Source of the DNA: Burkholderiales bacterium
GTDB lineage: Bacteria > Pseudomonadota > Gammaproteobacteria > Burkholderiales > Casimicrobiaceae
NCBI GenBank assembly: GCA_046347845.1
Contig: JAXMFH010000006.1
Span: forward strand, 48,482-112,481
Direction of reading: 5' to 3'
Length of the DNA: 64,000 nt
In this document: piece after piece, positions 1 to 64,000 of the stretch
Position numbering within the stretch: position 1 is the first letter of the stretch
Layout of the letters: each line of letters begins with the position of its first letter
Translations under genes and position numbers: made by a program
Notes under the pieces: model-generated
What the model was told of the DNA's origin: nothing
The model's input: the letters and a program-made list of their open reading frames with translations, nothing else
The model's database searches: none

Positions 1-465
1 CTGCAGGAGGCCAAGTGGCTCATCCGCAACGTGCAGCAGCGGTTCGAGACGATCCTCAGGGTCTCGCAGGCGATCGTCGAGCGCCAGCGCCGCTTCTTCG
101 AGCACGGCGAGGTCGCGATGCGCCCGATGGTGCTGCGCGAGATCGCCGACATGCTGAGCCTGCACGAGTCGACGATCTCGCGCGTGACGACGCAGAAGTA
201 CATGCTGACGCCGCGCGGGACCTACGAGCTCAAGTACTTCTTCGGCAGCCACGTCGCGACCGACACCGGCGGCGCGGCGTCCGCCACCGCGATCCGCGCG
301 CTCATCCGGCAGCTGATCGGCGCCGAGGATCCGAAGGCGCCGCTGACCGACAGCAAGATCGCGGAGGTGCTGGGCGAGCAGGGCATCCTGGTCGCCCGCC
401 GCACCGTCGCGAAGTACCGGGAGGCGCTGTCGATCCCTCCCGTCAACCTGCGCAAGTCGCTCTAG
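1..465 (+). CDS. rpoN: RNA polymerase sigma-54 factor RpoN, C-terminal fragment (5' end lies outside the window)
   Basis: Frame is open from nt 1. Translation [19 protein letters not shown]...[14 protein letters not shown] carries the sigma-54 HTH and the RpoN box (ARRTVAKYR). It is followed by hpf-ptsN-hprK-rapZ. Confidence 0.9.
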
Positions 466-522
466 CGGGACGCCCCGCCCCGGCGACGAGCGCGCGAAAC
501 GAGCCGTCCGGAAGGAGTCCGC

Positions 523-858
523 ATGAACTTGAACCTCACCGGCAACCACCTCGAGATCACGCCCGCGATCCGCGACTACGTCGTCGCGAAGCTCGACCGC
601 GTCACGCGGCACTTCGACCACGTGATCGACGTCAACGTCGTGCTGTCGGTGGACAAGCTTCGACAGAAGGTCGAGGTCAACCTGCACATGCGGGGCAAGG
701 ACATCCACGCGGAGGCGGTCGAGCCCGACATGTACGCCGCGATCGACGCGATCGCCGACAAGCTCGACCGCCAGGTGCTGAAGGCGAAGGAGAAGCGCCA
801 GCCCGACCGGCACGAGGGCGCCGCGGCCAAGCGCGACCCCTCCGCGTGGGCGCCCTGA
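523..858 (+). CDS. hpf: ribosome hibernation promoting factor (sigma-54 modulation protein family)
   Basis: MNLNLTGNHLEITPAIRDYV...MYAAIDAIADKLDRQ is a typical HPF/YhbH sequence, in the conserved position after rpoN. Confidence 0.9.
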   Translation: MNLNLTGNHLEITPAIRDYVVAKLDRVTRHFDHVIDVNVVLSVDKLRQKVEVNLHMRGKDIHAEAVEPDMYAAIDAIADKLDRQVLKAKEKRQPDRHEGAAAKRDPSAWAP

Positions 859-960
859 CCGTGGAGGCCGCCGCGGCCGTGTAGAATCGCCGGCCGGCCC
901 GAACGCCGGCGCCGGCGGACCGTCGCGTCGCAGGGGTCCGCCGACCGCGTTTCGAAGCCC

Positions 961-1422
961 ATGAACCGCATCGCCGAGCTGCTCTCCCCTTCCCACGTCG
1001 CCGTCGGCGTCGACGCCGCGAGCAAGCGCGACCTGTTCGCGTTCGTCGCCGGCATGTTCGAGGCGAGCGGCGGCATCGCGCGCGCGGCGATCGTCGACGC
1101 GCTGACCGCGCGCGAGAAGCTGGGCTCGACCGGCCTGGGCCAGGGCATCGCGATCCCGCACGGCCGGATCCGCGGCCTCAAGGACGCGCGCGGCGCGTTC
1201 GTCCGCCTCGCGCAGCCTATCTCGTTCGACGCGCCGGACGGGCGCCCGGTCAGCCAGGTGTTCGTGCTGCTCGTCCCCGAGCAGGCGACCGAGCGGCACC
1301 TCGAGCTCCTCTCGGAGCTCGCGCAGATGTTCAGCGAACGCAGCTTCCGGGAACGCCTCGCGGCGGCGCCGGACGCGGCCGCCGCCTGGTCGGCGATCCG
1401 GGACTGGGCGCCCGTCGCCTGA
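961..1422 (+). CDS. ptsN: nitrogen-PTS EIIA-Ntr protein PtsN
   Basis: PTS EIIA type-2 domain with the phosphorylatable His motif GIAIPHGR. Synteny with rpoN-hpf. Confidence 0.9.
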   Translation: MNRIAELLSPSHVAVGVDAASKRDLFAFVAGMFEASGGIARAAIVDALTAREKLGSTGLGQGIAIPHGRIRGLKDARGAFVRLAQPISFDAPDGRPVSQVFVLLVPEQATERHLELLSELAQMFSERSFRERLAAAPDAAAAWSAIRDWAPVA

Positions 1423-1436
1423 CGCGCGCGGGCCCG

Positions 1437-2408
1437 ATGGCGACCGACACGCACCTCCGCCAAGTCAGCGTCGAGCGGCTGGTGCTCGACAACCAGGAGC
1501 GCCTGGGCCTGCGCTGGGTCGCCGGGCGCGACGGCGGCAACCGCGTGCTCACCGGCGAGGCGGCGCTCAAGCCGACGGTGGGCCAGGTCGGCCACATGAA
1601 CTTCATCCACCCGTTCCGCGTGCAGCTCCTGGGCGCCGCGGAGATCGCGTACCTGAGGGGGCTGTCCGCCGGCGAGCTCGACGCGGCGATCGGGCGCCTG
1701 TTCGACGGCGATCTCGTCGCGATCGTCGTCGCGAACGGCGAGGAAGTGCCGCCGAACCTCGCCAGGAGCTGCGATGCGCACCACGTCCCGCTCCTGACCT
1801 CTTCGCAGCCCTCGCCGCACGTCGTCGACGTCTTCCGCCTCTACCTGTCGCGGGTGCTCGCCGAGTCGACGACGCTGCACGGCGTGTTCCTCGACGTGCT
1901 CGAGATGGGCGTGCTGATCACCGGCGCCTCCGCGATCGGCAAGAGCGAGCTCGCGCTCGAGCTCATCTCGCGCGGCAACGGGCTCGTCGCCGACGACATC
2001 GTCGAGCTCTACCGGATCTCGCCGGACACCGTCGAAGGCCGCTGCCCGCCGGTGCTGCGCGACTTCCTCGAGGTCCGCGGCATCGGCGTGCTCAACATCC
2101 GGACGATCTTCGGCGAGACCGCGGTGCGGCCGCGCAAGCTCCTCAAGCTGATCGTCCACCTCGAGGACCACAGCCACGAGGCGTTCTCCGACCTCGACCG
2201 GCTCAAGGTCGAGGCGAACTTCCAGGAGGTGCTCGGCGTGCCGGTGCGGCGGGTCACGATTCCCGTCGCGGCCGGCCGGAACCTGGCGGTGCTCGTCGAG
2301 GCGGCGGTCCGCAACTTCGTGCTGAACCAGCGCGGCATCGACAGCACGCTCGAGTTCATCGAGCGGCAGCAGAAGCTGATGGACGACCAGGGATCGGGCG
2401 TGGCCTGA
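1437..2408 (+). CDS. hprK: HPr kinase/phosphorylase
   Basis: Walker A GASAIGKSE, then LVADD and EVRGIG motifs typical of HprK. Confidence 0.9.
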   Translation: MATDTHLRQVSVERLVLDNQERLGLRWVAGRDGGNRVLTGEAALKPTVGQVGHMNFIHPFRVQLLGAAEIAYLRGLSAGELDAAIGRLFDGDLVAIVVANGEEVPPNLARSCDAHHVPLLTSSQPSPHVVDVFRLYLSRVLAESTTLHGVFLDVLEMGVLITGASAIGKSELALELISRGNGLVADDIVELYRISPDTVEGRCPPVLRDFLEVRGIGVLNIRTIFGETAVRPRKLLKLIVHLEDHSHEAFSDLDRLKVEANFQEVLGVPVRRVTIPVAAGRNLAVLVEAAVRNFVLNQRGIDSTLEFIERQQKLMDDQGSGVA

Positions 2409-2409
2409 A

Positions 2410-2635
2410 CAGGAATCAGGCATCGGAGGACAGGGATCAGAGCGGCGGCGAGAGGCGGAGCGCCGATGGGCGCGAACGATCGCGCGGTCGAGTCGAGTAG
2501 AAGGCGTTTCCGGCGCTCGAGGGCGGCGACCGGAGTCGCGTGTGTCTGATTGCTGACACCGGCGCTCGATGCGCCGCCACCGGAAACGCCGACGACGCTG
2601 ATACCTGTCCTCCGATTCCTGATTCCTGATTCCTG
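2410..2635. repeat. MITE-like hairpin element, family B copy 1 (GGAATCA variant)
   Basis: Left arm 2410-2434 CAGGAATCAGGCATCGGAGGACAGG. Right arm 2604-2628 is its reverse complement with 1 mismatch, followed by an extra heptamer ATTCCTG. It fills the gap between the hprK TGA (2406-2408) and the rapZ ATG (2638). No ORF inside. Confidence 0.8.
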
Positions 2636-2637
2636 AA

Positions 2638-3477
2638 ATGGACCTCGTCCTCATCGGCGGCGTGTCCGGCTCCGGCAAGAGCGTGGCGCTCGCCGCGCTC
2701 GAGGACGCCGGCTACGACACGATCGGCAACCTGCCCGTCGCGTGGGTGGTGCCGACGGTCGACCACCTGGCGCGGTCGGGACGCGCCTCGCGCATCGCGA
2801 TCGCGCTCGACGCCAAGGGCGGCCCGGGGCTGCCCGGCATCGGCGCGACGATCGGCGAGCTCAAGTCGCGCGGCTTCGACGTGCGCTTCGTGTTCCTCGA
2901 CGCCAAGGTCGAGACCCTGGTCAAGCGGTTCTCCGAGACGCGGCGCCGGCACCCGTTCTCGAGCGAGGAGCGCACGCTGGTCGAGGCGATCGACCACGAG
3001 CGCGGCCAGCTCGCCGAGGCGCGGCTGCTCGGCACCGTCGTCGACACGAGCGACCTCCCGGCGGCGGCGCTGCGCAACTGGATCAAGGACTTCGTGAGCG
3101 TCGACGCGACGAAGCTCACGCTGCTGTTCGAGTCCTTCGGCTACAAGCACGGCGTGCCGCTCGACGCCGACCTCGTGTTCGACGTGCGCTGCCTCGCCAA
3201 CCCGCACTACGAGCCCGAGCTCGCCCCGCAGACCGGCAGGGACCCCGGGGTCGTCGCGTTCCTCGAGGCGCTGCCCGAGGTCGAGCGCATGTACGGCGAC
3301 ATCTACCACTTCGTCGCGAGCTGGCTGCCCGACTACGCGCGGGACAACCGCAACTACCTGACCGTCGCGATCGGCTGCACGGGCGGGCGCCACCGTTCCG
3401 TCTATCTGGTCGAGCGGCTCGCGCGCGCGTTCGCGCCGCGCCACCAGGTGCTGCGGCGCCATCGCGAGCTCGCGTGA
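2638..3477 (+). CDS. rapZ: RNase adapter protein RapZ (YhbJ)
   Basis: N-terminal P-loop GGVSGSGKS, a C-terminal CTGGRHRS-like motif (GCTGGRHRS), and conserved rpoN-cluster position. Confidence 0.9.
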   Translation: MDLVLIGGVSGSGKSVALAALEDAGYDTIGNLPVAWVVPTVDHLARSGRASRIAIALDAKGGPGLPGIGATIGELKSRGFDVRFVFLDAKVETLVKRFSETRRRHPFSSEERTLVEAIDHERGQLAEARLLGTVVDTSDLPAAALRNWIKDFVSVDATKLTLLFESFGYKHGVPLDADLVFDVRCLANPHYEPELAPQTGRDPGVVAFLEALPEVERMYGDIYHFVASWLPDYARDNRNYLTVAIGCTGGRHRSVYLVERLARAFAPRHQVLRRHRELA

Positions 3478-3550
3478 TCGACCGCCCAGCGGACGGCGCC
3501 AGGCATCGGCACGGCGCTTGCTCGTTCCCCGCATCCGCTACCATCGCCCG

Positions 3551-4189
3551 ATGCCCGGCCCCCGCACCGTCACGCTCGCCCTGACCGGCGCCTCCGGCAT
3601 GCCCTACGGGCTCAGGCTGCTCGAGGGCCTGCTGGCGGCGGGAACGACCGTGGGGCTCGTCTGCTCGCCGGCGGCCCGGATCGTCGCGAAGCAGGAGTGC
3701 GACCTCGTGTTCCCGTCGCAGCCGCGCGAGGCGGCGCGCTGGTTCTCGGAGCGCTACGGCGCGAAGCCGGGGCAACTCTCGGTGTTCGGGCACGACGACT
3801 GGATGGCGCCGGTCGCGTCCGGATCCGCGCCGGCGGACGCGATGGCCGTGTGCCCGTGCACGATGGGCGCGCTCGCCGCCATCGCGAACGGCCTGGCCGA
3901 CAACCTGATCGAGCGCGCGGCGGACGTCGCGCTGAAGGAGCGGCGGCCGCTCGTGCTCGTCCCGCGCGAGACGCCGCTCTCGGCGATCCACCTCGAGAAC
4001 ATGCTGAAGCTCGCGCGCGCCGGCGCGACGATCCTGCCGCCGGTCCCCGGATTCTACGGCCGCCCGTCGGGGGTCGACGACCTCGTCGACTTCGTCGTCG
4101 CGCGCGTGCTCGACCACCTCGGCGTCGCCCACGGCCTGGGCCCGCGCTGGGGCGAGCGGCGCGCGCCGCCCGCCGCGGACGAGGCCTGA
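3551..4189 (+). CDS. ubiX: flavin prenyltransferase UbiX
   Basis: TLALTGASGMPYGLRLLE...LVPRETPLS...ATILPPVPGFY matches the UbiX/Pad1 family. ATG at 3551 chosen within ORF 3518-4189. Confidence 0.85.
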   Translation: MPGPRTVTLALTGASGMPYGLRLLEGLLAAGTTVGLVCSPAARIVAKQECDLVFPSQPREAARWFSERYGAKPGQLSVFGHDDWMAPVASGSAPADAMAVCPCTMGALAAIANGLADNLIERAADVALKERRPLVLVPRETPLSAIHLENMLKLARAGATILPPVPGFYGRPSGVDDLVDFVVARVLDHLGVAHGLGPRWGERRAPPAADEA

Positions 4190-4815
4190 TGCTCGGCGGC
4201 CTGTTCGGGTCCGGGCGCGCGGCGGCGTCGACGATCCCGCTGTTCCCGCTGCGCACCGTGCTGTTCCCGGGCGGCGTGCTGCCGCTCAAGGTCTTCGAGC
4301 AGCGCTACGTCGAGATGACCAAGCGCTGCATGAAGGAAGGCGTCCCGTTCGGCGTCGTGATGATCACGTCGGGCGACGAGGTCGCGACGCGCGGCGAGGC
4401 GCCGACGTTCGCGCCGCTCGGCACGCTCGCGACGATCACCGGCTGGGACATGCCCGAGCTCGGGATCCTGCACCTCGCCACCGAGGGACTGACGCGGTTC
4501 CGCGTGCGGGAGCACCGCGTGCGGCCCGACCGCCTCGTCGTCGCCGACGTCGTCGACATGCCGGCCGAGCCGCGCGTGCCGCTCCCCGCGGAGGCGGAGC
4601 CGCTCGCACGGCTCCTCGAGCTCATCGCCACGCGGGTCGGTCCGCAGAACTTCCCGGCCGAGCGCGACTATGCCGACGCCTCGTGGGTCGGGTACCGGCT
4701 CGCCGAGCTCCTGCCGCTGCCGCTGCCGATCAAGCAGAGCATGCTCGAGATCAACGACGCGGCCGTGCGCCTGCAGGTGCTGCGGACGTTCCTGCAGCAG
4801 CAGGGACTGTTGTAG
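4189..4815 (+). CDS. LON-peptidase N-terminal (substrate-binding) domain protein
   Basis: IPLFPLRTVLFPGGVLPLKVFEQRYVEM is the Lon N-domain signature. The ATG overlaps the ubiX TGA (ATGA). Confidence 0.8.
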   Translation: MLGGLFGSGRAAASTIPLFPLRTVLFPGGVLPLKVFEQRYVEMTKRCMKEGVPFGVVMITSGDEVATRGEAPTFAPLGTLATITGWDMPELGILHLATEGLTRFRVREHRVRPDRLVVADVVDMPAEPRVPLPAEAEPLARLLELIATRVGPQNFPAERDYADASWVGYRLAELLPLPLPIKQSMLEINDAAVRLQVLRTFLQQQGLL

Positions 4816-4974
4816 GCGGAAGGGGATCGGGAAGGGAGATTGGCGCATGCGGCGCGCATTGCCGCCGTTCGACGTTCCATCTCCGGTTTTCCATTCTCGA
4901 TTTTCCATTGACGATCCTCCCTCCCCCGCCCCCGTCTATAATTCCCCCTTCCGCTTCGACCCTCCCGCACCGCC

Positions 4975-5703
4975 ATGGCCGGCCACAGCAAGTGGGCGAA
5001 CATCAAGCACAAGAAGGCCGCCGCCGACGCGAAGCGCGGCAAGATCTTCACGCGCCTCATCAAGGAGATCACCGTGTCCGCGCGGCTCGGCGGCCCCGAC
5101 GCGTCCTCGAACCCGCGCCTGCGCCTCGCGATCGACAAGGCGCGCGACCAGAACATGCCGAAGGACACGATCGACAACGCGATCAAGCGCGGCGCGGGCC
5201 AGCTCGACGGCGTGGCCTACGAGGAGATCCGCTACGAGGGCTACGGGATCAGCGGCGCGGCGGTCATCGTCGACTGCATGACCGACAACCGCACGCGCAC
5301 GGCCGGCGACGTCCGCCACGCGTTCTCGAAGCACGGGGGCAACCTCGGCACCGACGGGTCGGTCGCGTACCTGTTCAAGCACTGCGGGCAGATCGTGTTC
5401 GCCCCCGGCACGAGCGAGGACAAGGTGATGGAGGCGGCGATCGAGGCCGGCGCCGAGGACGTGATCACGAACGACGACGGCAGCATCGAGGTCGTCACCG
5501 GGCCCTACGACTTCATCGCGGTGAAGGACGCGCTCGCGAAGGCCGGCCTGAAGCCCGAGGTCGCGGAAGTCGTGATGAAGCCCTCGAACGAGGTCGAGCT
5601 CGCGGGCGAGGACGCCCAGCGCATGCAGAAGCTGATCGACGCGCTCGAGTCCCTCGACGACGTGCAGGAGGTCTACACGTCGGCCGTCTTCGCCGAGGGT
5701 TGA
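4975..5703 (+). CDS. yebC: YebC/PmpR family DNA-binding transcriptional regulator
   Basis: [32 protein letters not shown] is the invariant YebC N-terminus. Located upstream of ruvC as in many bacteria. Confidence 0.9.
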
Positions 5704-5716
5704 CGCGGTCCGCGCC

Positions 5717-6265
5717 GTGAGCGCTCCGCAGAGAAGGATCCTCGGCATCGACCCGGGGCTGCGCGTCACCGGGTTCGGCGTCGTCGACGCCTCGCAGGCT
5801 CGCCTCGCCTACGTCGCGAGCGGCGTCGTCCGCACCGGCACCGGCGGCATGCCGGCGCGGCTCGGCGTCATCGTCCGCGATCTCGCGCACGTGATTGCCG
5901 AGCTCGCTCCGGCCGAGGTCGTCGTCGAGCAGGTCTTCGTCAACGTCAACCCGACCTCGACGCTCGCGCTCGGCCAGGCGCGCGGCGCGGCGATCGCCGC
6001 CGCCGTCCTGGCCGGCCTCCCGGTGCACGAGTACACGGCCGGCCAGATCAAGCAGGCGGTCGTGGGCGGGGGCCGTGCCGCGAAGCCGCAGGTGCAGGCG
6101 ATGGTCGCGCGGCTGCTCGACCTGCCCGGCCTGCCGTCGCCCGACGCCGCGGATGCGCTCGCCGCCGCCGTGTGCCACGCGCACGCGACGACCGGCGTGG
6201 GATCGCTCGCCCGCGGCGCGCCGAGGATGCGAGGCGGGCGGATGCTGCGCGTCCTTCCGAGATGA
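5717..6265 (+). CDS. ruvC: crossover junction endodeoxyribonuclease RuvC
   Basis: [17 protein letters not shown]...[11 protein letters not shown]...[11 protein letters not shown] shows the catalytic acidic residues. GTG start. Confidence 0.9.
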
Positions 6266-7137
6266 GCCGGCGCGCCGCGTCGGGGGGAGGCTCGCGCGGC
6301 GAGCTTCGGGGGGGACTCCCCGCGCCCGCCGGGCCGTCCCAAGGGCGCGGCGCCCCCTCGGGGGGAGGCTCGCGCAGCGAGCTTCGGGGGGGACTCCCCG
6401 CGCCCGCCGGGCCGTCCCAAGGGCGCGGCGCCCCCTCGGGGGGAGGCTCGCGCAGCGAGCTTCGGGGGGGACTCCTCCGCCGTCCGGCGGCGCTCGTGCT
6501 CGACATGGACGGCACGCTGCTCGACACCGAGCCTCTCGCCGCGCGGGCGTGGGGCGAGGCGGCGGCCGCGCTCGGCCTCGAGTTCGACCCGGCGCTGCCG
6601 GTCCGCCTGATCGGGCGCGGATTCGCGGACTGCCGCGCGCTGATCGTCGAGCACCACGGCGAGGCCTATCCGACCGACCGCCTGATGTCCGGCTGGCACG
6701 CCGCCTACGACGCGATCGTCGAGCGCGAGGGGCTCGCGCTCAAGCCCGGCGTCGATGCGCTGTTCGCGTGGCTCGACGCCGAGGGGATCGCGCGCGCGGT
6801 CGCGACGTCGACGCGGCGCGAGCGCGCGCTCGCGAAGCTCTCGAAGGTCGCGCTCGCCCCGCGCCTGGACGCGCTGGTCGGCGGCGACGAGATCGCGCGG
6901 GGCAAGCCTGCGCCGGACATCTTCGTCGAGGCCGCCGCGCGGCTCGCCGTCGCGCCGTCGGACTGCGTCGTGCTCGAGGACTCCGACGCCGGCGCGCTCG
7001 GCGCGATCGCCGCGGGCATGGTCCCGATCGTGATCCCGGACCTGAAGCCGCCCTCGCCCGAGGTGCTGCGCTTCGGCCCCCTCGTCGTCGAATCGATCCA
7101 CGACGCGATCGCGCTGCTGGCGGACCTCCCCCGTTAG
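6262..7137 (+). CDS. HAD-superfamily hydrolase (beta-phosphoglucomutase-like phosphatase). The start is uncertain; the alternative is GTG 6496.
   Basis: HAD motif [11 protein letters not shown] and motif IV EDSDAG. ATG 6262 overlaps the ruvC TGA (ATGA) and reads in frame through the 78-bp repeats. The catalytic core begins at about 6496. Confidence 0.6.
6281..6476 (+). repeat. family A GC-rich palindromic unit, 2.5 tandem copies of 78 bp
   Basis: GGAGGCTCGCGC(G/A)GCGAGCTTCGGGGGGGACTCCCCGCGCCCGCCGGGCCGTCCCAAGGGCGCGGCGCCCCCTCGGGG repeats with period 78 (GACTCC at 6314, 6392, 6470). Confidence 0.85.
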
Positions 7138-7198
7138 CGGGTGCGAGGGCCCGGGACCGCGACCGGACGCCCGCCGCGCCGCGGCCGTCGAACGATCG

Positions 7199-7207
7199 TG
7201 CGATAAT
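7199..7207 (+). promoter_or_regulatory. candidate extended -10 (TGcGATAAT) upstream of ruvA
   Basis: An AT-rich hexamer stands out in GC-rich DNA 29 nt upstream of the ruvA ATG. Confidence 0.3.
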
Positions 7208-7235
7208 CGCGCCACCCGACGACCACGCCACGACG

Positions 7236-7817
7236 ATGATCGGCCGCCTCACCGGCACCCTGCTCGAGAAGAACCCGCCGCAGATCCTCGTCGACGTGCA
7301 CGGCGTCGGCTACGAGGTCGACGTGCCGATGAGCACGTTCTACAACCTCCCCGAAGCGGGCGCGAAGGTCACGCTCCACACGCACCTCGTCGTTCGCGAG
7401 GACGCGCACCTGCTCTACGGCTTCCTGACCGAGAACGAGCGCCGCGCGTTCCGGCTGCTGACGCGCATCAGCGGCATCGGCGCGAAGATCGCGCTCGCCG
7501 TGCTCTCGGGGCTGTCCGTCGCGGAGCTCGCGCAGGCGGTGACGATGCAGGAGTCCGGCCGGCTCACCAGGATCCCGGGCATCGGCAAGAAGACGGCCGA
7601 GCGCATCCTGCTCGAGATGAAGGACAGGCTCGGCGCCGACCTCGCCTCCGCCGTCGGCGTGCACCGCGCCGCGCCCGCGTCGTCGGACATCCTGAACGCG
7701 CTCGTCGCGCTGGGCTACAGCGACAAGGAGGCCGTCGCCGCCGTCAAGGAGCTGCCCGACGGGATCGCGGTCGCGGACGGCATCCGGCAGGCGCTGAAGC
7801 GGCTCGCGAAGGCCTGA
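7236..7817 (+). CDS. ruvA: Holliday junction DNA helicase subunit RuvA
   Basis: [35 protein letters not shown], then HhH motifs ([12 protein letters not shown]). Confidence 0.9.
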
Positions 7818-7891
7818 CGATGTCGTCGTGGCGCCGGCGTCCCCGCCCTTCCCTCGAGCCGCCGGTCGGCACGCGCGGCCGCGAGTCGGTT

Positions 7892-7897
7892 TAGACT
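7892..7897 (+). promoter_or_regulatory. candidate -10 (TAGACT) 6 nt upstream of the ruvB ATG
   Basis: The only AT-rich hexamer in the ruvA-ruvB gap. The spacing would give a leaderless or near-leaderless transcript. Confidence 0.25.
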
Positions 7898-7903
7898 GCG
7901 CCG

Positions 7904-8956
7904 ATGGCCATCGAGAGCGACGCCTTCCAGCGCGTGGTGACGCCGAAGCCGGCGGACACTCGCGAGGAGGCGATCGAGCGCGCGCTGCGCCCGCGCATGC
8001 TCGACGAGTACGTCGGCCAGGAGAAGATCCGCGGCCAGCTCGCGATCTTCATCGAGGCGGCGCGCAAGCGCGCGGAGTCGCTCGACCACGTCCTCCTGTT
8101 CGGCCCGCCCGGGCTCGGCAAGACGACGCTCTCGCACATCATCGCCCACGAGCTCGGCGTGAACCTCCGGCAGACCTCGGGGCCGGTGCTCGAGCGGCCC
8201 GGCGACCTCGCGGCGCTGCTCACGAACCTCGAGCCCCGCGACGTGCTGTTCATCGACGAGATCCACCGGCTCTCGCCGATCGTCGAGGAGATCCTCTACC
8301 CGGCGCTCGAGGACTTCCAGATCGACATCATGATCGGCGAGGGGCCGGCGGCGCGCAGCGTCAAGCTCGACCTGCCGCCGTTCACGCTCGTCGGCGCCAC
8401 GACGCGCGCGGGCATGCTCACGAACCCGCTGCGCGACCGGTTCGGCATCGTCGCGCGCCTCGAGTTCTACACGCCCGGCGAGCTCACGCGCATCGTCGTG
8501 CGGTCCGCGGCGCTCATGTCGGTGCCGATCGACGGCGAGGGCGCGCTCGAGATCGCGCGCCGCTCGCGGGGCACGCCGCGCATCGCGAACCGGCTCCTGC
8601 GCCGCGTGCGCGACTACGCGGAGGTGCGCGCCGCGGGCCGCGTCGACCGCGCGGTCGCCGACGCCGCGCTCTCGATGCTCGACGTCGACGGAGAGGGACT
8701 CGACGTGATGGACCGCAAGCTGCTCGCCGCCGTCGTGCAGAAGTTCGACGGCGGCCCGGTCGGTGTCGACAGCCTCGCCGCGGCGATCGGCGAGGAGCGC
8801 GAGACGATCGAGGACGTCCTCGAGCCCTACCTGATCCAGCAGGGGTTCCTGCAGCGAACGCCCCGGGGCCGCGTCGCGACCGCGAAGACGTGGCGGCTGC
8901 TCGGGCTCGCGCCGCCGTCGCCGGGGGCCGGCGCCGACCTGTTCCCGGGCGAATGA
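7904..8956 (+). CDS. ruvB: Holliday junction DNA helicase RuvB
   Basis: AAA+ Walker [10 protein letters not shown], Walker B LFIDEIHR, and the full-length RuvB pattern. Confidence 0.95.
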
Positions 8957-9369
8957 GCGGGCGCGGCCGACCCTTCGCGTTCCCGGTCCGCGTCTACTAC
9001 GAGGACACCGACGCCGCCGGCGTCGTCTACTACGCGAACTACCTCAGGTTCATGGAGCGCGCCCGCACCGAGTGGCTCGACGCGCATGGAGTGCCCCTCG
9101 CGGAACTCGAGCGCGCGCACGGCGTCGTATTCGTCGTGACGCGGGCCGAGATCGACTTCAGGGGCGCGGCCCGGCTGGGCGACCGGCTCGAGGCCACCGT
9201 CGCGTTCGAGCCGTCCGGGCGCGCGCAGATGGTCGCGCGCCAGAGCGTGCGGCGCGGTGGCGAAGTCCTCGTCGAGGGCGTCGTCCGCCTCGCGTGCCTC
9301 GCGCGCGAAGGCTGGAAGCCCGCGCGCGTCCCCCGCGAGCTCGCCTGCCTGATGGAGAAGCCGACGTGA
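8953..9369 (+). CDS. ybgC: tol-pal associated acyl-CoA thioesterase YbgC
   Basis: [27 protein letters not shown] is the 4HBT hot-dog signature. The ATG overlaps the ruvB TGA, and the gene precedes tolQ. Confidence 0.85.
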
Positions 9370-10034
9370 ACGTGCATGCCGACCTGTCGTTCGTCGCGAT
9401 GGTCGCGAACGCGTCGATCGTCGTCCAGGCCGTGATGGCGCTGCTCGCGGCGCTGTCGCTCTGGAGCTGGTGGCAGATCTTCCAGAAGCTGTTCCAGCTC
9501 TCGGCCGCGAAGCGCGACGCCGACCGCTTCGAGGACGAGTTCTGGAAGGGCGGCGACCTGGCCGAGCTCTACCAGAAGGCCTCGCAGTCGCGCAACGGCG
9601 GCGGTCTCGAGCACATCTTCACGGCGGGCTTCCGCGAATTCGCGAAGCACCGCCGGCAGGGAAGCTCGTCGACGCTCACGCTCGACGCGGCGCGCCGCGC
9701 GATGCGCGCCGCGTTCCAGCGCGAGATCGACTCGCTGGAGGCGCATCTCGCGGGCCTCGCGAGCGTCGGCTCGGTGTCGCCCTACGTCGGCCTGTTCGGG
9801 ACCGTGTGGGGGATCATGAACGCGTTCCGCTCCCTCTCGAACGTCGCGCAGGCGACGCTCGCGCAGGTCGCGCCCGGCATCGCGGAGGCGCTCGTCGCGA
9901 CCGCCATGGGCCTGTTCGCCGCGATCCCGGCGGTCGTCGCGTACAACCGCTACACGCACGACGTCGACCGGCTCGCCACGCGTTACGAGACGTTCATCGA
10001 GGAGTTCAGCAACATCCTGCAGAGGCAGGGGTGA
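9366..10034 (+). CDS. tolQ: Tol-Pal system protein TolQ
   Basis: MotA/TolQ/ExbB channel family (GSVSPYVGLFGTVWGIMNAF...IAEALVATAMGL). The GTG start overlaps the ybgC stop. Confidence 0.9.
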   Translation: MNVHADLSFVAMVANASIVVQAVMALLAALSLWSWWQIFQKLFQLSAAKRDADRFEDEFWKGGDLAELYQKASQSRNGGGLEHIFTAGFREFAKHRRQGSSSTLTLDAARRAMRAAFQREIDSLEAHLAGLASVGSVSPYVGLFGTVWGIMNAFRSLSNVAQATLAQVAPGIAEALVATAMGLFAAIPAVVAYNRYTHDVDRLATRYETFIEEFSNILQRQG

Positions 10035-10237
10035 CAGGAGTCAGGAGTCAGTTGGCAGTTGACAGCGGCGCCGGTGTTTCCCGGGGCTGCGCATCGAGCG
10101 CAGCTGGAAGGTCCGCCAGGCGAAATGGCGTCAACGTACTCCTCGACTTGAACGGGCTCGTCGGCGCTCGACGCGCCGCCACCGGAAACGCTGCCGCGAC
10201 TGTCAACTGCCAACTGACTCCTGACTCCTGACTCCTG
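10035..10237. repeat. MITE-like hairpin element, family B copy 2
   Basis: Left arm 10035-10065 CAGGAGTCAGGAGTCAGTTGGCAGTTGACAG. Right arm 10200-10230 is its perfect 31-nt reverse complement, followed by an extra ACTCCTG. It starts at the nt after the tolQ TGA and ends 5 nt before the tolR GTG. Confidence 0.9.
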
Positions 10238-10242
10238 ATCCC

Positions 10243-10656
10243 GTGCGCCGCCCCCGCAAGAGCATGAGCCAGATCAACGTCGTGCCCTACATCGACGTGA
10301 TGCTGGTGCTGCTCGTGATCTTCATGGTCACGGCGCCGCTGATCACGCCCGGCGAGATCGCGCTGCCGTCGGTGGGCGCGAAGCTCACGGCGCCGGTCGC
10401 GCCGCTCGAGGTGACGCTGCGCAACGACCAGTCGCTGTGGCTGCGCGACCAGGGCGCGCCCGGCACCTCGGCCGTGAAGGTGTCGCGCGACGAGCTCGTC
10501 GCACGCGTCGTCGCGAAGCAGGCGCGCGCGCCCGATCAGGGCGTCGTGATCGCGGCGGACAAGTCGGCGCGCTACGAGGACGTGCTCTCGGTGCTCGACG
10601 TGCTCCAGCGCAACGGCGTGCGCAAGGTCGGCCTGCTCGCGCGGGGTCCGCAGTAG
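10243..10656 (+). CDS. tolR: Tol-Pal system protein TolR (ExbD family)
   Basis: SQINVVPYIDVMLVLLVIFMVTAP is the ExbD/TolR TM signature. Confidence 0.9.
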   Translation: MRRPRKSMSQINVVPYIDVMLVLLVIFMVTAPLITPGEIALPSVGAKLTAPVAPLEVTLRNDQSLWLRDQGAPGTSAVKVSRDELVARVVAKQARAPDQGVVIAADKSARYEDVLSVLDVLQRNGVRKVGLLARGPQ

Positions 10657-10663
10657 CGCCCCG

Positions 10664-11518
10664 ATGAAAGGCGAGCGACGCGCGCCCGAGGCCGCGAACG
10701 GCCGCCGCCGGCCCGGGCGGACGCTCGCGCTCGTGCTCGCGATCCTCGTCCACGTCGCCTTCCTCGGCGTGCTCGTCTGGTCGGTACGCTGGCAGAGCCG
10801 CCCGCCCGAGCCGGTGACCGCCGAGCTCTACGTCCCGCCGGCGAAGACGAAGGCTCCCGAACCGGAGGCGAAGGCCGAGCCGCCGCGCATCGAGACGCCC
10901 AAGGCCGAGGCGAAGGCCGAGCCGCCCCCGCCGCCCCCGCCGCCCCCGCCCAAGGCGGACCCGCGCGAGGCCGAGCTCGCCCTCAAGGCGAAGGAGCAGG
11001 AGGAGCGCAAGGCGCGCGAGAAGGCGGAGGCCGAGAGGCGCGAGCGCGAGCGAAAGGCGGCCGAGGAGAAGCGTCTCGCCGACGAGAAGCGGAAGGCCGA
11101 CGAGCAGCGGGCCGCCGAGGCCCGCGAGCGCCAGCAGCGCGCGACCGAGGCGATCCGCGCGGAGGCCGAGCGCGAGGCGTCGGAGCGGGCGCAGGCCGAG
11201 GCCAGGGCGCGCGCGAAGGCGCAGGCCGACGCCGCCGCCGCCGCGGCGCAGGCCGACTGGATCCGCCGCATCCAGGCCAAGATCCGCGGCAACGTGATCC
11301 TGCCGCCCGACCTGCCGGGCAATCCCGAGGCCGTGTTCGAGGTCGTGCAGCTGCCGACCGGCGAGATCCTCGACGCGCGGCTCGCCAGGTCGAGCGGCGT
11401 GAAGGCTTACGACGACGCCGTGGCGCGCGCGATCGTGAAGTCGAGCCCGCTCCCGCGGCCCGAGCGCGCGGAGCAGTTCTCGCGCACGCTGACGCTGCGT
11501 TTCCGGCCGCTCGACTGA
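10664..11518 (+). CDS. tolA: Tol-Pal system protein TolA
   Basis: N-terminal TM, a Pro10 tract, a long Lys/Glu/Ala-rich helical domain, and a C-terminal TolA/TonB-like domain. Position after tolR. Confidence 0.8.
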   Translation: MKGERRAPEAANGRRRPGRTLALVLAILVHVAFLGVLVWSVRWQSRPPEPVTAELYVPPAKTKAPEPEAKAEPPRIETPKAEAKAEPPPPPPPPPPKADPREAELALKAKEQEERKAREKAEAERRERERKAAEEKRLADEKRKADEQRAAEARERQQRATEAIRAEAEREASERAQAEARARAKAQADAAAAAAQADWIRRIQAKIRGNVILPPDLPGNPEAVFEVVQLPTGEILDARLARSSGVKAYDDAVARAIVKSSPLPRPERAEQFSRTLTLRFRPLD

Positions 11519-11535
11519 CCTCCGCGCCGGCGCAA

Positions 11536-12068
11536 CGCGCGCTTCGGGGGGATCACCCGCGCCCGCCGGGCCGCCCCAGGGGCGCGGCGCCCCCTCGGGG
11601 GGAGGCTCGCGCAGCGAGCTTCGGGGGGATCACCCGCGCCCGCCGGGCCGCCCCGGGGCGCGGCGCCCCCTCGGGGGAGGCCGCGCAGCGGCTTCGGGGA
11701 TCACCCGCGCCCGCCGGGCCGCCCGGGCGCGGCGCCCCCTCGGGGGAGGCTCGCGCAGCGAGCTTCGGGGATCACCCGCGCCCGCCGGGCCGCCCCGGCG
11801 CGGCGCCCCTCGGGGGAGGCTGCGCAGCGGCTTCGGGGACACCCGCGCCCGCCGGGCCGCCCCGGGCGCGGCGCCCCTCGGGGGAGGCTCGCGCAGCGAG
11901 CTTCGGGGGGATCACCCGCGCCCGCCGGGCCGCCCCAAGGGCGCGGCGCCCCCTCGGGGGGAGGCTCGCGCAGCGAGCTTCGGGGGGATCACCCGCGCCC
12001 GCCGGGCCGCCCCAAGGGCGCGGCGCCCCCTCGGGGCGAGGCTCGCGCAGCGAGCTTCGGGGGGATCA
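11536..12068 (+). repeat. tandem array of family A units (about 7.5 copies, period 68-77 bp)
   Basis: GATCACCC landmarks at 11551, 11628, 11699, 11770, 11838, 11910, 11987 and 12064. The array occupies the whole gap between convergent tolA and the 563-aa gene. No unique spacers. Confidence 0.9.
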
Positions 12069-13757
12069 CATCACGCGGGGCTTCTTCTCGAGGATCTGGA
12101 TGGTCGCCCAGCTCCACTCGGCCCGCTGCTCGACGAGGTGGCGCAGCGCGACCGTGTAGACCGACCGGCCGGTCATCAGCACGACCGAGCGGCCGTCCGA
12201 GTATTCGGAGGTCGGGACGATCAGCGTCTTGACCGAGAGCGGCTTGTCGGGGCGCGACGGCGGGGGCAGGTAGATGCCCTCGAACCGGGCACCCATCGTG
12301 CCGACGTCGATCCCGTTGACGACGAAGCCCATGTCCTCGCGCGCCTCGCGCCGCGTGTAGAGCGTCACCGGCACGAAGCGCTCGGCGATGATCGAGACGC
12401 CGGCCTCGACCTCCTCGACGCTGACCTTGTTGAGCCGCCGCACGACGCCGAGGACCCAGTCGGACACGTCGCTCTGCCGCACCGCGACGAGCCCGCCGAG
12501 CGCGAGGCTCTGGCCGATGCCGCCCGACGCGGCGATGCGCAGCCCCGCGACGCTGCGGTCCTTGACCTGCCACATCGGGTCCGAATACGACGCGAGGCTC
12601 GCGACCAGCGAGTCGTTCTCGTCGTGGGCCGGGCGCCGCGCGCGGGGCGTGTCGGCAACCGCGTAGACCTCGATCTGCTCGCCTCCCGGCTCGGGCGCGG
12701 CGTCGGAGGCCTCCTTCGTGGCGAGCTCGTGGCAGATGCGGCCCAGGCCGATGCGCACGCGCGCCGACACCTTGCAGGCGATGCGGGCGTCGCGCCGCAG
12801 GTCGGTCAGCACGTTCGGCGCCACCGACGGGCGCACCTTGTCGAGGATGGCGGCGCGCTGCTGGTTGATCGGCGCGGCCGGCCCGAAGTCGGTCGTTTCC
12901 GCCTGGCGCAGCGACGCGATCGCGCGGTCGATCTGGTCGGCGAGCGGCGAGGTGTCGAGGTAGCGGAGCATCGAGCCGGAATCGTTGCCGGTGCGCCGCT
13001 GCAGCCCGGTCCGCCCGGCGATGTCGACGAAGAATCCTTCCGGCGAGCGGGGCACCGCGTCGAGCTCGAGCCGCCGGCTCCAGGCGCGCAGCTGCGAGCA
13101 GGCCCAGTCGATCTCGGCGGGCGTCATGTTGCCGGTGTTGAGCTGGTGGACGAGCAGCGTGTACAGGTACTCCTGCTCCATCGACCACGCCGTCGCGTTC
13201 GGCGCGGCGCCGGCGAGCGTCGTCGGGATGCGCTCGACGGCGAGCTCCGTGGCGCGCAGGAACGAGCGGTGGAGCTCGGCCCACTTCGCCGGGATCCAGC
13301 GCTCGTAGCGGAACACGCGGAGCTTCGCGTCGGTGCCGGCGTAGTGCGTGTGGCGCGCGAACAGCATCGGGACGAGCGGCTTCCAGCGCGCGTTGCCCGG
13401 CTGCGACAGTCCTTCCTCGAGCGACGCCTGGTAGGCGGTCATGAAGCCCTGCGTCATCTCGTAGATCGCCTGCCACAGGCGCTCGGCGAGCTTCGGTCCG
13501 GTCTCGACGTTCTCGACGTACTGCTTGATCAGCTGGCGGCGGTCGGTCCCCAGCGAAGCGTCGAGGTACTGGATCGCCAGGACCCGGGCGGGGTCGACGG
13601 GCTTGCGCGACAGGCGCATGCCGTCGAACGCGCGCATGACGTGCTGCTGCCTGCCGATGACGTCGAGCGCGGGCAGCTGGCGGAGCCAGGCCGACACGGA
13701 CTTGACCGACACGAGCGGGTCGGTCGTGTCCTTGCTCGTTGTCAGGAATTCGAACAT
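12066..13757 (-). CDS. conserved hypothetical protein with a possible C-terminal PilZ-like domain
   Basis: 563-aa ORF starting [10 protein letters not shown] (ATG at 13757), with coding-like composition. Contains RRDAR (RxxxR) and DRSVAG (DxSxxG) motifs. Confidence 0.7.
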
Positions 13758-13880
13758 GGGGATCGGCGTGCCGGACCGGGGCGAAGGTCGCGGCCCGGTC
13801 CTCGGGCCGCGCGTTCCGGCGAATCTCGATTTATAGACGAATTCCCCCCCCCGCGCAAAAGCGCGGGGGCGAGGGTCCGA

Positions 13881-13886
13881 TACAAT
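13881..13886 (+). promoter_or_regulatory. candidate -10 (TACAAT) for the FKBP gene
   Basis: AT-rich hexamer in the divergent intergenic region, about 90 nt upstream of ATG 13976. Confidence 0.3.
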
Positions 13887-13975
13887 GGCCGGCCCGAATG
13901 CGAGTCGGCCCCCGCGCCCGCGCGCTCTGCCGCGCGCCGCCATCGGGCCGCCGCCCTTTCGACCGACCTCCGTCC

Positions 13976-14446
13976 ATGCCTCGTACCCTCCTGCCGTCGC
14001 TCGCCCTGGGCGTCCTCGCCCCCGTCCTCGCGGCCGCGGCCCTCGCCCAAAGCCCCGCCCCCTCGTCCCCCCCCGGAGTCAGCAAGATGGATGCCACCGT
14101 GAGCACGCTCAAGAAAATCGATACGAAACAAGGCGCTGGCGCCGAGGCCGTCAAGGGGAGGCCGGTCGTCGTCCACTACACCGGCTGGCTCTACGACCCG
14201 GCGAAGCCGGAGGGAAAGGGCGCCAAGTTCGACAGTTCGCTGGACCGGCGCGAGCCCTTTTCGTTCGCGCTCGGCCAGGGCCAGGTGATCCGCGGGTGGG
14301 ACGAGGGCGTCGCGGGCATGAAGGTCGGCGGCAAGCGCACGCTGATCATTCCCGCCGAAATGGGCTACGGGGCGCGCGGCGCCGGCGGGGTCATCCCGCC
14401 CAACGCCACGCTCGTCTTCGACGTCGAGCTGCTCGAGGTCCGCTGA
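13976..14446 (+). CDS. secreted FKBP-type peptidyl-prolyl cis-trans isomerase
   Basis: Signal peptide [28 protein letters not shown] core VVVHYTGWL...FDSS...[25 protein letters not shown]...LVFDVELL. Confidence 0.85.
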
Positions 14447-14483
14447 CCGCCCGCGACGCCCTCCTTCCGGACGCCCCGATCCG

Positions 14484-17144
14484 ATGCTCCCCCGCGACGG
14501 TCCCGCGACGATCAAGCGCCGCCTCGACTACCGGCCCCCTGCGTTCCTCGTCGACCGCCTCGCGCTCGAGCTCGACCTCGACCCGGCGGCGACCGAGGTG
14601 AAGGCGACGCTCGCGTTCCGGCGCAACCCCGCCGCCGCACCCGAGGACCGCCGCTCGCCGCTCGTCCTCGACGGCGAGCAGCAGGACAACGTCCGCGTCG
14701 AGCTCGACGGCCGGGCGCTCTCGTCGGCCGAGGCGATCGTGACGGCCGCCGCGCTCGCGATCCCGGGCGCGCCGGACGCCGGAACGCTCGTCGTGCGCTC
14801 CCGCATCGCGCCGGAGCGCAACCTCGCGCTGGAGGGGCTCTACGTCTCGTCGGGCGTGTTCTGCACGCAGTGCGAAGCCGAGGGCTTCCGCCGCATCACC
14901 TACTTCCCGGACCGCCCGGACGTGCTCGCGACCTACACGGTCACCCTGCGCGCCGACCGCGCGCGCTTCCCGGTGCTGCTGTCGAACGGCAACCTGGTCG
15001 CGGCGGGCGGCCTTCCCGGCGGGCGGCACTTCGCGACCTGGCACGACCCGTTCCCGAAGCCGTCCTACCTGTTCGCGCTCGTCGCCGGCGACCTCCAGTC
15101 GCTCGACGACGCGTTCACGACGGCGTCGGGCCGCCGCGTGCACCTCGCGATCTACTCGACGCCGGCGAACATCCCGCGCTGCCACTGGGCGATGGAGTCG
15201 CTCAAGCGCGCGATGCGCTGGGACGAGGAACGCTACGGGCGCGAGTACGACCTCGACCGCTTCATGATCTTCTGCGCCGACGACTTCAACTTCGGCGCGA
15301 TGGAGAACAAGGGCCTCAACATCTTCAACAGCCGGCTCCTGCTCGCCGACCCGCAGACCGCGACGGACGACGACTACGGCGCGATCGAGTCGGTGGTCGG
15401 CCACGAGTACTTCCACAACTGGACCGGCAACCGGGTCACCTGCCGCGACTGGTTCCAGCTCTCGCTCAAGGAGGGCCTGACGGTCTTCCGCGACCAGGAG
15501 TTCTCGGGCGACTGCGGCTCGCATGCGGTCGAGCGCATCTCGGCGGTCCAGAACCTGCGCCGGCTGCAGATGCCCGAGGACGCCGGCCCGATGGCCCACC
15601 CGGTGCGGCCCGACGAGTACCAGGAGATCAACAACTTCTACACGGCGACCGTCTACGAGAAGGGAGCCGAGGTCATCCGCATGCAGCACGCGCTGCTCGG
15701 CCCCGAGCGGTTCCGGCGCGGCATGGACCTCTACTTCGAGCGCCACGACGGCCAGGCCGTGACCTGCGACGACTTCGTGCAGGCGATGTCGGACGCGTCG
15801 GGCGTCGACCTGGAGCGGTTCCGGCGCTGGTACTCGCAGGCGGGCACGCCGGTCGTCGCCGCGCGCGGCCGTTACGACGCCGCGGCGCGCACCTACACGC
15901 TCGAGCTCGCGCAGCGCACCGACCCGACGCCCGGCCAGCCGACGAAGCTGCCGTTCCACATCCCGTTCGCCGTGGGGCTCCTGGGACCCGAAGGCCGCGA
16001 CCTCGAGCTCGCGCTCGCCGGCGACGGCGGACCGGCGGCCGCGACGCGCGTCCTCGACCTCGACGAGCCGGAGCGGGCGTACACGTTCGTCGACGTGCCC
16101 TGCGCTCCCGTGCCCTCGCTCGGGCGCGGCTACTCGGCGCCCGTCCGCGTCGAGTTCGACTACACGGACGACGAGCTCGCGCTGCTCGCGGCGCACGACA
16201 GCGATCCGTACTGCCGCTGGGACGCGGCGCAGCGGACCTGGGCGCTCGCGATCCGCGCACTCGCGGCCGACCGGCGCGCCGACCGGCCCCTCGCGCTGCC
16301 GCCGGCGCTCGAGCGCGTGGTCGCGGCGCTGCTCGACGACCGGAGAAGCGACCCGGCGCTGGTGGCCCTCGCGCTGTCGCTGCCCAACCCGCAGTACGTG
16401 GCGTCGGGCGACCCCGTGATCGACGTCGACGGCATCGACCACGCACGATCGTTCCTCGTGCGCGAGCTCGCGCGGGCGCTGCCCGACCGGTTCGAGCGCG
16501 CGTACCTCGCGCAGCGGCGCACCGGCCCGTATGCGCCGGTCGCCGCGCAGGTCGCCCGGCGGCGGCTCGCCAACGTCTGCCTGCGCTACCTCTGCGAGCG
16601 CGGCGACGCCGAGGGTCGCGCGTACGCGGTCGGGCAGTTCGAGGCCGCCGACAACATGACCGATTCGATCGGCGCGCTCGCCGCGCTGACCGACACGGCG
16701 TCCGCCGAGCGCGACGACCTGTACGCGCGCTTCGAGGCGCGCTGGCGCGACGAGCCGCTCGTGCTCGACAAGTGGTTCGCGCTCGAGGCGACGAGCCGCC
16801 GCCCCGGCACGCTGCAGCGCGTCCGGTCGCTGCTCGCGCACCCCGGCTTCAACGCGAGGAACCCGAACCGGGTGCGCGCGCTCGTCGGCGCCTTCGCGCT
16901 CTCGAACTTCCCGCGCTTCCACGCGGCCGACGGCTCGGGCTACGCGTTCGTCGCCGACCAGGTGCTCGCGCTCGACGCGATGAACCCTCAGCTCGCGGCG
17001 CGCATCGCGACGGCGTTCGAGCTCTGGAAGCGGCTTCCCGAGGCGCGGCGCCGCCGGGTCGGCATCGAGTTGAAGCGCATCGCCGCCGCGCCGGCGCTCT
17101 CGCCGGACGTGGCCGAGATCGTGACGCGCAGCCTGGCGGATTGA
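14484..17144 (+). CDS. pepN: aminopeptidase N
   Basis: GAMEN exopeptidase motif and the HEYFHNWTGNRVT...E zinc site. Length 886 aa. Confidence 0.95.
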   Translation: MLPRDGPATIKRRLDYRPPAFLVDRLALELDLDPAATEVKATLAFRRNPAAAPEDRRSPLVLDGEQQDNVRVELDGRALSSAEAIVTAAALAIPGAPDAGTLVVRSRIAPERNLALEGLYVSSGVFCTQCEAEGFRRITYFPDRPDVLATYTVTLRADRARFPVLLSNGNLVAAGGLPGGRHFATWHDPFPKPSYLFALVAGDLQSLDDAFTTASGRRVHLAIYSTPANIPRCHWAMESLKRAMRWDEERYGREYDLDRFMIFCADDFNFGAMENKGLNIFNSRLLLADPQTATDDDYGAIESVVGHEYFHNWTGNRVTCRDWFQLSLKEGLTVFRDQEFSGDCGSHAVERISAVQNLRRLQMPEDAGPMAHPVRPDEYQEINNFYTATVYEKGAEVIRMQHALLGPERFRRGMDLYFERHDGQAVTCDDFVQAMSDASGVDLERFRRWYSQAGTPVVAARGRYDAAARTYTLELAQRTDPTPGQPTKLPFHIPFAVGLLGPEGRDLELALAGDGGPAAATRVLDLDEPERAYTFVDVPCAPVPSLGRGYSAPVRVEFDYTDDELALLAAHDSDPYCRWDAAQRTWALAIRALAADRRADRPLALPPALERVVAALLDDRRSDPALVALALSLPNPQYVASGDPVIDVDGIDHARSFLVRELARALPDRFERAYLAQRRTGPYAPVAAQVARRRLANVCLRYLCERGDAEGRAYAVGQFEAADNMTDSIGALAALTDTASAERDDLYARFEARWRDEPLVLDKWFALEATSRRPGTLQRVRSLLAHPGFNARNPNRVRALVGAFALSNFPRFHAADGSGYAFVADQVLALDAMNPQLAARIATAFELWKRLPEARRRRVGIELKRIAAAPALSPDVAEIVTRSLAD

Positions 17145-17170
17145 CGCCGGGCGCGGGCGTCCGGGAACGG

Positions 17171-17926
17171 CTACCAGTAGGTCTCGACGGTCACGTGCCC
17201 GGGCTCGCGCCGCCGGTGCCGGCGCATCCCGCGCGTCGCGAGCGTTGCCTGCACCTCGTCGACCATCGCCGGGTTGCCGCACAGCATCGCGTGCGCGTTG
17301 TCGGCCGTGAGCGGCACGCCGGCGCGCGCCTCGAGGCGGCCGTCCGCGATCAGCGCCGGGATGCGCCCGGGCAGCGCGCCCGGATGCGCCTCGCGGCTGA
17401 CGACCGGCACGAACGCGAACGCGCCCGCGTGCTCGCGCGCGATGCCGGCGATCGTGTCGCGGTAGGCGAGATCCGCGGCGTGCCGCACCGCGTGCACGAG
17501 CACGACGCGCCCGAACGTCTCCCACGGCTCCGCCGTGCGCAGGATGGACAGGAACGGCCCGAGGCCGGTGCCGGTCGCGAGGCACCAGAGCGCCTCGGCG
17601 GGCGGAACCTCGGCGACGCAGAAGAACCCGTTCGCCTGGGCGCCGAGCCAGACCGGGTCGCCGGGCGCGAGCGCGGCGAGGCGGGGCGAGAGCGGGCCGT
17701 CGGGCACCACCGAGAAATAGAACTCGTGCCGCGGGGCGCCGGGCGGATTCACGAACGAATAGGGCCGGCCGATCATCGGCTCCTTCGCGCCGGGGGGCGC
17801 CGGCAGCGCGAGCCGGGCGAACTGCCCGGCCACGAACGTGAGGGCGGGCGCCTCGACCTCGATCGAATGGAGCCGGTCGGTCCAATCCTTTCGCGCGGCG
17901 ACGCGGCCTTCGAGCCAACGGGACAT
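17171..17926 (-). CDS. fpr: ferredoxin--NADP(+) reductase
   Basis: FAD-binding RPYSF motif, NAD(P)-binding GTGLGPF, and C-terminal ...VTVETYW typical of bacterial Fpr. Confidence 0.9.
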   Translation of the reverse strand: MSRWLEGRVAARKDWTDRLHSIEVEAPALTFVAGQFARLALPAPPGAKEPMIGRPYSFVNPPGAPRHEFYFSVVPDGPLSPRLAALAPGDPVWLGAQANGFFCVAEVPPAEALWCLATGTGLGPFLSILRTAEPWETFGRVVLVHAVRHAADLAYRDTIAGIAREHAGAFAFVPVVSREAHPGALPGRIPALIADGRLEARAGVPLTADNAHAMLCGNPAMVDEVQATLATRGMRRHRRREPGHVTVETYW

Positions 17927-17945
17927 GAAATCGGTCGGCGAACGG

Positions 17946-17951
17946 TAAAAT
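17946..17951 (+). promoter_or_regulatory. candidate -10 (TAAAAT) 7 nt upstream of ATG 17959
   Basis: AT-rich hexamer in the fpr/GNAT divergent gap. No SD fits between it and the ATG. Confidence 0.35.
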
Positions 17952-17958
17952 TCGCATT

Positions 17959-18528
17959 ATGCCCACCCGTCCCGCCGCGCGCGTCGCCCTCCGAGTCCCG
18001 ACCGCCGCGGACGCGGCGGCGTTCCTCGCCGCCGTCCGGGCGAGCCGGCGCCTGCACGGGCGCTGGGTGCAGGCGCCCGCGACGCCCGCGCAGTTCCGGG
18101 CGTACCTCAAGCGCTATGCGGCGCCGGGAACGCCGGCCACCCATGCGGGACTCCTCGCCGTGCGCAAGGAGGACGGCGCGCTCGTCGGCGTGTTCAACTT
18201 CAGCAACGTCGTGTACGGGCCGTTCCGCAGCGCCTACCTCGGCTACTACGCATTCGCGCCGCTCGCGGGCCGCGGCTACATGACCGAGGCGTTCGCGCTC
18301 GCGCTCGACCACGCGTACGCGAAGCTCCGGCTCCACCGCGTCGAGGCGAACGTGCAGCCGAGCAACCGCCGGTCGATCGCGCTGGTCGAGCGAGCGGGCC
18401 TCGCGCGCGAGGGATACTCGCGGCGCTACATCATGATCGCGGGCCGCTGGCGCGATCACGTGCGCTACGCGATGCTCGCGGAGGACTGGCGCGCGCTCAA
18501 GGCCGGGCGGAAGGGCGGTCGCCGGTGA
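17959..18528 (+). CDS. GNAT family N-acetyltransferase (RimJ/RimL-like)
   Basis: LHRVEANVQPSNRRSIALVERAGLAREGYSRRY is the typical RimJ/L C-terminal half. Confidence 0.85.
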   Translation: MPTRPAARVALRVPTAADAAAFLAAVRASRRLHGRWVQAPATPAQFRAYLKRYAAPGTPATHAGLLAVRKEDGALVGVFNFSNVVYGPFRSAYLGYYAFAPLAGRGYMTEAFALALDHAYAKLRLHRVEANVQPSNRRSIALVERAGLAREGYSRRYIMIAGRWRDHVRYAMLAEDWRALKAGRKGGRR

Positions 18529-18899
18529 GACGGCCGCTCGCGCTCGCCCTCTGCGGCGCCGCGGCGCTCGCCGCGTGCGCGGCGCCGGCGCCCGGCCCGG
18601 ACGAGACGCAGGCCGCCGACGGGCACGAGATGTCGCCCTACACGATCCACGAGGCCTGCGTGAGGCTCGCCGCGGGCGATCGCCTCGACTGGCGATTCGA
18701 GTCGCTCGCGCCGGTGGACTTCAACCTCCACTACCACGACGGCCCCTCCGTCGTGCTGCCGGTCTCGCGCACCGCGAGCCTCGGCGATTCCGGCATCTAC
18801 GTCGTCACGCTCGCGCACGACTACTGCGCGATGTGGGAGACCGGCGCGCTGCGGACGGTCCTCAACTACCGGATCCGGCCGATCCGGGCGGCTCCATGA
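18525..18899 (+). CDS. hypothetical lipoprotein
   Basis: Lipobox LAAC in MRRPLALALCGAAALAAC. The start overlaps the upstream stop (GTGA) and the stop overlaps the downstream start (ATGA). Confidence 0.6.
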   Translation: MRRPLALALCGAAALAACAAPAPGPDETQAADGHEMSPYTIHEACVRLAAGDRLDWRFESLAPVDFNLHYHDGPSVVLPVSRTASLGDSGIYVVTLAHDYCAMWETGALRTVLNYRIRPIRAAP

Positions 18900-19555
18900 G
18901 CGGGGTCGGCGCGCTGCTGTTCGACCTGGACGGCACGCTGACCGACAACTACCTGGGCATCGCGCGCTCGATCCGCTACGCGCTCGAGCGCCTGGGCGCG
19001 GACGAGCCCGACGAGGCGACGCTGCGCCGGTGCGTCGGACCGCCGCTGCGCGTCTCGTTCGCCGCGCTGCTCGACACCGACGACGCCGCGACGATCGAGC
19101 GCGCGATCGCGCTCTACCGCGAGCGCTTCGCCGACCTGGGCTGGCGCGAGAACCTCGTCTACGAGGGCATTCCCGAGGCGATGACGGCGCTCGCCGCGAC
19201 GTCGCGGCCGATCTACCTGTGCACGTCGAAGCCCGAGATCTACGCGCGGCGCATCGTCCAGCTGTTCGGGCTCTCCGAGTTCCTGCGCGGCGTCTACGGC
19301 GCCGACCTCGCCGGCCGCCTCGACGACAAGGTCGCGCTGCTCGCCCATCTCGCCGCGGCCGAGCGCCTCGACGCCTCGCGCGCGACGATGGTCGGCGACC
19401 GCAGCCACGACGTCCGCGCCGCGCGGATGAACGGCGCGCGCGCCGTGGGCGTCCTGTGGGGCTACGGCTCGGCCGAGGAGCTCGCCGGCGCCGATGCGAT
19501 CGTCGGCTCCCCCGCCGAGCTCGTCGCCGTGCTCGCGACGGAAGCGTCCGGCTGA
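18896..19555 (+). CDS. HAD-superfamily hydrolase (phosphoglycolate phosphatase-like)
   Basis: LLFDLDGTLTDN motif I, CTSKP motif II, MVGDRSHD motif IV. Confidence 0.85.
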   Translation: MSGVGALLFDLDGTLTDNYLGIARSIRYALERLGADEPDEATLRRCVGPPLRVSFAALLDTDDAATIERAIALYRERFADLGWRENLVYEGIPEAMTALAATSRPIYLCTSKPEIYARRIVQLFGLSEFLRGVYGADLAGRLDDKVALLAHLAAAERLDASRATMVGDRSHDVRAARMNGARAVGVLWGYGSAEELAGADAIVGSPAELVAVLATEASG

Positions 19556-19608
19556 AGCCCGCGTCGCGGAGCGGGCCGCCGACGTCCGCGGGATCGCCCC
19601 GACGACGC

Positions 19609-20364
19609 CTACAGGCCCGGGTCGGGGAGCGGCCGGTCGAGGTCCGGCCACGAGTAGGTGGCGCCGTGCTTCACGCTGCCGAGCACGATCCGGTCGGCGA
19701 TGCGCAGCGCCGCGTCCTCCGGCGTCGCGAGCCGGCCGCTCGCCTTGAAGTCGCGGAACATCGCGACGCCGGGCAGCGTGCGCTCGTCCTGCGATCGCAT
19801 CACCGTCTGCATGTCGGTGTCGATCACGCCCGGGCGCAGCGAGACGGCGCGGAACGTCGCATCGCGCACTTCGGCGGCCAGCACCCTGGTCAGCATCTCG
19901 AGGCCGGCCTTCGCTGCGCAATAGAGGCTCTCGCCGGCGATCGCCGAGCGCGCGGCGCCCGACGAGACGTTGACGATCCGCCGCTCGACCGCCTTGTCGG
20001 CGAACGCGCGCAGGAAGAGCGCGGACAGCGCGACCGGCGCGCCCAGGTTCACCGCCAGCGAGCGTGCGATCCCGGCGCCGTCGTGCATCTCGACGAGCCC
20101 GACGGGCTCGACGGTCGCGGCGTTGTTGACGAGGCACACCGACGCCGGCCCCAGGCCCGCCAGCGCGCCGAACGCGGGTGCGAGCGCCGCGTCGATGGCC
20201 GGCACGTCGGCCAGGTCGCACTCGGCGAACCGGTATCGGTCGCCCTTCAGGCCCGCGGGCGACGATCGCCCCACGCCGAGCACGACCGCCTCGCGATCGA
20301 GCAGCACGCGGGCGAGCGCGGCGCCCAGGCCGCGCGAAACGCCGGTTACGATCACGCAACGCAT
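19609..20364 (-). CDS. short-chain dehydrogenase/reductase (SDR)
   Basis: VIVTGVSRGLG cofactor motif, NNAA, and the YCAAK catalytic motif. Confidence 0.85.
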   Translation of the reverse strand: MRCVIVTGVSRGLGAALARVLLDREAVVLGVGRSSPAGLKGDRYRFAECDLADVPAIDAALAPAFGALAGLGPASVCLVNNAATVEPVGLVEMHDGAGIARSLAVNLGAPVALSALFLRAFADKAVERRIVNVSSGAARSAIAGESLYCAAKAGLEMLTRVLAAEVRDATFRAVSLRPGVIDTDMQTVMRSQDERTLPGVAMFRDFKASGRLATPEDAALRIADRIVLGSVKHGATYSWPDLDRPLPDPGL

Positions 20365-20377
20365 CCCGCCCTCCCGT

Positions 20378-21496
20378 CTATTTGCCGGACAGCGCGCCGA
20401 ACAGCGCGACGAGCACGACGACGCCCAGGACGATCAGCGCGATCTTCCACGGGCTCTTCGGGTACTCGCCGGCCACGACGCCGGTCGCCCCGTTGATCAG
20501 GCACTGGAACGATCGCCGGCCGTAATCGTAGGACAGCAGCCATACGGGCGCGAGGATGTGCTTGTAGGTCTGCCCCGACCAGTCCGCACGGACCTCGAGG
20601 TTTCGGTAGGTGTCGCCCGGCACCCGGGCTGCGCACATCGCCTCGAGCTTCGCCCTCATCCGGTCGCGCGCGGCCCCGGCCGCCTCCTGGAGGTCGATCT
20701 GGTAGCGCTCGACCACCCACCCCGCGACGTAGCCCGGATCGTAGGCCTTGAGCTCGCCGGTCGGGAACGGCTCGATCGCCCGCACGAGGTCGGCGCGGAC
20801 CCCGACCGACGCGCACACGAGGTCGTCGTCGAAGAAGTGCGAGACGTGCCCCGCCGCGGGCTCCCAGCGTACGTGCCGGACCTGGCGCGTGCGCAGCTGG
20901 CCGTTCTCGTAGTAGGACTCGCTCGTGTAGTAGTAGTGGCCCGCCTCGGCCGTCCAGTCGGCCTCGACGCGCGCGTCGAACGTCCAGTAGGGCAGGTAGA
21001 CGCCGCGCACCGTGTCGGTCAGCGCTCGGCGCTTGAGCGCGCCGGGCGCGAGCCACAGCCGGCCGAACCACGCGCGCAGCCGGTCGCGCGCGTCGGGCTC
21101 GGCAACGCGGAACGGCAGCACGCTCTCCGGCCGGTACGCTGGCGCGCTCTCGTCGTAGGGCACGAGCTGCGCCGAGCCGCAGAACTCGCAGTTCTGGGCC
21201 TGGCGGGCGGGATCGAGGACCGAGATCGCCCGGCAGCTCTGGCAGCGCACCTGCCGCTTGACCGCCGCCCAGCCCGCGTGCGCCGCGTCGAATGACGCGA
21301 GGGCTCGCGCGAGATCGTGCTCCTTCGCGGCGCCTGCGACCTCCGCCGGGGCGGGCGACTCCGTGCCGCAGAACGGGCACACGAGCGTCTGCCGCGTCGG
21401 GTTCCACACCGCTTCGCCGCCGCAGGCGGGACAGGCGAACTTCGCGAGCGCCTGCGCCTCCGCTCCGGGGTCCCGCGGCGCCTCGGCGCCCGTCAC
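20378..21496 (-). CDS. double zinc-ribbon membrane-anchored protein (YdjG-like)
   Basis: CPACGG...CPFCG and CQSCRA...CEFCG ribbons, a central domain, and a C-terminal TM PWKIALIVLGVVVLVALFGAL. Confidence 0.75.
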   Translation of the reverse strand: MTGAEAPRDPGAEAQALAKFACPACGGEAVWNPTRQTLVCPFCGTESPAPAEVAGAAKEHDLARALASFDAAHAGWAAVKRQVRCQSCRAISVLDPARQAQNCEFCGSAQLVPYDESAPAYRPESVLPFRVAEPDARDRLRAWFGRLWLAPGALKRRALTDTVRGVYLPYWTFDARVEADWTAEAGHYYYTSESYYENGQLRTRQVRHVRWEPAAGHVSHFFDDDLVCASVGVRADLVRAIEPFPTGELKAYDPGYVAGWVVERYQIDLQEAAGAARDRMRAKLEAMCAARVPGDTYRNLEVRADWSGQTYKHILAPVWLLSYDYGRRSFQCLINGATGVVAGEYPKSPWKIALIVLGVVVLVALFGALSGK

Positions 21497-21548
21497 GTCG
21501 CCGCCCCGGCCGGCCGGTCGCGCCGGCGGCGCCCGTCCCGCGGCGAGA

Positions 21549-21971
21549 TCACTGGATCACGTAGCCGATCACGCGCCACGCGTTGCGCTCGAACTCGAGC
21601 GAGACGAGCTCGCGGCCGATCGACTTGTTCGTCCACGAGGTCCGGAACGCGACGAGCGCGTAGTCGCCGTCGGGCTGGCCGGGAAGCGTCCGCGCGAGCC
21701 TCGTCGCCAGGACCGTGCGCTGCGTCACCTCGCCCAGCGGACCGCGCACCCGCGCGAGCGCCTCGCGCCAGCGCTCGGCGGACAGGGCATCGCGGAACTT
21801 CGCTCCCGCGGCTTCGCGCGCCGCGTCCGCCTGCATCCGGTCGGCGAACACGAGCCACTCGCGCGCCGCCTCCTGCGCGACCAAGGCGCGCGGATCCTGC
21901 GCGAGCGAGGCGGGCGCGACCGACGCGGCGGCGAGCGCAGCCAGGCCGAGGAGCGCGGCGCGGCGAAGCAC
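21549..21971 (-). CDS. secreted DUF4019-like protein
   Basis: A GTG start at 21971 gives the signal peptide MLRRAALLGLAALAAASVAPASLA. The remainder resembles DUF4019 (...YALVAFRTSW...WRVIGYVIQ). Confidence 0.65.
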   Translation of the reverse strand: MLRRAALLGLAALAAASVAPASLAQDPRALVAQEAAREWLVFADRMQADAAREAAGAKFRDALSAERWREALARVRGPLGEVTQRTVLATRLARTLPGQPDGDYALVAFRTSWTNKSIGRELVSLEFERNAWRVIGYVIQ

Positions 21972-21982
21972 GGCCCCGGGCG

Positions 21983-23050
21983 CTACGAGTGCAGGAACGC
22001 GCCGACCGCGGCGCGCGTCACGCGCCACTGCGTCCCGATCTTCTTGCCCTTGAGGTCGCCCGACTCGAGGCTCGCGACCACGTCGGACTCGGCCACGCCG
22101 AGCACCTGCGCCACCTGCGCGGGGGTCATCAGCTCGGGGATCGCCGGCGAGGCCCCCGGCGCCGCGGGCGCTCTGACGCCCGGCGTCGACTGCGCCATCA
22201 GGCCGCCGGTCTGGTTCATCATCTGCTGCGCCATCGCCATGCCGACCGCCATCTCCGCGGCCATGCCGCCCGCGCCGGCGCCGCCCTTCTCCATGCCCTG
22301 CGCCATCTGGAACTTCACGTAGTCGTTCAGGTTGCCGACCGCGGCCATCGACGAGCGCTTGTCGATCGCCTGCTCGACTTCGGGCGGCACCGAGACGTTC
22401 TCGACGACGAACGACGTGAGCTCGAGACCGTACTTGTCGTGGAGGACCGGGTTGATGAGCGGGAGCAGCGCGCTGCCGAGCTCGCCGTAGCGCGACGCGA
22501 CGTCGAGCGCCGGGATCCTCGCGCCGGCGAGCGCGTCGGAGAACACGCTCACGAGGCGCGAGCGCATCACGTCGGCGAACTCGTCGAGCCGGAAGTGGTG
22601 GTCGGTGCCCGCGACCTCCTTCAGGAATCGCGGCGCGTCGACGATCCGGAAGTCGTAGGTGCCGTAGGCACGCAGCCGCACGACGCCGAAGTCGGCGTCG
22701 CGCATCATCACCGGGTTCGCGGTCCCCCACTTGTTGCCGGTGAACACGCGCGTGACGACGTAGTAGACGTCGGCCTTGAACGGGCTCTCGAGCGCGTACT
22801 TCCAGCTCTTGAGGTTGGTGAGGACCGGGATGTTGTCGGTCGTGAGCGTGTGCTTGCCCGGGCCGAACGCGTCGCCGAACTGCCCGAGGTAGACGAACTG
22901 GGCGAGCTGGCTCTCGCGCACGATGAGCTGCGCGCCGTTCTTGATCTCCTTGTCCTCGTCGGGGAACCGCCACGACAGCGTGTCGCGCGAGTCGTCGGTC
23001 CACTCGATGACGTCGATGAACTGCTTCTTCAGGAAATCGATGATCGCCAT
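21983..23050 (-). CDS. SPFH-domain protein (YdjI / COG4260 family) fused to a C-terminal excisionase-type HTH
   Basis: N-terminus FIDVIEWTDDSRDTLSWRFP...NGAQLIVRESQLAQFVYLG...LKSWKYALESPFKADVYYV matches YdjI-like SPFH proteins. The C-terminus MTPAQVAQVLGVAESDV...KIGTQWRVTRAAVGAFL is HTH_17/excisionase-like. Confidence 0.85.
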   Translation of the reverse strand: MAIIDFLKKQFIDVIEWTDDSRDTLSWRFPDEDKEIKNGAQLIVRESQLAQFVYLGQFGDAFGPGKHTLTTDNIPVLTNLKSWKYALESPFKADVYYVVTRVFTGNKWGTANPVMMRDADFGVVRLRAYGTYDFRIVDAPRFLKEVAGTDHHFRLDEFADVMRSRLVSVFSDALAGARIPALDVASRYGELGSALLPLINPVLHDKYGLELTSFVVENVSVPPEVEQAIDKRSSMAAVGNLNDYVKFQMAQGMEKGGAGAGGMAAEMAVGMAMAQQMMNQTGGLMAQSTPGVRAPAAPGASPAIPELMTPAQVAQVLGVAESDVVASLESGDLKGKKIGTQWRVTRAAVGAFLHS

Positions 23051-23111
23051 GCGAGGGCTCGCTCCTGGGGTCGTGTCGTCGCGTCCGGCGCGCGGCCGGC
23101 GCAGGGGTCAA

Positions 23112-23930
23112 CTACTTCTTCGCGGCCGCCATCTTCTTCGCGTCGGCCTCGGCTTCCTTCATCGCCGCCTCGAGGCGCGCGAGCGGCACCGCGCCGGGCA
23201 GCACCGATCCGTCGGCGAGGATCATCGTCGGCGTCGCCTGGATGCGCAGCTTCTGTCCGAGCGCCTGCGTCGCCGCGACCGGGTTGCTGCACTCGCCCTT
23301 GTTGTCCGGGAGCTTGCCCGACGCGAAGAACTCGTCCCAGGCCTTGACGCGGTCGGACGAGCACCAGATCTGCTTCGACTTCTGGGCCGCTTCCGGGTGC
23401 AGCTGGTCGATCGGGAACAGGAACGTGTAGATCGTGACGTTGTCGAGCCCGGCCATCTCCTGCTCGAGCCTGTGGCAGAACGGGCAGTCGGCGTCCGAGA
23501 ACACGACGAGCTTGCGCTCGCCCTTGCCCTTGACCTTCTTGATCGCGAGCTCGAGCGGCAGGTTGTCCCACGAGACGCGATTGAGCTTGCGCAGCCGCTC
23601 CTCGGTGAGGTTCTGCTTCGTGTTGGCGTCGAACATCGCGCCGACGAGCACGTGGCTCACCTTGGCGTCGGTGTAGACGATCCGGTCGTCGAACTGCACC
23701 TCGTAGAGTCCGCCCAGGTAGCCGGTCCGAGTGATTCCGCGGATCTCGGCGCCGGGGAACTTCTCCTGCATGGTCTTGCGGACGGCCGCGACGTCCGCGG
23801 TCGGGGCCGCGGCGGCAGGGGCGGCGGCCGGCGCCGCCGTCTGCGCCGAGACGGCCCCGGCGGCGAGGGCCGCGACGACGAGCGGCAGGGCGGGCCGCGC
23901 GAGGCGGGCGAGTAGCGGGGTCGGGAACAT
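23112..23930 (-). CDS. dsbC: thiol:disulfide interchange protein, DsbC/DsbG family
   Basis: Signal peptide, N-terminal dimerisation region, and a thioredoxin fold with CPFC. Confidence 0.85.
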   Translation of the reverse strand: MFPTPLLARLARPALPLVVAALAAGAVSAQTAAPAAAPAAAAPTADVAAVRKTMQEKFPGAEIRGITRTGYLGGLYEVQFDDRIVYTDAKVSHVLVGAMFDANTKQNLTEERLRKLNRVSWDNLPLELAIKKVKGKGERKLVVFSDADCPFCHRLEQEMAGLDNVTIYTFLFPIDQLHPEAAQKSKQIWCSSDRVKAWDEFFASGKLPDNKGECSNPVAATQALGQKLRIQATPTMILADGSVLPGAVPLARLEAAMKEAEADAKKMAAAKK

Positions 23931-23976
23931 CGGGGCTCCGGATGGGGGGAAAGGGGTCGGGACGCGTTCGACAGCG

Positions 23977-25176
23977 TCAGCGCAGGGCAGGTTGCGCGAG
24001 CGCCTGCCTCAGGGGTGGGAAATTCGACACGGCCGTGAGGCCGAGGTTGCGAAGCATCGAGAGGCCGGGCGTGTTCGACCCGAACAGTCGGGCGAGCCCG
24101 TCGGTCACCGCCTGCATGGCGGCCACCGGCGCCGCCCGCCGGCGGGCGTAGCGCTCCAGCAGGATCGGGGCGCCGGGGTCACCGACGCTCCCGCGGGCCG
24201 CCTGGACGGCCGCCAGCGCCTGGGCGTCGCCGAAGCCGAGGTTGACGCCCTGGCCGGCCAGCGGGTGGACGCCGTGCGCGGCGTCGCCGACCAGCGCGAG
24301 CCGGTGGGCGACGACCGCCGGCAGCCGCAGGAAATGGAGCGGGAACGCCGCCGCCGGCGTGAGGCACGCGAACCGGCCGAGCGACCGTCCGCCGGCCTCC
24401 GCGACCTGGTCGGCGAGCGCCTCCGGGTCGAGGCGCGCGAGCGTCGCCGCCTGGGCGTCGGGGGCCGACCAGACGATCGAGACGCGGTTCCCCGGCAGGG
24501 GCAGCCACGCGAGGATGCCGCCGTCGGGGCGGAACCACTGGCGCGCGGCGCCCTCGTGGGCGCGCTCGCATTCGAAGTTGGCGACGACCGCCGTCTGCCC
24601 GTAGGACCGGGGCTCGGCGGCGATGCCCGCGGCGCCCCGCACCCAGGACCGAAGCCCGTCGGCGCCCACGACGAGGCGGGCCGAGACCCGGCGGCCGTCC
24701 TCGAGCGCCAGCGTGCCCGCCCCCGCCGTCCAGGCGAGCGACGCGAACGCGGCCGGCGCGAGGACGTCGACCCCGGCCTCCGCGAGGCGTTCGACCAGCG
24801 CGGCGCGCAGCGCGCGCTCCTCGACGATCCACGCGAGCGCCCGCTCCGAGAGCTCGTAGGCGTCGAACTGCAGCCGGCCGCCGCGGTCGCCCTCGATCCG
24901 CATCGTCTCGACCGGCGCGAGCCGGTCGTCGGGGATCGCCTGCCACGCGCCGATCGAGCGCAGGAAGGCGGCGCTCCCCGGGCTGATCGCGTAGATGCGG
25001 GCGTCCCAGGTCGCCGGATCGGCCTCGGGGGCCGCGACCGGGTGCCGGTCGACCAGCGCGACCGAGAGCCCGGCGCCCGCGAGCGCCACCGCTGCGGCCA
25101 GCCCGGGCAGCCCGGCGCCCGCGACCAGCACGTCGCGCTCGACGGTTCCCGCGTCCGGATCGGCCTTCCCGCTCAC
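23977..25176 (-). CDS. UbiH/UbiF/VisC/COQ6 family FAD-dependent ubiquinone-biosynthesis hydroxylase
   Basis: [18 protein letters not shown] Rossmann motif, [20 protein letters not shown] motif. The GTG start overlaps the hslV stop (GTGA). Confidence 0.85.
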
Positions 25177-25706
25177 AGCGCCTCGATCACGTGGTTCTGG
25201 TTGGTGTAGATGCAGAGCTCCCCGGCGATCGTGAGCGCCTGCTTGACGATCTCGACCGCCGGGAGGGCGCTGTGCTGCAGCAAGGCCCGTGCCGCGGCCT
25301 GCGCGTAGGGGCCGCCCGAGCCGATCGCGACGATGCCGTGCTCGGGCTCCAGCACGTCGCCGGTCCCGGTGATCACGAGCGAGGCGCTCGCGTCGGCGAT
25401 CGCCAGCATCGCCTCGAGGCGCCGCAGCACGCGGTCGGAGCGCCAGTCCTTCGCGAGCTCGACGGCCGCCCGCGTCAGGTGGCCCTGGTGCTTCTCGAGC
25501 TTGGCCTCGAAGCGCTCGAACAGCGTGAACGCGTCGGCGGTCGCGCCCGCGAAGCCCGCGAGCACCTTGTCGTGGTAGAGGCGGCGCACCTTGCGCGCGG
25601 TGGACTTGACGACGACCGAGCCCAGCGTGACCTGGCCGTCGCCGCCGAGCGCCACCGCGCCGTCGCGACGGACGGACAGGATCGTGGTGCCGTGATAGGT
25701 ATCCAT
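25173..25706 (-). CDS. hslV: ATP-dependent protease subunit HslV
   Basis: [16 protein letters not shown]... (catalytic Thr after processing) and GDGQVTLG...[17 protein letters not shown]. Confidence 0.95.
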
Positions 25707-25764
25707 GGGGAGTCTGCCGCCGGGGCGGCGCCCGGGCGCCCGCGCGGCCGGGGCCGGCGGCGCG

Positions 25765-27018
25765 CTACTGTGCCTTCTTCACGAAGTGGCGCGGCGAGAT
25801 TCCGATGAGCAGCAGCAGCGCACGGACGATCGGCGTGGCGCCGACGATCTGCACCGACTTGCGCTGCGCCTCGATCCGGTTGATCGCGTTGAGCAGCGCG
25901 CCGGCGCACACGAAGTCCACCCGCTCCACGCCGCTCATGTCGACGGGAAGGATCGCGCGCCGCTGCCCGAACTCGGCGAGCTGGGTCAGTTGCGGCAGCG
26001 CGGTCCCCGCCATCACGCCGGTCCACACGAGCATCTCGACATCCTGCGGCAGGTCGGCCGCCTCCTGCGCGGCCGTTGCGTCGCCGGCCTCCTGCACCGG
26101 GGCGGCGGGCGCCGGCGGCGGCTCCCACGAGGGCGGCGACTGCTCGAACGCCACCGCGTACTCGATCGCGAGGTCCTCGAAGGCCTCGCGCTGCTGCTGC
26201 CACTGCATGAGCTCGAGCGCGAGCATCCACGCGCCTTCCCCCGCTTCCGCGCCGCGCTTGAGGGCGGCGGCGAGCATCGCGCGGAGCTTCTCGGCCTTCT
26301 GGATCGAGAGCGGGAACGCCTTGCGCCGTGCGGCCGCCAGCGCCCGCGCGAGCAGGAGCGCCCCTTCGTCGTCGTAGCCGCTCACCTGCGCGAGGTCGAC
26401 GCGCGCCGACGCGGCGCCCTTCTCGACCGCGCGGTTGAGCGTCGCGAACTGCGTCGCCGACGCCGCGCCGAGCTTGCCGGAGAACGCGACGTAGCCCCCG
26501 GCAGGGCCGGTCTTCGCGGCCGCAGCCGGTCCGCCGCGCTCCTCCCAGGACGGCGCCGAGCGCTCGAACTGGACGACGTACTGGAGCGCGAACTGGTCGA
26601 ACGCGCTGCGGTCGCCGGCGCGCTGCAACAGGTCGAACAGCGCGAGCCAGGCGAGCGGCGACAGGCGCGCGTCGTGATCGGTGGTGACGCCCTGCTCCAG
26701 CAGCGTGCGGGCGGGCGCGCCCTGTCCGCTCGCGAAGAGCAGCGCTGCGTTCTCCAGCACCGCGCAGAGCCCCGGGTTCGCCTGCACGACCTCGAAGGCC
26801 GGGTGCATCGTCGACGACGGCTCGAGCAGGCTCGCGCCGGTCACCGTGATGTCCGCGCCGACCGGCTCGACCGGCGGCCGCTCGGGCTCGCGCTTGCGCC
26901 CGAGCGCCTGCGACGCGAGGTCGCGCGCCGACGGCCGCTTGGGGGGCGGCGGCACGGGCCGCGCCTCGGGGGCGGGCGGCATCGGCTTCTTGGCCGGCGG
27001 CTTGGAGAAGAAGGCCAT
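25765..27018 (-). CDS. hypothetical protein with two internal [helical module + STAS-like domain] repeats
   Basis: ATG at 27018 (MAFFSKPP). Pro-rich N-terminus. Duplicated segments [21 protein letters not shown] and [21 protein letters not shown]. The C-terminal STAS-like part is [19 protein letters not shown]. Confidence 0.7.
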
Positions 27019-27197
27019 CGCAGGTCGCGGCGCTCCCCGGATGCGGGGGCGCCTCGGGCCATTATCGTCCCGTCGTCGGCTGCGGGACAACCCGCGGCGG
27101 CCCCGCGACCGCTCGAGCATCCCGCGCGGGCGGGTCGAAGAAGCGAACGGCCGGCGCCCTCGGGGGGCGCCCGGCCGTCCGGCGGGACTGCGCGGAC

Positions 27198-27794
27198 TCA
27201 GGCCTTCGCGAGATTCGCGGCGGCGAAGTCCCAGTTCAGCAGCCTGTCGATCACGGCGTCCACGTAGGCAGCCCGCTTGTTCTGGTGGTCGAGGTAGTAG
27301 GCGTGCTCCCACACGTCGATCGTGAGGAGCGGCTTCTGGCCCTTCGTGAACGGCACCTCCGCGTTTCCGGTCTTGACGACCTTGAGCGCGCCGCCGTCGA
27401 CGACGAGCCAGCCCCAGCCCGAGCCGAACTGCGAGACCGTCGTCGCCGAGAACTGCTTGCGGAACTCGTCGTAGTTGCCGAACGCCGCGTCGATCATCTG
27501 GGCGAGCTGGCCCGACGGCTTGCCGCCCCCGTGGGGCTTCATGCTGTTCCAGTAGAAAGTGTGGTTCCAGACCTGCGCGGCGTTGTTGAAGACGGGCGCC
27601 TTGTCGGCCTTGCCGGCCGTCGCGTTGACGATGCTCTCGAGCGTCGCGCTCTCGAGGTCGGTGCCCTTGACGAGGTTGTTCAGGTTGTCGACGTAGGTCT
27701 TGTGGTGCTTGCCGTAGTGGAACGAGATCGTGTTCGCCGAGATCACCGGCTCGAGGGCATTGTCGGCGTACGGAAGGGGCGGAAGCGTGAACAT
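27198..27794 (-). CDS. sodB: Fe/Mn-family superoxide dismutase (Fe-type)
   Basis: [13 protein letters not shown]...HYGKHH...[10 protein letters not shown]. Confidence 0.95.
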
Positions 27795-27837
27795 GGCGCG
27801 TGGCTCCGGCGTGCGAGGTTTGCGGAATGGCTCCGGC

Positions 27838-27859
27838 GGAGCCCGGTCGGGCGGGCTCC
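27838..27859 (-). terminator. hairpin between sodC and sodB (GGAGCCCG-6nt-CGGGCTCC)
   Basis: 8-bp GC stem about 25 nt downstream of the sodC stop. No clear U tract. Confidence 0.3.
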
Positions 27860-27881
27860 GGAGAACGACGATGATAACCGC

Positions 27882-28397
27882 CTACGACGCCTTGATAACC
27901 GCGCAGGCGACGCGGGCACCCGCGTTGCCGGTGGGCTGCGTCCGGTAGTCGTCCGGATCCTTGTGGACGATGAGCCCTCGGCCGACGACGCTCGCCGGGC
28001 CGGCCGTGACCGTGACGCCCTCGAGCACGAACGACGCCTTCGCGCGGCCGTTCGCGTCGGCCTTGAGGCTGGGCATGTCGCCCGCGTGGTGCGGCGCGTC
28101 CTGCGGGCCGTGCGGCTTGCCGTCGGGATTGAAGTGACCGCCCGCGCTCATGCCGTCGCCCGAGCTGCAGTCGCCCTTCTCGTGGACGTGGAAGCCGTGC
28201 TCCCGGTTCGGCGCGAGCCCGGTCACGTCGGCCTCGACGTAGACGCGCCCGCCGCGCTCGGTGAACGTGGCGCTGCCCGACGCGGTGTTGCCGCGCGTGG
28301 GCTCGAGCGTCGCCTTCGCGACGCCGGTCGCGACCGGCGTGGTCATGCAGCCGCCGAGCGCCGCCGCGGCGATCGCCGCAACGATTGCCTGTCTCAT
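27882..28397 (-). CDS. sodC: Cu/Zn superoxide dismutase lipoprotein
   Basis: Lipobox LGGC. Metal ligands are present (HGFHVHEKGDC, GGHFNP, HAGDMP, LIVHKDPDD). Confidence 0.9.
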   Translation of the reverse strand: MRQAIVAAIAAAALGGCMTTPVATGVAKATLEPTRGNTASGSATFTERGGRVYVEADVTGLAPNREHGFHVHEKGDCSSGDGMSAGGHFNPDGKPHGPQDAPHHAGDMPSLKADANGRAKASFVLEGVTVTAGPASVVGRGLIVHKDPDDYRTQPTGNAGARVACAVIKAS

Positions 28398-28509
28398 GAT
28401 CGTGACTCCTCGAGGACGCCGCGCGCCGGAGCGGCTGCGCAGTCTGCGCGGATGATTCTAGGACGCGACGGGCGCGGCGGACACTGGACGGACCCGCGGC
28501 AACGGGGAA

Positions 28510-28956
28510 TCAGTCGTCCCCGTACATCTTCTGAACGCGCTCACGGCGCTCCTGCGCCTCGAGCGACAGCGTGGCGGTCGGGCGCGCGATCAGGCGCGCC
28601 ACGCCGATCGGCTCGCCGGTCTCCTCACAGTATCCGTAGCTGCCGTCGTCGATCATTCGCAGCGACTTCTCGACCTTCTTCAGGAGCTTGCGCTCGCGGT
28701 CGCGCGTGCGGAGCTCGAGCGTGTACTCCTCCTCGAGCGTCGCACGGTCGGACGGATCCGTCGTGATCTCGTTCTCGCGCAGGTGCTCGCCGGTGTCGTC
28801 GGCGTTCTGGAGCAGCTGGTCGCGAAGCTCGATCAGGCGCCGCCGGAAGAACGCGAGCTGCGCCTCGTTCATGTAGTCCTTCTCCGGCGCCTTGAGCACG
28901 TCCTCCTCGGTGAGCTCGCGGACTTTCTTGACGGCGGTTGCGGTCTTGACTGCCAT
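28510..28956 (-). CDS. dksA: RNA polymerase-binding regulator DksA (form lacking the Cys4 zinc finger)
   Basis: DxxDxA coiled-coil tip (DPSDRATLEEE) and C-terminal YGYCEETGEPIGVARLIARPTATLSLEAQ, which carries only one Cys. Confidence 0.9.
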   Translation of the reverse strand: MAVKTATAVKKVRELTEEDVLKAPEKDYMNEAQLAFFRRRLIELRDQLLQNADDTGEHLRENEITTDPSDRATLEEEYTLELRTRDRERKLLKKVEKSLRMIDDGSYGYCEETGEPIGVARLIARPTATLSLEAQERRERVQKMYGDD

Positions 28957-29094
28957 GCGGTTCTTCCGTCCTGTCGTAATCGGCCGGCCGGTTCGGGCCG
29001 GCCGCGGGTCGCTGGAAAACGGCGGATTATAGCGTCCCTGGCGAACCCGGGGCCAATGAATTGGACGACGGCCCCGATCCTGAAGGCCTGAACG

Positions 29095-29100
29095 TATAAT
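29095..29100 (+). promoter_or_regulatory. candidate -10 (TATAAT) of pyrC
   Basis: Perfect TATAAT 23 nt upstream of the pyrC ATG. No good -35 is visible. Confidence 0.4.
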
Positions 29101-29117
29101 CCTGAAAATTCAAGGAT
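29099..29117 (+). promoter_or_regulatory. pyrC leader hairpin overlapping the SD (AUCCU-9nt-AGGAU)
   Basis: ATCCTGAAAATTCAAGGAT. The 3' arm AGGA is the only SD-like sequence, 6 nt before ATG 29123. Confidence 0.4.
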
Positions 29118-29122
29118 TTCCG

Positions 29123-30199
29123 ATGACGCCGCCGCCCGCCCCCGCCACGCTCCCGCTCCGCCGCCCCGACGACTGGCACCTGCACCTGCGCGACGGCGAC
29201 GCGCTCGCCGCGGTCGTCGGCGCCACGGCGCGCGTGTTCGGCCGAGCAATCGTCATGCCGAACCTCAAGCCGCCGGTCACGACGGTCGCCGCCGCGCTCG
29301 CGTACCGCGACCGGATCCTCGCCGCCGCCAAGCCGGCAAGCCGGTTCGAGCCGCTGATGACGCTCTATCTCACCGACAACACGCCGGCCTCCGAGATCGC
29401 CGCGGCCAAGGCGTCCGGCGCGATCCACGCGGTCAAGTACTACCCGGCCGGCGCGACGACGAACTCGGACTCGGGCGTCACCTCGGTCGAGCGCGCGTAC
29501 CCGGCGATCGAGGCGATCGAGAAGCACGGGCTCGTGCTGTCGCTGCACGGCGAGGTCACCGACGCGGACGTCGACGTGTTCGACCGCGAGCGCGTGTTCG
29601 TCGACCGCGCGCTGCCGCGGCTCGTCCGCGACTTCCCGGGCCTCAAGATCGTGCTCGAGCACGTCACGACCCGCGAGGCGGCGGCGTTCGTCGCGGAGGC
29701 GCCCTCGCGCGTCGCGGCGACGATCACGCCGCAGCACCTGCTGTGGTCGCGCAACGCGATGCTCGTCGGCGGCATCCGTCCCCACTACTACTGCCTGCCC
29801 ATCCTCAAGCGCGAGTCCCACCGGCGCGCGCTCGTCGAGGCGGCGACCTCCGGCAGCCCGAAGTTCTTCCTCGGCACCGACAGTGCGCCGCACGCCCGCG
29901 CGACGAAGGAGCACGCGTGCGGTTGCGCGGGCTGCTACTCGGCGCCGCTCGCGCTCGAGCTCTACGCGGAGGCGTTCGAGGAAGCAGGCGCGCTCGACCG
30001 CCTGGAGGGCTTCGCGAGCCTGCACGGCGCGGCGTTCTACGGACTGCCGCCGCACGACGACACGGTCACGCTCGTGCGCGAGCCCTGGACGGTCCCGGCC
30101 GAGCTCCCGTTCGGCGGCGACACGATCGTGCCGCTCAAGGCGGGCGAGACCGTGCGCTGGCGCCTCTCGGGGAACTCCGGCGCCCGGGGTGTATCCTAG
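29123..30199 (+). CDS. pyrC: dihydroorotase (homodimeric type)
   Basis: [12 protein letters not shown] metal-binding motif, [23 protein letters not shown], and EH...TPQH. Confidence 0.9.
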
Positions 30200-30205
30200 G
30201 TCCTC

Positions 30206-30555
30206 CGAAGTCCGCCAGACCGTCGCTGCCTCCGCCTTCGGGCGGAGGGAGAGGAAAGTCCGGGCTCCAGAGAGCAGGATGCCGGGTAACGCCCGGCCGC
30301 AGCAGCCGCGGCTTCGCCGCCGCGGTCAAGGCGAGGAACAGGGCCACAGAGACGAGTCGCTCCCAGCCGTAGGGGAGCGGGTGAAACGCGGCAACCTCCA
30401 TCCGGAGCAACGCCAAGTAGGCGGACCATGACGCTGCTCGCGTCGTCCGCGGGTAGGCGGCTCGAGCCCCCCGGCAACGGCGGGCCTAGAGGAATGACGG
30501 CCATAGCGCACCTTCGGGGGCGCCGTAACAGAACCCGGCTTACCGGCGGACTTCG
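30206..30555 (+). ncRNA. rnpB: RNase P RNA, bacterial type A
   Basis: Conserved GAGGAAAGTCCGGGCTCCA (P4 5' strand) and ACAGAACCCGGCTTA (P4 3' strand). The P1 helix pairs CGAAGTCCGCC 30206-30216 with GGCGGACTTCG 30545-30555. Confidence 0.85.
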
Positions 30556-30569
30556 ACTTATTCCGTATT

Positions 30570-30636
30570 CCGGGGTCAGATTCGCCTCCGACCCCGATCT
30601 CCCTCCGGGGTCGGAGGCGAATCTGACCCCGGTTTT
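30570..30636 (+). terminator. 27-bp perfect hairpin plus T4 after rnpB (family C GGGGTCAGATTCG element)
   Basis: 30570-30596 CCGGGGTCAGATTCGCCTCCGACCCCG pairs perfectly with 30606-30632. 9-nt loop, followed by TTTT. Confidence 0.6.
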
Positions 30637-30648
30637 CATTCCCGCGAG

Positions 30649-30864
30649 GTGGCCGTGGACGAAGAAGCGCTCAACCTGTCGATCCGCAAATTCCTCAAGA
30701 TGGTCGGCGTGAGCTCGCAGCGCGAGATCGAGCACGCGGTCGCCAAGGCGATCGCGGCGCGTTCGGTCCGCGGCAACGAGTCGTTCCCGGCGACGATGAC
30801 GCTCAAGGTTCCGGGGCTCGGGATCGACGTCACATTCGACGGCGACATCGAGCTGGCGAGATAG
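30649..30864 (+). CDS. small hypothetical protein (DUF6494-like)
   Basis: 71-aa ORF with a coding-like, non-shadow composition (EALNLSIRKFLKMVGVSSQREIEHAV). GTG start at 30649 or 30655. Confidence 0.5.
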   Translation: MAVDEEALNLSIRKFLKMVGVSSQREIEHAVAKAIAARSVRGNESFPATMTLKVPGLGIDVTFDGDIELAR

Positions 30865-30933
30865 CGTCCCGCCGGCGCGCTGCCGGGGGCCGTCGGCCCC
30901 GGGGCCGGACACCGTGTCTGACACCGCCGGTCA

Positions 30934-32559
30934 TCATTGCCGTCGCGCGTCGCGCAGGATCTCGCGCGCGGCGTTGCGTCCCGGGAGGCCGGTGACGCCG
31001 CCGCCCGGGTGCGCGCCCGCGCCGCACAGGTAGAGGCCGCGCACCGGCATCCGGTAGTTGGCCGCGCCCAGCACCGGCCGCGTCGCGTAGAGCTGGTCGA
31101 GGCCGAGCGCGCCGTGGAAGATGTCGCCGCCGACGAGCCCGAATTCGCGCTCGAGGTCGAGCGGCGTGAGCGCGCGCCGCCCGACGACGCTCGCGCGGAA
31201 GCCCGGCGCCATCCGGTCCACCGCCGCGATCATCAGGTCGGCGACCTCGTCGCGGTGGTCGTCCCAGGTCGTGCCCGGCCGCACCGACGCGACGTCCGGA
31301 TGCACGTGCTGGCAGAACAGGCTCGCGACGTGCATGCCCGGCGGCGCGAGCGAGTCGTCGACGACCGAGGGGATCAGCATCTCGACGATCGGCTCGCGCG
31401 ACCAGCCCGAGGTCTTCGCGTCGAACCAGGCCCGCTCCATGTAGGCGAGCGAGGGCGCGATCACGATGCCGCTCGCGTGATGCGGCGCCGGGGCGCTCCC
31501 GCGCAGGCACGCGAAATCCGGCAGCGACGCCAGCGCGACGTTCATCCGGAACGTGCCGGATCCGCAGCGCAGGGCCTCCATCCGCGCGCGGAAGTCGGCG
31601 TCGACGTGCGCGGCGTCGACGAGCTTCCCGAACAGCAGCTTCGGGTTGACGTTCGCGACCACGCGCTTCGCCTCGACGACCTCGCCGCTCTCGAGCTCGG
31701 CGCCGCACGCGCGCCCGCCCTTCACGATCACCCGCGCGACCGCGGCGCCGGTGCGGATCGCGACGCCGCGCGCCACGCACTCCTTCGCCATCGCCTGCGT
31801 GATCGCGCCCATGCCGCCCTTCGCGTGGCCCCAGTGGCCGCGCCTGCCGTTCACCTCGCCGAACACGTGGTGCAGCAGCACGTACGCCGACCCGGGCGCG
31901 TACGGGCTCGCGAAGTTGCCGACGACCGCGTCGAAGCCGAACGCCGCCTTGATCGGCGCCGATGCGAACCGGCGGTCGAGGATCTCGCCCGCGCTCTTCG
32001 TGAACAGGTCGACGACGTCGCGGCGCTCGGCGAGCGAGAGCGCGCGGAACGAGCGCAGCGTCCGCCACGCCTCCAGCATCGAGCCGACGTCGCGCCGCTC
32101 CGGGTTCGCGACGTCGGGCGGCGTCCGGTGGACGAGGTCGCGCAGCACGTCGGCGACGCGGTCGAGCATCGCGTAGTAGGCGGGCAGCGCCTCGGCGTCG
32201 CTCCGCGAGAACTTCGCGACCTCGGCCTGCGTCGCGGCGAGTCCCCCGCCGACCTTGAGGCAATCGCCCCCGTCCGTGGACAGCGGCAGGAAGTTGGAGA
32301 ACGGTCGCTCGACGATCGAGAGGCCGTGCTCGGCGAGCTTCAGGTCGCGGATCACTCCCGGGTCGAGCAGGCTCACCGTGTAGCTCGCCGTCGAGTTGCG
32401 GAAGCCCGGGTGGAACGCCTCGGTGACCGCGGCGCCGCCGACGACGTCGCGCCGCTCGCAGACGCAGACGTCGAGCCCCGCGGCCGCGAGGTAGGCCGCG
32501 CACACGAGGCCGTTGTGGCCCCCGCCGATCAGCACGGCGTCGAAGACGCGCGACGTCAT
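30934..32559 (-). CDS. NAD(P)/FAD-dependent oxidoreductase, phytoene-desaturase (CrtI)-related family
   Basis: FDAVLIGGGHNGLVCAAYLAAAGLDVCVCERRDVVGGA dinucleotide motif and C-terminal LYLCGAGAHPGGGVTG. Confidence 0.85.
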   Translation of the reverse strand: MTSRVFDAVLIGGGHNGLVCAAYLAAAGLDVCVCERRDVVGGAAVTEAFHPGFRNSTASYTVSLLDPGVIRDLKLAEHGLSIVERPFSNFLPLSTDGGDCLKVGGGLAATQAEVAKFSRSDAEALPAYYAMLDRVADVLRDLVHRTPPDVANPERRDVGSMLEAWRTLRSFRALSLAERRDVVDLFTKSAGEILDRRFASAPIKAAFGFDAVVGNFASPYAPGSAYVLLHHVFGEVNGRRGHWGHAKGGMGAITQAMAKECVARGVAIRTGAAVARVIVKGGRACGAELESGEVVEAKRVVANVNPKLLFGKLVDAAHVDADFRARMEALRCGSGTFRMNVALASLPDFACLRGSAPAPHHASGIVIAPSLAYMERAWFDAKTSGWSREPIVEMLIPSVVDDSLAPPGMHVASLFCQHVHPDVASVRPGTTWDDHRDEVADLMIAAVDRMAPGFRASVVGRRALTPLDLEREFGLVGGDIFHGALGLDQLYATRPVLGAANYRMPVRGLYLCGAGAHPGGGVTGLPGRNAAREILRDARRQ

Positions 32560-32587
32560 CGCGATCGACGGCGGCGCGCGCGGGCGC

Positions 32588-33379
32588 TCAACTCTCCTCG
32601 CCCGCCCCGACCGCGACCGTCGAGTAGCCGCCGTCGACGTAGAGGATCTCGCCGGTAATCGCGCTCGCGAGGTCGGAGAACAGGAACGCCGCGACGTTGC
32701 CCACCTCGTCGATCGTGATGCCGCGGTGGAGCGGCGCCCGCGCCTCGAAGCGCGAGAGCAGCTTCGAGAAGTTCCCGATGCCCGCCGCGGCGAGCGTCTT
32801 GATCGGGCCGGCCGAGATGCCGTTCGCGCGAATGCCCTGGGGGCCGAGGCACGCGGCGAGGTAGCGCACGTTGGCCTCGAGGCTCGCCTTCGCGAGTCCC
32901 ATCACGTTGTAGTTCGGCACCGAGCGCACGGCCCCGAGGTAGGTGAGCGTCACGACCGAGCCGGGCCGCCCCTGCATCAGCGGCCGCGCGCCCTTCGCGA
33001 GCGCCGCGAGGCTGTAGCTCGAGATGTCGTGCGCGATCCCGAACGCCTCGCGCGAGATCGCGTCGAGGAAGTCGCCGGAGAGCGCTTCGCGCGGCGCGAA
33101 GGCGATCGAGTGCAGCAGCCCGTCGAGCCCGCCCCACTCGCGCTTCAGCGCGTCGAACAGCGCGTCGATCTGCCCGTCGTGCGCGACGTCGCAGGGCAGC
33201 ACCGGGCAGGAACCGAACTCGGACGCGAGCTTGACGACGCGGTCCTTGAGGTCGTCGTTGACGTAGGTGAACGCGAGCGTCGCGCCCTCGCGCCTGCAGG
33301 CGCGCGCGACGCCGTAGGCGATCGAGCGGTTGGACAGGACACCGGTGATCAGGATCTTGCGGTCGGCGAGGAAGCCCAT
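32588..33379 (-). CDS. fabI: enoyl-[acyl-carrier-protein] reductase (NADH) FabI
   Basis: [15 protein letters not shown]...HSIAFAP...[13 protein letters not shown] (Tyr/Lys catalytic pair). Confidence 0.95.
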
Positions 33380-33401
33380 GTCGTCGGGAGGCCAGGGTGG
33401 G

Positions 33402-33971
33402 TCAGTCGCGGAAGAGGTCCAGGAACGAGCGCGGCGCGCCCAGCACGCCGCACAGCACGCGGCGGTTCGGGACGCCGGGCACGACCTGCGCGTCGACCGT
33501 CGTTCCCATGGACACGACGATCGACTTGTCGCGGAGCGCGTCGACGGAGACGCGCACCCCGCGCACCGTCGTCGTCATCTGGGCGTTGCCGGTCTCGCGG
33601 ACGAGCAGTTCGGGAAACAGGTCGACCGCGGCCCGCGGCGAGCCGGCCGGCGCCCACGGCGCGCCCGCCGAGAACGCGTTGGGCGAGCTGCAGTTGCCGC
33701 GCTCGTGGATCGAGACGCGGTAGGGACCCTGCACCATGCTGTTGACGGTGACGAGCAGCACGAGGTCGTCGCCGCGGACGACCAGCCTCGCGCTCCCCTG
33801 TCCCGCGGCGCCGTTGGAGGGCGAAAGCGGCGCCTCGACGCCCGGGACGGTCCGCGGCGCCGGGTCCGGGCCCGCCGATCCGGCCGACTGGCAGGCGGCG
33901 AGCGCCGCGGCGAGAGCGACGCCGGCGCCTCGGAGGGCGAAGCGCGCGACGAGCGGAGGAAGGCCGGGCAT
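33402..33971 (-). CDS. Cu/Zn-SOD-like lipoprotein with degenerate metal site
   Basis: Lipobox LAAC. Alignable to sodC ([13 protein letters not shown] vs HGFHVHEKGDCSS; RRVLCGVL vs ARVACAVI), but most His ligands are replaced. Confidence 0.65.
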
Positions 33972-34030
33972 GGGCTCGCATGATAGGCGATGCGGCGCGC
34001 CGCCGCCATCGGAGCGCACGCCGCGCACGG

Positions 34031-34036
34031 TACAAT
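34031..34036 (+). promoter_or_regulatory. candidate -10 (TACAAT) upstream of hslU
   Basis: AT-rich hexamer 57 nt upstream of the hslU ATG, in the gap between divergent genes. Confidence 0.3.
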
Positions 34037-34092
34037 CGCCGCTCCGGCCGGCTCGCTCGAGATGCCGCGCCACCCCCACCGCCCTCGCTCCC

Positions 34093-35421
34093 ATGTCGTC
34101 GATGACGCCGCAGGAGATCGTCTCCGAGCTCGACAAGCACATCGTCGGGCAGCACGACGCCAAGCGCGCGGTCGCGATCGCGCTGCGCAACCGTTGGCGG
34201 CGGCAGCAGGTCCCCGACCCGCTGCGCGGCGAGATCACGCCGAAGAACATCCTGATGATCGGGCCCACGGGCGTGGGCAAGACCGAGATCGCGCGCCGGC
34301 TCGCCCGCCTCGCCGACGCCCCGTTCATCAAGGTCGAGGCGACCAAGTTCACCGAGGTCGGCTACGTCGGGCGCGACGTGGACACGATCGTGCGCGACCT
34401 GATCGACGTCGCGGTCAAGCAGACGCGGGAGGCCGAGGCGCGCAAGGTGCGCGACCGCGCGGCCGACGCCGCCGAGGAGCGCCTCCTCGACGTGCTGCTG
34501 CCGCCGGCGCGCGAGGTGAACTTCCACGACATGCAGCCGGCCGACTCCGCGACGCGGCAGAAATTCCGCAAGATGCTGCGCGAGGGCCGGCTCGACGACA
34601 AGGACGTCGAGATCGAGGTGGCGGCGCCGCAGCCGTCGATGGAGATCATGGCGCCGCCGGGCATGGAGGACCTCACCGCGCAGATCCAGGGCATGTTCCA
34701 GCAGATGTCGGGCGGCCGCCGCAAGGTCCAGCGCATGAAGGTCGCCGACGCGATGAAGGCGCTCACCGACGAGGAGGCCGCGAAGCTCGTCAGCGAGGAC
34801 GACATCAAGGCGAAGGCGCTCGCCTCGGTCGAGCAGAACGGCATCGTGTTCCTCGACGAGATCGACAAGATCGCCTCGCGCTCCGACCTGCACGGCGCCG
34901 ACGTTTCGCGCCAGGGCGTGCAGCGCGACCTGCTGCCGCTCGTCGAGGGCACGACCGTGTCGACCAAGTACGGGATGGTGCGCACCGACCACGTCCTGTT
35001 CATCGCGTCGGGCGCGTTCCACCTGTCGAAGCCCTCGGACCTGATCCCCGAGCTGCAGGGCCGCTTCCCGATCCGCGTCGAGCTCGCCTCGCTCACGGTC
35101 GCCGACTTCGAGCAGATCCTGACCGCGACCGACGCCTGCCTCGTGCGCCAGTACGAGGCGCTGCTGCGCACCGAGAACGTCGAGCTCGAGTTCCGGCCCG
35201 ACGCGATCCGCCGGATCGCCGAGATCGCGCACGCGGTGAACGAGAAGCAGGAGAACATCGGCGCCCGGCGGCTCTACACGGTGATGGAGCGCCTGCTCGA
35301 GGAGATCTCGTACTCGGCGACCCACCACGACCGCGAGACGATCGCGATCGACGCCGCGTACGTGGACGCGCGGCTCGCGGGGATCGCGGGGGACGACAAC
35401 CTGGCGAAGTACATTCTCTAG
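34093..35421 (+). CDS. hslU: ATP-dependent protease ATPase subunit HslU
   Basis: [34 protein letters not shown]...[15 protein letters not shown]...FLDEIDKI. Confidence 0.95.
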
Positions 35422-35425
35422 GGGG

Positions 35426-35584
35426 CAGGAGTCAGGAGTCAGTTGGCAGGAGTCAGTTGGAGCCCCGCCCACCGTGGCGAAACGTGGACCCGGCAGGACT
35501 CCGCCGTACCTCCTCCGGTTCTTGGGCCACGATGCGCCCGTTGCGCGCCCTCAATGACTCCTGCCAACTGACTCCTGACTCCTG
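35426..35584. repeat. MITE-like hairpin element, family B copy 3
   Basis: Left arm 35426-35454 CAGGAGTCAGGAGTCAGTTGGCAGGAGTC. Right arm 35556-35584 is its perfect reverse complement. It begins 4 nt after the hslU TAG and ends at the nt before ATG 35585. Confidence 0.9.
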
Positions 35585-36460
35585 ATGCTCGACCGCCTCC
35601 TCGGCATCATCCTCCCGGTGTTCGCCGTCGTCGCGCTCGGCTGGTTCTGGGGCCGCCGCGCGAAGCCGGACATGTCGGTGGTCAACCGGCTGTCGATGAA
35701 CGTGCTCGCGCCGGCGCTCATCTTCTCGGCGCTCGCGTCCAAGTCGTTCGACCTGTGGGAGAACCGGCTGCTGATCGCGGGCAGCGTCGGCATCGTGCTG
35801 GGCTCGGGGCTGCTCGCGTGGCCGTTCGCGAAGCTCCTGCACGAGGACCACCGCACGTTCGTGCCGCCGATGATGTTCAACAACTGCGGCAACCTCGGGC
35901 TCCCGCTCGCGGTGCTCGCGTTCGGCGACGCGGGCTTCACCGCGATGGTCGCGCTGTTCACGATCAGCAACCTCCTGCACTTCACGCTGGGCGTCTGGAT
36001 CATCGATCACCACGCGCGGTTCGGGAACCTGCTGCGCAATCCGATGGTGTGGTCGACGGTGGCCGGCTTCGCTTTCGCGGTCGTGCACCCGCCGATGCCG
36101 GAGGTCGCGACGGTGACCCTGAAGCTCGTCGGCGACGCGATGATCCCGCTGATGCTCCTGTCGCTGGGCGTGCGCATGACCGCGATCCGCTGGTCCGACG
36201 CGCGGCTCGGCGTCATCGGCGGCCTCGTGTGCCCGCTCACCGGCCTCGCGTGCGCCGGGCTGCTGGCGCCGGTGCTGGGCCTCGACGCGCAGCAGACCGG
36301 GCTCCTGTTCCTGTTCGGCTGCCTGCCGCCCGCCGTGCTCAACTTCATGGTCGCCGAGCAGTTCCGCCAGGAGCCGGCGAAGGTCGCGTCGATCGTGCTG
36401 ATCGGCAATGCGATGTCGGTGCTGTTCGTGCCGGTCGGCCTCGTGATCGCGCTGCCCTGA
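35585..36460 (+). CDS. AEC (auxin efflux carrier) family transporter
   Basis: Multi-TM protein MLDRLLGIILPVFAVVALGWF..., typical of the AEC/membrane transport family. Confidence 0.85.
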   Translation: MLDRLLGIILPVFAVVALGWFWGRRAKPDMSVVNRLSMNVLAPALIFSALASKSFDLWENRLLIAGSVGIVLGSGLLAWPFAKLLHEDHRTFVPPMMFNNCGNLGLPLAVLAFGDAGFTAMVALFTISNLLHFTLGVWIIDHHARFGNLLRNPMVWSTVAGFAFAVVHPPMPEVATVTLKLVGDAMIPLMLLSLGVRMTAIRWSDARLGVIGGLVCPLTGLACAGLLAPVLGLDAQQTGLLFLFGCLPPAVLNFMVAEQFRQEPAKVASIVLIGNAMSVLFVPVGLVIALP

Positions 36461-36476
36461 GGACGGAGAGCCGGCG

Positions 36477-37106
36477 ATGGCGGAGTTCGACGCGATCCTG
36501 TTCGACCTGGGCGGCGTGATGATCGAGCTGGCCGGCGTCGAGCGGATGCTCGAGTGGAGCCCCGGGCTCGGCACGACCGGGGAGCTTTGGCGCCACTGGC
36601 TCGGCTCTCCCGCGGTGCGCGACTACGAGAGCGGACGCACGAGCCGCGAGACCTTCGCCGACGCCATCGTCGCCGAGTTCGGGCTGCCGGTCGACGCCGA
36701 GACCTTCCTCGGCGAGTTCGCGTGGTGGCCGCGCACGCTGCACCCGGGGGCCGGCGCGCTGCTCGCCTCGCTCGCGCCCCGCTACACGCTCGCCTCGCTC
36801 TCGAACACGAACGAGCTGCACTGGCACCGGTTCGCGCGCGACTGGGACCTGCCCGCGATGTTCCACCGCAACTTCCCGTCGTTCATGGTGGGCAGGCTCA
36901 AGCCCGACGCCGACTACTTCGAGCACGTGCTGGACGCGCTCGGCGTCGCCGCGGAACGCGCTCTCTTCGTCGACGACAACCGGATCAACGTCGAGGCCGC
37001 GCGCGCCGTGGGGCTGCACGCGCGGCTCGTCCCGCATTTCGATGCGCTCGCGCCGGCGCTCGTCGAGGCGGGCGTCGACGTGCGCCCCCGGGAGAACGAA
37101 CGATGA
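36477..37106 (+). CDS. HAD-superfamily hydrolase (subfamily IA)
   Basis: ILFDLGGVMI motif I variant, SNTN motif II, FVDDN motif IV. Confidence 0.8.
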   Translation: MAEFDAILFDLGGVMIELAGVERMLEWSPGLGTTGELWRHWLGSPAVRDYESGRTSRETFADAIVAEFGLPVDAETFLGEFAWWPRTLHPGAGALLASLAPRYTLASLSNTNELHWHRFARDWDLPAMFHRNFPSFMVGRLKPDADYFEHVLDALGVAAERALFVDDNRINVEAARAVGLHARLVPHFDALAPALVEAGVDVRPRENER

Positions 37107-38455
37107 ACCTTCACCGGATGCTCGAGGAACGCGCCGCCGCCGGCCGCCCGCTCCGCGTCGCGCTGATCGGCGCCGGCAAGTTCGGCTCGATGTACCTCGC
37201 GCAGGCGAAGCACACGCCGGGCATCCACGTCGTCGCGATCGCCGACCTCGCGCCCGACCGCGCGAAGGCGTCGCTCGCGCGCGTCGGCTGGCCGGCCGAC
37301 CGGTACGCGGCGCGCTCGATCGCCGAGGCCGGGCGCGCCGGCAGGACCTGCGTCACCGACGACACGCCGTCGGCGATCGCCGCGCCCGAGGTCGAGATCG
37401 TGATCGACGCGACCGGCAGCCCGTCGGCCGGCATCCGGCACGCGCTCGCGTGCTGCAGGCACGGCAAGCACGTCGTGATGGTCAACGTCGAGGCCGACGC
37501 GCTGGCGGGCCCGCTGCTCGCGCGGCGTGCGCGAGAGGCCGGCATCGTCTACTCGCTCGCGTACGGCGACCAGCCGGCACTCGTCTGCGAGCTCGTCGAC
37601 TGGTGCCGCGCGGCGGGGTTCGAGGTCGTCGCGGCCGGCAAGGGCACCAAGTACCTGCCCGCCTACCACGAGTCGACGCCCGCGACCGTGTGGCCGCACT
37701 ACGGCTTCACGCCGGAACAGGTGGCCGCCGGCGACTTCAACGCGCAGATGTTCAACTCGTTCCTCGACGGCACGAAGAGCGCGATCGAGATGGCGGCGGT
37801 CGCGAACGCGACGGGGCTGGCACCCGCGCGAGGCGGCCTCGCGTTCCCGCCCTGCGGCGTCGACGATCTTCCCCGCGTGCTCAGGCCGCGCGACGAAGGC
37901 GGTCACCTCGAGCACGTCGGGCAGGTCGAGGTGATCAGCTCGCTGGAGCGCGACGGGCGTCCCGTGTTCCGCGACCTGCGCTGGGGCGTCTACGTCACGT
38001 TCCGAGCGGGCGCGCGCCAGGGCGAGGACTACGTGCGCCGCTGCTTCGGCGAGTACGGCTTCCCGACCGACCCGTCGGGGCGCTACAGCGCGATGTACAA
38101 GCCGACGCACGCGATCGGACTCGAGCTCGGCGTCTCGGTGGCGTCAGCCGGACTGCGCGGCGAGCCGACCGGGTCGGCGACCGGCTGGCGCGGCGACGTC
38201 GTCGCGACCGCGAAGCGCGGCCTGCGCGCGGGCGAGTCGCTCGACGGCGAGGGCGGCTACACGGTCTACGGCAGGCTCGCGCCCGCGGCGGATTCGCTGA
38301 AGCTGGGCGCGCTGCCGCTGGGCCTCGCGCACGGCGTGAAGCTCAGGCGCGCGGTCGCGGCGCACGCCGCGGTGCGCTGGGACGACGTCGAGTTCGATCC
38401 GAACGACGAGACGGTGCGGTTCCGCCGCGAGATGGAGGCGGCGTTCGCGGGGTAG
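37103..38455 (+). CDS. NAD(P)-binding oxidoreductase with C-terminal SAF domain (COG4091-like)
   Basis: VALIGAGKFGSMYL Rossmann motif and a homoserine-dehydrogenase-like core. The ATG overlaps the upstream stop (ATGA). Confidence 0.8.
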   Translation: MNLHRMLEERAAAGRPLRVALIGAGKFGSMYLAQAKHTPGIHVVAIADLAPDRAKASLARVGWPADRYAARSIAEAGRAGRTCVTDDTPSAIAAPEVEIVIDATGSPSAGIRHALACCRHGKHVVMVNVEADALAGPLLARRAREAGIVYSLAYGDQPALVCELVDWCRAAGFEVVAAGKGTKYLPAYHESTPATVWPHYGFTPEQVAAGDFNAQMFNSFLDGTKSAIEMAAVANATGLAPARGGLAFPPCGVDDLPRVLRPRDEGGHLEHVGQVEVISSLERDGRPVFRDLRWGVYVTFRAGARQGEDYVRRCFGEYGFPTDPSGRYSAMYKPTHAIGLELGVSVASAGLRGEPTGSATGWRGDVVATAKRGLRAGESLDGEGGYTVYGRLAPAADSLKLGALPLGLAHGVKLRRAVAAHAAVRWDDVEFDPNDETVRFRREMEAAFAG

Positions 38456-38463
38456 CCGGAGCA

Positions 38464-38491
38464 CCGGGGTCGGATTCGAATCTGACCCCGG
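38464..38491. terminator. near-perfect 28-nt palindrome between convergent genes (family C)
   Basis: CCGGGGTCGGATTCGAATCTGACCCCGG lies 9 nt after one stop codon and 19 nt before the other. Confidence 0.45.
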
Positions 38492-38509
38492 TTCGACACG
38501 GCGCCCGCG

Positions 38510-39370
38510 TCACAGGCCGAGCCGCTGCGCGCCGCGCGAGAGCGTCCGGTCGGTGACGTCGCGCACGTCCCGGAACTCCTCGACGATGCGCTGGCCTTCG
38601 CGCACGGCCACGCACGAGATGATCTCGAGCGGGATCGCGCCGCTCAGCGTGTAGAGGTGCGCTCCCGCCGCGGCGGCGAGGTGCCGGATGCCGTTGTCCA
38701 CCGTGAGCACGCCCGCGCTCGCCGCGCAGGCCGCCGCGACGAGCCGCAGCGGCTGCCCGTAGAGCACGCGCCCGGGCCATCGCGCGTAGCGCGGATCTTC
38801 GGCCTCGTCGCGGCTTCCGATCGCGACGGCGACGTAACCGCGCCGGCCCAGCCAGTCCGCGCAGCGGATCCAGCCGGCGTTGTCGACGCACTTGTTCGCG
38901 CGGCGGATGGCAGGATCGTTCGACGTGCAGCTGACCGAGTGCCGTGCGACGAGGACGACCGGACGGTGCTCGCCGAGCGCGCGGCAGGTCTCCCTGCCCG
39001 CCTCGCGCTCGTCCGGCGTGATCGTGTAGTCGTACCGGAGGCTGTCGATCTCGACGCCTAGCATCCGCGCGTAGCACCGTGCGAACGGCTTGCCGGTCGC
39101 CCAAGCCTCCGCGAGGGCGGCGACGGGATCCAGCGCGACGTGCGCCCCGGGCAGCCGGGAAGCCTCCTCGCCGGCGGCGACGACGAGGGCGTCGACGTAC
39201 GGATTGTGCAGCAGCACCTGGTAGGCGCTGCCGCAGTCAGGACAGCAGACGGTCAGCCGGCCGCCCGGGTGCGCGCGCTTCCACGCGCGGATGGCGGGCG
39301 TGGCGAGCAGCGTGTCGCCGATCTGATGCGGGCTGGTGACGACCAGTTCGTCGCCCGGAACCAACGGCAT
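38510..39370 (-). CDS. glycosyltransferase family 9 (heptosyltransferase-like)
   Basis: N-terminal HQIGDTLLATPAIRAWKRAHP resembles the GT9 signature. 286 aa, short for the family. Confidence 0.7.
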   Translation of the reverse strand: MPLVPGDELVVTSPHQIGDTLLATPAIRAWKRAHPGGRLTVCCPDCGSAYQVLLHNPYVDALVVAAGEEASRLPGAHVALDPVAALAEAWATGKPFARCYARMLGVEIDSLRYDYTITPDEREAGRETCRALGEHRPVVLVARHSVSCTSNDPAIRRANKCVDNAGWIRCADWLGRRGYVAVAIGSRDEAEDPRYARWPGRVLYGQPLRLVAAACAASAGVLTVDNGIRHLAAAAGAHLYTLSGAIPLEIISCVAVREGQRIVEEFRDVRDVTDRTLSRGAQRLGL

Positions 39371-39392
39371 GGCGCAAGTGCGCGCAGGCGGG

Positions 39393-40025
39393 TCAGGCGG
39401 CGCGCCGGAACGTCGCGAGCACCGCCCCCGCGGCGACGAACATCCCGCCGAACGACCGGTTGACCCAGCGCACGTGGTGAGGCTCGCGCAGGAGCTTCAG
39501 CACCTTCGCCGCGAGACCCGTGTAGCCGCTCATCACGACGAGGTCGGTGAAGAACAGCGTGCCGGCGCAGATCAGGTACTGCGGAAGCTGCGGCGCGTGC
39601 GGATCGATGAACTGCGGCAGCACCGCGAGCATGAACACGATGCTCTTCGGGTTCGTCGCGTTGACGAGGAAGCCGCGCAGCGCGAGCCGCTTCGGCGACC
39701 CGTGCGAGTCGTCGCCGGGATCGTCCGACGACACCGGCGAGGCGGGCGCGCGCCACTGCTGGACGCCCAGGTAGACGAGGTACGCCGCCCCCAGCCACTT
39801 GATGGCCGTGAACAGCGTCGTCGACGCCGCGATGATCGCGCCCAGCCCCAGCGCGACGATCGCGAGGACGAAGAGCAGGCCGAGCTGCAGGCCGAGGATG
39901 TTCCAGTACGCGCGCGCGTAGCCGTAGCGCATGCCGGCGGCCATGCACGAGATCGCGCCCGCGCCCGGCGACAGGCTGATGAGCCAGGACGCGGCGAAGA
40001 AGGCGAGCCAGGTTTGGAGCGACAT
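39393..40025 (-). CDS. LysE/RhtB family amino-acid exporter
   Basis: WLAFFAASWLISLSPGAGAI...NPKSIVFMLAVLPQFI. Confidence 0.9.
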   Translation of the reverse strand: MSLQTWLAFFAASWLISLSPGAGAISCMAAGMRYGYARAYWNILGLQLGLLFVLAIVALGLGAIIAASTTLFTAIKWLGAAYLVYLGVQQWRAPASPVSSDDPGDDSHGSPKRLALRGFLVNATNPKSIVFMLAVLPQFIDPHAPQLPQYLICAGTLFFTDLVVMSGYTGLAAKVLKLLREPHHVRWVNRSFGGMFVAAGAVLATFRRAA

Positions 40026-40105
40026 GCCGCCATTCTACCGGGCCGGCGGCACGCCCCCCGGCCGGTTCGTCGCCGCGCACGCCGCGCCGGCGGGGCCTTG
40101 TATTT

Positions 40106-40121
40106 AATTAATCGATGAATT
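40106..40121. promoter_or_regulatory. AT-rich imperfect palindrome AATTAATCGATGAATT (candidate TetR operator / divergent promoter)
   Basis: A 28-nt AT island (40099-40126) abuts the TetR ATG. It is palindromic around ATCGAT with 1 mismatch. Confidence 0.45.
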
Positions 40122-40124
40122 AAT

Positions 40125-40853
40125 ATGCGCGCCGTGAAGCCGACGCCCGCCGCGCGCCCCCCGAAGCCCGATCCGCGCCGTCCGCGTGGCCGTCCCGTGC
40201 AGCGCGACGACCGCGACGCGCGCGAGGCGCTGCTCGACGCCGCGGTCGCGCTGTTCGCCGAACGCGGCGTCGCCGCGACGACCGCCGGCGACATTGCGAC
40301 GCGCGCGGGCGTGACGCCGGCGATGATCCACTACTACTTCCGAGGGCGCGCGAAGCTCATCGACGCCGTCGTCGACGAGCGCATGTCGCGCTTCGTCGAC
40401 CACGTGTTCGCGGCGCCGCCCGCGACGGCCGCCCCGCGGCCGGGGCAGGCGCTGGCGATGCTGCCCGCGCTCGTCGCGCGCATCTTCGAGGCCGCGCGGC
40501 TGATGCCCTGGATGCCGCCGATCTGGATCCGCGAGATCGCGTCCGAGGGCGGGCTGCTCCGCGAGCGCGCGCTGCGCCGGCTTCCCGCCGCGTCGATCGG
40601 GGGCGTCGGCGACCTCCTGGCCGCCGCGCAGCGGCGCGGCGAGATCGCGCCGGGCATCGAGCCGCGCGTCGTCTTCGTCTCGATCATGGGACTCACGTTG
40701 TTCCCGCTCGCGACGCAGGCGGTCTGGCGCAGGATGCCCGGCGCCGACCGCATCACGCTCGACGACCTGCAACGACACGCCACGACCCTGCTCGCGTCCG
40801 GCCTCGCCGCACACGTGCGTCCCGCCGGGTCGGGGCCGAGGAGACCGCGATGA
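40125..40853 (+). CDS. TetR/AcrR family transcriptional regulator
   Basis: LLDAAVALFAERGVAATTAGDIATRAGVTPAMIHYYF HTH. Confidence 0.9.
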   Translation: MRAVKPTPAARPPKPDPRRPRGRPVQRDDRDAREALLDAAVALFAERGVAATTAGDIATRAGVTPAMIHYYFRGRAKLIDAVVDERMSRFVDHVFAAPPATAAPRPGQALAMLPALVARIFEAARLMPWMPPIWIREIASEGGLLRERALRRLPAASIGGVGDLLAAAQRRGEIAPGIEPRVVFVSIMGLTLFPLATQAVWRRMPGADRITLDDLQRHATTLLASGLAAHVRPAGSGPRRPR

Positions 40854-41830
40854 TCCGCTTTCCCCCCGCCCGCGCGTCGCGTGCGCGCGCGGCGCATGCG
40901 GCGGCGCTCGCCGCTCTCGCGCTCGCCGCCTGCGGCGAGGGCGCGCCGCCCGGCCACCAGGGCTACGTCGAGGGCGAGTTCGTGAACGTCGCCTCGCCGA
41001 TCGCGGGCCGCCTCGACCGGCTGTCGGTGCGGCGCGGCGACACGATCGCCGCGGGCGTGCCGCTCTTCGCGCTGGAGGCCGAGAGCGAGGCGGCCGCGCA
41101 GCGCCAGGCCGCCGAGCAGCTGCGCGCGGCGGAGGCGCAGCTCGCCGACCTCAACGTCGGCAAGCGGCCCCAGGAACTCGACGTCACGCGCGCGCAGCTC
41201 GCGCAGGCGCGAGCGGACGAGGGGAAGTCGGCCACGCGCCTCGCGCGCGACGAGGCGCAGTTCGCGATCGGCGGCATCGCGAAGCAGCAGCTCGACGACA
41301 GCCGCGCGGCGCACGACGCCGACCTCGCGCGCGTGAAGCAGCTCGAGAGCGAGGTCGCCGTGGGCGAGCTGCCGGGGCGCGCGGCGCAGGTCCGGGCCCA
41401 GGCGGCGCAGGTCGCCGCGGCCCGCGCGGCGCTCGAGCAGGCGCAGTGGCGCCTCGACCAGAAGTCGATCGCGTCGACGCTCGGCGGGCTCGTGCAGGAC
41501 ACGCTGTACCGCGAAGGCGAATGGGTCGCCGCCGGCAACCCGATCGTGCGGATGCTGCCTCCCGCCAACGTCAAGGTGCGCTTCTTCGTGCCGCAGGCGG
41601 CGGTCGGCGGCATCGCGCCGGGCCGCCGGGCGTCCGTGCGCTGCGACGGCTGCAGCGCGGACATCCCGGTCACGGTGTCCTTCGTGTCGACCGAGGCCGA
41701 GTACACGCCGCCGGTCATCTTCAGCAACGAGACGCGCGCGAAGCTCGTGTTCATGGTCGAGGCGCGCCCGTCCGCCGACGACGCCGCGAAGCTGCGGCCC
41801 GGCCAGCCGGTGAGCGTGAGGCTCGAGTGA
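40850..41830 (+). CDS. HlyD-family membrane fusion (periplasmic adaptor) protein
   Basis: Lipobox LAAC, a biotinyl-lipoyl-like hairpin (VASPIAGRLDRLSVRRGDTI), and coiled coil. Confidence 0.9.
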   Translation: MIRFPPARASRARAAHAAALAALALAACGEGAPPGHQGYVEGEFVNVASPIAGRLDRLSVRRGDTIAAGVPLFALEAESEAAAQRQAAEQLRAAEAQLADLNVGKRPQELDVTRAQLAQARADEGKSATRLARDEAQFAIGGIAKQQLDDSRAAHDADLARVKQLESEVAVGELPGRAAQVRAQAAQVAAARAALEQAQWRLDQKSIASTLGGLVQDTLYREGEWVAAGNPIVRMLPPANVKVRFFVPQAAVGGIAPGRRASVRCDGCSADIPVTVSFVSTEAEYTPPVIFSNETRAKLVFMVEARPSADDAAKLRPGQPVSVRLE

Positions 41831-42780
41831 ACGCCGTCGTGGCCGCCGATCCGGTGATCGACGTGCGGGGGCTCGACAAGAGCTTCGGCGACAAGCGTGT
41901 CGTGGTCGACCTCGCGCTCAAGGTGGGGCGCGGCGAGATCTTCGGCTTCCTCGGACCCAACGGCAGCGGCAAGACGACGTCGATCCGGATGATGTGCGGG
42001 CTGCTCACTCCCGATGCCGGGAGCGGCACCTGCCTCGGCTACGACATCGTGACCGAGAGCGCCGCGATCAAGCGCAACGTCGGCTACATGACGCAGCGCT
42101 TCTCGTTCTGGGACGACCTCACGATCCGCGAGAACCTGGACTTCGTCGCGCGCGTCTACGACATGCCCGGCCGCAGGGCGGCGGTCGACCGCGCGCTCGA
42201 CGACCTCGGCCTCGCGACGCGCCAGCGCCAGCTCACCGGCGCGCTCTCGGGCGGATGGAAGCAGCGCCTCGCGCTCGCCGCCTGCATGCTGCACCGCCCG
42301 CGCCTGCTGCTCCTCGACGAGCCGACCGCGGGCGTCGACCCGAACGCGCGCCGCGAATTCTGGGAAGAGCTGCACCGGCTCGCCGCCGAGGGCGTCTCGG
42401 TGCTCGTCTCGACGCACTACATGGACGAGGCCGAACGCTGCCACAAGCTCGCCTACATCGCGTACGGACGCCTGCTCGCGAAAGGCACGGCCGCCGAGAT
42501 CGTCGCGAGCCGGCGACTCGTCACCTACGCCGTCGAGGGGGCGGGCGTCGGCGCGCTCGTCGACCGGCTGCGGGGCGCGCCCGGCGTCGAGCAGGCGACC
42601 TCGTTCGGCGCCTCGTTGCACGTCACCGGCCGCGACGCGCAGGCGATCGAGGCGACGCTGAAGGCGGCGACCGCGGGGACGTCGTGGCGCTGGATGCACG
42701 GCGAGACCGGGCTCGAGGACGTCTTCATCCACATGATGCGCGAGGCGAACGACAACTACGGCAACGGAGGCGGGGCGTGA
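41827..42780 (+). CDS. ABC transporter ATP-binding protein
   Basis: GPNGSGKTT Walker A, LSGGWKQRL signature, LLLLDEPT Walker B. The GTG start overlaps the upstream stop. Confidence 0.9.
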   Translation: MNAVVAADPVIDVRGLDKSFGDKRVVVDLALKVGRGEIFGFLGPNGSGKTTSIRMMCGLLTPDAGSGTCLGYDIVTESAAIKRNVGYMTQRFSFWDDLTIRENLDFVARVYDMPGRRAAVDRALDDLGLATRQRQLTGALSGGWKQRLALAACMLHRPRLLLLDEPTAGVDPNARREFWEELHRLAAEGVSVLVSTHYMDEAERCHKLAYIAYGRLLAKGTAAEIVASRRLVTYAVEGAGVGALVDRLRGAPGVEQATSFGASLHVTGRDAQAIEATLKAATAGTSWRWMHGETGLEDVFIHMMREANDNYGNGGGA

Positions 42781-43943
42781 GCGCCGCGCCGGCGACCCCG
42801 CCCGCCAGGGCGCGCGCGTTCTCCGTGGCGCGCTGGTGGAGCATGGTCACGAAGGAGTTCCTGCAGCTGCGGCGCGACCGCATCACGTTCGGCATGATCG
42901 TCGGCATCCCGATCATCCAGCTCACGCTGTTCGGCTACGCGATCAACTCCGACCCGAGGCACATGCCGACCGCGGTGATCGCCGGCGAGACCTCGGAGTT
43001 CACGCGCTCGGTGATCGCGGGCATGCGCAACTCCGAGTACTTCGACGTCGTCGCCGAGCTCCCGGACGAAGAGGCCGGCCGCGACGCGCTCGCGCGCGGC
43101 CGCGCGCAGTTCGTGCTCTCGATCCCCGCCGGCTTCACGCGCGAGCTGCTCCGCGGCGAGCGCCCGTCGCTGCTGCTGCAGGCGGACGCGTCGGACCCGA
43201 CCGCGACCGGCCCGGCGCTCGCGGCGCTGACGCCCATCGTCCAGCAGGTCGCCCGTCGCGACCTCGTCGGATCGTTCGCGCGCCTCGACAGCGGCCCGCC
43301 GCCGTTCGACGTGCGCGTGCACCGGATGTACAACCCCGAGGCGATCACGCAGTACAACATCGTGCCCGGGCTGATGGGCGTGATCCTCACGATGACGATG
43401 GTGATGATGACCGGCCTCGCGATCACGCGCGAGCGCGAGCGCGGCACGATGGAGAACATGCTCGCGATGCCGCTGACGCCGCTCGAGGTGATGACCGGCA
43501 AGATCGTGCCCTACGTGGCGATCGGGCTCGTGCAGGCGTCGATCATCCTGCTCGCGGCGCGCGTCGTGTTCGGCGTCCCGTTCCTCGGCAGCCTGACCGC
43601 GCTCTACCTGTCGGCGCTGCTGTTCATCGCCGCGAACCTGACCGTCGGCATCACGGTGTCGTCGCTCGCCGCGAACCAGCTGCAGGCGATGCAGCTCACG
43701 TTCTTCTACTTCCTGCCGAACATGCTCCTGTCCGGCTTCATGTTCCCGTTCCGCGGGATGCCCGGATGGGCGCAGTGGCTGGGATCGATCCTGCCGCTCA
43801 CGCACTTCAACCGCGTCGTGCGCGGCATCCTGCTCAAGGGCAACGACTGGCCCGACCTGTGGCCGTCGCTGTGGCCGATGCTGCTGTTCACGCTGATCGT
43901 GATGGGCATCGCGCTCAGGTTCTATCGCCGCACGCTCGACTGA
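42777..43943 (+). CDS. ABC-2 type transporter permease
   Basis: KEFLQLRRDRITFGMIVGIPIIQL, then six TM segments (YbhS/YbhR-like). Confidence 0.85.
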   Translation: MSAAPATPPARARAFSVARWWSMVTKEFLQLRRDRITFGMIVGIPIIQLTLFGYAINSDPRHMPTAVIAGETSEFTRSVIAGMRNSEYFDVVAELPDEEAGRDALARGRAQFVLSIPAGFTRELLRGERPSLLLQADASDPTATGPALAALTPIVQQVARRDLVGSFARLDSGPPPFDVRVHRMYNPEAITQYNIVPGLMGVILTMTMVMMTGLAITRERERGTMENMLAMPLTPLEVMTGKIVPYVAIGLVQASIILLAARVVFGVPFLGSLTALYLSALLFIAANLTVGITVSSLAANQLQAMQLTFFYFLPNMLLSGFMFPFRGMPGWAQWLGSILPLTHFNRVVRGILLKGNDWPDLWPSLWPMLLFTLIVMGIALRFYRRTLD

Positions 43944-43954
43944 CGGAGGCCGCC

Positions 43955-45451
43955 GTGACCCGCCTCGCCCCGATGATCCTCAAGCGCGCCGCGCCGCTCG
44001 CGGGCGCGTGCCTCGCCGCCGCCTGCACGATGGGACCGGACTTCCGCGCGCCGGATCCGCCGGATGCCGGCCGCTACACGGCCGGCGCGCAGCCGGCGTC
44101 GACGGTCGCCGCCGACGGCGTCGCGCAGCGGTTCACCGATAGGCGCGACCTCCCGGCCGACTGGTGGATGCTCTACGCGTCGCCGAAGCTCGACGCGCTG
44201 GTGCGCGCCGCGCTCGACGCGAGCCCGACGCTGCCGCAGGCGCGCGCGCGCCTCGCGCAGGCGCAGGAGGACCTGGGCGCGCGGACGTCGTCGGTCCAGC
44301 TTCCGGCCATCGACGGCACGCTCGGGCTGTCGCGCAACCAGATCGACCCGGCCACGATGGGATTCCCGGAGGCGCCGAAGACCGGGCCGTTCACGCTCTA
44401 CGGCATCGGGCTGTCCGTCTCCTACACGATCGACGCGTTCGGCGGCGCGCGCCGCGAGCTCGAGTCGCTCGACGCCGTCGTCGAGGCCCGGCGCCACGAG
44501 CTCGACGCGGCGCGGCTCGCACTCACCGCGAACGTGGTCACCGCGGCGATCCGCTCGGCGCAGCTCCGCGACCAGGTCGCCTCGGCGCGCGCGATCCTCG
44601 CGACGCAGTCGGCGCTGCTCGCGATCGCGGAGCGCCGCTACGCGGCGGGCGCGGTGCCCGCGGTCGAGGTCGCCAACCAGCGCGCGCTCGTCGCGCAGAC
44701 GGGCGCGACGATCCCGCCGCTCGAGCGCGACCTCGCGCGGACGATGCACGCGCTCGCCGTCTACACCGGCGCGACGCCGGGCGACGCGTCGCTGCCCGAG
44801 ATCACGCTCGCCGACCTCTCGCTGCCGCGCGACGTCCCGCTCGCGGTGCCGGCCGAGCTCGTGCGCCGCCGCCCCGACATCCGCGCGAGCGAGGCGATGC
44901 TTCGACGCGCGAGCGCGGGCATCGGCGTCGCCGAGGCGAACCTCTACCCGCGCCTCACGCTCTCCGGCGGCCTCTCGTCGGACCGCACGCGCATCGAGGA
45001 CGTGTTCGGCAACGGACTCAACGTGTGGAACATCGGCGTCGCGCTCGTCCAGCCGCTTCTCCGCCAGCCCGAGCTCAAGGCGCGGCAGCGCGAGGCGGTC
45101 GCCGTGTTCGACGAGGCCCTCGCCGCCTACCGCGAATCGGTGCTGACCGGCGTCGCCAACGTCGCCGACGCGCTGCGCGCGCTCGAGCAGGACGCGCACG
45201 CGCTCGCCGCGCGCTCGGAGCAGGCGAGGGAGACGGAGCGCGCGTACGCGATCACGCGCGAGCGCTACCGGCTGGGCGGCGTGAGCCAGGCCGACCTGCT
45301 CGAGGCCGAGCGGCAGAGGCTGCAGGCGTCGCTCGAGCGCTCGCAGGCGGCTGCGGCGCGACTCGCCGACACGGCGGCGCTGTTCCAGGCGATGGGCGGG
45401 GGGTGGTGGGCGCCGGGGGTCGACGCGAAGCCGGTGGCCGGCGCGCGTTGA
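43955..45451 (+). CDS. outer-membrane efflux lipoprotein, NodT/OprM family
   Basis: Lipobox AAAC, GPDF motif, two OEP repeats. GGAGG lies 5 nt before GTG 43955 (alternative ATG 43973). Confidence 0.85.
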   Translation: MTRLAPMILKRAAPLAGACLAAACTMGPDFRAPDPPDAGRYTAGAQPASTVAADGVAQRFTDRRDLPADWWMLYASPKLDALVRAALDASPTLPQARARLAQAQEDLGARTSSVQLPAIDGTLGLSRNQIDPATMGFPEAPKTGPFTLYGIGLSVSYTIDAFGGARRELESLDAVVEARRHELDAARLALTANVVTAAIRSAQLRDQVASARAILATQSALLAIAERRYAAGAVPAVEVANQRALVAQTGATIPPLERDLARTMHALAVYTGATPGDASLPEITLADLSLPRDVPLAVPAELVRRRPDIRASEAMLRRASAGIGVAEANLYPRLTLSGGLSSDRTRIEDVFGNGLNVWNIGVALVQPLLRQPELKARQREAVAVFDEALAAYRESVLTGVANVADALRALEQDAHALAARSEQARETERAYAITRERYRLGGVSQADLLEAERQRLQASLERSQAAAARLADTAALFQAMGGGWWAPGVDAKPVAGAR

Positions 45452-45512
45452 TGCGCCCGGCGGAGCGTCGCGCGCGGACGCGCCTCGGCGATGCGTTCCC
45501 CCCCAAAGCAAA

Positions 45513-45535
45513 GGGCCGGTCTCCCGGCCCTGTTG
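45513..45535 (+). terminator. hairpin GGGCCGG-TCTC-CCGGCCC plus TGTTG after the OMF gene
   Basis: 7-bp GC stem 62 nt downstream of the stop, with a weak T-rich tail. Confidence 0.4.
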
Positions 45536-45652
45536 CCTCACCCACGCGGCGGTGATCGCGCCGCGCCCTTCAAGGTTCACTGTCTGTGACTTCGGCCGTC
45601 AGCCGAAGTTCAACGCGGCCCGTCCCGGTGTCCCGAAATCGGGGCCTGACCC

Positions 45653-46270
45653 TCAATACTTGACGCTGCAGCCGTAGGGCGTGGTGCTCGCGACGGTCAC
45701 GGGCTTCCCGGCCTTCGCCTCGGTCAGAGCGGCGGTCACGAAGTTCTTCGCGGCCTTCGCGTCGGCCGGGTTGGCGCTGCGCCGGTCGTCGATCGCGCCG
45801 GCGTAGACGACCTTGCCGGCGGGGTCGATCACGAACATGTGCGGCGTCGTCTTCGCCGCGTACGCGCGCCCGACCTCGCTCCTGCCGTCGATCAGCACGG
45901 CCTTGGGCGAGCCGCCCTGCGCCTCCATCCACGCCCGCATCTCGGCGCCGGACTTGTGCTCGTAGTGGCCCTCGCGCGTCGAGTTGATCGACAGCCACAC
46001 GACGTCCTGCGCGCCCCACAGGGCCTGCAGTCCCTGCATGTTCTTCGAATCGTAGTGCTTGCGCACGAACGGGCACTCGGGGTTCGTCCACTCGAGGACG
46101 ACGAACTTGCCGCGGTAGTCGGCGAGCTTCACCGGCTTCCCGGCCGCGTCGGCGACCGCGAAGTCCGGGGCCTGGGCACCGGGCGCCGACGCGCTCGCGA
46201 TCGAGGCCACCGTCGCGCCCAGCGCGGCGGCGAAGGGAAGGAGAGCCCGAAAAGCCAGCGTCCTCAACAT
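45653..46270 (-). CDS. secreted thioredoxin-fold (redoxin/TlpA-like) protein
   Basis: Signal peptide. FVVLEWTNPECPFVRKHY motif. Confidence 0.85.
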   Translation of the reverse strand: MLRTLAFRALLPFAAALGATVASIASASAPGAQAPDFAVADAAGKPVKLADYRGKFVVLEWTNPECPFVRKHYDSKNMQGLQALWGAQDVVWLSINSTREGHYEHKSGAEMRAWMEAQGGSPKAVLIDGRSEVGRAYAAKTTPHMFVIDPAGKVVYAGAIDDRRSANPADAKAAKNFVTAALTEAKAGKPVTVASTTPYGCSVKY

Positions 46271-46304
46271 GGTCGTCTCCAGGGCACGGGGGGCGACGCG
46301 CCGG

Positions 46305-48446
46305 TCACAGCGTCGCCAGCGCGTCCATCACGATCCGCGTCGTCAGAACCTCGGGCAGCAGCAAAGGTTCCCGGCCGGGCCGGTACAGCACGTAGACCGG
46401 GACGCCGTTGCGGCCCAGCGCCGCGAGCGCCCGCGTGATGTCCGCGTCGCGACGGGTCCAGTCGGCCCGGACCAGCGCGACCCTGCGCTCGGCGAACGCG
46501 CCCATCAGGCCCGGGTCGGACAGCACGAGCCGCTTGTTGACCTGGCAGGTGACGCACCAGGCGGCCGTGAAGTCGACGAACACGGGGCCGGCCGAGGCGA
46601 GCTCGGCGAGCTTCGCGGGCGAATAGCCCTGCCAGGGGCCGGATGCCGCCGGCTTCCCGCCGGAAGGCTCGGCGATGGCCGGCGCGGCGAGGGGCCGCGC
46701 CACGACGACCGCGCCGACCAGCGCCGCGAGCGCCAGGAGCTTCCAGACGCGCCTCGCCCCCAGCCGCGACACCTGCCACGCCCACAGCGCGAACGCCACC
46801 ACGACGAGCACGATCGCGAGGCGCAGCACCGCGTCGACGTCGAGCTGCGTGCCCAGCACCCACGCGAGCCATGCGACCGTCGCGTAGAGCGGGAATGCGA
46901 GCAGCTGCTTGAACCGCAGCATCCACGCGCCCGGCTTCGGCAGCGCGCGCCGCCACGCCGGGAACCACGCGAGCAGCACGTAGGGGAGCGCCATGCCGAC
47001 GCCCAGCGCGACGAACACCGCGATCGTCTCGATCGCCGGCTGCGAGAGCGCGAAGCCGAGCGCCGCACCCATGAACGGCGCCGTGCATGGCGACGCGATG
47101 ACGACGGCGAGCACGCCGGTGCCGAACGCGTCGAGCGTGCGGTTCTTCGACGTCCAGCTCCGCACCGACGCGGGCGCGAACTGGCCGAACTCGAACACAC
47201 CCGACAGGTTCAGGCCCAGGACGAAGAACAGCAGCGCGAGCAGCGTGACGACCACCGGCGACTGGAGCTGGAAGCCCCAGCCCAGCTGCTCGCCGGCCGA
47301 GCGCAGCGCGAGCATGACGAGCGCCAGCGCGACGAAGGTAACGAGCACGCCGGCGCCGTACGCGAGGCCCTCGCGGCGCATCGTCGCCCGCGAGTCGTGG
47401 TGCTCGGCGAAGCCCAGCACCTTGATCGACAGCACCGGCAGCACGCAGGGCATCAGGTTGAGGATCAGGCCGCCCAGGAAGGCCGCGAGCGCCGCGAGCA
47501 CGAGCGACATGGACGCGGCCGGCGCGGCCGGCGGGATCGCGAGCGAGGGCGCGGCGGCGTCGACCGGCTTCGGCCCGGCGACGACGCTGCCGGAGAGCGG
47601 CACGTCGAGCGTCGCGGCCTTCGCGCCGCCGATCCCGTTCGCCGCGGTCACGACGCCGGCGACGCGCGTGAACTCCGGGGCGAGCTGGTAGGCGACCGGG
47701 AGCGTGAGCACGTAGCGGTCGCCGTCGCGCGCGAGCGCCTGCGGCGCCGAGGCCTCGATGCGCCCCTCGTCGTACGGGAAGAAGTGCAGCTTGCCCGGGT
47801 CGGGCGCCCCGGCGGGCGGCGCGAGCGCGAGCCGCACGCGCTGGCCCTCGCCCACCGCCTCGGCGGTCCAGCCCGCGAGCGGCTTGGGCAGGGCGGCGAG
47901 CGTCGAGGCGATCGGCGCGCCCCACTTGGGGTGCGCCGCCGACGATGGCACGACCGGCAGCGAGAGCGTGAGGTCGGCCCCCTCCGGGATGCAGGTCTCC
48001 TTGCAGACCAGCCACTCGGCGCGTGCCGCGATGGCCAGCTCCGAGCCCGGCTTCGCGTCGGCGGGGATCGCGAGCGTCGAGGGCAGCAGCACCTCGCCCT
48101 CGAAGCCATAGTTGACGAGCGGCCCGGCCGGCAGCGCGTGCGGGGCCGGCCAGTCGATCGGGCCCGCCTTCACGCCGGGCGGGAGCTTCCAGTCGATCGT
48201 CGTCGGGAGCCCGGAGTCGCCGGGATTGCGCCAGTACGTGTGCCAGCCCTCCCGGTGCTGGAGGCGCAGCGCGACCGTGACCGGCTGGCCGGGCACCGCG
48301 GCCGTCGTAGCCGGGACGAGCTCCGCTTCGACGTTCGGGGTGCGCACCGGAGCCGCCCACGCGACCGACGCGAGCGCCGCCGCGGCCAGTGCGGCGGCGC
48401 CGATCCGAAGGGAGGCGCGTCGAGGACGGTCGGGCGACGAGGGCAT
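46305..48446 (-). CDS. thiol:disulfide interchange / electron transporter, DsbD (ScsB/DipZ-like) family
   Basis: Periplasmic N-domain, a CcdA-like TM core (LNLMPCVLPVLS...ASPCTAPF), and C-terminal thioredoxin (AAWCVTCQ). Confidence 0.85.
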   Translation of the reverse strand: MPSSPDRPRRASLRIGAAALAAAALASVAWAAPVRTPNVEAELVPATTAAVPGQPVTVALRLQHREGWHTYWRNPGDSGLPTTIDWKLPPGVKAGPIDWPAPHALPAGPLVNYGFEGEVLLPSTLAIPADAKPGSELAIAARAEWLVCKETCIPEGADLTLSLPVVPSSAAHPKWGAPIASTLAALPKPLAGWTAEAVGEGQRVRLALAPPAGAPDPGKLHFFPYDEGRIEASAPQALARDGDRYVLTLPVAYQLAPEFTRVAGVVTAANGIGGAKAATLDVPLSGSVVAGPKPVDAAAPSLAIPPAAPAASMSLVLAALAAFLGGLILNLMPCVLPVLSIKVLGFAEHHDSRATMRREGLAYGAGVLVTFVALALVMLALRSAGEQLGWGFQLQSPVVVTLLALLFFVLGLNLSGVFEFGQFAPASVRSWTSKNRTLDAFGTGVLAVVIASPCTAPFMGAALGFALSQPAIETIAVFVALGVGMALPYVLLAWFPAWRRALPKPGAWMLRFKQLLAFPLYATVAWLAWVLGTQLDVDAVLRLAIVLVVVAFALWAWQVSRLGARRVWKLLALAALVGAVVVARPLAAPAIAEPSGGKPAASGPWQGYSPAKLAELASAGPVFVDFTAAWCVTCQVNKRLVLSDPGLMGAFAERRVALVRADWTRRDADITRALAALGRNGVPVYVLYRPGREPLLLPEVLTTRIVMDALATL

Positions 48447-48590
48447 CGTGGTCGGGGCGCGGCCGGGGGAAGCCCCGGGGCGTGCCCGGGATAGAGCGGC
48501 CAACCGCCGGGGCGGTTCCCGCATTCCCGCGATTGTGCCACCCGGCCCCCCCGGTCCCGGCGACCCATCGGGCAGCCCGGGGCGCCCGTT

Positions 48591-48599
48591 TGGTAGAAT
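48591..48599 (+). promoter_or_regulatory. candidate extended -10 (TGgTAGAAT) driving the riboswitch leader
   Basis: AT-rich hexamer a few nt upstream of the riboswitch P1. Confidence 0.4.
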
Positions 48600-48602
48600 C
48601 CC

Positions 48603-48736
48603 CGCTCCTTTCGGGGAGTAGCCGCCCTCGCCCGTCCGCGAGGGGGGTGCGTCAACACACTTGGACCGCCGGGGGTTCGCCCGGCGCCATGGCGCAACCG
48701 GCGGCCGCGCGAGCGGCGCCTGGCGAGACCGGAGGC
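48603..48736 (+). promoter_or_regulatory. yybP-ykoY (Mn2+) riboswitch
   Basis: CUCC...GGGGAGUAGC, P2 hairpin CCCUCGC/GCGAGGG, GUCAACACAC, long P4, then GCGAGACCGGAG closing P1. It lies upstream of a GDT1/UPF0016 gene, a known association. Confidence 0.7.
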
Positions 48737-48808
48737 CCCGTGCGTCGACCGAGGGATCGGGCGGCCGTCCGGGCGCCTTCCGTCCTCGCCGCCCGATCCC
48801 CCGCCGCC

Positions 48809-49378
48809 ATGGAAGCCTTCCTCGTCTCCACCGGCGTCGTCGCGATCGGCGAGATCGGCGACAAGACGCAGCTCCTGTCCCTCGTGCTCGCCGCGCGCTT
48901 CCGGCGGCCCTGGCCGATCGTCGCGGGCATCCTCGTCGCGACGCTCGCCAACCACGCGCTCGCCGGCTGGATCGGCAACTGGGTGCGCGGAGTGGTCCCG
49001 GCCGACGTCCTGCGCTGGCTGCTGGCCGCCTCCTTCTTCGCGGTCGCGCTGTGGGCGCTCAAGCCCGACACCTTCGACGAGGACGAGGCGACGGTCCCGA
49101 AGGGCTGGGGCGTGTTCGGCGTGACGGTGGTCGCGTTCTTCCTGGCCGAGATGGGCGACAAGACGCAGGTCGCGACCGTCATGCTCGCGGCGAAGTTCGC
49201 GTCGCTCCCCGCCGTCGTGCTGGGCACGACGCTGGGCATGCTGCTCGCGAACGTGCCGGTCGTGTTCGCCGGCAAGCTCGCGGCGGACCGCGTCCCGTTC
49301 AAGGCGATCCGGATCGTCGCGGCGGCGATCTTCGGCGCGATCGGGCTCTGGGTGCTCGTCGCCGGGATTCCTGGCTGA
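48809..49378 (+). CDS. GDT1/TMEM165 (UPF0016) family cation (Mn2+/Ca2+) transporter
   Basis: Two E-x-G-D-K-T motifs (EIGDKTQ, EMGDKTQ). 6 TM. Confidence 0.85.
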   Translation: MEAFLVSTGVVAIGEIGDKTQLLSLVLAARFRRPWPIVAGILVATLANHALAGWIGNWVRGVVPADVLRWLLAASFFAVALWALKPDTFDEDEATVPKGWGVFGVTVVAFFLAEMGDKTQVATVMLAAKFASLPAVVLGTTLGMLLANVPVVFAGKLAADRVPFKAIRIVAAAIFGAIGLWVLVAGIPG

Positions 49379-49455
49379 TGGCCCGCGCCGCCGTCCTTTA
49401 GAATCGGCCCCTTCGGCGCGACGTGCGCGCCCGGCGCCCGCCCGACCCGACCGCC

Positions 49456-52146
49456 ATGGCCTCCGAACCGCAGACCTACGACCCGAAATCGATCGAGTCC
49501 GACGCGCACGCCGCGTGGGACGCGCAGGACGCCTACCGCGCGCCCGACGACGACGCGCGCCACCCGAAGGGCAAGTTCTACTGCGTGTCGATGCTGCCCT
49601 ACCCGTCGGGGCGGCTCCACATGGGGCACGTGCGCAACTACACGATCAACGACGTGATGGCGCGGCACCTGCGGATGCGCGGCTACAACGTGCTGATGCC
49701 GATGGGCTGGGACGCGTTCGGGCTGCCGGCCGAGAACGCCGCGATGAAGAGCGGCCAGCCGCCCGCGAAGTGGACCTACGAGAACATCGCCTACATGAAG
49801 AAGCAGATGCAGGCGATGGGGCTCGCGATCGACTGGTCGCGCGAGATCGCCGCCTGCGATCCCGCGTACTACCGGTGGAACCAGTGGCTGTTCCTGAAGA
49901 TGCTGGAGCGCGGCGTCGCCTACCGGAAGACGCAGGTCGTCAACTGGGACCCGGTCGACCAGACCGTGCTCGCGAACGAGCAGGTGATCGACGGGCGCGG
50001 CTGGCGCACGGGCGCGATCGTCGAGAAGCGCGAGATTCCCGGCTACTACCTGAAGATCACCGACTACGCCGAGGAGCTCCTCGCGTCGCTCGACCGGCTG
50101 GACGGCTGGCCCGAGCGCGTGAAGACGATGCAGGCGAACTGGATCGGCAAGAGCCAGGGCGTGCGCTTCGCCTTCCCCTATGCCGAAGGGAAGAATCCCC
50201 CCTCTCCCCCCGGGAGAGGGGCGGGGGTGAGGGCGCCGGCTACCGCTCAGGAAGCCCACGAGGCCGGGCTGCTCTACGTGTTCACGACGCGCGCCGACAC
50301 CATCATGGGCGTGACCTTCGTCGCCGTCGCCCCCGAGCACCCCCTCGCCACGGTCGCTGCCGAGCGCTCGCCCCGCGTGCACGAGTTCGTCGAGAAGGCG
50401 CGCCGCGGCTCGGTGATGGAGGCCGACGTCGCGACGATGGAGAAGGAGGGCGTGCCGACCGGGCTGTACGTGACGCACCCGCTCACCGGTGCCGAGGTCG
50501 AGGTGTGGGTCGGCAACTACGTGCTGATGAGCTACGGTGACGGCGCGGTGATGGGCGTGCCCGCGCACGACGAGCGCGACTTCGCGTTCGCGCGCAAGTA
50601 CGGGCTCCCGATCCGGCAGGTGGTCGCGGTCGACGGCGAGACGTTCGACGACACGCGCTGGCAGCCGTGGTACGAGGACAAGGCGCGCGGGCGCTGCGTG
50701 CACTCCGGCCCGTACGACGGGCTCGCCTACGGCCCGGCCGTCGACGCGATCGCGGCCGACCTCGCCGCGAAGGGGCTGGGCGAGAAGAAGGTGACGTACC
50801 GGTTGCGCGACTGGGGCGTCTCGCGCCAGCGCTACTGGGGCACGCCGATCCCGATCATCCACTGCGACGCCTGCGGATCGGTGCCGGTGCCCGAGCGCGA
50901 CCTCCCGGTCGTGCTGCCCGAGGACTGCGTGCCCGACGGCAGCGGCAACCCGCTCGCGAAGCGCGAGGACTTCCTCGCCGTCGACTGCCCGTGCTGCGGG
51001 AAGCCCGCGCGCCGCGAGACCGACACGCTGGACACGTTCGTCGACTCGTCCTGGTACTACATGCGCTACGCGTGCCCGGACGCGGAGACGATGGTCGACG
51101 CGCGCACCGACCACTGGATGCCGATGGACCAGTACATCGGCGGCATCGAGCACGCGATCCTGCACCTGCTCTACGCGCGGTTCTGGACCAAGGTGATGCG
51201 CGACATGGGGCTCGTGACCTTCGACGAGCCGTTCACGCGCCTGCTCACGCAGGGGATGGTGCTCAACCACAGCTGGTACACGCGGAACGACAAGGGCGGC
51301 ATGGAGTACCACCCGCCCGCCGAGGTCACGCCGATCGTCGGCGAGGACGGACGCATCGCGGGCGGCCGGCTCGCCGACGGCACGGGCGTCGAGTACGGCG
51401 GCGTCTCGAAGATGTCGAAGTCGGAGAAGAACGGCGTCGACCCCGAGGACCTGATCGAGCGGTACGGCGCGGACACGGCGCGCCACTTCGTCATGTTCGC
51501 CTCGCCGCCGGAGGCGACGCTCGAGTGGTCGGACACCGGCGTCGAGGGCAGCTACCGGTTCCTCAGGCGCCTGTGGGCGTACGCGCAGGGCAAGCTCGTC
51601 GTCGTGCGAGGCTCCGATCGCGTGCCCGCGGGCACCGGCGCGGGCGAGGCCGCGAAGGCGGCGCGCCGCGAGGTCCACCTCGCGCTCCGGCAGGCGAACT
51701 ACGACTACGAGCGCGTCCAGTACAACACGGTCGTATCCGCCGGCTACAAGATGCTGAACGCGCTGGATGCGCTGTCGGTCGACGCGCCGGGCGCCGAGCC
51801 GGTCGTCCGCGAGGGCCTCTCGATCCTGCTGCGCGTGCTCTACCCGGTCGTGCCGCACGTCACCTGGGCGCTGTGGCGCGACCTGGGGTACGCGGAGGAG
51901 CTGGGGGACCTGCTCGACGCGCCGTGGCCCGAGGTCGACGAGGGCGCGCTCGCGCAGGACGCGATCGAGCTCGTGCTCCAGGTCAACGGCAAGCTGCGCG
52001 GCAAGCTCGTCGTGCCCGCGACCGCCGATCGCGCGGCGATCGAGGCGGCGGCGCGCGCGAGCGAGGACGTCGCGAGGCACGCGGGCGGCGCGGCGGTGAA
52101 GAAGGTGATCGTCGTGCCCGGGCGCCTCGTGAACGTGGTGATCTGA
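49456..52146 (+). CDS. leuS: leucine--tRNA ligase
   Basis: HMGHVRNY (HIGH), KMSKS, editing-domain TTRADT. It carries an extra hairpin-derived segment at 50190-50240. Confidence 0.95.
50199..50221. repeat. REP-like hairpin CCCCTCTCCC-CCC-GGGAGAGGGG inside leuS
   Basis: 10-bp perfect stem with a 3-nt loop, followed by GCGGGGGTGAGGGCG. Translated in frame as [13 protein letters not shown]. Confidence 0.7.
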
Positions 52147-52148
52147 AC

Positions 52149-52649
52149 GTGCGCCCTACCCGCCGTTCGACGGTGCTGGGCGCGCTCGCGCTCGCGGCCT
52201 CGCTCGCCTCCTGCGGCTTCCAGCTCCGCGGCACGGCGAACTACACGTTCGAGTCGATCTACGTCGGCGCGCCGCCGGCGCTGCCGTTCACGATCGAGCT
52301 CAAGCGCGCGCTCGCCGGCGGCGGCAACGCGAAGGTGCTGGACGCGCCGACCGGCGCGCAGGTGATCCTCGACATCTCGACGATCGCCGACGACAAGGCG
52401 GTGCTCTCGCTGTCGCCGGGCGGCCGCGCGCGCGAGTTCGTGCTCACCAAGCGCGTAGCGTTCACGCTGCGCGACCCCGAGGGCAACGTCTGGCTGCCGC
52501 TCGACGAGATCACGGTCCGACGCACCTACACGTACGACGACACCGAGCGGCTCGCCCGCGAGATCCAGGAGCAGCGGCTGCTCGTCGAGATGCAGACCGA
52601 CGCGGTCAGCCAGCTCGTGCGGCGCCTGCAGGCGGCGAAGAAGCCGTGA
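52149..52649 (+). CDS. lptE: LPS-assembly lipoprotein LptE
   Basis: Lipobox LASCGFQLRG. Conserved position between leuS and holA. Confidence 0.85.
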   Translation: MRPTRRSTVLGALALAASLASCGFQLRGTANYTFESIYVGAPPALPFTIELKRALAGGGNAKVLDAPTGAQVILDISTIADDKAVLSLSPGGRAREFVLTKRVAFTLRDPEGNVWLPLDEITVRRTYTYDDTERLAREIQEQRLLVEMQTDAVSQLVRRLQAAKKP

Positions 52650-53686
52650 CGCAGGTCAAGCTCGACGCGCTCGCCGCGCACCTCGAGCGCAGGCTCGCGC
52701 CGCTCTACGTGATCCACGGCGACGAGCCGCTGCTCGCGCTCGAGGCCGGCGACGCGGTCCGCGCGGCGGCGCGGCGGGCCGGCTGCGAGGAGCGCGAGGT
52801 GTTCGTCGTCGAGCCCCAGTTCCGCTGGGACGCGTTCCTCGCGAACAACGCGAACCTCGGCCTGTTCGGCTCGCGCCGCCTGGTCGACCTGCGCATCCCG
52901 ACCGGCAAGCCGGGCGTCGAGGGCGCGAAGGCGCTCGAGGCGTACGCGACGAATCCGAATCCCGACAACGTGACGGTCGTCACGCTGCCGAAGCTCGACA
53001 AGGCCGCGCAGTCGTCCGCGTGGTTCGCGGCGCTCGCGGGCGCGGGCGTCGAGGTCCCGGTCTGGCCGGTATCGCGCGAGGAGCTGCCGCGCTGGATCTC
53101 GCAGCGGCTCGCGCGACAGGGGCAGAAGGCCTCGCCCGACACGCTCGCGTTCCTCGCCGAGGCGAGCGAGGGCAACCTGCTCGCCGCCCGCCAGGAGATC
53201 GAGAAGCTCGCGCTGCTGCTGCCGGCGGGCGCGCTCGACCACGACGCGGTGGTCGACGCGGTCGCGGACGTCGCGCGCTACGACGTCGCGGCGCTGTCGG
53301 AGGCCTGGCTCGCGGGGGACGCTCCGCGCGCTTTGCGCATCCTCGACGTGCTTCGCGCCGAGGGCGAGTCGCCGGTGCTGCCGGTCTGGCAGCTCTCCGA
53401 GGACGTGCACGCGCTCGCGCTCGTGCAGGGCCTCGTCGGACAGGGCGTGGCGGCCGGCAACGCCGTGCGCCAGGCGCGCGTGTGGGGCCGGCGCGCGGCC
53501 GCGATGGAGCGCGCCGCCCAGCGCATCCCGAAGAGCGTCGCGCCCTCGCTCGTCCCCGAGCTCGCGCGGCTCGACGCGCTGTCGAAGGGGCTCGGGCGCG
53601 AGGATCCGTGGGACGAGCTCGGCGCGGTCGCGCTCGTGCTCGCCGGGAAGCCCGCGCGGCCGCTCGCGAGTTCCGCGTCGCGCTGA
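52646..53686 (+). CDS. holA: DNA polymerase III delta subunit
   Basis: LAPLYVIHGDEPLL...EGNLLAARQEIEKL. Synteny leuS-lptE-holA. Confidence 0.9.
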   Translation: MTQVKLDALAAHLERRLAPLYVIHGDEPLLALEAGDAVRAAARRAGCEEREVFVVEPQFRWDAFLANNANLGLFGSRRLVDLRIPTGKPGVEGAKALEAYATNPNPDNVTVVTLPKLDKAAQSSAWFAALAGAGVEVPVWPVSREELPRWISQRLARQGQKASPDTLAFLAEASEGNLLAARQEIEKLALLLPAGALDHDAVVDAVADVARYDVAALSEAWLAGDAPRALRILDVLRAEGESPVLPVWQLSEDVHALALVQGLVGQGVAAGNAVRQARVWGRRAAAMERAAQRIPKSVAPSLVPELARLDALSKGLGREDPWDELGAVALVLAGKPARPLASSASR

Positions 53687-53703
53687 CGATCGCAGCGGAA
53701 AGC

Positions 53704-53721
53704 GTCGGGCTGAAGCCCGAC
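53704..53721. terminator. hairpin GTCGGGC-TGAA-GCCCGAC between convergent holA and rsmE
   Basis: 7-bp stem. A related GTCGGGCTGAAAC motif recurs at 62711. Confidence 0.35.
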
Positions 53722-53744
53722 CCGCAGGAGGGCGGCGATCGTGG

Positions 53745-53762
53745 GTCGGCCTACAGGCCGAC
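53745..53762. terminator. hairpin GTCGGCC-TACA-GGCCGAC between convergent holA and rsmE
   Basis: 7-bp stem adjacent to the rsmE stop. Confidence 0.35.
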
Positions 53763-53773
53763 GCCCTCCATGG

Positions 53774-54502
53774 CTACCCGAGGTCTCCGCGCAGCGCCTG
53801 CAGCGCGGCGAGCGCCGCGACGCACGCGGTCTCGGCCTTCATCACGCGCGGCCCCATCGTCACCGCGCGCATCCCCGCCCGCTTCGCCGCGGCGATCTCC
53901 GCCGCGTCGAGGCCGCCTTCGGGGCCGACGAGCACGTCGATCGCGTCGACGGCGCCGATGCCGGCGAGCGGCGCGTGGCCTCCCGGCGCGAGCACGATGC
54001 CCGGGCGGGCGGCGTCGCGCGTCCCGAGCCAGGCCGCGAGCGGCTGCGGAAGCCCGATCGGCGGGACGCGGTTGCGCCCGCACTGCTCGCACGCCGCGAC
54101 CGCGATCCGGCGCCAGTGCTCGACGCGCCGGTCGCCGCGCAGGGCTCCCTGCGAACGCGCGGCGACGACCGGCACGATCGCAGCGGCGCCGAGCTCGACC
54201 GCCTTGCGCACCGCGTAGTCCATCGCGTCGGTCGCGAGCGTCGAGACGACGAGCGTCGCCGCGAGCGGCGACTCGCGCTCGACCGGATCGTGCGCCTCGA
54301 CAGCGACCGACGCGCCGCGTCGGCCCGCCACTGCGATCGTCGCTCGCCACTCGCCGCCCGTCCCGTCGAACAGCGTCAGCGCCTCGCCGTCGCGCAGCCG
54401 CAGCACGCGCAGCGCGTGGTGCGCGGCGGCCCCGGGCAGCTCGATCGACGCGCCCGCCGCGAGCGCGACCTCGGCCGGATCGAGGTAGAGGCGCGCGGTC
54501 AC
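53774..54502 (-). CDS. rsmE: 16S rRNA (uracil1498-N3)-methyltransferase RsmE
   Basis: RLYLDP...HHALRVLRLRDGE...LVGPEGGL...MGPRVMKAETA. GTG start at 54502. Confidence 0.85.
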   Translation of the reverse strand: MTARLYLDPAEVALAAGASIELPGAAAHHALRVLRLRDGEALTLFDGTGGEWRATIAVAGRRGASVAVEAHDPVERESPLAATLVVSTLATDAMDYAVRKAVELGAAAIVPVVAARSQGALRGDRRVEHWRRIAVAACEQCGRNRVPPIGLPQPLAAWLGTRDAARPGIVLAPGGHAPLAGIGAVDAIDVLVGPEGGLDAAEIAAAKRAGMRAVTMGPRVMKAETACVAALAALQALRGDLG

Positions 54503-55338
54503 GGCGCGACGAAGTCGTAGCCGACCGTCTCGTCCACCGGCCGGTAGCCGACCCGCGCGTAGATCGCGTTCGACACCGGGTTGGCGACGTCGGTCGACAG
54601 GAACACGTCCTGCGCGCCGCGCTCGAGCAGCTCGAGCGAGGCCACCGCCACGAGCGCCGTCGCGTACCCTCGCCCGCGCGAGGCCGGCGGCGTGTAGACC
54701 GGGCCGATGCGCGCGTATCCGCCGTCGACCAGCGTCGCGCCCAGGAACGACACGATCGCCGGGTCCTCCCACAGCCGGTAGCGGCCCTCGGCGAGCCGTT
54801 CGCGCACCATCCGCGCGGTGCCCTGGGGGGCGGGCGGCGCCTTCGCCTCGACGACGAACGCGTCGATCGCGTCCACGATCCAGTCGCGGTCGCGCTCGAC
54901 CGCGATCCGCATCGCGCCCGACGGGATGTCGACCTCGTGGAGCGCCACGAGCCGGTGGTGGCGCAGCCGCATGCGCTCGACCGCCGCGCGCCCGGTGCGC
55001 TCGCGCCACGCCTGCGCGAAGGCCGCGCACGCCGACTCGCCGCCGACGACGCCGGTCACCTCGTGGCCGAGGTCGGCGAGCGCGTGCGCGAGCTCCCGCG
55101 CCGCCCCCGGATCGCTGTGCTCGAGCAGGAGGTCGTTCGGCCCGTGACGGATCGCGAGCGCACGCGCGCCGTCCGACTCGACCGTCGCGAGCACGAGCGG
55201 CGCGCCCTCCGCGGGCGGGTGTCGCGCGAGGTTCGCGCACAGGATCGCGACGAGCGCCTCCGAGCAGGGCGAGCGCGACGCGACCTCGCGCGCGGCCGCC
55301 GCGAACGCGGCCGGATCGGTGTGGAACGTGACGGCCAC
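54499..55338 (-). CDS. GNAT family N-acetyltransferase (start uncertain)
   Basis: C-terminal acetyl-CoA motif RGRGYATALVAVASLELLERG. GTG 55338 was chosen because ATG 55407 would overlap the divergent gene's start. Confidence 0.65.
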   Translation of the reverse strand: MAVTFHTDPAAFAAAAREVASRSPCSEALVAILCANLARHPPAEGAPLVLATVESDGARALAIRHGPNDLLLEHSDPGAARELAHALADLGHEVTGVVGGESACAAFAQAWRERTGRAAVERMRLRHHRLVALHEVDIPSGAMRIAVERDRDWIVDAIDAFVVEAKAPPAPQGTARMVRERLAEGRYRLWEDPAIVSFLGATLVDGGYARIGPVYTPPASRGRGYATALVAVASLELLERGAQDVFLSTDVANPVSNAIYARVGYRPVDETVGYDFVAP

Positions 55339-55362
55339 GGCGGTGTCGGCTCGATTCGAGGG

Positions 55363-55371
55363 TGCTAGGAT
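55363..55371 (+). promoter_or_regulatory. candidate extended -10 (TGcTAGGAT) for the thioredoxin-fold gene
   Basis: 35 nt upstream of ATG 55406. AGGAG SD at 55392-55396. Confidence 0.35.
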
Positions 55372-55405
55372 TCTGCCACGACGCTCGCGAAGGAGACGAA
55401 GAGCC

Positions 55406-55957
55406 ATGGTGAGCCTCCACACGCCCCCCGGCGCCCTGGGCTCGAAGGCGCCGCCGTTCGACCTGCCGGGCACCGACGGCAGGCGGCACACGCTCGAGTC
55501 GGTGCGCGGTCCGAACGGCCTGGTCGTGATGTTCATCTGCAACCATTGCCCTTACGTGAAGGCGGTGATCGACAAGATCCCGCGCGACATGCGCGACCTC
55601 GCGGCGGTCGGCGTCGGCGCGGTCGCGATCATGAGCAACGACCCGGCCGCCTACCCCGAGGACTCGTTCGAGAACATGAAGGTCGTGGCGCGGCGCCACG
55701 GCTTCGGTTTCCCGTACCTGTACGACGAGACGCAGGACGTCGCGCGCGCCTACGGCGCGGTCTGCACGCCCGACCTCTTCGGCTACGACCGCGACCTCAC
55801 GCTCGTCTATCGCGGGAGGCTCGACGACGCAGGGCGCACGCCGCGCGAAGGCAACCGGCGCGACCTGGTCGAGGCGATGCGGGCGGTGGCGGGCGGCAAG
55901 CCGGCGCCCGCCGAGCAGTTCGCGTCGATCGGCTGCTCGATCAAGTGGCGCAATTGA
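55406..55957 (+). CDS. thioredoxin-fold (AhpC/TSA-like) protein
   Basis: VVMFICNHCPYVKA redox motif. Confidence 0.85.
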   Translation: MVSLHTPPGALGSKAPPFDLPGTDGRRHTLESVRGPNGLVVMFICNHCPYVKAVIDKIPRDMRDLAAVGVGAVAIMSNDPAAYPEDSFENMKVVARRHGFGFPYLYDETQDVARAYGAVCTPDLFGYDRDLTLVYRGRLDDAGRTPREGNRRDLVEAMRAVAGGKPAPAEQFASIGCSIKWRN

Positions 55958-55986
55958 TCCCCCCGAAGCGCGCGTAGCGCGCCTCC
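55956..55986 (-). repeat. solitary half unit of family A
   Basis: GATCCCCCCGAAGCGCGCGTAGCGCGCCTCC has the same architecture as the reverse-complemented array unit. It overlaps the stop codon at 55955-55957. Confidence 0.6.
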
Positions 55987-56004
55987 GCGAGCGCGAGCCG
56001 CGGT

Positions 56005-56775
56005 TCAGCCCGCCGGGGGCTCCACCAGCGCCCGGTAGGCGTGCCAGGTCGCGTGCCCGATCAGCGGCACCGCGACCACGAGCCCCACGAACAGGAGCGC
56101 GAAGCCGGCGGCGACCACGACGACGATCGTGACCGCCCAGACGATCATCGCCGGCAGGTTCGCCGCGAACGCCCGCGCGCTCGTCAGCACCGCGACGACG
56201 CCGTCGGTCCCCCGGTCGAGCATCATCGGGACCGACACGACGCTGATCGCGAAGACGAGCAGCGCGAAGAAGCCGCCGACGCAGGCGTAGGCGACGAGGA
56301 ACTCGAGGTTGTCCAGGCTGAAGATCTGGCCGAGGAACCCGTGCACCGACGGCATCTCGCTCGTGTAGAACAGCGCGAACACGACGAGCGAGGCGCGCGC
56401 CCACACGAGCAGGATCACCGCGAGCACGATCGCGAACACGCCGATCGCGCCGACGTTTCCCCGCCACGCGTCGAGCGTGGGCGCGAGCCACGCGGGCTCG
56501 CCGCGCTCGCGCCGGCGCGAGAGCGCGTAGAGGCCGGTCGCGAGGAACGGGCCGACGAGGAAGAAGCCGGTCGCGAGCGACGACACGTAGGCCGCCGCGT
56601 GCTCGAAGACGACCGCGATCAGCCACCCCATCGCCGCGAAGCACACCCCGTAGAAGAGGCTCGGCAGCGGGTGCGCGCGGAAGTCGGCGAAGCCGCGCGC
56701 GAGCCAGCCGAACGGCGCGCCGGCGCCCACCGTGCGCACCCCCGGCATCGCGGACGTCTCGTCGCGCTCGCCCAT
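56005..56775 (-). CDS. DUF2189-like integral membrane protein
   Basis: ATG at 56775 (MGERDETS). Five to six TM segments. Confidence 0.7.
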   Translation of the reverse strand: MGERDETSAMPGVRTVGAGAPFGWLARGFADFRAHPLPSLFYGVCFAAMGWLIAVVFEHAAAYVSSLATGFFLVGPFLATGLYALSRRRERGEPAWLAPTLDAWRGNVGAIGVFAIVLAVILLVWARASLVVFALFYTSEMPSVHGFLGQIFSLDNLEFLVAYACVGGFFALLVFAISVVSVPMMLDRGTDGVVAVLTSARAFAANLPAMIVWAVTIVVVVAAGFALLFVGLVVAVPLIGHATWHAYRALVEPPAG

Positions 56776-56798
56776 CGCGTCTCCCTCGACCGCCTGCG

Positions 56799-57587
56799 CT
56801 AGAGGAACGCGCGCAGCGCGTCCAGCACCGCGTCCGGCTGTTCGGCCATCATCGCATGCCCGGTGTCCGGCAACGTCACCACGCGCGCGCCCCGCAGCGC
56901 CTCGACCAGCGCCCTGGTCGCGCGCGGCGGCGCCATCAGGTCGCGAGCGCCGATCACGACCAGCGACGGGCAGCGCACCCCGGCGGCGGCCGCGAGCCCG
57001 CCCTGCCACTCGTTGCACGCGACGAGGTCGGTGTGGAGCACGCCCTTCGGCGTGCGCTCCATCAGGCGGATCGCGTTGCCCATCAGCCACATCCCGGGCA
57101 CCGTGTTGCCGCCGATCTGCTTGCCCGGCGAGGTCGACCACCCGTTGATGAGCTCGTAGGCGACGTGGTCGTCCGCCTTCGCGGCGGCGAGCAGCCCCTC
57201 GCTCACCTCCATCGGTACCGCGGGGCCGCAGAGCGCGATCCGCTCGACGCGGTCCGGGTGGCGCGCCGCGCATGCGAGCGCCGCGAGCGCGCCCAGCGAG
57301 TGGCCGACGAGCGACGCCTTCGCGATACGCGCCGCATCGAGCACGCGCGGCAGCCAGTCCGCGATCGCCTCGACCGAGCGGAGCGCCGGCCCGGCGCTGC
57401 GCCCGTGGCCCGGCAGGTCGACGGCGAGCGCGTTGCGCCCGTGGTGCGCGAAGTAGCGCGACTGCAGCAGCCACACCGAGTGGTCGTTCGCGGCGCCGTG
57501 CACGAACACGACGGACGGTCGCGCGGGATCGAGCGGCCGCGTGCCGGTGTACGCGTAGATCGTCGAACCGCCGACGTCGAGCTCCAT
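56799..57587 (-). CDS. alpha/beta-fold hydrolase
   Basis: VFVHGAAND..., nucleophile elbow GHSLGA, C-terminal His (GHAMM). Confidence 0.85.
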   Translation of the reverse strand: MELDVGGSTIYAYTGTRPLDPARPSVVFVHGAANDHSVWLLQSRYFAHHGRNALAVDLPGHGRSAGPALRSVEAIADWLPRVLDAARIAKASLVGHSLGALAALACAARHPDRVERIALCGPAVPMEVSEGLLAAAKADDHVAYELINGWSTSPGKQIGGNTVPGMWLMGNAIRLMERTPKGVLHTDLVACNEWQGGLAAAAGVRCPSLVVIGARDLMAPPRATRALVEALRGARVVTLPDTGHAMMAEQPDAVLDALRAFL

Positions 57588-57622
57588 CGCGATCGCTCAG
57601 GCCGTCGCGGCGGGCATGGCGC

Positions 57623-59023
57623 TCACGCCTTTCCCGCGGCGTAAAGCGCGCGCGACAGGTCCTCGACCAGGTCGTCGGGATCCTCGAGCCCGATCGACAG
57701 CCGGATCGTTCCCTCGGTGATGCCCGCGCGCTCGAGGTCCTGCGCCGACATCCGGAAGTGCGTCGTCGACGCCGGGTGGATGACGAGCGATTTCGCGTCG
57801 CCGACGTTCGCGAGGTGCGAGAAGAGCTTGAGCGTCTCGATGAACTTCCGGCCCTGCTCGCGCGTCGCCTTCAGGTTGACCGGGAACACCGCGCCGCAGC
57901 CGCGCGGAAGCAGCTTCCGCGCGAGCGCGTGGTCGGGATGGTCGGGCAGCTCCGGGTAGCTCACCGACGCGACCATCGGGTGCTCGCGCAGGAACGCGAC
58001 GATGCGGCGCGCGTTCGCGACGTGCTTCTCCATGCGCACCGGCAGGGTCTCGATCCCCTGCAGGATCTGCCACGCGGTCATCGGCGCCATGCACGCACCG
58101 AAGTCGCGCAGGCCCTCGCGCCGGGCACGGAGCAGGAACGCGGCCGTCGTCGACTCCTCCGAGAACGTCATGTCGTGGAAGCCGGCGTAGGGCTCGGTCA
58201 GCGTCGGGAACTTGCCCTGTGCGGAGGAAGTTCCCCCCGAAGCGCGCGAAGCGCGCTCCCCCCCGGGGGGCTGCGCGTCCTCGGGGCGGCCCGTCGGACG
58301 CGCGGGTATCGCGGCACGGCCCTCCCAGTCGAACGTGCCGCCGTCGACGAGGAGCCCGCCGATGACGACGCCGTGGCCCGAGAGGAACTTGGTCGCCGAG
58401 TGGAACACGAGATCGGCGCCCAGCGCGAACGGCCGCACGAGCCAGGGCGTCGTGAACGTCGAGTCGACGAGGAGCGGCAGGCCGTGGTCGTGCGCGAGCG
58501 CGGCGACGCGCGGAATGTCGAGCACGTCGAGCCCCGGGTTGCCGAGCGTCTCGCCGAAGAGGAGCCGCGTCTCCGGGCGGATCGCCGCGCGCCACGCGTC
58601 GAGGTCGCGCGGGTCGACGAACGTCGTCGTCACGCCGAAGCGCGGCAGCGTGTAGTCGAGCAGGTTGTGCGAGCCGCCGTAGAGCGCGCGCGACGCGACG
58701 ATGTGCGCTCCCGCGCCCATCAGCGTGACGATCGCGAGGTGCAGCGCGGCCTGCCCGCTCGCGGTGGCGATCGCGCCGACGCCGCCCTCGAGCGCGGCGA
58801 TGCGCTCCTCGAGGACCGCGCAGGTCGGGTTCGACAGCCGCGAGTAGACGTGCCCCGCGCGCTCCATGTTGAAGAGCGCGGCGGCGTGGTCGCTGTCGGG
58901 GAACACGAACGACGCCGACTGGTAGATCGGCGTGGCGCGCGCGCCGGTCGCCGGGTCGGGCCGCGCGCCCGCGTGCAGCGAAAGCGTGTCGAATCCGTGC
59001 GTTTTGGGCTTCGGCGTGGTCAT
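57623..59023 (-). CDS. metY: O-acetylhomoserine aminocarboxypropyltransferase/sulfhydrylase (MetY family) with a 34-aa repeat-derived insertion
   Basis: PLP-Lys motif SATKFLSGHG, THGFDTLSLHAG, and the LSIGLED tail. ATG at 59023. Confidence 0.9.
   Translation of the reverse strand: MTTPKPKTHGFDTLSLHAGARPDPATGARATPIYQSASFVFPDSDHAAALFNMERAGHVYSRLSNPTCAVLEERIAALEGGVGAIATASGQAALHLAIVTLMGAGAHIVASRALYGGSHNLLDYTLPRFGVTTTFVDPRDLDAWRAAIRPETRLLFGETLGNPGLDVLDIPRVAALAHDHGLPLLVDSTFTTPWLVRPFALGADLVFHSATKFLSGHGVVIGGLLVDGGTFDWEGRAAIPARPTGRPEDAQPPGGERASRASGGTSSAQGKFPTLTEPYAGFHDMTFSEESTTAAFLLRARREGLRDFGACMAPMTAWQILQGIETLPVRMEKHVANARRIVAFLREHPMVASVSYPELPDHPDHALARKLLPRGCGAVFPVNLKATREQGRKFIETLKLFSHLANVGDAKSLVIHPASTTHFRMSAQDLERAGITEGTIRLSIGLEDPDDLVEDLSRALYAAGKA
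58217..58318 (-). repeat. family A unit embedded in frame in metY (102 nt)
   Basis: CCCCCCGAAGCGCGCGAAGCGCGCTCCCCCCC...TCGGGGCGGCCCGTCGGACGCGCGGGTATC parallels the reverse complement of the 77-bp array unit. Confidence 0.75.
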
Positions 59024-59104
59024 GGCTTCCGCGGCCGTCGTGCCGCGCGTAATCTTATCCGAACGCGGCGGGCAAGGGCTCCCGCGCCACGATCGGAGGC
59101 AGGC

Positions 59105-59530
59105 ATGCAACGCACGGCATCGGCACGCTGGCAGGGAGGCGCGCAGGACGGCTCGGGCACGCTCACGACGCAGAGCGGCACGCTCGCGGACGTCCCGTTC
59201 ACGTTCAAGGCGCGGTTCGGCGACGGCAAGGGCACGAACCCGGAGGAACTGATCGCGGTCGCGCACGCCGGCTGCTTCTCGATGGCGCTCTCCTTCGCGC
59301 TGGGCAACGCCGGCTATGCGCCCCAGTCGATCGACACGCAGGCCGCGCTGACGCTCGAGAAGCAGGAGGCCGGGTTCGCGATCACCGCGATCCACCTGAC
59401 CACCCGCGCGCGGGTGCCGGGCATCGACGCCGCGAAGTTCCACGAGATCGCGAACGGCGCGAAGGCCGGCTGCCCGGTCTCGAAGGTGCTGAAGGCGACG
59501 ATCACGCTGGACGCCTCGCTCGCGTCCTGA
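59105..59530 (+). CDS. osmC: OsmC family peroxiredoxin
   Basis: TNPEELIAVAHAGCFSMAL...AKAGCPVSKVL (two conserved Cys). Confidence 0.9.
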   Translation: MQRTASARWQGGAQDGSGTLTTQSGTLADVPFTFKARFGDGKGTNPEELIAVAHAGCFSMALSFALGNAGYAPQSIDTQAALTLEKQEAGFAITAIHLTTRARVPGIDAAKFHEIANGAKAGCPVSKVLKATITLDASLAS

Positions 59531-59584
59531 TCGGGGCCTCCCCGGGGGAGAAGGCCGCGCCGGGCGCGCCGGGCCAGGTGAGCG

Positions 59585-59590
59585 TACAAT
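59585..59590 (+). promoter_or_regulatory. candidate -10 (TACAAT) 6 nt upstream of ATG 59597
   Basis: AT-rich hexamer. There is no room for an SD, which suggests a leaderless mRNA. Confidence 0.35.
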
Positions 59591-59596
59591 CGTTCG

Positions 59597-60718
59597 ATGG
59601 CGCGCGACCCCCACCGTCCCGCCCCGGCGGGCGCCGCGAGGCGCGGCCGGGGCGCGACGCTCGACCCGCACAACCGCTACCACGCGACGACGCGCGAGTC
59701 GGTCGACGACGGCTGGGCGCCGTCCGCCCCGGACCCCGACGCGGACGCGCCCTCGCGGCAGGTCCGCACGACCGTGGCGATCCAGCCGGCGCGCACGATC
59801 GTCACGCGCAACGACTCGCCGGACATCCCGTTCACGCAGTCGATCAACCCCTACCAGGGCTGCGAGCACGGGTGCGTCTACTGCTACGCGCGGCCCTCGC
59901 ACGCGTACCTCGACCTGTCGCCGGGACTCGACTTCGAGACGAAGCTCTACGCGAAGCCGGACGCGGCGAAGCTGCTGCGCGCCGAGCTCGCGAAGCCCGG
60001 CTACGTCTGCGACCCGATCGCGCTCGGCACCAACACCGATCCCTACCAGCCGATCGAACGCGAGTGGAAGGTCACGCGCTCGATCCTCGAAGTGCTCGCG
60101 GAGACGCGGCACCCGTTCTCCATCGTCACGAAGAACGCGCTCGTCCTGCGCGACCTCGACCTGATCGCGCCGATGGCCGCCGCCGGGCTCGCGCGCGTCT
60201 ACCTGTCGGTCACCACGCTCGATGTCGACCTCGCGCGAAGGCTGGAGCCTCGGGCGAGCGCGCCGGCGCGCCGGCTGCAGGCGCTGCGCGCACTCTCGGA
60301 CGCGGGCGTGCCGGCGGGCGTGATGGTCGCGCCGGTGATCCCGCAGCTGAACGACCGCGACCTCGAGGCGATCCTCGAGGGCGCGGCCGCGGCGGGCGTG
60401 ACGAGCGCGGGCTGGATCATGCTGCGCCTGCCGCGCGAGGTCGCGCCGATGTTCCGCGACTGGCTCGCCGTGCACTATCCCGACCGCGCGGCGCACGTGA
60501 TGAACCTCGTCAACGACCTGCGAGGCGGCCGCGACTACGACTCGCGCTTCGGCGCGCGCATGCGCGGCACCGGCGCGTACGCGGACCTGATCGCGAAGCG
60601 CTTCGAGGTCGCGTGCCGGCGGCTCGGCCTCAACACCGGCCGCGACCGCTCCGCGCTCGACCGCAGCCAGTTCCGGCCGCCTCCGCACGACGACGGGCGC
60701 CAGGCGTCGCTGTTCTGA
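59597..60718 (+). CDS. radical SAM protein (PA0069 / SplB-like, COG1533 family)
   Basis: CEHGCVYC (CxxxCxxC) cluster motif. Confidence 0.9.
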   Translation: MARDPHRPAPAGAARRGRGATLDPHNRYHATTRESVDDGWAPSAPDPDADAPSRQVRTTVAIQPARTIVTRNDSPDIPFTQSINPYQGCEHGCVYCYARPSHAYLDLSPGLDFETKLYAKPDAAKLLRAELAKPGYVCDPIALGTNTDPYQPIEREWKVTRSILEVLAETRHPFSIVTKNALVLRDLDLIAPMAAAGLARVYLSVTTLDVDLARRLEPRASAPARRLQALRALSDAGVPAGVMVAPVIPQLNDRDLEAILEGAAAAGVTSAGWIMLRLPREVAPMFRDWLAVHYPDRAAHVMNLVNDLRGGRDYDSRFGARMRGTGAYADLIAKRFEVACRRLGLNTGRDRSALDRSQFRPPPHDDGRQASLF

Positions 60719-60783
60719 CCCGCGCGGCCCGCGGCCGGCGCGGGCGGTATCATCGGCGCCGGCCGAGGACCGCGGGAGCGACG

Positions 60784-61431
60784 ATGAAGAGCCTGACCGA
60801 GCGACTGCGCGCCTGCTACACGGGCGCGGTGCACGACGTGCTGCGGATGATGGGCCACGAGCGCGTCGTGCTGCCCGCCGCGATCAAGCCGCTCGACCCC
60901 TCGCTCAAGCTCGCCGGCCCCGTCTGGACCGTCTCGGGGCACCTCGACCGCACGAAGACGCGCCACGAGACGCTGCTCGGCTGGTGCACGCTGCTCTCGA
61001 AGGCGCCCGCGGGCCACGTCGTCGTCTGCCAGCCGAACAACCACGAGGTGGCGATGATGGGCGAGCTCTCGGCGCAGACGCTCGCCGCGCGCGGCGTGCT
61101 GGGCTTCGTCGTCGACGGCGGCTCGCGAGACACCGAGCTCGTGCTCGAGCAGCGCTTCCCGGTCTGGTGCTCGTTCCTCACGCCGTCCGACATCGTGGCG
61201 CGCTGGATTCCCGACGCCTACGGCGCGCCGGTCGACATCGGCGGCGTGACGATCTCGACCGGCGACTTCCTGCTCGCCGACCGCGACGGCGTCGTGATCG
61301 TGCCGCGCGCGATCGCCGAGGACGTCGTGACGCGCACCGAGGAAGTCGTCTCGACCGAGAGCGACATGCGCCGCGCGCTCGTCGGCGGGATGGACCCCGT
61401 CGACGCGTACAACACCTACGGCAAGTTCTGA
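60784..61431 (+). CDS. RraA family protein (RNase E regulator / HMG-aldolase fold)
   Basis: MMGELSAQTLAARGVLGFVVDGGSRD...GDFLLADRDGVVIVP. Confidence 0.85.
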   Translation: MKSLTERLRACYTGAVHDVLRMMGHERVVLPAAIKPLDPSLKLAGPVWTVSGHLDRTKTRHETLLGWCTLLSKAPAGHVVVCQPNNHEVAMMGELSAQTLAARGVLGFVVDGGSRDTELVLEQRFPVWCSFLTPSDIVARWIPDAYGAPVDIGGVTISTGDFLLADRDGVVIVPRAIAEDVVTRTEEVVSTESDMRRALVGGMDPVDAYNTYGKF

Positions 61432-61458
61432 GCACGCTCCGTCCGCCACGCCCACCGC

Positions 61459-62136
61459 ATGAAGCTCGCGATCCTCCCGGTCACGCCCTACCAGCAGAAC
61501 TGCTCGCTCGTCGTGTGCACGCGGACGAACCGCGCCGCGCTCGTCGATCCCGGCGGCGAGGTCGACCGCCTGCTCGCCGCGGTCGCGAAGAGCGGCGCGA
61601 CGCTCGAGAAGGTGCTCGTCACGCACGGCCACGTCGACCACTGCGGCGGCGCGGCCGAGGTCGCGCAGCGCACCGGCGTGCCGATCGAGGGGCCGCACCG
61701 CGAGGACGCGTTCTGGATCGAGGGGCTCGGCCGCCAGGGCGCGAGCTTCGGCGTGCCGGATGCGCGACCGTTCACGCCCGACCGCTGGCTCGACCAGGGG
61801 GACGTCGTGACGGTGGGCGAGCTCGCGTTCGACGTGCTGCACTGTCCCGGCCACACGCCCGGCCACGTCGTGTTCGCGTCGAGCGAGCGCGGCATCGCGT
61901 TCGTCGGCGACGTGCTGTTCGCCGGCTCGATCGGCCGCACCGACTTCCCGCGCGGCGACTTCGACACGCTGATCCGGTCGATCACCGAACGGCTGTGGCC
62001 GCTCGGCGACGACGTGCAGTTCGTGCCGGGCCACGGCCCGATGTCGACGTTCGGCGACGAGCGCCGCACGAACCCGTTCGTGAGCGACGCGGCGCTGGGG
62101 CGGGCGCATCCGCGTGCGCCGGTCGAGGGTGACTGA
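61459..62136 (+). CDS. MBL-fold metallo-hydrolase (glyoxalase II-like)
   Basis: THGHVDHCGG metal motif, HCPGHTPGH, FAGSIGRTDFP. Confidence 0.9.
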   Translation: MKLAILPVTPYQQNCSLVVCTRTNRAALVDPGGEVDRLLAAVAKSGATLEKVLVTHGHVDHCGGAAEVAQRTGVPIEGPHREDAFWIEGLGRQGASFGVPDARPFTPDRWLDQGDVVTVGELAFDVLHCPGHTPGHVVFASSERGIAFVGDVLFAGSIGRTDFPRGDFDTLIRSITERLWPLGDDVQFVPGHGPMSTFGDERRTNPFVSDAALGRAHPRAPVEGD

Positions 62137-62176
62137 GGCGCCCGCACCCCGCCCAGCCCGTGCCAGCCGGCCATCA

Positions 62177-62197
62177 CCCCCCGTCAGGAACGGGGGG
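62177..62197 (+). terminator. hairpin CCCCCCGT-CAGGA-ACGGGGGG after the MBL gene
   Basis: 8-bp GC stem 41 nt after the stop. No U tract. Confidence 0.3.
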
Positions 62198-62232
62198 CGC
62201 GACGCCGCGCCAGTGACCAACCCGGGGAAGGG

Positions 62233-62718
62233 ATGACCATGCCCGACATGCTCGTGAAGCTCTGGGAGCTGCCGCCGCTCGAGCCGGCGATCGAGAACGC
62301 GGCGGCGCGCGGCGTCGTCGTGCGCCGCGCGCTCGCGCCCGAGAAGCCCGCCGTGCTCGACTGGATGCGCGCGCACTTCCCCGCGTGGGCCGCCGAGGCC
62401 GACGTCGCGTTCTCGCGCCAGCCGGTCGCGTGCTTCGTCGCGATCCGCGACGGCCTCGTGCTCGGCTTCGCGTGCCACGACGCGATCGCGCCCGACTTCT
62501 TCGGACCCACGGCGGTGCTCGAGCCCGCGCGCGGACAGGGGCTCGGCCGCGCGCTCGCGCTCGCCGCGATGCACGCGCTGAAGGCGCAGGGCTACGCGTA
62601 CGCGATCGTGGGCGGCGTCGGGCCGGCGGCGTTCTACGAGAAGACGCTGGGCGCGGTCGCGATCGCCGGGTCGGCGCCGGGCATCTACGCGGGGATGCTG
62701 AAGTCGACGTCGGGCTGA
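62233..62718 (+). CDS. GNAT family N-acetyltransferase
   Basis: RGQGLGRALALAAMHALKAQGYAYA acetyl-CoA binding motif. Confidence 0.8.
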   Translation: MTMPDMLVKLWELPPLEPAIENAAARGVVVRRALAPEKPAVLDWMRAHFPAWAAEADVAFSRQPVACFVAIRDGLVLGFACHDAIAPDFFGPTAVLEPARGQGLGRALALAAMHALKAQGYAYAIVGGVGPAAFYEKTLGAVAIAGSAPGIYAGMLKSTSG

Positions 62719-62888
62719 AACCCCACCCACGCCGCTCGACGCCCCTGTGGGTCCGGTTTCAGCCGGACGCAGTTCGAACCGGCCAACCGCGGCCCCCTTG
62801 ACCGCCGTCAACCCGAATCGCGCGGGATGGTTTTCACTAGCGGCATCGCCACCCCGCGTCGGCTGCCCGACGCCCCCGGAGCAACGCC

Positions 62889-63434
62889 GTGACCGACCCC
62901 GTCGCCGCCTGGCACACCGAGCACGCCTACTTCGCCCAGCTCCTGCGCCTCCTGCGCCGGGAGATCGACGTCATCCACGGGGGCGGCGACCCGAACTACG
63001 AGCTGATGGTCGACGTCCTGCGCTACCTGCACGAGTACGCGGACCGCGTCCACCATCCGCGCGAGGACGTCGCGTTCGCGCGCCTCGCGCGCCACAGTCC
63101 CGAGATGAAGGCGACGCTCGACCGGCTCCACCAGGAGCATCGCGTCATCGAGACCGCGGGCGCGGACCTGCTCGCCCGGGTCGAGGCGGCCGTGGGCGGG
63201 GAGGTCGTGCCGCGCGAGAAGATCGAGGCGGCCGCCGCGACGTTCCTCGTGTTCTACGAGAGCCACCTCGCGCGCGAGGAGAACGAGGTGCTCGCGCGCG
63301 CCGGCAAGCTGCTGACCGCCGCGGACTGGGACGCCGTCCGCTCGAGCGTCCCCGCGCTGCCGGATCCCGTGTTCGGCAAGGATCCGCAGGAGCGCTTCAG
63401 GCAGTTGCGGCGGCAGATCGCGCGGGAGTCCTGA
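62889..63434 (+). CDS. hemerythrin-domain (HHE cation-binding) protein
   Basis: H..H...E spacing: WHTEHAYF, HHPREDVAF, HQEHRV, YESHLAREENEV. Confidence 0.85.
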   Translation: MTDPVAAWHTEHAYFAQLLRLLRREIDVIHGGGDPNYELMVDVLRYLHEYADRVHHPREDVAFARLARHSPEMKATLDRLHQEHRVIETAGADLLARVEAAVGGEVVPREKIEAAAATFLVFYESHLAREENEVLARAGKLLTAADWDAVRSSVPALPDPVFGKDPQERFRQLRRQIARES

Positions 63435-63527
63435 GCGCCCGCGTGGCCCGCCGGCTCACGGCCGCCGCGCTGCGTCGATTCGGCGCGCGCCGCGGGCGCG
63501 CCGGCGCCGGGGTGGCGCCCTCGAGCC

Positions 63528-64000
63528 ATGCCGACAGGCCTCACTCTGCTCCGACCGGCCGCGACGCTCGCGGCTGCGATCTTCGCCGTTGCGCTCGGCG
63601 GATGCGCGTCACAGCCGTTGCTCTATCCACGCTACCCGGATGATCCGCTCGCTGCCGCGACCATCCCGACGGACCAGGCGAGAGTGACCGTGTACCGAAT
63701 GGCGCCCGAGCCCCACCCCTGGTATTTCCCCACTGCCGCATTGCGGAAGGTCGAGGTGGAACTGGACGGCGCTTCGCTCGTGCCGGACGTCGACATCGGC
63801 GAGTATGGCGTGCGCATCGTGGCCACCGGCGCACACGCGCTGCGCGTCGGGCTCTCCGGGTGGCCGGGGAGCTGCGTCGTGAACGTCGACCTCGCCGCGG
63901 GGACGACCAGCTACTACCGGATCCTGCCCAGGCCCTCGTACTGGCACGCGACGCTCGCCGCGCAGGTGACGTACGGCGTGAGCGCCGGCATCCCTCTCGT
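63528..64000 (+). CDS. hypothetical lipoprotein, 3' end outside window
   Basis: ATG 63528 is open to the window end. Lipobox LGGC in MPTGLTLLRPAATLAAAIFAVALGGC. Not in the ORF track because it has no stop. Confidence 0.55.
   Translation, partial: MPTGLTLLRPAATLAAAIFAVALGGCASQPLLYPRYPDDPLAAATIPTDQARVTVYRMAPEPHPWYFPTAALRKVEVELDGASLVPDVDIGEYGVRIVATGAHALRVGLSGWPGSCVVNVDLAAGTTSYYRILPRPSYWHATLAAQVTYGVSAGIPL

Follow-up and report, generated by a model that had tools for sequence, protein, structure and literature searches.

Tandem heptamer repeats have been catalogued in cyanobacteria for decades. These STRR units (CCCCAGT, CAACAGT and others) are reportedly arranged in tandem and placed between genes within operons; in a register that begins with CAG, the two read CAGTCCC and CAGTCAA. 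They are reported to serve as typing markers and to form direct arrays, with neither a defined hairpin element nor a core described. In Xanthomonas and Nostoc, GGGNATC heptamers have been described as G-quadruplex-forming repeats (Rehm et al. 2015, PMC4692102). The Xanthomonas GGGAATC arrays include 70–75 inverted (convergent) pairs capable of forming stem-loops. Approximately 90% of the arrays fall in intergenic regions, in most cases flanked by co-directional ORFs. The G-rich strand is found no more than 50 bp after stop codons and the C-rich strand before start codons. For 90% of the arrays the position is conserved between species; their length and sequence vary (PMC4692102). The supplements of that paper do not mention S23, tolQ or exbB. 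A further heptamer, TAACTGA, forms direct repeats in marine Beggiatoaceae, Cyanobacteria and Bacteroidetes, upstream of genes with no functional theme (MacGregor 2015, PMC4679880). These repeats run forward and, a few nt before the start codon, take the place of the ribosome-binding site that would be expected there. They comprise 169 direct sets and one indirect repeat, and are scattered across phyla (PMC4679880). The Xanthomonas and Beggiatoaceae papers, published since 2015, give neither a function nor an origin for the heptamers (PMC4692102, PMC4679880).

Here we describe a heptamer-built hairpin between tolQ and tolR in a 64-kb stretch of Burkholderiales DNA (the whole of which we call the window). 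The family to which it belongs resembles the Xanthomonas and Nostoc repeats in its tandem 7-nt units, inverted pairs, gene-end position and polarity. In the CAG register the Xanthomonas unit is CGGGAAT, one base off the CAGGAAT of the window's hprK–rapZ copy, and this unit itself occurs at locus L134 of the family. The taxa differ: Gammaproteobacteria and Cyanobacteria for the published repeats, uncultured Burkholderiales for the window family. Furthermore, no inner core, organisation into solo halves and doublets, codon overlap or link to PF05635 is reported for the Xanthomonas and Nostoc repeats (PMC4692102), and the tolQ–tolR arms lack the GGG tracts of the G-quadruplex-defined Xanthomonas units. 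TAACTGA has the NNNCTGA form seen in the window family and its other strand reads CAGTTAT. However, the TAACTGA repeats are nearly all direct arrays rather than hairpins, with a single unit sequence and no core.

Other classes of inserted DNA are also comparable. The 23S rRNA intervening sequences (IVSs) that carry an S23p ORF, as in Leptospira and Coxiella, have a 28-bp terminal stem that is cut by RNase III; they are sporadic, and their removal by RNase III is harmless to the host RNA (PMC4990558). Like these, the window element has a terminal inverted-repeat stem and would be an insert in transcribed RNA. Conversely, the window copies are ORF-less, sit between protein genes rather than in rRNA helices, and are predicted to be cut by RNase III. 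The REP and REPIN sequences are short extragenic palindromes, present in many copies as singlets and inverted doublets, and lineage-specific (Bertels and Rainey 2011, PMC3116915). Such units are imperfect palindromes of 20–40 nt. The core hairpin of the window family is likewise palindromic and occurs as singlets and hairpin-forming doublets, but it has no GTAG or CGTC tag and no RAYT was seen; the outer heptamer arrays of the family have no REP counterpart. Among bacterial MITEs, the Correia elements form hairpins that RNase III cleaves. MITEs, Correia elements included, share with the window family a size of 100–250 bp, terminal inverted repeats, the lack of an ORF and co-transcription, which is presumed for the window. 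The family differs in lacking a TA or other target duplication, in having arms with a variable number of heptamers instead of a fixed terminal repeat, and in having no known parent IS. Finally, mycobacterial MIRUs are said to sit exactly in the intercistronic gaps of operons, with ends that overlap stop and start codons. The likeness to the window family lies in these two properties. MIRUs are reportedly 40–100-bp direct tandem units with small coupled ORFs, and neither hairpins nor heptamer-built.

The tolQ–tolR element and its sister copies

A 203-bp hairpin with a perfect 31-bp inverted repeat of CAG-first heptamers fills the junction from the tolQ stop codon to the start of tolR. An earlier note on this DNA had described this arrangement and we confirmed it to the base. 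The features are as follows.

9366–10034, + strand: tolQ (MotA/ExbB family; Pfam PF01618, E 1.4e-38), stop codon TGA at 10032–10034
10035–10065, + strand: left outer arm, four CAG-first heptamers plus CAG (CAGGAGT CAGGAGT CAGTTGG CAGTTGA CAG)
10078–10099, + strand: conserved core, left copy, TTCCCGGGGCTGCGCATCGAGC, 3 mismatches against the reverse complement of the core consensus
10102–10163, + strand: variable central loop region, different between copies and without conservation
10166–10187, + strand: conserved core, right copy, GCTCGACGCGCCGCCACCGGAA, 1 mismatch
10200–10230, + strand: right outer arm, perfect reverse complement of 10035–10065
10231–10242, + strand: extra heptamer ACTCCTG (10231–10237) plus ATCCC, from reading the sequence
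10243–10656, + strand: tolR (ExbD family), GTG start at 10243, from Pfam PF02472, homologue lengths and empty-site genomes
2410–2635, + strand: sister copy between hprK (stop 2406–2408) and rapZ (ATG 2638, 2 nt past the end of the copy)
35426–35584, + strand: sister copy between hslU (TAG 35419–35421, copy begins 4 nt later) and a membrane-transport gene (ATG 35585, abutted)

The 31-bp arms of the tolQ–tolR element have 0 mismatches, where shuffles lead one to expect 0 matches. Pairing continues inward of the perfect arms: positions 10030–10101 and 10164–10235, 72 nt each, are 85% complementary. In the RNA fold, the extra right-arm heptamer pairs with CAGGGGT at the 3′ end of tolQ (10026–10032, which comprises the final codons and the T of the stop codon) and the stem thus extends into the gene. 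Four TGA triplets in 10215–10238 close all three frames shortly 5′ of tolR. The GTG start of tolR is backed by homologues of 137–138 aa, the best of which is 96% identical, and by an identical codon in insert-free genomes. No exact match to the TolR of the window turned up in the protein collection. A small ORF runs through the element from TTG 10052 to TGA 10231; its 59 codons match the chance expectation at 73% G+C.

A consensus scan of positions 9700–10500 found neither a promoter nor a terminator. An internal tolR promoter, which would have counted against the earlier note, was rejected on this basis at the consensus level. An intrinsic terminator, with a GC-rich stem and a U-tract, was likewise rejected; the right arm is followed by ATCCCGTG. 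Hence, given also the 4–6-nt spacers of the empty sites described below, the element is presumably co-transcribed with tolQ and tolR. The only Rfam 15 match in the window at the gathering score was RNase P RNA (30207–30558), with no family at the hairpin. A BLAST search of 72,556 plasmids with the element returned no match, and a text search of the literature with the arm sequence returned nothing relevant. We discounted an integron attC site, since GTTRRRY is not matched by the units and the neighbouring genes form conserved housekeeping operons. We also discounted a riboswitch or sRNA, because the loop differs between copies and is without conservation.

The two sister copies lie between a stop and the next start codon, as had been described, and the three copies are the top three inverted repeats of the window. 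The hprK–rapZ copy contains the heptamers CAGGAAT, CAGGCAT, CGGAGGA and CAGGGAT, and has the same right core, with 0 mismatches. The arms of the hslU–transporter copy form a 30-nt perfect repeat and its core has decayed. Within the window, the patterns CAG-N4-CAG-N4-CAG and CTG-N4-CTG-N4-CTG are confined to the three copies. TRF assigned a period of 7 to 10035–10051, 10214–10238, 2614–2636, 35426–35456 and 35555–35585, in agreement with a separate period-7 scan. All three copies, and most others of the family, present the G-rich strand (sense) right after the stop codon and the C-rich strand (NNNCTGA) right before the start. The G-quadruplex definition of the Xanthomonas class asks for tracts of at least three G in at least four units. 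The tolQ–tolR arm has GG runs only; GGG is present in units of some other copies (CAGGGAT, CAGGGGT).

A dispersed repeat family at gene ends

The 22-nt core common to two window copies retrieved 30 metagenome loci, 28 of which contain heptamer arrays. Together they delineate a family in uncultured Burkholderiales, with a conserved inner core and variable arrays, that includes both complete hairpins and solo halves. A half is made up of a core hairpin, CGGCGC-TCGAY-GCGCCG, then CCACCGGAAAC, approximately 8–11 variable bases and an outward heptamer array. Units read CAGNNNN at the 5′ side of the element and NNNNCTG at the 3′ side, and the long hairpin is two halves in inverted orientation. Solo halves with the core hairpin were found at L135, L136, L141, L143, L146 and L152; doublets were also found. 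At orthologous sites, the unit sequences vary freely. The 203-bp segment is a real copy of this dispersed, non-coding palindromic repeat family. The proposal of a multi-copy, ORF-less, hairpin-forming inserted element is supported. The statement that it belongs to no described family was half right, but such heptamer arrays, inverted pairs included, have been published (PMC4692102, PMC4679880).

The earlier note had called the element MITE/Correia-like. The family does have terminal inverted repeats, small size, no ORF and multiple copies. However, comparison of filled and empty sites yielded no consistent target-site duplication, so the term fits as an analogy only. Two copies have TGA or TGAA at both ends, but this belongs to the heptamer unit itself. 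The core is flanked by GGTGG before CGGCGC and by CCACC after GCGCCG, with no GTAG or CGTC tag beside it in the family copies. In approximately 0.45 Mb of related DNA, we saw no transposase adjoining any copy and no RAYT gene.

Of approximately 48 element ends, roughly 38 overlap a start codon, a stop codon or a tRNA end or come within 8 nt of one; these are approximate counts read by hand, because an automatic GC3-based gene-end caller missed obvious cases. CTG directly abuts ATG at L030, L138 and the third copy of the window. The ATG falls within the array at L134 and L140, and the last codons plus stop do so at L129, L133, L150 and L142. Among the copies that abut a start codon, 13 of 16 have the TGA of the last heptamer at −1 to +4 nt of it. 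The copies are flanked by housekeeping genes whose functions are unrelated. Confinement to intra-operon stop–start junctions, as originally suggested, did not hold up: besides the solo halves, copies lie between convergent genes (L003, L142), in a tRNA-Tyr/tRNA-Gly spacer (L149), and after terminator-like hairpins and ahead of first genes (L136/L147, L152). The general rule of the family is that its ends are flush with gene ends.

Comparison with relatives, which the earlier note had recommended, located empty tolQ–tolR sites. These read TGA-CGCG-GTG (L156) and TAG-CGCGCC-GTG (L157), with spacers of only 4–6 nt; hence, the window element is an insertion. In the empty sites, the SD-like AGGGA or AGGGG of tolR sits within the end of tolQ. 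The hprK–rapZ spacer of L156 is 37 nt. Inserts of 96–254 nt with differing heptamers occupy tolQ–tolR in the window, L001, L139, L003, L002 and L158. In L158, an outgroup, the same two junctions hold hairpins of unrelated heptamers, which could mean that a hairpin is selected for its function rather than merely tolerated.

Folding and the choice between readings

Folding of the tolQ–tolR element as RNA, another check that had been suggested, gave a long stem (dG −147.9 kcal/mol, z = −9.4). The z-scores of the sister copies are −6.9 (hprK–rapZ) and −7.8 (hslU–transporter). In the minimum free energy (MFE) structure the tolR start codon is unpaired, and both it and the tolQ stop lie at the stem base. 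Within copies, the two arms vary together: the paired fraction of cells is 84.7% compared with 79.3% in shuffles, and 0 of 500 shuffles reached the observed value. The arrays change fast in unit number and sequence, at times separately in each arm, and the arms of L154 and L139 are mismatched by unit type. For 18 oriented elements, sense minus antisense dG was +2.4 kcal/mol (Wilcoxon p = 0.44), with 81 G–U pairs in sense and 111 in antisense. A count of G–U pairs versus A–C mismatches (81 versus 18) was discarded because it is biased by the way in which the folding program treats G–U. Compensatory selection at the RNA level is unsupported, the sense/antisense comparison being flat; since both strands fold equally well, there is no sign that selection on mRNA maintains the stem. 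The fast-changing arrays and strand-equal folds point instead to arms that stem from DNA-level processes. The palindrome thus looks like a DNA-level property rather than a selected mRNA structure. The arms may be made and kept by heptamer slippage and palindrome copying.

Our preferred reading, to which we assign a probability of about 60%, is that the element is an ORF-less hairpin akin to an intervening sequence, and that it is tolerated by virtue of folding out of the transcript. On the RNA, the perfect 31-bp stem, extended to approximately 70 bp, would fold the insert out, so that the tolQ stop and the tolR start meet at the base of the helix. A stem of such length is a standard RNase III substrate. 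Relative to the stem of at least approximately 20 bp inside transcribed RNA that marks an IVS, the tolQ–tolR element has 31 bp in a presumed transcript; the PF05635 (S23p) ORF, optional in known IVSs, is absent from the window copies. Most likely, the element would be treated like a 23S rRNA intervening sequence: extruded, then cut out or cut through, probably by RNase III. Extrusion and cutting would account for its tolerance directly at gene ends.

Four alternatives were weighed against this reading. The hairpin might exist to join the tolQ stop and tolR start. Ribosomes that finish tolQ would be passed over the stem base and begin again at tolR, which has no SD; the TolQ:TolR ratio would be set in this way. 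The fold is suited to such coupling, with stop and unpaired start at the stem base, and would restore the proximity seen in empty sites, where tolR begins 4–6 nt past the tolQ stop and its SD-like sequence is inside tolQ. The TGA of the last heptamer near most abutted start codons, and the recurrence of hairpins at the same two junctions in several lineages, including the outgroup with unrelated heptamers, point the same way. However, coupling is meaningless for solo halves and for copies between convergent genes, between tRNA genes or after terminator-like hairpins. Sense and antisense folds are equally stable, the arms are at times non-complementary and relatives cope with the short spacer. 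The earlier note had stressed that tolR is without an SD, and there is indeed none next to its start. This is less telling than it appeared, since an obvious SD is missing from about half of the well-placed window genes that were checked. We consider adaptive coupling improbable. More improbable again is a regulatory simple-sequence repeat that tunes the flanking genes through a G-quadruplex, contingency-type length variation or tandem protein-binding sites, with Csp, S1, a CsrA-like protein or the PF05635 pentamer as candidate binders. Such roles have been proposed in print, with GGGNATC as a G-quadruplex (PMC4692102) and TAACTGA as a translational regulator (PMC4679880). Unit number is hypervariable between samples, and a conserved binding partner could explain why near-identical units recur across phyla. 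Conversely, the tolQ–tolR arms hold no GGG tracts, the neighbours are functionally unrelated housekeeping genes here and in the published surveys, the binding protein is still hypothetical, and unit sequences differ freely between orthologous sites.

The odds are also against selfish DNA of the REPIN or MITE type with no role at the RNA level, although they are less steep. This would be mobilised in trans by a RAYT-like HUH or a DDE transposase, a dedicated enzyme that would recognise the core hairpin or the heptamer ends. A dispersed family with a conserved core hairpin, singlets and inverted doublets like those of REP and REPIN, strict end polarity and patchy occupation among relatives are what such DNA would produce. 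Against this, the core has no adjoining GTAG or CGTC tag, there is no consistent target-site duplication and no copy has a transposase gene beside it. Moreover, ends that run into start and stop codons are not what classical DNA transposition would lead one to expect. An assembly artefact, in which a chimeric or fold-back join made the perfect arms, is vanishingly improbable. Fold-back chimeras in some library types can yield perfect long inverted repeats. However, the window has three copies at gene boundaries with intact flanking genes, and independent JGI, NCBI and ENA assemblies of relatives have inserts at the same junctions with the family core in common. These assemblies exclude the artefact that had been named as a possible objection.

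Hairpin polarity and PF05635 genes

In genome contigs from many phyla, 30 hairpins have the polarity 5′-CAG...CTG-3′ and 0 the opposite. In viral contigs the numbers are 20 and 0–2, which gives 50 to 0–2 overall. The closely similar units CAGGAGT, CAGGAAT and CAGGGGT are found again in different phyla, and many of the genome matches to CAGGAGT arrays are in filamentous cyanobacteria. At one locus, L060, the hairpin contains an ORF that belongs to PF05635, the 23S rRNA intervening-sequence protein (E 1.7e-28). Homologues of this ORF are placed between a MotA_ExbB gene and an ExbD gene or at other gene junctions, and every one has (CAGGAGT/CAGGAAT)n as its 5′ flank and (CCCCTGA)n as its 3′ flank. 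Thus, within a sample of one clade and three insertion sites, three independent PF05635 insertions in other phyla are enclosed by arrays of the same units and polarity, and one of these is between exbB and exbD. The last 5′ heptamer is the Shine-Dalgarno sequence of the enclosed gene, and predicted long-range stems enclose the ORF. At one and the same locus, where the encoded IVP protein is identical, the number of units ranges from 11 to 22 depending on the sample.

A PF05635 search of the Burkholderiales loci and 120 array-bearing genome loci found L060 only. The window and approximately 0.45 Mb of related Burkholderiales DNA contain no PF05635 gene, and two weak matches in viral loci are not beside an array. 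The family core has no visible relation to the PF05635 gene. Hence, the step from these genes to the window depends solely on arm vocabulary, polarity and placement, by which the window copies look like ORF-less relatives of the PF05635-bearing elements. The kinship is seen at three sites, and we infer its extension to the whole family.

Tentatively, and with odds well below even, a single class of intervening sequence that acts at the RNA level may span phyla, with the heptamer-armed hairpins, including the three of the window, as its ORF-less form. Its ORF-bearing form would carry a PF05635 (23S rRNA IVS protein/Avd-like) gene. The class might extend to the heptamer repeats known from cyanobacteria, Xanthomonas and Beggiatoaceae. 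Translation of the PF05635 gene from SD-like 5′ heptamers would fix the universal 5′-CAG...CTG-3′ polarity. Such elements would colonise stop–start junctions (notably exbB/tolQ–exbD/tolR), tRNA spacers and rRNA helices because host RNase III would remove them from the transcript.

What is new here is that the Burkholderiales arrays belong to a defined element, with a core hairpin and arrays in singlets and doublets, that enters spacers of a few nt and even supplies start or stop codons. Also new are the strict 5′-CAG...CTG-3′ polarity of the hairpins over phyla and viral contigs, and the finding that the same arms enclose genes for PF05635 'intervening-sequence proteins'. For annotation, long 'intergenic' gaps in conserved operons of such genomes are inserts, not promoters, and gene ends beside arrays may have been rewritten, as for the C-terminus of HprK. 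If the link to PF05635 is general, the function and origin of heptamer repeats become testable.

The tolQ-tolR hairpin and other repeats of the window

The 203-bp element between tolQ and tolR has two sister copies in the window. The features are as follows.

Heptamer-armed elements and flanking codons
2410-2635: copy between hprK and rapZ; rapZ ATG at 2638; fold z = -6.9
10032-10034: tolQ (PF01618) stop codon TGA
10035-10065: left outer arm, 31 bases, CAGGAGT CAGGAGT CAGTTGG CAGTTGA CAG
10200-10230: right outer arm, exact reverse complement of 10035-10065
10231-10237: additional heptamer ACTCCTG, then ATCCC before tolR
10243: tolR start codon GTG
35426-35584: copy between hslU and a Mem_trans transporter gene; transporter ATG at 35585; fold z = -7.8

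The earlier note described a perfect 31-bp inverted repeat built of heptamers, and two further stop-to-start copies. Both descriptions are accurate. The outer arms have 0 mismatches (expected 0; 100 shuffles), and pairing extends inwards, 10030-10101 with 10164-10235, as 72-nt arms that are 85% complementary. The proposed RNA fold gave -147.9 kcal/mol (z = -9.4). In this predicted structure the partner of the additional ACTCCTG is CAGGGGT at the 3' end of the tolQ reading frame (10026-10032). Hence, the predicted helix begins within tolQ. The three copies are the top three inverted repeats of the 64-kb window (72.9% G+C), and they alone contain CAG-N4-CAG-N4-CAG and CTG-N4-CTG-N4-CTG. The tolQ-tolR element matches no Rfam family, and a scan of it for σ70 and intrinsic terminator consensus sequences found none.

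Judged by homology, the GTG at 10243 is the correct predicted start of tolR. TolR homologues are 137-138 aa long, and insert-free genomes use the same start codon. The closest homologue is 96% identical and the nearest named ones come from 'Burkholderiales/Betaproteobacteria bacterium' MAGs, as expected for an uncultured member of the Burkholderiales. The lack of a Shine-Dalgarno sequence before tolR, stressed previously, is real and is shared by rapZ and the transporter gene. It counts for little, since ptsN, hprK, ruvB and tolA likewise have no obvious Shine-Dalgarno sequence.

The window also contains other repeats. A second, unrelated family has a 77-nt GC-rich unit, with 7.3 tandem copies directly 3' of the tolA stop (11537-12069) and 2.7 copies at 6272-6480. 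A bacterial class A RNase P RNA (30207-30558, 203 bits) is followed by a perfect 27-bp inverted repeat with a 9-nt loop (30570-30632). Between two genes, at 4815-4930, a weak G-rich/C-rich inverted segment has period-14 TTCCATTCTCGATT units, then TCTATAAT. This may be a decayed element beside a promoter.

A dispersed repeat family and its placement

Two of the window copies have inner sequence in common. A 22-nt stretch of it, GCTCGAYGCGCCGCCACCGGAA, was used as a query and found 30 metagenome loci. Heptamer arrays were present at 28 of these; the other two were chance coding matches. Family members are present in Casimicrobiaceae MAGs. The half-element consists of a CGGCGC-TCGAY-GCGCCG hairpin, then CCACCGGAAAC, ~8-11 variable bases and (NNNNCTG)n, an array directed outward with n from 3 to 19 or more. 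Long hairpins are two inverted half-elements. Solo halves (L135, L136/L147, L141, L143, L146 and L152; L numbers label compared loci) and tandem or nested copies (L127, L133) also occur. Thus, by sequence, the tolQ-tolR element is identified as a member of a defined dispersed family.

Units vary between copies (CAGTTGA, CAGGAAT, CAGAGGA, CAGGGAT, CAGGTAT, CAGGTGA). Among 12 full elements, 84.7% of arm cells were paired within copies, versus 79.3% when arms were swapped between copies; 0 of 500 swapped-arm shuffles reached the observed pairing. Double changes in arm cells numbered 55, against 31 expected. Some arms are mismatched by unit type (CAGAGGA with CAGTTGA in L154; CAGTTGA with CAGTTGT in L139).

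Placement was counted by manual reading of each half-element's outward flank, so the numbers are approximate. Some 38 of ~48 ends overlap a gene end or lie within 8 nt of one. About 18 abut a start codon, as CTG|ATG (L030, L138 and the window's third copy) or CTGAA|ATG (rapZ, tolR of L001 and sspB of L148). In L134 and L140 the final array units contain the ATG. About 19 abut a stop codon, and the array can contain the final codons and stop (L129, L133, L150, L142). The proposed confinement to intra-operon junctions does not hold. Copies are also found in convergent-gene spacers (L003 at 13.9 kb, L142), in a tRNA-Tyr/tRNA-Gly spacer (L149), and, at L136/L147 and L152, 3' of terminator-like hairpins and 5' of a first gene. 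As a general rule the family sits flush against gene ends, which would follow from an element entering a spacer of a few nt.

At two loci other repeats lie beside family members. A tandem REP-like unit, GTCGGCCTGAAGGCCGACCCAC..., adjoins a half-element in L155 (1-270, minus-strand view). In L073 (1-400; Casimicrobiaceae, 53% G+C) a repeated TAGGGGCGAAAAATTTTTCGCCCCTA hairpin is followed by CCCTGGCTCCTGAT units, directly repeated in a long array.

Cyanobacterial STRR heptamers, in the CAG register, read CAGTCCC and CAGTCAA. In Xanthomonas, Rehm et al. described GGGAATC heptamer repeats at 186 and 183 sites, with 70-75 in convergent pairs (PMC4692102). About 90% are intergenic, chiefly between co-directional ORFs, with the G-rich strand ≤50 bp after stops or antisense upstream of ORFs. 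Most are transcribed, and for ~90% the flanking genes agree between two species, with differing array lengths; no function was assigned and G-quadruplexes were proposed (PMC4692102). In the CAG register the unit is CGGGAAT, which differs by one base from the CAGGAAT units of the first window copy and itself occurs in family copies (L134). The arms of the tolQ-tolR copy, with GG runs only, do not suit the G-quadruplex idea. MacGregor described TAACTGA (NNNCTGA) arrays immediately 5' of start codons in Beggiatoaceae, Cyanobacteria and Bacteroidetes; these take the place of the ribosome-binding site and were assigned no function (PMC4679880). The earlier note did not recognise the element from described families. 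Given these parallels, heptamer arrays as such are already published, and the tolQ-tolR element is a new variant of described, unexplained repeats.

Filled and empty junctions in relatives

We compared the tolQ-tolR and hprK-rapZ junctions in relatives.

Junctions in relatives' contigs
L156: tolQ-tolR empty, TGA-CGCG-GTG; hprK-rapZ spacer 37 nt
L157: tolQ-tolR empty, TAG-CGCGCC-GTG
L001: tolQ-tolR insert 209 nt; hprK-rapZ filled
L003: tolQ-tolR insert 134 nt; hprK-rapZ filled
L002: tolQ-tolR insert 96 nt
L139: tolQ-tolR filled
L158: tolQ-tolR insert 254 nt; hprK-rapZ filled

The comparison suggested earlier yielded two empty sites, with 4 and 6 nt between tolQ and tolR. By this comparison the tolQ-tolR element is an insertion, and relatives also carry inserts at these junctions. 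Heptamers differ from insert to insert (CAGAGGA/CAGATGA in L001; CAGTTGT/CAGTTGA in L139; AGGGCGT/AGATAGG in L003; GGATCNN in L158). Protein identity (HprK, RapZ and RuvB) marks L158 as the most divergent of the compared genomes, with L156 and L157 intermediate. This argues for repeated gain at both junctions, or for gain then loss with fast turnover.

HprK ends DDQGSGVA or DQGSGVG, before the stop, in the hairpin-carrying window (2385-2408), L001 (1870-1895) and L003 (2285-2310). The ending is DEGG or DES in L156 (2255-2271), without a hairpin, and in L158 (1810-1826), with a hairpin of unrelated heptamers. The C-terminal extension is found only in insert-carrying genomes. Since the added codons resemble heptamers, the present hprK 3' end, with its new stop, seems to derive from the insert.

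The tolR start is ATG at five of six filled sites (L001 10001, L003 10001, L002 233, L139 and L158 10001) and GTG in the window. It is GTG at both empty sites (L156 ~9980, L157 ~9980).

PF05635 genes, array polarity and origin of the arms

With CAGGAGTCAGGAGTCAG as the query, and one genome per species, at least 120 loci were found. The matches listed include Cyanobacteria, Acidobacteriota, Planctomycetota, Verrucomicrobiota, Gemmatimonadota, Bacillota, Desulfobacterota and Casimicrobiaceae. Among those with a partner array within 600 nt, 30 have the order 5'-(CAGGAGT)n...(ACTCCTG)n-3' and 0 the opposite. CAGGAGT arrays and short-loop hairpins also occur in 79 IMG/VR viral contigs (L182-L260), some in multiple copies (nine matches in 13 kb of L197), with 20 of the same polarity versus 0-2 reversed. 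The 5'-CAG...CTG-3' rule thus holds across phyla and viral contigs. Examples from many phyla have the same stop/start-to-next-gene layout, with lineage-specific loops. Hairpin interiors of 400-570 nt in L044 (4540-5200) and L100 contain nested GTGTTCATCT units or apparently decayed ORFs; such loops appear to be landing pads for other sequences.

The hairpin of L060, an Akkermansiaceae MAG, encloses a 123-aa ORF matching PF05635, the 23S rRNA intervening-sequence protein family (23S_rRNA_IVP; E 1.7e-28), and also bAvd. Homologues number >7,900 candidates at E ≤ 1e-10, the best 120 being 74-100% identical. In all contexts examined the gene is flanked by host genes on both sides. Many contigs have MotA_ExbB and ExbD genes in these positions, a junction of the tolQ-tolR type; in another case the neighbours are unrelated. 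Verrucomicrobia-like contigs (L159-L161, L165-L181) have the PF05635 four-helix-bundle gene between exbB and exbD.

Three independent sites, all of one PF05635 clade, have PF05635 genes enclosed by the same heptamer arms. At all three, CAGGAGT/CAGGAAT/CAGGAGA/CAGAGGG units fill the stretch between the preceding stop codon and the ATG of the ORF, and CCCCTGA/CCTCTGA units lie downstream of its stop. By sequence, the last 5' unit is the ORF's putative Shine-Dalgarno sequence, as in ...CAGGAGTCAGAAAATG. Contigs encoding an identical protein differ by 11 to 22 units in the 5' array, as in a VNTR. The two arrays pair around the ORF in predicted structures. This is the architecture of 23S rRNA intervening sequences in Coxiella and Leptospira, where an S23p ORF lies in a 28-bp terminal stem cut by RNase III (PMC4990558). 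The polarity rule could arise because the SD-like strand must precede the ORF; ORF-less palindromic derivatives would retain the arrangement on both strands. The window elements are probably akin to these PF05635 elements. No PF05635 gene was found in ~0.45 Mb of related Burkholderiales DNA, the family core showed no relation to PF05635 genes, and the 79 viral contigs gave two weak PF05635 matches, neither beside an array.

For 18 elements, whose orientation was set from the neighbouring genes, we folded the sense and the antisense strand. Folding showed no strand bias: sense minus antisense averaged +2.4 kcal/mol, and the sense strand was more stable in 6 of 18 (Wilcoxon p = 0.44). G-U pairs numbered 81 in sense and 111 in antisense folds. 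If an mRNA stem were under selection, G-U would be preferred to A-C on the transcribed strand; there is no sign of such a preference. Taken together, the lack of strand bias, the arm mismatches and the variation in unit number point to arms produced by heptamer slippage and palindrome copying at the DNA level. The best argument for an adaptive role of the hairpin, in coupling or as a shunt, is that inserts recur at the same two junctions; we consider this role unlikely. We favour a near-neutral insert that is probably co-transcribed with tolQ and tolR. By analogy with rRNA intervening sequences, and since perfect stems of 31 bp are typical RNase III substrates, the element would fold out of the transcript and be processed by that enzyme.

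Follow-up and report, generated by a model that had tools for sequence, protein, structure and literature searches.

The window, by which we mean the whole stretch of 64,000 nucleotides that was analysed, carries on its minus strand a metY gene, set in the order OsmC-metY-hydrolase-DUF2189 that is kept in relatives. The translation scores 805.9 bits against the NCBIfam equivalog NF006004 (cut-off 636), in two matched stretches with a break at residue 238, and contains the PLP-binding lysine motif SATKFLSGHG (K212), which together identify it as MetY; its homologues in the PDB reach down to E=1e-134. It reads ...DGGTFDWEGRAAIPARPTGRPEDAQPPGGERASRASGGTSSAQGKFPTLTEP..., where the intervening residues, 236-269, correspond exactly to positions 58217-58318 (102 nt). 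The features at the gene are as follows.

57623-59023, minus strand: metY (O-acetylhomoserine aminocarboxypropyltransferase / sulfhydrylase), 466 aa, recognized from its translation; carries the insertion
58217-58318, minus strand: the 34 codons flagged earlier as extra relative to a typical MetY (residues 236-269)
58226-58303, minus strand: the repeat-derived insertion proper, 78 nt, 26 codons, A241-S266 (ARPTGRPEDAQPPGGERASRASGGTS), codon-phased
58233-58310, minus strand: stretch resembling one full unit of a repeat family, 78 nt, GATACCCGCGCG...CTTCGGGGGG, aligned to array units and 101 other copies

The ends of the insertion carry an uncertainty of about 7 nt. A first-pass annotation of this DNA had taken all 34 codons to be inserted, on the premise that homologues have only a few residues between the FDW and GKFP motifs. 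The premise was sound: in solved MetY structures (4kam, 7kb0, 8sf5) the aligned blocks are separated by 0-1 residue at the insertion point, and the FDW-to-KFP spacing is 2-6 residues in 57 diverse MetY representatives with mutual identity below 50%. The length was wrong. The share of the repeat is 78 nt, or 26 codons, because the loop of the nearest repeat-free alleles is 11 residues long to begin with and the alignment with them has one gap, of 78 nt; 8 of the 34 residues belong to a loop that repeat-free alleles also possess. In the closest repeat-free relatives, P0004/P0005 (locus L107), this loop is EGRAAVPKAKG, and 11 residues is the loop length of Casimicrobiaceae-type metY alleles without the repeat. 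Alignment with MetY orthologues, which had been proposed as the means of fixing the indel boundaries, does place the indel: the metY of the window and the empty allele L107 are 96.4% identical in DNA, with 1275 matches, 48 mismatches and one gap, exactly 78 nt long. When filled and empty alleles from clades A, B and C are compared codon by codon, the site falls between loop codons 7 and 8.

The inserted stretch belongs to a repeat family with a unit of about 73-78 nt, which consists of a hairpin (hairpin 1) with the loop CGGGCCGCCCC, a CCCCC-N-GGGGGG palindrome, a further hairpin (hairpin 2) and a G-run. Elsewhere in the window the family is represented by the following features.

11537-12069, plus strand: tandem array of about 7.3 family units, period about 77 (TRF, sequence, nhmmer, ORFs)
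6272-6480, plus strand: tandem array of 2.7 family units, period 78 (TRF, sequence, nhmmer)
55959-55990, minus strand: solitary half unit (hairpin 2 + CTTCGGGGGGATCAA) in the DUF2189/AhpC spacer

The array at 11537-12069 sits between a convergent tolA-like ORF (10664-11518) and an ORF at 12066-13943, and in the DUF2189/AhpC spacer L001-L003 have one full unit and L107 has two or more. A CRISPR array was considered for the tandem arrays and rejected, given that whole units, 93-96% identical, follow each other head to tail with no unique spacers. No Rfam family matches the repeats of the window, where the sole match is RNase P RNA.

Read on the coding strand, the metY insert is collinear with the plus strand of the units in both arrays, and its alignment is likewise collinear with 101 other family copies. 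A profile made from array units only detects it with E=1.2e-3 in about 200 kb, and a profile of about 180 family copies with E=1.1e-7 in 865 kb (58244-58302) and 8e-9 when just the window is searched. The insert contains both hairpins as well as the CGGGCCGCCCC loop and the G-run at the end. Alignment and profiles thus bear out the proposal that the insert is one unit of the array family downstream of tolA, the plus strand at metY being the reverse complement of the array unit. A 32-mer taken from the insert has a single occurrence in the window, also when 3 mismatches are allowed (0 matches expected in a dinucleotide-shuffle control), so word matching misses the family and profiles are needed.

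A pattern scan yielded 94 stretches, nearly all of them in Casimicrobiaceae or Burkholderiales MAGs. The family hosts are uncultured soil and sludge bacteria, and the lineage is free-living, with 73% GC. Intergenic copies lie in 13 convergent, 38 tandem and 2 divergent spacers, a 3'-end bias like that of REPs, as judged with a crude caller of genes by third-position GC that missed the window's own metY. Among the copies in tandem context there is no orientation bias: 17 share the strand of the genes and 21 are on the opposite one.

The two-hairpin architecture that had been read from the letters of the insert is upheld by the RNA centroid fold and by covariation across the family.

58273-58304, minus strand: hairpin 1 of the inserted unit, GCGCGTCC-GA-CGGGCCGCCCC-GA-GGACGCGC (RNA centroid fold)
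58239-58260, minus strand: hairpin 2 of the inserted unit, GAGCGCGC-TTC-GCGCGCTTC (RNA centroid fold), followed by the G-run at 58233-58238

Neither for the insert nor for the array units is the folding energy better than that of shuffled sequences (z = -0.35 for the insert; range -0.35 to -1.6). Thermodynamics being uninformative at 85% GC, the evidence for the hairpins was taken from covariation. Across 102 copies, 91.9% of the cells are paired, versus 26-50% with slid partners, and both-side changes number 161 cells versus 41.7 in shuffles, with 0 of 500 shuffles reaching the observed value. Such changes affect 4 of the 8 pairs of hairpin 1 and 6 of the 9 pairs of hairpin 2, and between divergent genomes the loop motif CGGGCCGCCCC hardly varies. 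No functional strand could be assigned from G:U versus A:C pairs: the excess of 83 versus 36 comes from pair 57-74 (53 versus 6), without which the counts are 30 versus 30.

Close relatives of this metY have loops of 7, 12, 17, 20, 21, 31 or 37 residues; full, half, remnant and empty versions occur at one and the same codon of the gene. The insert of the window recurs in L009, an independent ENA assembly 99.5% identical over 10.4 kb, and diverged inserts, all of them in frame, occur in JGI, ENA and NCBI assemblies (L004, L005, L006, L024, L011), with a divergence consistent with that of the host gene. L004 and L008 differ by 19 mismatches and by an in-frame deletion of 51 nt that falls within the insert. 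Hairpin 1 is deleted in L010 and L008, almost the whole insert is gone in L007 and L012, and hairpin 2 is degraded in L004; purifying selection on metY persists. These assemblies bear on the suspicion that the insert is a misassembly or a chance resemblance of GC-rich low-complexity sequence, to which the capacity of MAG and metagenome assemblies to collapse or misplace repeats, and the abundance of shared short words among GC-rich sequences, lend some substance. Recurrence in independent assemblies, in-frame versions that diverge together with their host gene, profile E-values from 1e-7 to 8e-9 and the empty shuffle control make such an artefact extremely improbable. The first-pass annotation had held that a homologous segment in orthologues from repeat-free relatives would count against an insertion. 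Orthologues with such a segment do exist (L004, L005/L024, L011), but they do not prove the insert native to MetY; they mark it as shared or recurrent, since at least the L024 genome holds intergenic copies of the family.

The gene and the insert evolve under different regimes. Outside the loop, dN/dS is 0.085 between two filled metY alleles and 0.10-0.18 in comparisons with other clades, and inside the loop it is 0.59-0.65: metY is under purifying selection (~0.09), and the inserted peptide evolves almost freely (~0.6). In an AF2 model of MetY built with a diverse alignment (an alignment of 41 close homologues gave pLDDT 48.6 and was discarded), the mean pLDDT is 92.4 and pTM 0.91, and the sole low-confidence stretch covers residues ~235-270 (pLDDT 52-54). 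Foldseek comparison of this model with 7kb0, 8wko and 2ctz gives target-normalised TM scores of 0.96-0.97, with rmsd of 1.3-1.9 A to solved MetY/OAHS structures. The fold of MetY is accordingly predicted to be unchanged and the insert to form a floppy, disordered loop. The earlier expectation of a surface loop is supported to the extent that the site is a loop of variable length, predicted to be disordered, within a confident model. In TmMetY, the PLP-binding domain comprises residues 63-288 (PMC8191291). The insertion site lies in this domain and, along the sequence, fairly close to Arg270', a residue lining the neighbouring active site, and for this reason an effect of the insert on activity is possible.

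MetY is not the only protein entered by the family. Copies also occur in frame in GlnRS (where the alignment with PDB 5bnz breaks at 502/557), an AMP-dependent acyl-CoA ligase, an amine-oxidase-like FAD flavoprotein (two units, period 75) and a GNAT protein (period 81), with Pfam or PDB matches on both sides of the copies and in both orientations and several frames. The intragenic share is about 5% of the sampled family loci; several copies that the crude gene caller placed inside genes (L065, L016, L022:390, L059:7829, L076 and L083:46) probably lie upstream of true start codons and were left out of the count. The parallel with the palindromic elements of Rickettsia (RPEs) that had been drawn from the metY copy alone is apt because the family is in frame in at least four further genes. 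In-frame insertion in several unrelated functional genes, with a dN/dS of 0.085 in the case of metY, is RPE-like behaviour.

We therefore favour, with a probability of roughly 0.85, the reading that a lineage-specific REP/BIME-like unit was copied into a variable loop of MetY, where it is a tolerated passenger translated as a disordered loop. The unit would have entered the loop after the last beta-strand of the PLP-binding domain, and the gene would have survived because 78 nt is a multiple of three, the unit has no stops in any frame and the loop tolerates indels. The open frame and the length had both been offered as signs of an in-frame insertion. Both are true, but only the length phase is informative; the open frame says little because 94-99% of family copies are stop-free in each of the six frames. 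Most likely the unit is transcribed and translated with the gene, adding 26 residues rich in Gly, Pro, Arg, Ala and Ser; the predicted tryptic peptides of the filled loop, junctions included, would comprise ...AAIPAR / PTGRPEDAQPPGGER / ASGGTSSAQGK. Most likely, too, the insert is a tolerated passenger rather than a new functional domain. It would then drift almost neutrally, with in-frame deletions eroding it to the half-unit, remnant and minimal loops seen among the relatives.

As to the route of entry, the candidates are mobilisation in trans and, with an array as the source, template switching or copying guided by microhomology. The start motif CCGCGC recurs once per array period. At the metY site, comparison of filled and empty alleles revealed neither convincing terminal inverted repeats nor a convincing target-site duplication: the ends of the unit, CCGCGC... 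and ...CTTCGGGGGG, are not inverted repeats, and the direct repeat at the site is 5-8 nt long, with copies 81 nt apart rather than 78. No transposase partner was seen, by eye, in 7 gene-sized intervals flanked by inverted copies, the ORFs of which are housekeeping ones (e.g. CHASE2/PP2C-like, S1, ECF sigma factor, FtsW, OmpA-like).

How often the unit entered metY is a separate question. The filled alleles of the three clades probably, by a modest preference, go back to one old insertion, and repeated hits at the same codon are a less probable but serious alternative. A stronger form of the latter, in which the metY loop is a preferred site of integration and excision that behaves as an array of zero or one unit and was entered independently in several lineages through a site-specific or homology-guided process, strikes us as doubtful. 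In its favour, the filled alleles of clades A, B and C agree in position, orientation and frame. A neighbour-joining tree nests each of them among, or as sister to, empty alleles with the outgroup-like 11-residue loop; no recombination tract surrounds the insert of the window, where only the boundary codons differ from empty sister alleles. In clade C (L005, the same allele as L024, from the DAOMBL MAG), hairpin 2 is 92% identical to the intergenic copy L070 of that MAG, and an 8-nt direct repeat, TCCGCGCG, resembling the start of the unit, flanks the insert in L004. Hairpin 1, finally, is identical between the metY copies of the window and of clade C at 31 of 31 positions, far more conserved than the host-gene dS of 0.37 predicts; by our own estimate the neutral expectation is ~3e-5. 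This is a misfit with simple neutral drift of an old orthologous insert and calls for selection, gene conversion or recent independent insertion. Against independent entries stands the minority hairpin-1 stem GCGTCC...GGACGC, which the three metY copies have and which occurs in ~4% of non-metY copies. Loop divergence (74-77% identity; dS 0.36-0.46) is near the host-gene dS, as in co-divergence, and the filled clade A allele has a clade-B-like TCC at the right boundary where the empty alleles of clade A have AAG, a hint of common descent. The deletions observed are imprecise (loops of 7, 12, 17 and 20 residues), and deletion between the direct repeats would produce a loop of 10 residues, not the 11 seen. 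That this codon is a true hot spot, with repeated in-phase entry or exchange of a tiny cassette and active maintenance of hairpin 1 with its CGGGCCGCCCC loop, we regard as improbable. If it were, a sequence-specific partner (a transposase or a DNA- or RNA-binding protein) would be implied, along with a homology-guided insertion of one-period array units, undescribed for REP-like repeats.

The same conservation might instead reflect a role of the metY hairpins in RNA or DNA, as a protein-binding site or in ribosome pausing between domains or mRNA stability, with the peptide as a by-product. Family-wide covariation, the nearly invariant loop and the identity of hairpin 1 between clades A and C agree with such a role, as does the avoidance of divergent spacers (2, versus 13 convergent and 38 tandem), which fits an action at transcript or gene ends. 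Yet close relatives fare well without the insert, others have lost hairpin 1 (L010, L008) or almost the whole insert (L007, L012), hairpin 2 has decayed in L004, the folding energy shows no gain over shuffled GC-rich sequence, and intragenic copies sit in both orientations and several frames of unrelated genes. We consider this role in metY unlikely.

The locus offers a clean, datable case in which a selfish palindromic repeat has got into the gene for a core biosynthetic enzyme, in a bacterium that is free-living and very rich in GC, with all stages, empty, full, half, remnant and minimal, kept in close relatives. It shows that the phenomenon known from Rickettsia is not tied to reductive intracellular genomes, and that for stop-free repeats in GC-rich genomes the only barriers to colonisation of coding sequence are length phase and the structural tolerance of the site. 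In practical terms, it accounts for odd length variation of MetY and GlnRS in annotations of Casimicrobiaceae MAGs; the insert is usable as a strain-level marker, and the MetY loop, with room for at least 26 additional residues, may be of use in protein engineering.

Among known systems, the BIMEs of E. coli combine two stem-loops with linker motifs and are arrayed head to tail at gene 3' ends, in copy numbers that vary between strains. The family resembles them in its mosaic unit of two stem-loops and its tandem arrays. The REPs of a BIME are inverted, related copies, whereas the two hairpins of the family are unrelated and in direct order, and no alternating inverted REPs were found in it. 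We know of no BIMEs that form in-frame coding insertions.

RPEs, as described in passages of the literature that cite Ogata et al. 2000, 2002 (PMC10969869, PMC3733652), are short palindromes in frame in unrelated housekeeping genes that encode fold-compatible peptides. The likeness extends to in-frame palindromic repeats in housekeeping genes (here including an aminoacyl-tRNA synthetase) that decay over time and that related species share or are polymorphic for. Unlike RPEs, of ~100-150 nt in an AT-rich obligate intracellular alphaproteobacterium, the family has a unit of ~78 nt, forms long tandem intergenic arrays and inhabits a free-living betaproteobacterial lineage with 73% GC. It has no conserved peptide frame, being read in several frames and both orientations, and ~5% of its sampled loci are intragenic, versus nearly half in some RPE families. 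The family consensus lacks a CGTC tag and has no Rfam match; by these two marks it shows no sequence relationship to RPEs.

REPs share with the family GC-rich stem-loops that are mostly intergenic, in tandem or convergent spacers, often clustered, with a minority lying wholly within ORFs. A REP is a single palindrome of 20-40 nt, whereas in the family two different hairpins and linker motifs make up a composite unit of 73-78 nt; the consensus of 102 copies has no GTAG or CGTC terminal tag, and no RAYT gene was seen in the seven intervals between inverted family copies, with ORFs judged by eye. The family also recalls MITEs, as small non-autonomous repeats inside genes that extend or modify the protein, but MITEs have terminal inverted repeats of ~15-30 nt, and the metY site has neither these nor a clear target-site duplication; the tandem arrays are atypical for MITEs as well.

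The metY insertion had been announced as a second example of palindromic repeats colonising coding sequence, and this is wrong. Intragenic REPs of the GTAG and CGTC super-families have been catalogued in many species, including the GC-rich Thauera, Stenotrophomonas and Xanthomonas (Di Nocera et al. 2013, PMC3733652); they encode 20-30 residues, or 43-82 in clusters, and are argued by the authors to be neutral and to lie in loops or linkers (PMC3733652). In-frame MITE fusions are known for ERIC, Coxiella QMITE1 and Anabaena MITEb/e (PMC10969869, PMC5896051) and are termed 'not unusual' in a review (PMC10969869). Intragenic palindromic repeats are already reported in Rickettsia and many other bacteria, and the general picture drawn by the earlier work on RPEs and intragenic REPs is unchanged by the family described here.

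The metY gene carries, in frame, one unit of a two-hairpin palindromic repeat family, and relatives differ in whether they have a unit at this one metY codon. The features concerned are listed here; L handles denote loci of relatives or family-bearing contigs, and P handles MetY protein homologues.

59023..57623, minus strand: metY, 466 residues encoded
about 58226-58303: repeat-derived insertion, 26 codons, from filled (unit-bearing) versus empty alleles
58233-58310: stretch similar to the family unit, from alignment to the unit
11537-12069: tandem array, period 77, 7.3 copies (Tandem Repeats Finder), downstream of a tolA-like ORF
6272-6480: tandem array, period 78, 2.7 copies (Tandem Repeats Finder)

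Around the site, the product reads ...DGGTFDWEG-RAAIPARPTGRPEDAQPPGGERASRASGGTSSAQ-GKFPTLTEP.... It matches the NCBIfam equivalog NF006004 at 805.9 bits (cut-off 636), in two parts split at residue 238, and by this profile is a true O-acetylhomoserine aminocarboxypropyltransferase. The first-pass annotation had described a 102-nt (34-codon) in-frame repeat insertion and had stated that homologues have only a few residues between FDW and GKFP. The 34 extra residues (236-269) indeed coincide exactly with its interval, 58217-58318, and 2-6 residues separate FDW from KFP in an alignment of 57 diverse MetY proteins, drawn from the full-length matches obtained when 1.84 billion cluster representatives were searched. 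Nearly all full-length matches in that search are two-stretch, with a break at ~234/268, and alignments of the solved structures 4kam, 7kb0 and 8sf5 with the window MetY split, with 0-1 residue in place of ~34. All 34 codons are extra relative to a typical MetY, but the repeat supplies only 26 of them.

Among the 120 best homologues (81-98% identity, 424 to 466 residues), length variation is confined to the FDW-GKFP loop. The closest repeat-free relatives (P0004, P0005, P0006, P0010 and others; 440 aa) have the loop EGRAA(V/I)(P/A)KAKG, and window metY aligns with that of L107, the locus of P0005, with 1275 matches, 48 mismatches and one gap, of exactly 78 nt. The contrast recurs in a second clade, where L004 (EGRGAAS-(26 aa)-SARG) has, cleanly, 26 codons more than L108 (EGRGAAP-SARG), placed after codon 7 and before codon 8 of the loop. 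From these two comparisons the repeat contributes 26 codons; the other 8 are part of an older 11-residue loop, which is present in outgroups too (P0046, P0053, P0062).

The earlier assignment of the insert to the array family also stands: on the metY coding strand it is collinear with the plus strand of the array unit, and the two have in common hairpin 1 with its loop CGGGCCGCCCC, a CCCCC-N-GGGGGG palindrome, hairpin 2 and the ending CTTCGGGGGG. With a profile built from the nine array units only, the metY copy is detected at E=1.2e-3, and with a family profile, after two rounds in 865 kb of related DNA, at E=1.1e-7 (8e-9 in the window alone), a sequence match far beyond chance; unlike the profile search, simple word matching missed it. 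Judged by eye, the ORF that precedes the larger array (10664-11518, plus strand) has a layout in agreement with its tolA label: a membrane anchor at the N-terminus, then a Pro-rich part, a central region rich in Lys/Glu/Ala that repeats every 18 nt, and a domain at the C-terminus. Elsewhere in the window, the sole Rfam hit is a bacterial class A RNase P RNA (30207-30558, plus strand, 203 bits), and no Rfam family matches the repeats. Two perfect short tandem repeats (10214-10238, CTGACTC x3.6; 35433-35460, CAGGAGTCAGTTGG x2) are unusually AT-rich for a window of 73% GC.

When GTDB, represented by a single genome for each species, was scanned with an exact pattern, 94 stretches matched, 93 of them in Casimicrobiaceae, 'Betaproteobacteria' or Burkholderiales MAGs and one a Streptomyces stray. 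Profile search of the pattern and metY loci yielded 186 copies; in 102 distinct aligned copies, loop and linker motifs are nearly invariant and stems variable. We tested covariation of the two specified hairpins in this alignment, with slid partners and shuffles as controls. Standard pairs make up 91.9% of cells, against 26-50% with slid partners, and 11 of 20 pairs covary; both-side changes occupy 161 cells against 41.7 in shuffles (reached in 0/500). Because copies are related by descent, these counts exceed the true number of events; even so, the slid controls lend convincing support to the predicted hairpins; folding energy is uninformative for the repeat at its GC content. Columns 19 and 31 of hairpin 1, beside the conserved loop, covary as C...A versus A...G (CCGC-CGGGCCGCCCC-AAGG versus CCGA-CGGGCCGCCCC-GAGG); the two do not form a Watson-Crick pair, and their covariation may distinguish subfamilies or reflect a contact that is non-canonical or read by a protein.

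According to a crude gene caller, spacers holding arrays and single copies were 13 convergent, 38 tandem and 2 divergent, with no orientation bias of copies relative to genes; this intergenic placement is REP/BIME-like. The commonest array periods at L013-L106 are 75 (27 cases) and 78 (9 cases). Of 59 distances between neighbours, 42 are divisible by three, despite the intergenic position of most arrays; having two modal lengths may produce this by chance, same-array copies not being independent.

Relatives display an allelic series in the metY loop:

L009: insert as in the window
L004: full unit, diverged
L008: L004-like, with a 51-nt in-frame deletion taking out hairpin 1
L007: GCGCGCTTCGGGGGGG alone left
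L012: minimal loop
L005, L006, L024: full unit with another hairpin 2 (GGCGGCC...GGCCGC)
L010: hairpin-2 half alone
L011: degraded unit, in a more distant clade

Apart from the deletion, L004 and L008 differ by 19 mismatches. The partial, remnant and minimal states indicate that in-frame deletions erode the insert. At one intergenic site, the DUF2189-AhpC convergent spacer, differing contents indicate that the family gains or loses units among close relatives: a hairpin-2 'half unit' only in the window (55959-55990, minus strand) and L009, one full unit in L001-L003 (L001 12976-13065), at least two units together with an additional, unrelated segment in L107 (3947-4259), and a simple hairpin only in L012 and L004. 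Direct repeats of 15 nt, CTTCGGGGGGATCAA, lie on either side of the units there.

We favour, with a probability of roughly 55%, one insertion event behind the filled alleles of clade A (that of the window), B and C. The three agree in site, frame and orientation and have in common the minority stem variant GCGTCC/GGACGC; loop divergence is close to host dS; of the 101 other copies in the alignment, the one nearest to the window copy is that in clade C metY (the L005/L024 allele); and the window allele's right-boundary codon, TCC, is clade-B-like. Several insertions at this loop, or gene conversion, are a possible if less probable account, to which other observations point. In a neighbour-joining tree, each filled allele stands beside empty alleles whose 11-residue loop is outgroup-like, and the deletions seen in relatives are imprecise. 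Hairpin 2 of the clade C copy matches copies lying between genes in the same genome (92% to L070). Clades A and C have the same base at 31/31 positions of hairpin 1 even though dS is 0.37, an identity for which we estimate a neutral expectation of ~3e-5. The window insert has no imported flanking tract.

The metY gene has been kept under purifying selection while bearing the insert, as dN/dS outside the loop is 0.085 (dS 0.075) for the filled pair of window and L009 and 0.09-0.18 against other clades; by these evolutionary criteria the gene is functional. For the loop itself, dN/dS rises to 0.59-0.65, with dN ~10x that of the remaining gene; the inserted peptide is barely constrained. When superposed on solved structures of MetY/OAHS, an AlphaFold model from a diverse alignment (mean pLDDT 92.4, pTM 0.91) gives a target-normalised TM of 0.96-0.97 and an rmsd of 1.3-1.9 A. 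Its sole weak stretch, residues ~235-270 (pLDDT 52-54, almost all coil), lies between strand 223-227 and helix 273-276; by the domain limits given for MetY of T. maritima (residues 63-288; PMC8191291), the site falls in the PLP-binding domain. The added segment is unconstrained and is predicted to be disordered, and this predicted disorder, with the extreme variability in loop length, suggests exposure in the tetramer. In P0079, from a MAG labelled Aromatoleum sp., the loop is enlarged otherwise: a peptide is duplicated in tandem, DGGGKFEGGKFEDGKSAAAKG, which independently shows the site's tolerance of insertions.

The segment would be translated and neutral, the unit having presumably been copied from another place in the genome. 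Neither target-site duplication nor terminal inverted repeat was found at the insert, and none of seven intervals between inverted family copies holds a transposase. An 8-nt direct repeat, TCCGCGCG, flanks the L004 insert and resembles the unit start, and arrays carry that motif once per period; this suggests, as a hypothesis, microhomology-guided copying of exactly one period.

When every family hit was screened for an open frame and coding-type GC3/GC2 on both flanks, in-frame copies emerged in four further genes, each with Pfam domain matches on both sides of the insert:

L041: glutaminyl-tRNA synthetase, in-frame copy
L030: AMP-dependent ligase, in-frame copy
L062: amine-oxidase-like flavoprotein, two units in frame, period 75
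L083: GNAT, in-frame copy, period 81

Aligned with PDB 5bnz, the L041 synthetase shows an interruption at 502/557, a point at which 5 residues are present in the structure. Its surplus of ~49 residues (CALDKM010000156.1, about 3040-3185), ~2x one repeat core, may include a second degraded unit. Orientations and frames differ between host genes, so the family yields no conserved peptide. Since 94-99% of copies are stop-free in each of the six frames, length is the only filter on intragenic copies, whose observed periods (75, 78, 81) are all multiples of three. In L059 (4389-5429), an OmpA-like lipoprotein ORF has its N-terminal ~50 residues duplicated on either side of a repeat-derived Arg/Gly/Pro-rich stretch, which may reflect repeat-mediated duplication of the gene start.

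The metY insertion is a real, well-preserved case, of moderate interest that lies mainly in the allelic series and the question of same-site recurrence. It had been proposed as a second example after the in-frame Rickettsia RPEs; intragenic REPs are, however, already catalogued in many species (PMC3733652), and a 2024 review considers in-frame MITE fusions not unusual and RPEs an extreme case (PMC10969869). Titles and abstracts of the few papers naming Casimicrobiaceae make no mention of repeats. By sequence and defining tags, the family belongs to none of the RPEs, intragenic REPs or MITEs, its consensus (102 copies) being without a GTAG or CGTC tag and without terminal inverted repeats. In behaviour it does parallel the RPEs, as proposed, and is closer still to the intragenic REPs that Di Nocera et al. 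described from a wide range of species, GC-rich beta- and gammaproteobacteria among them; dimers of those REPs encode 20-30 residues, and neutral insertion in loops was argued for them (PMC3733652).
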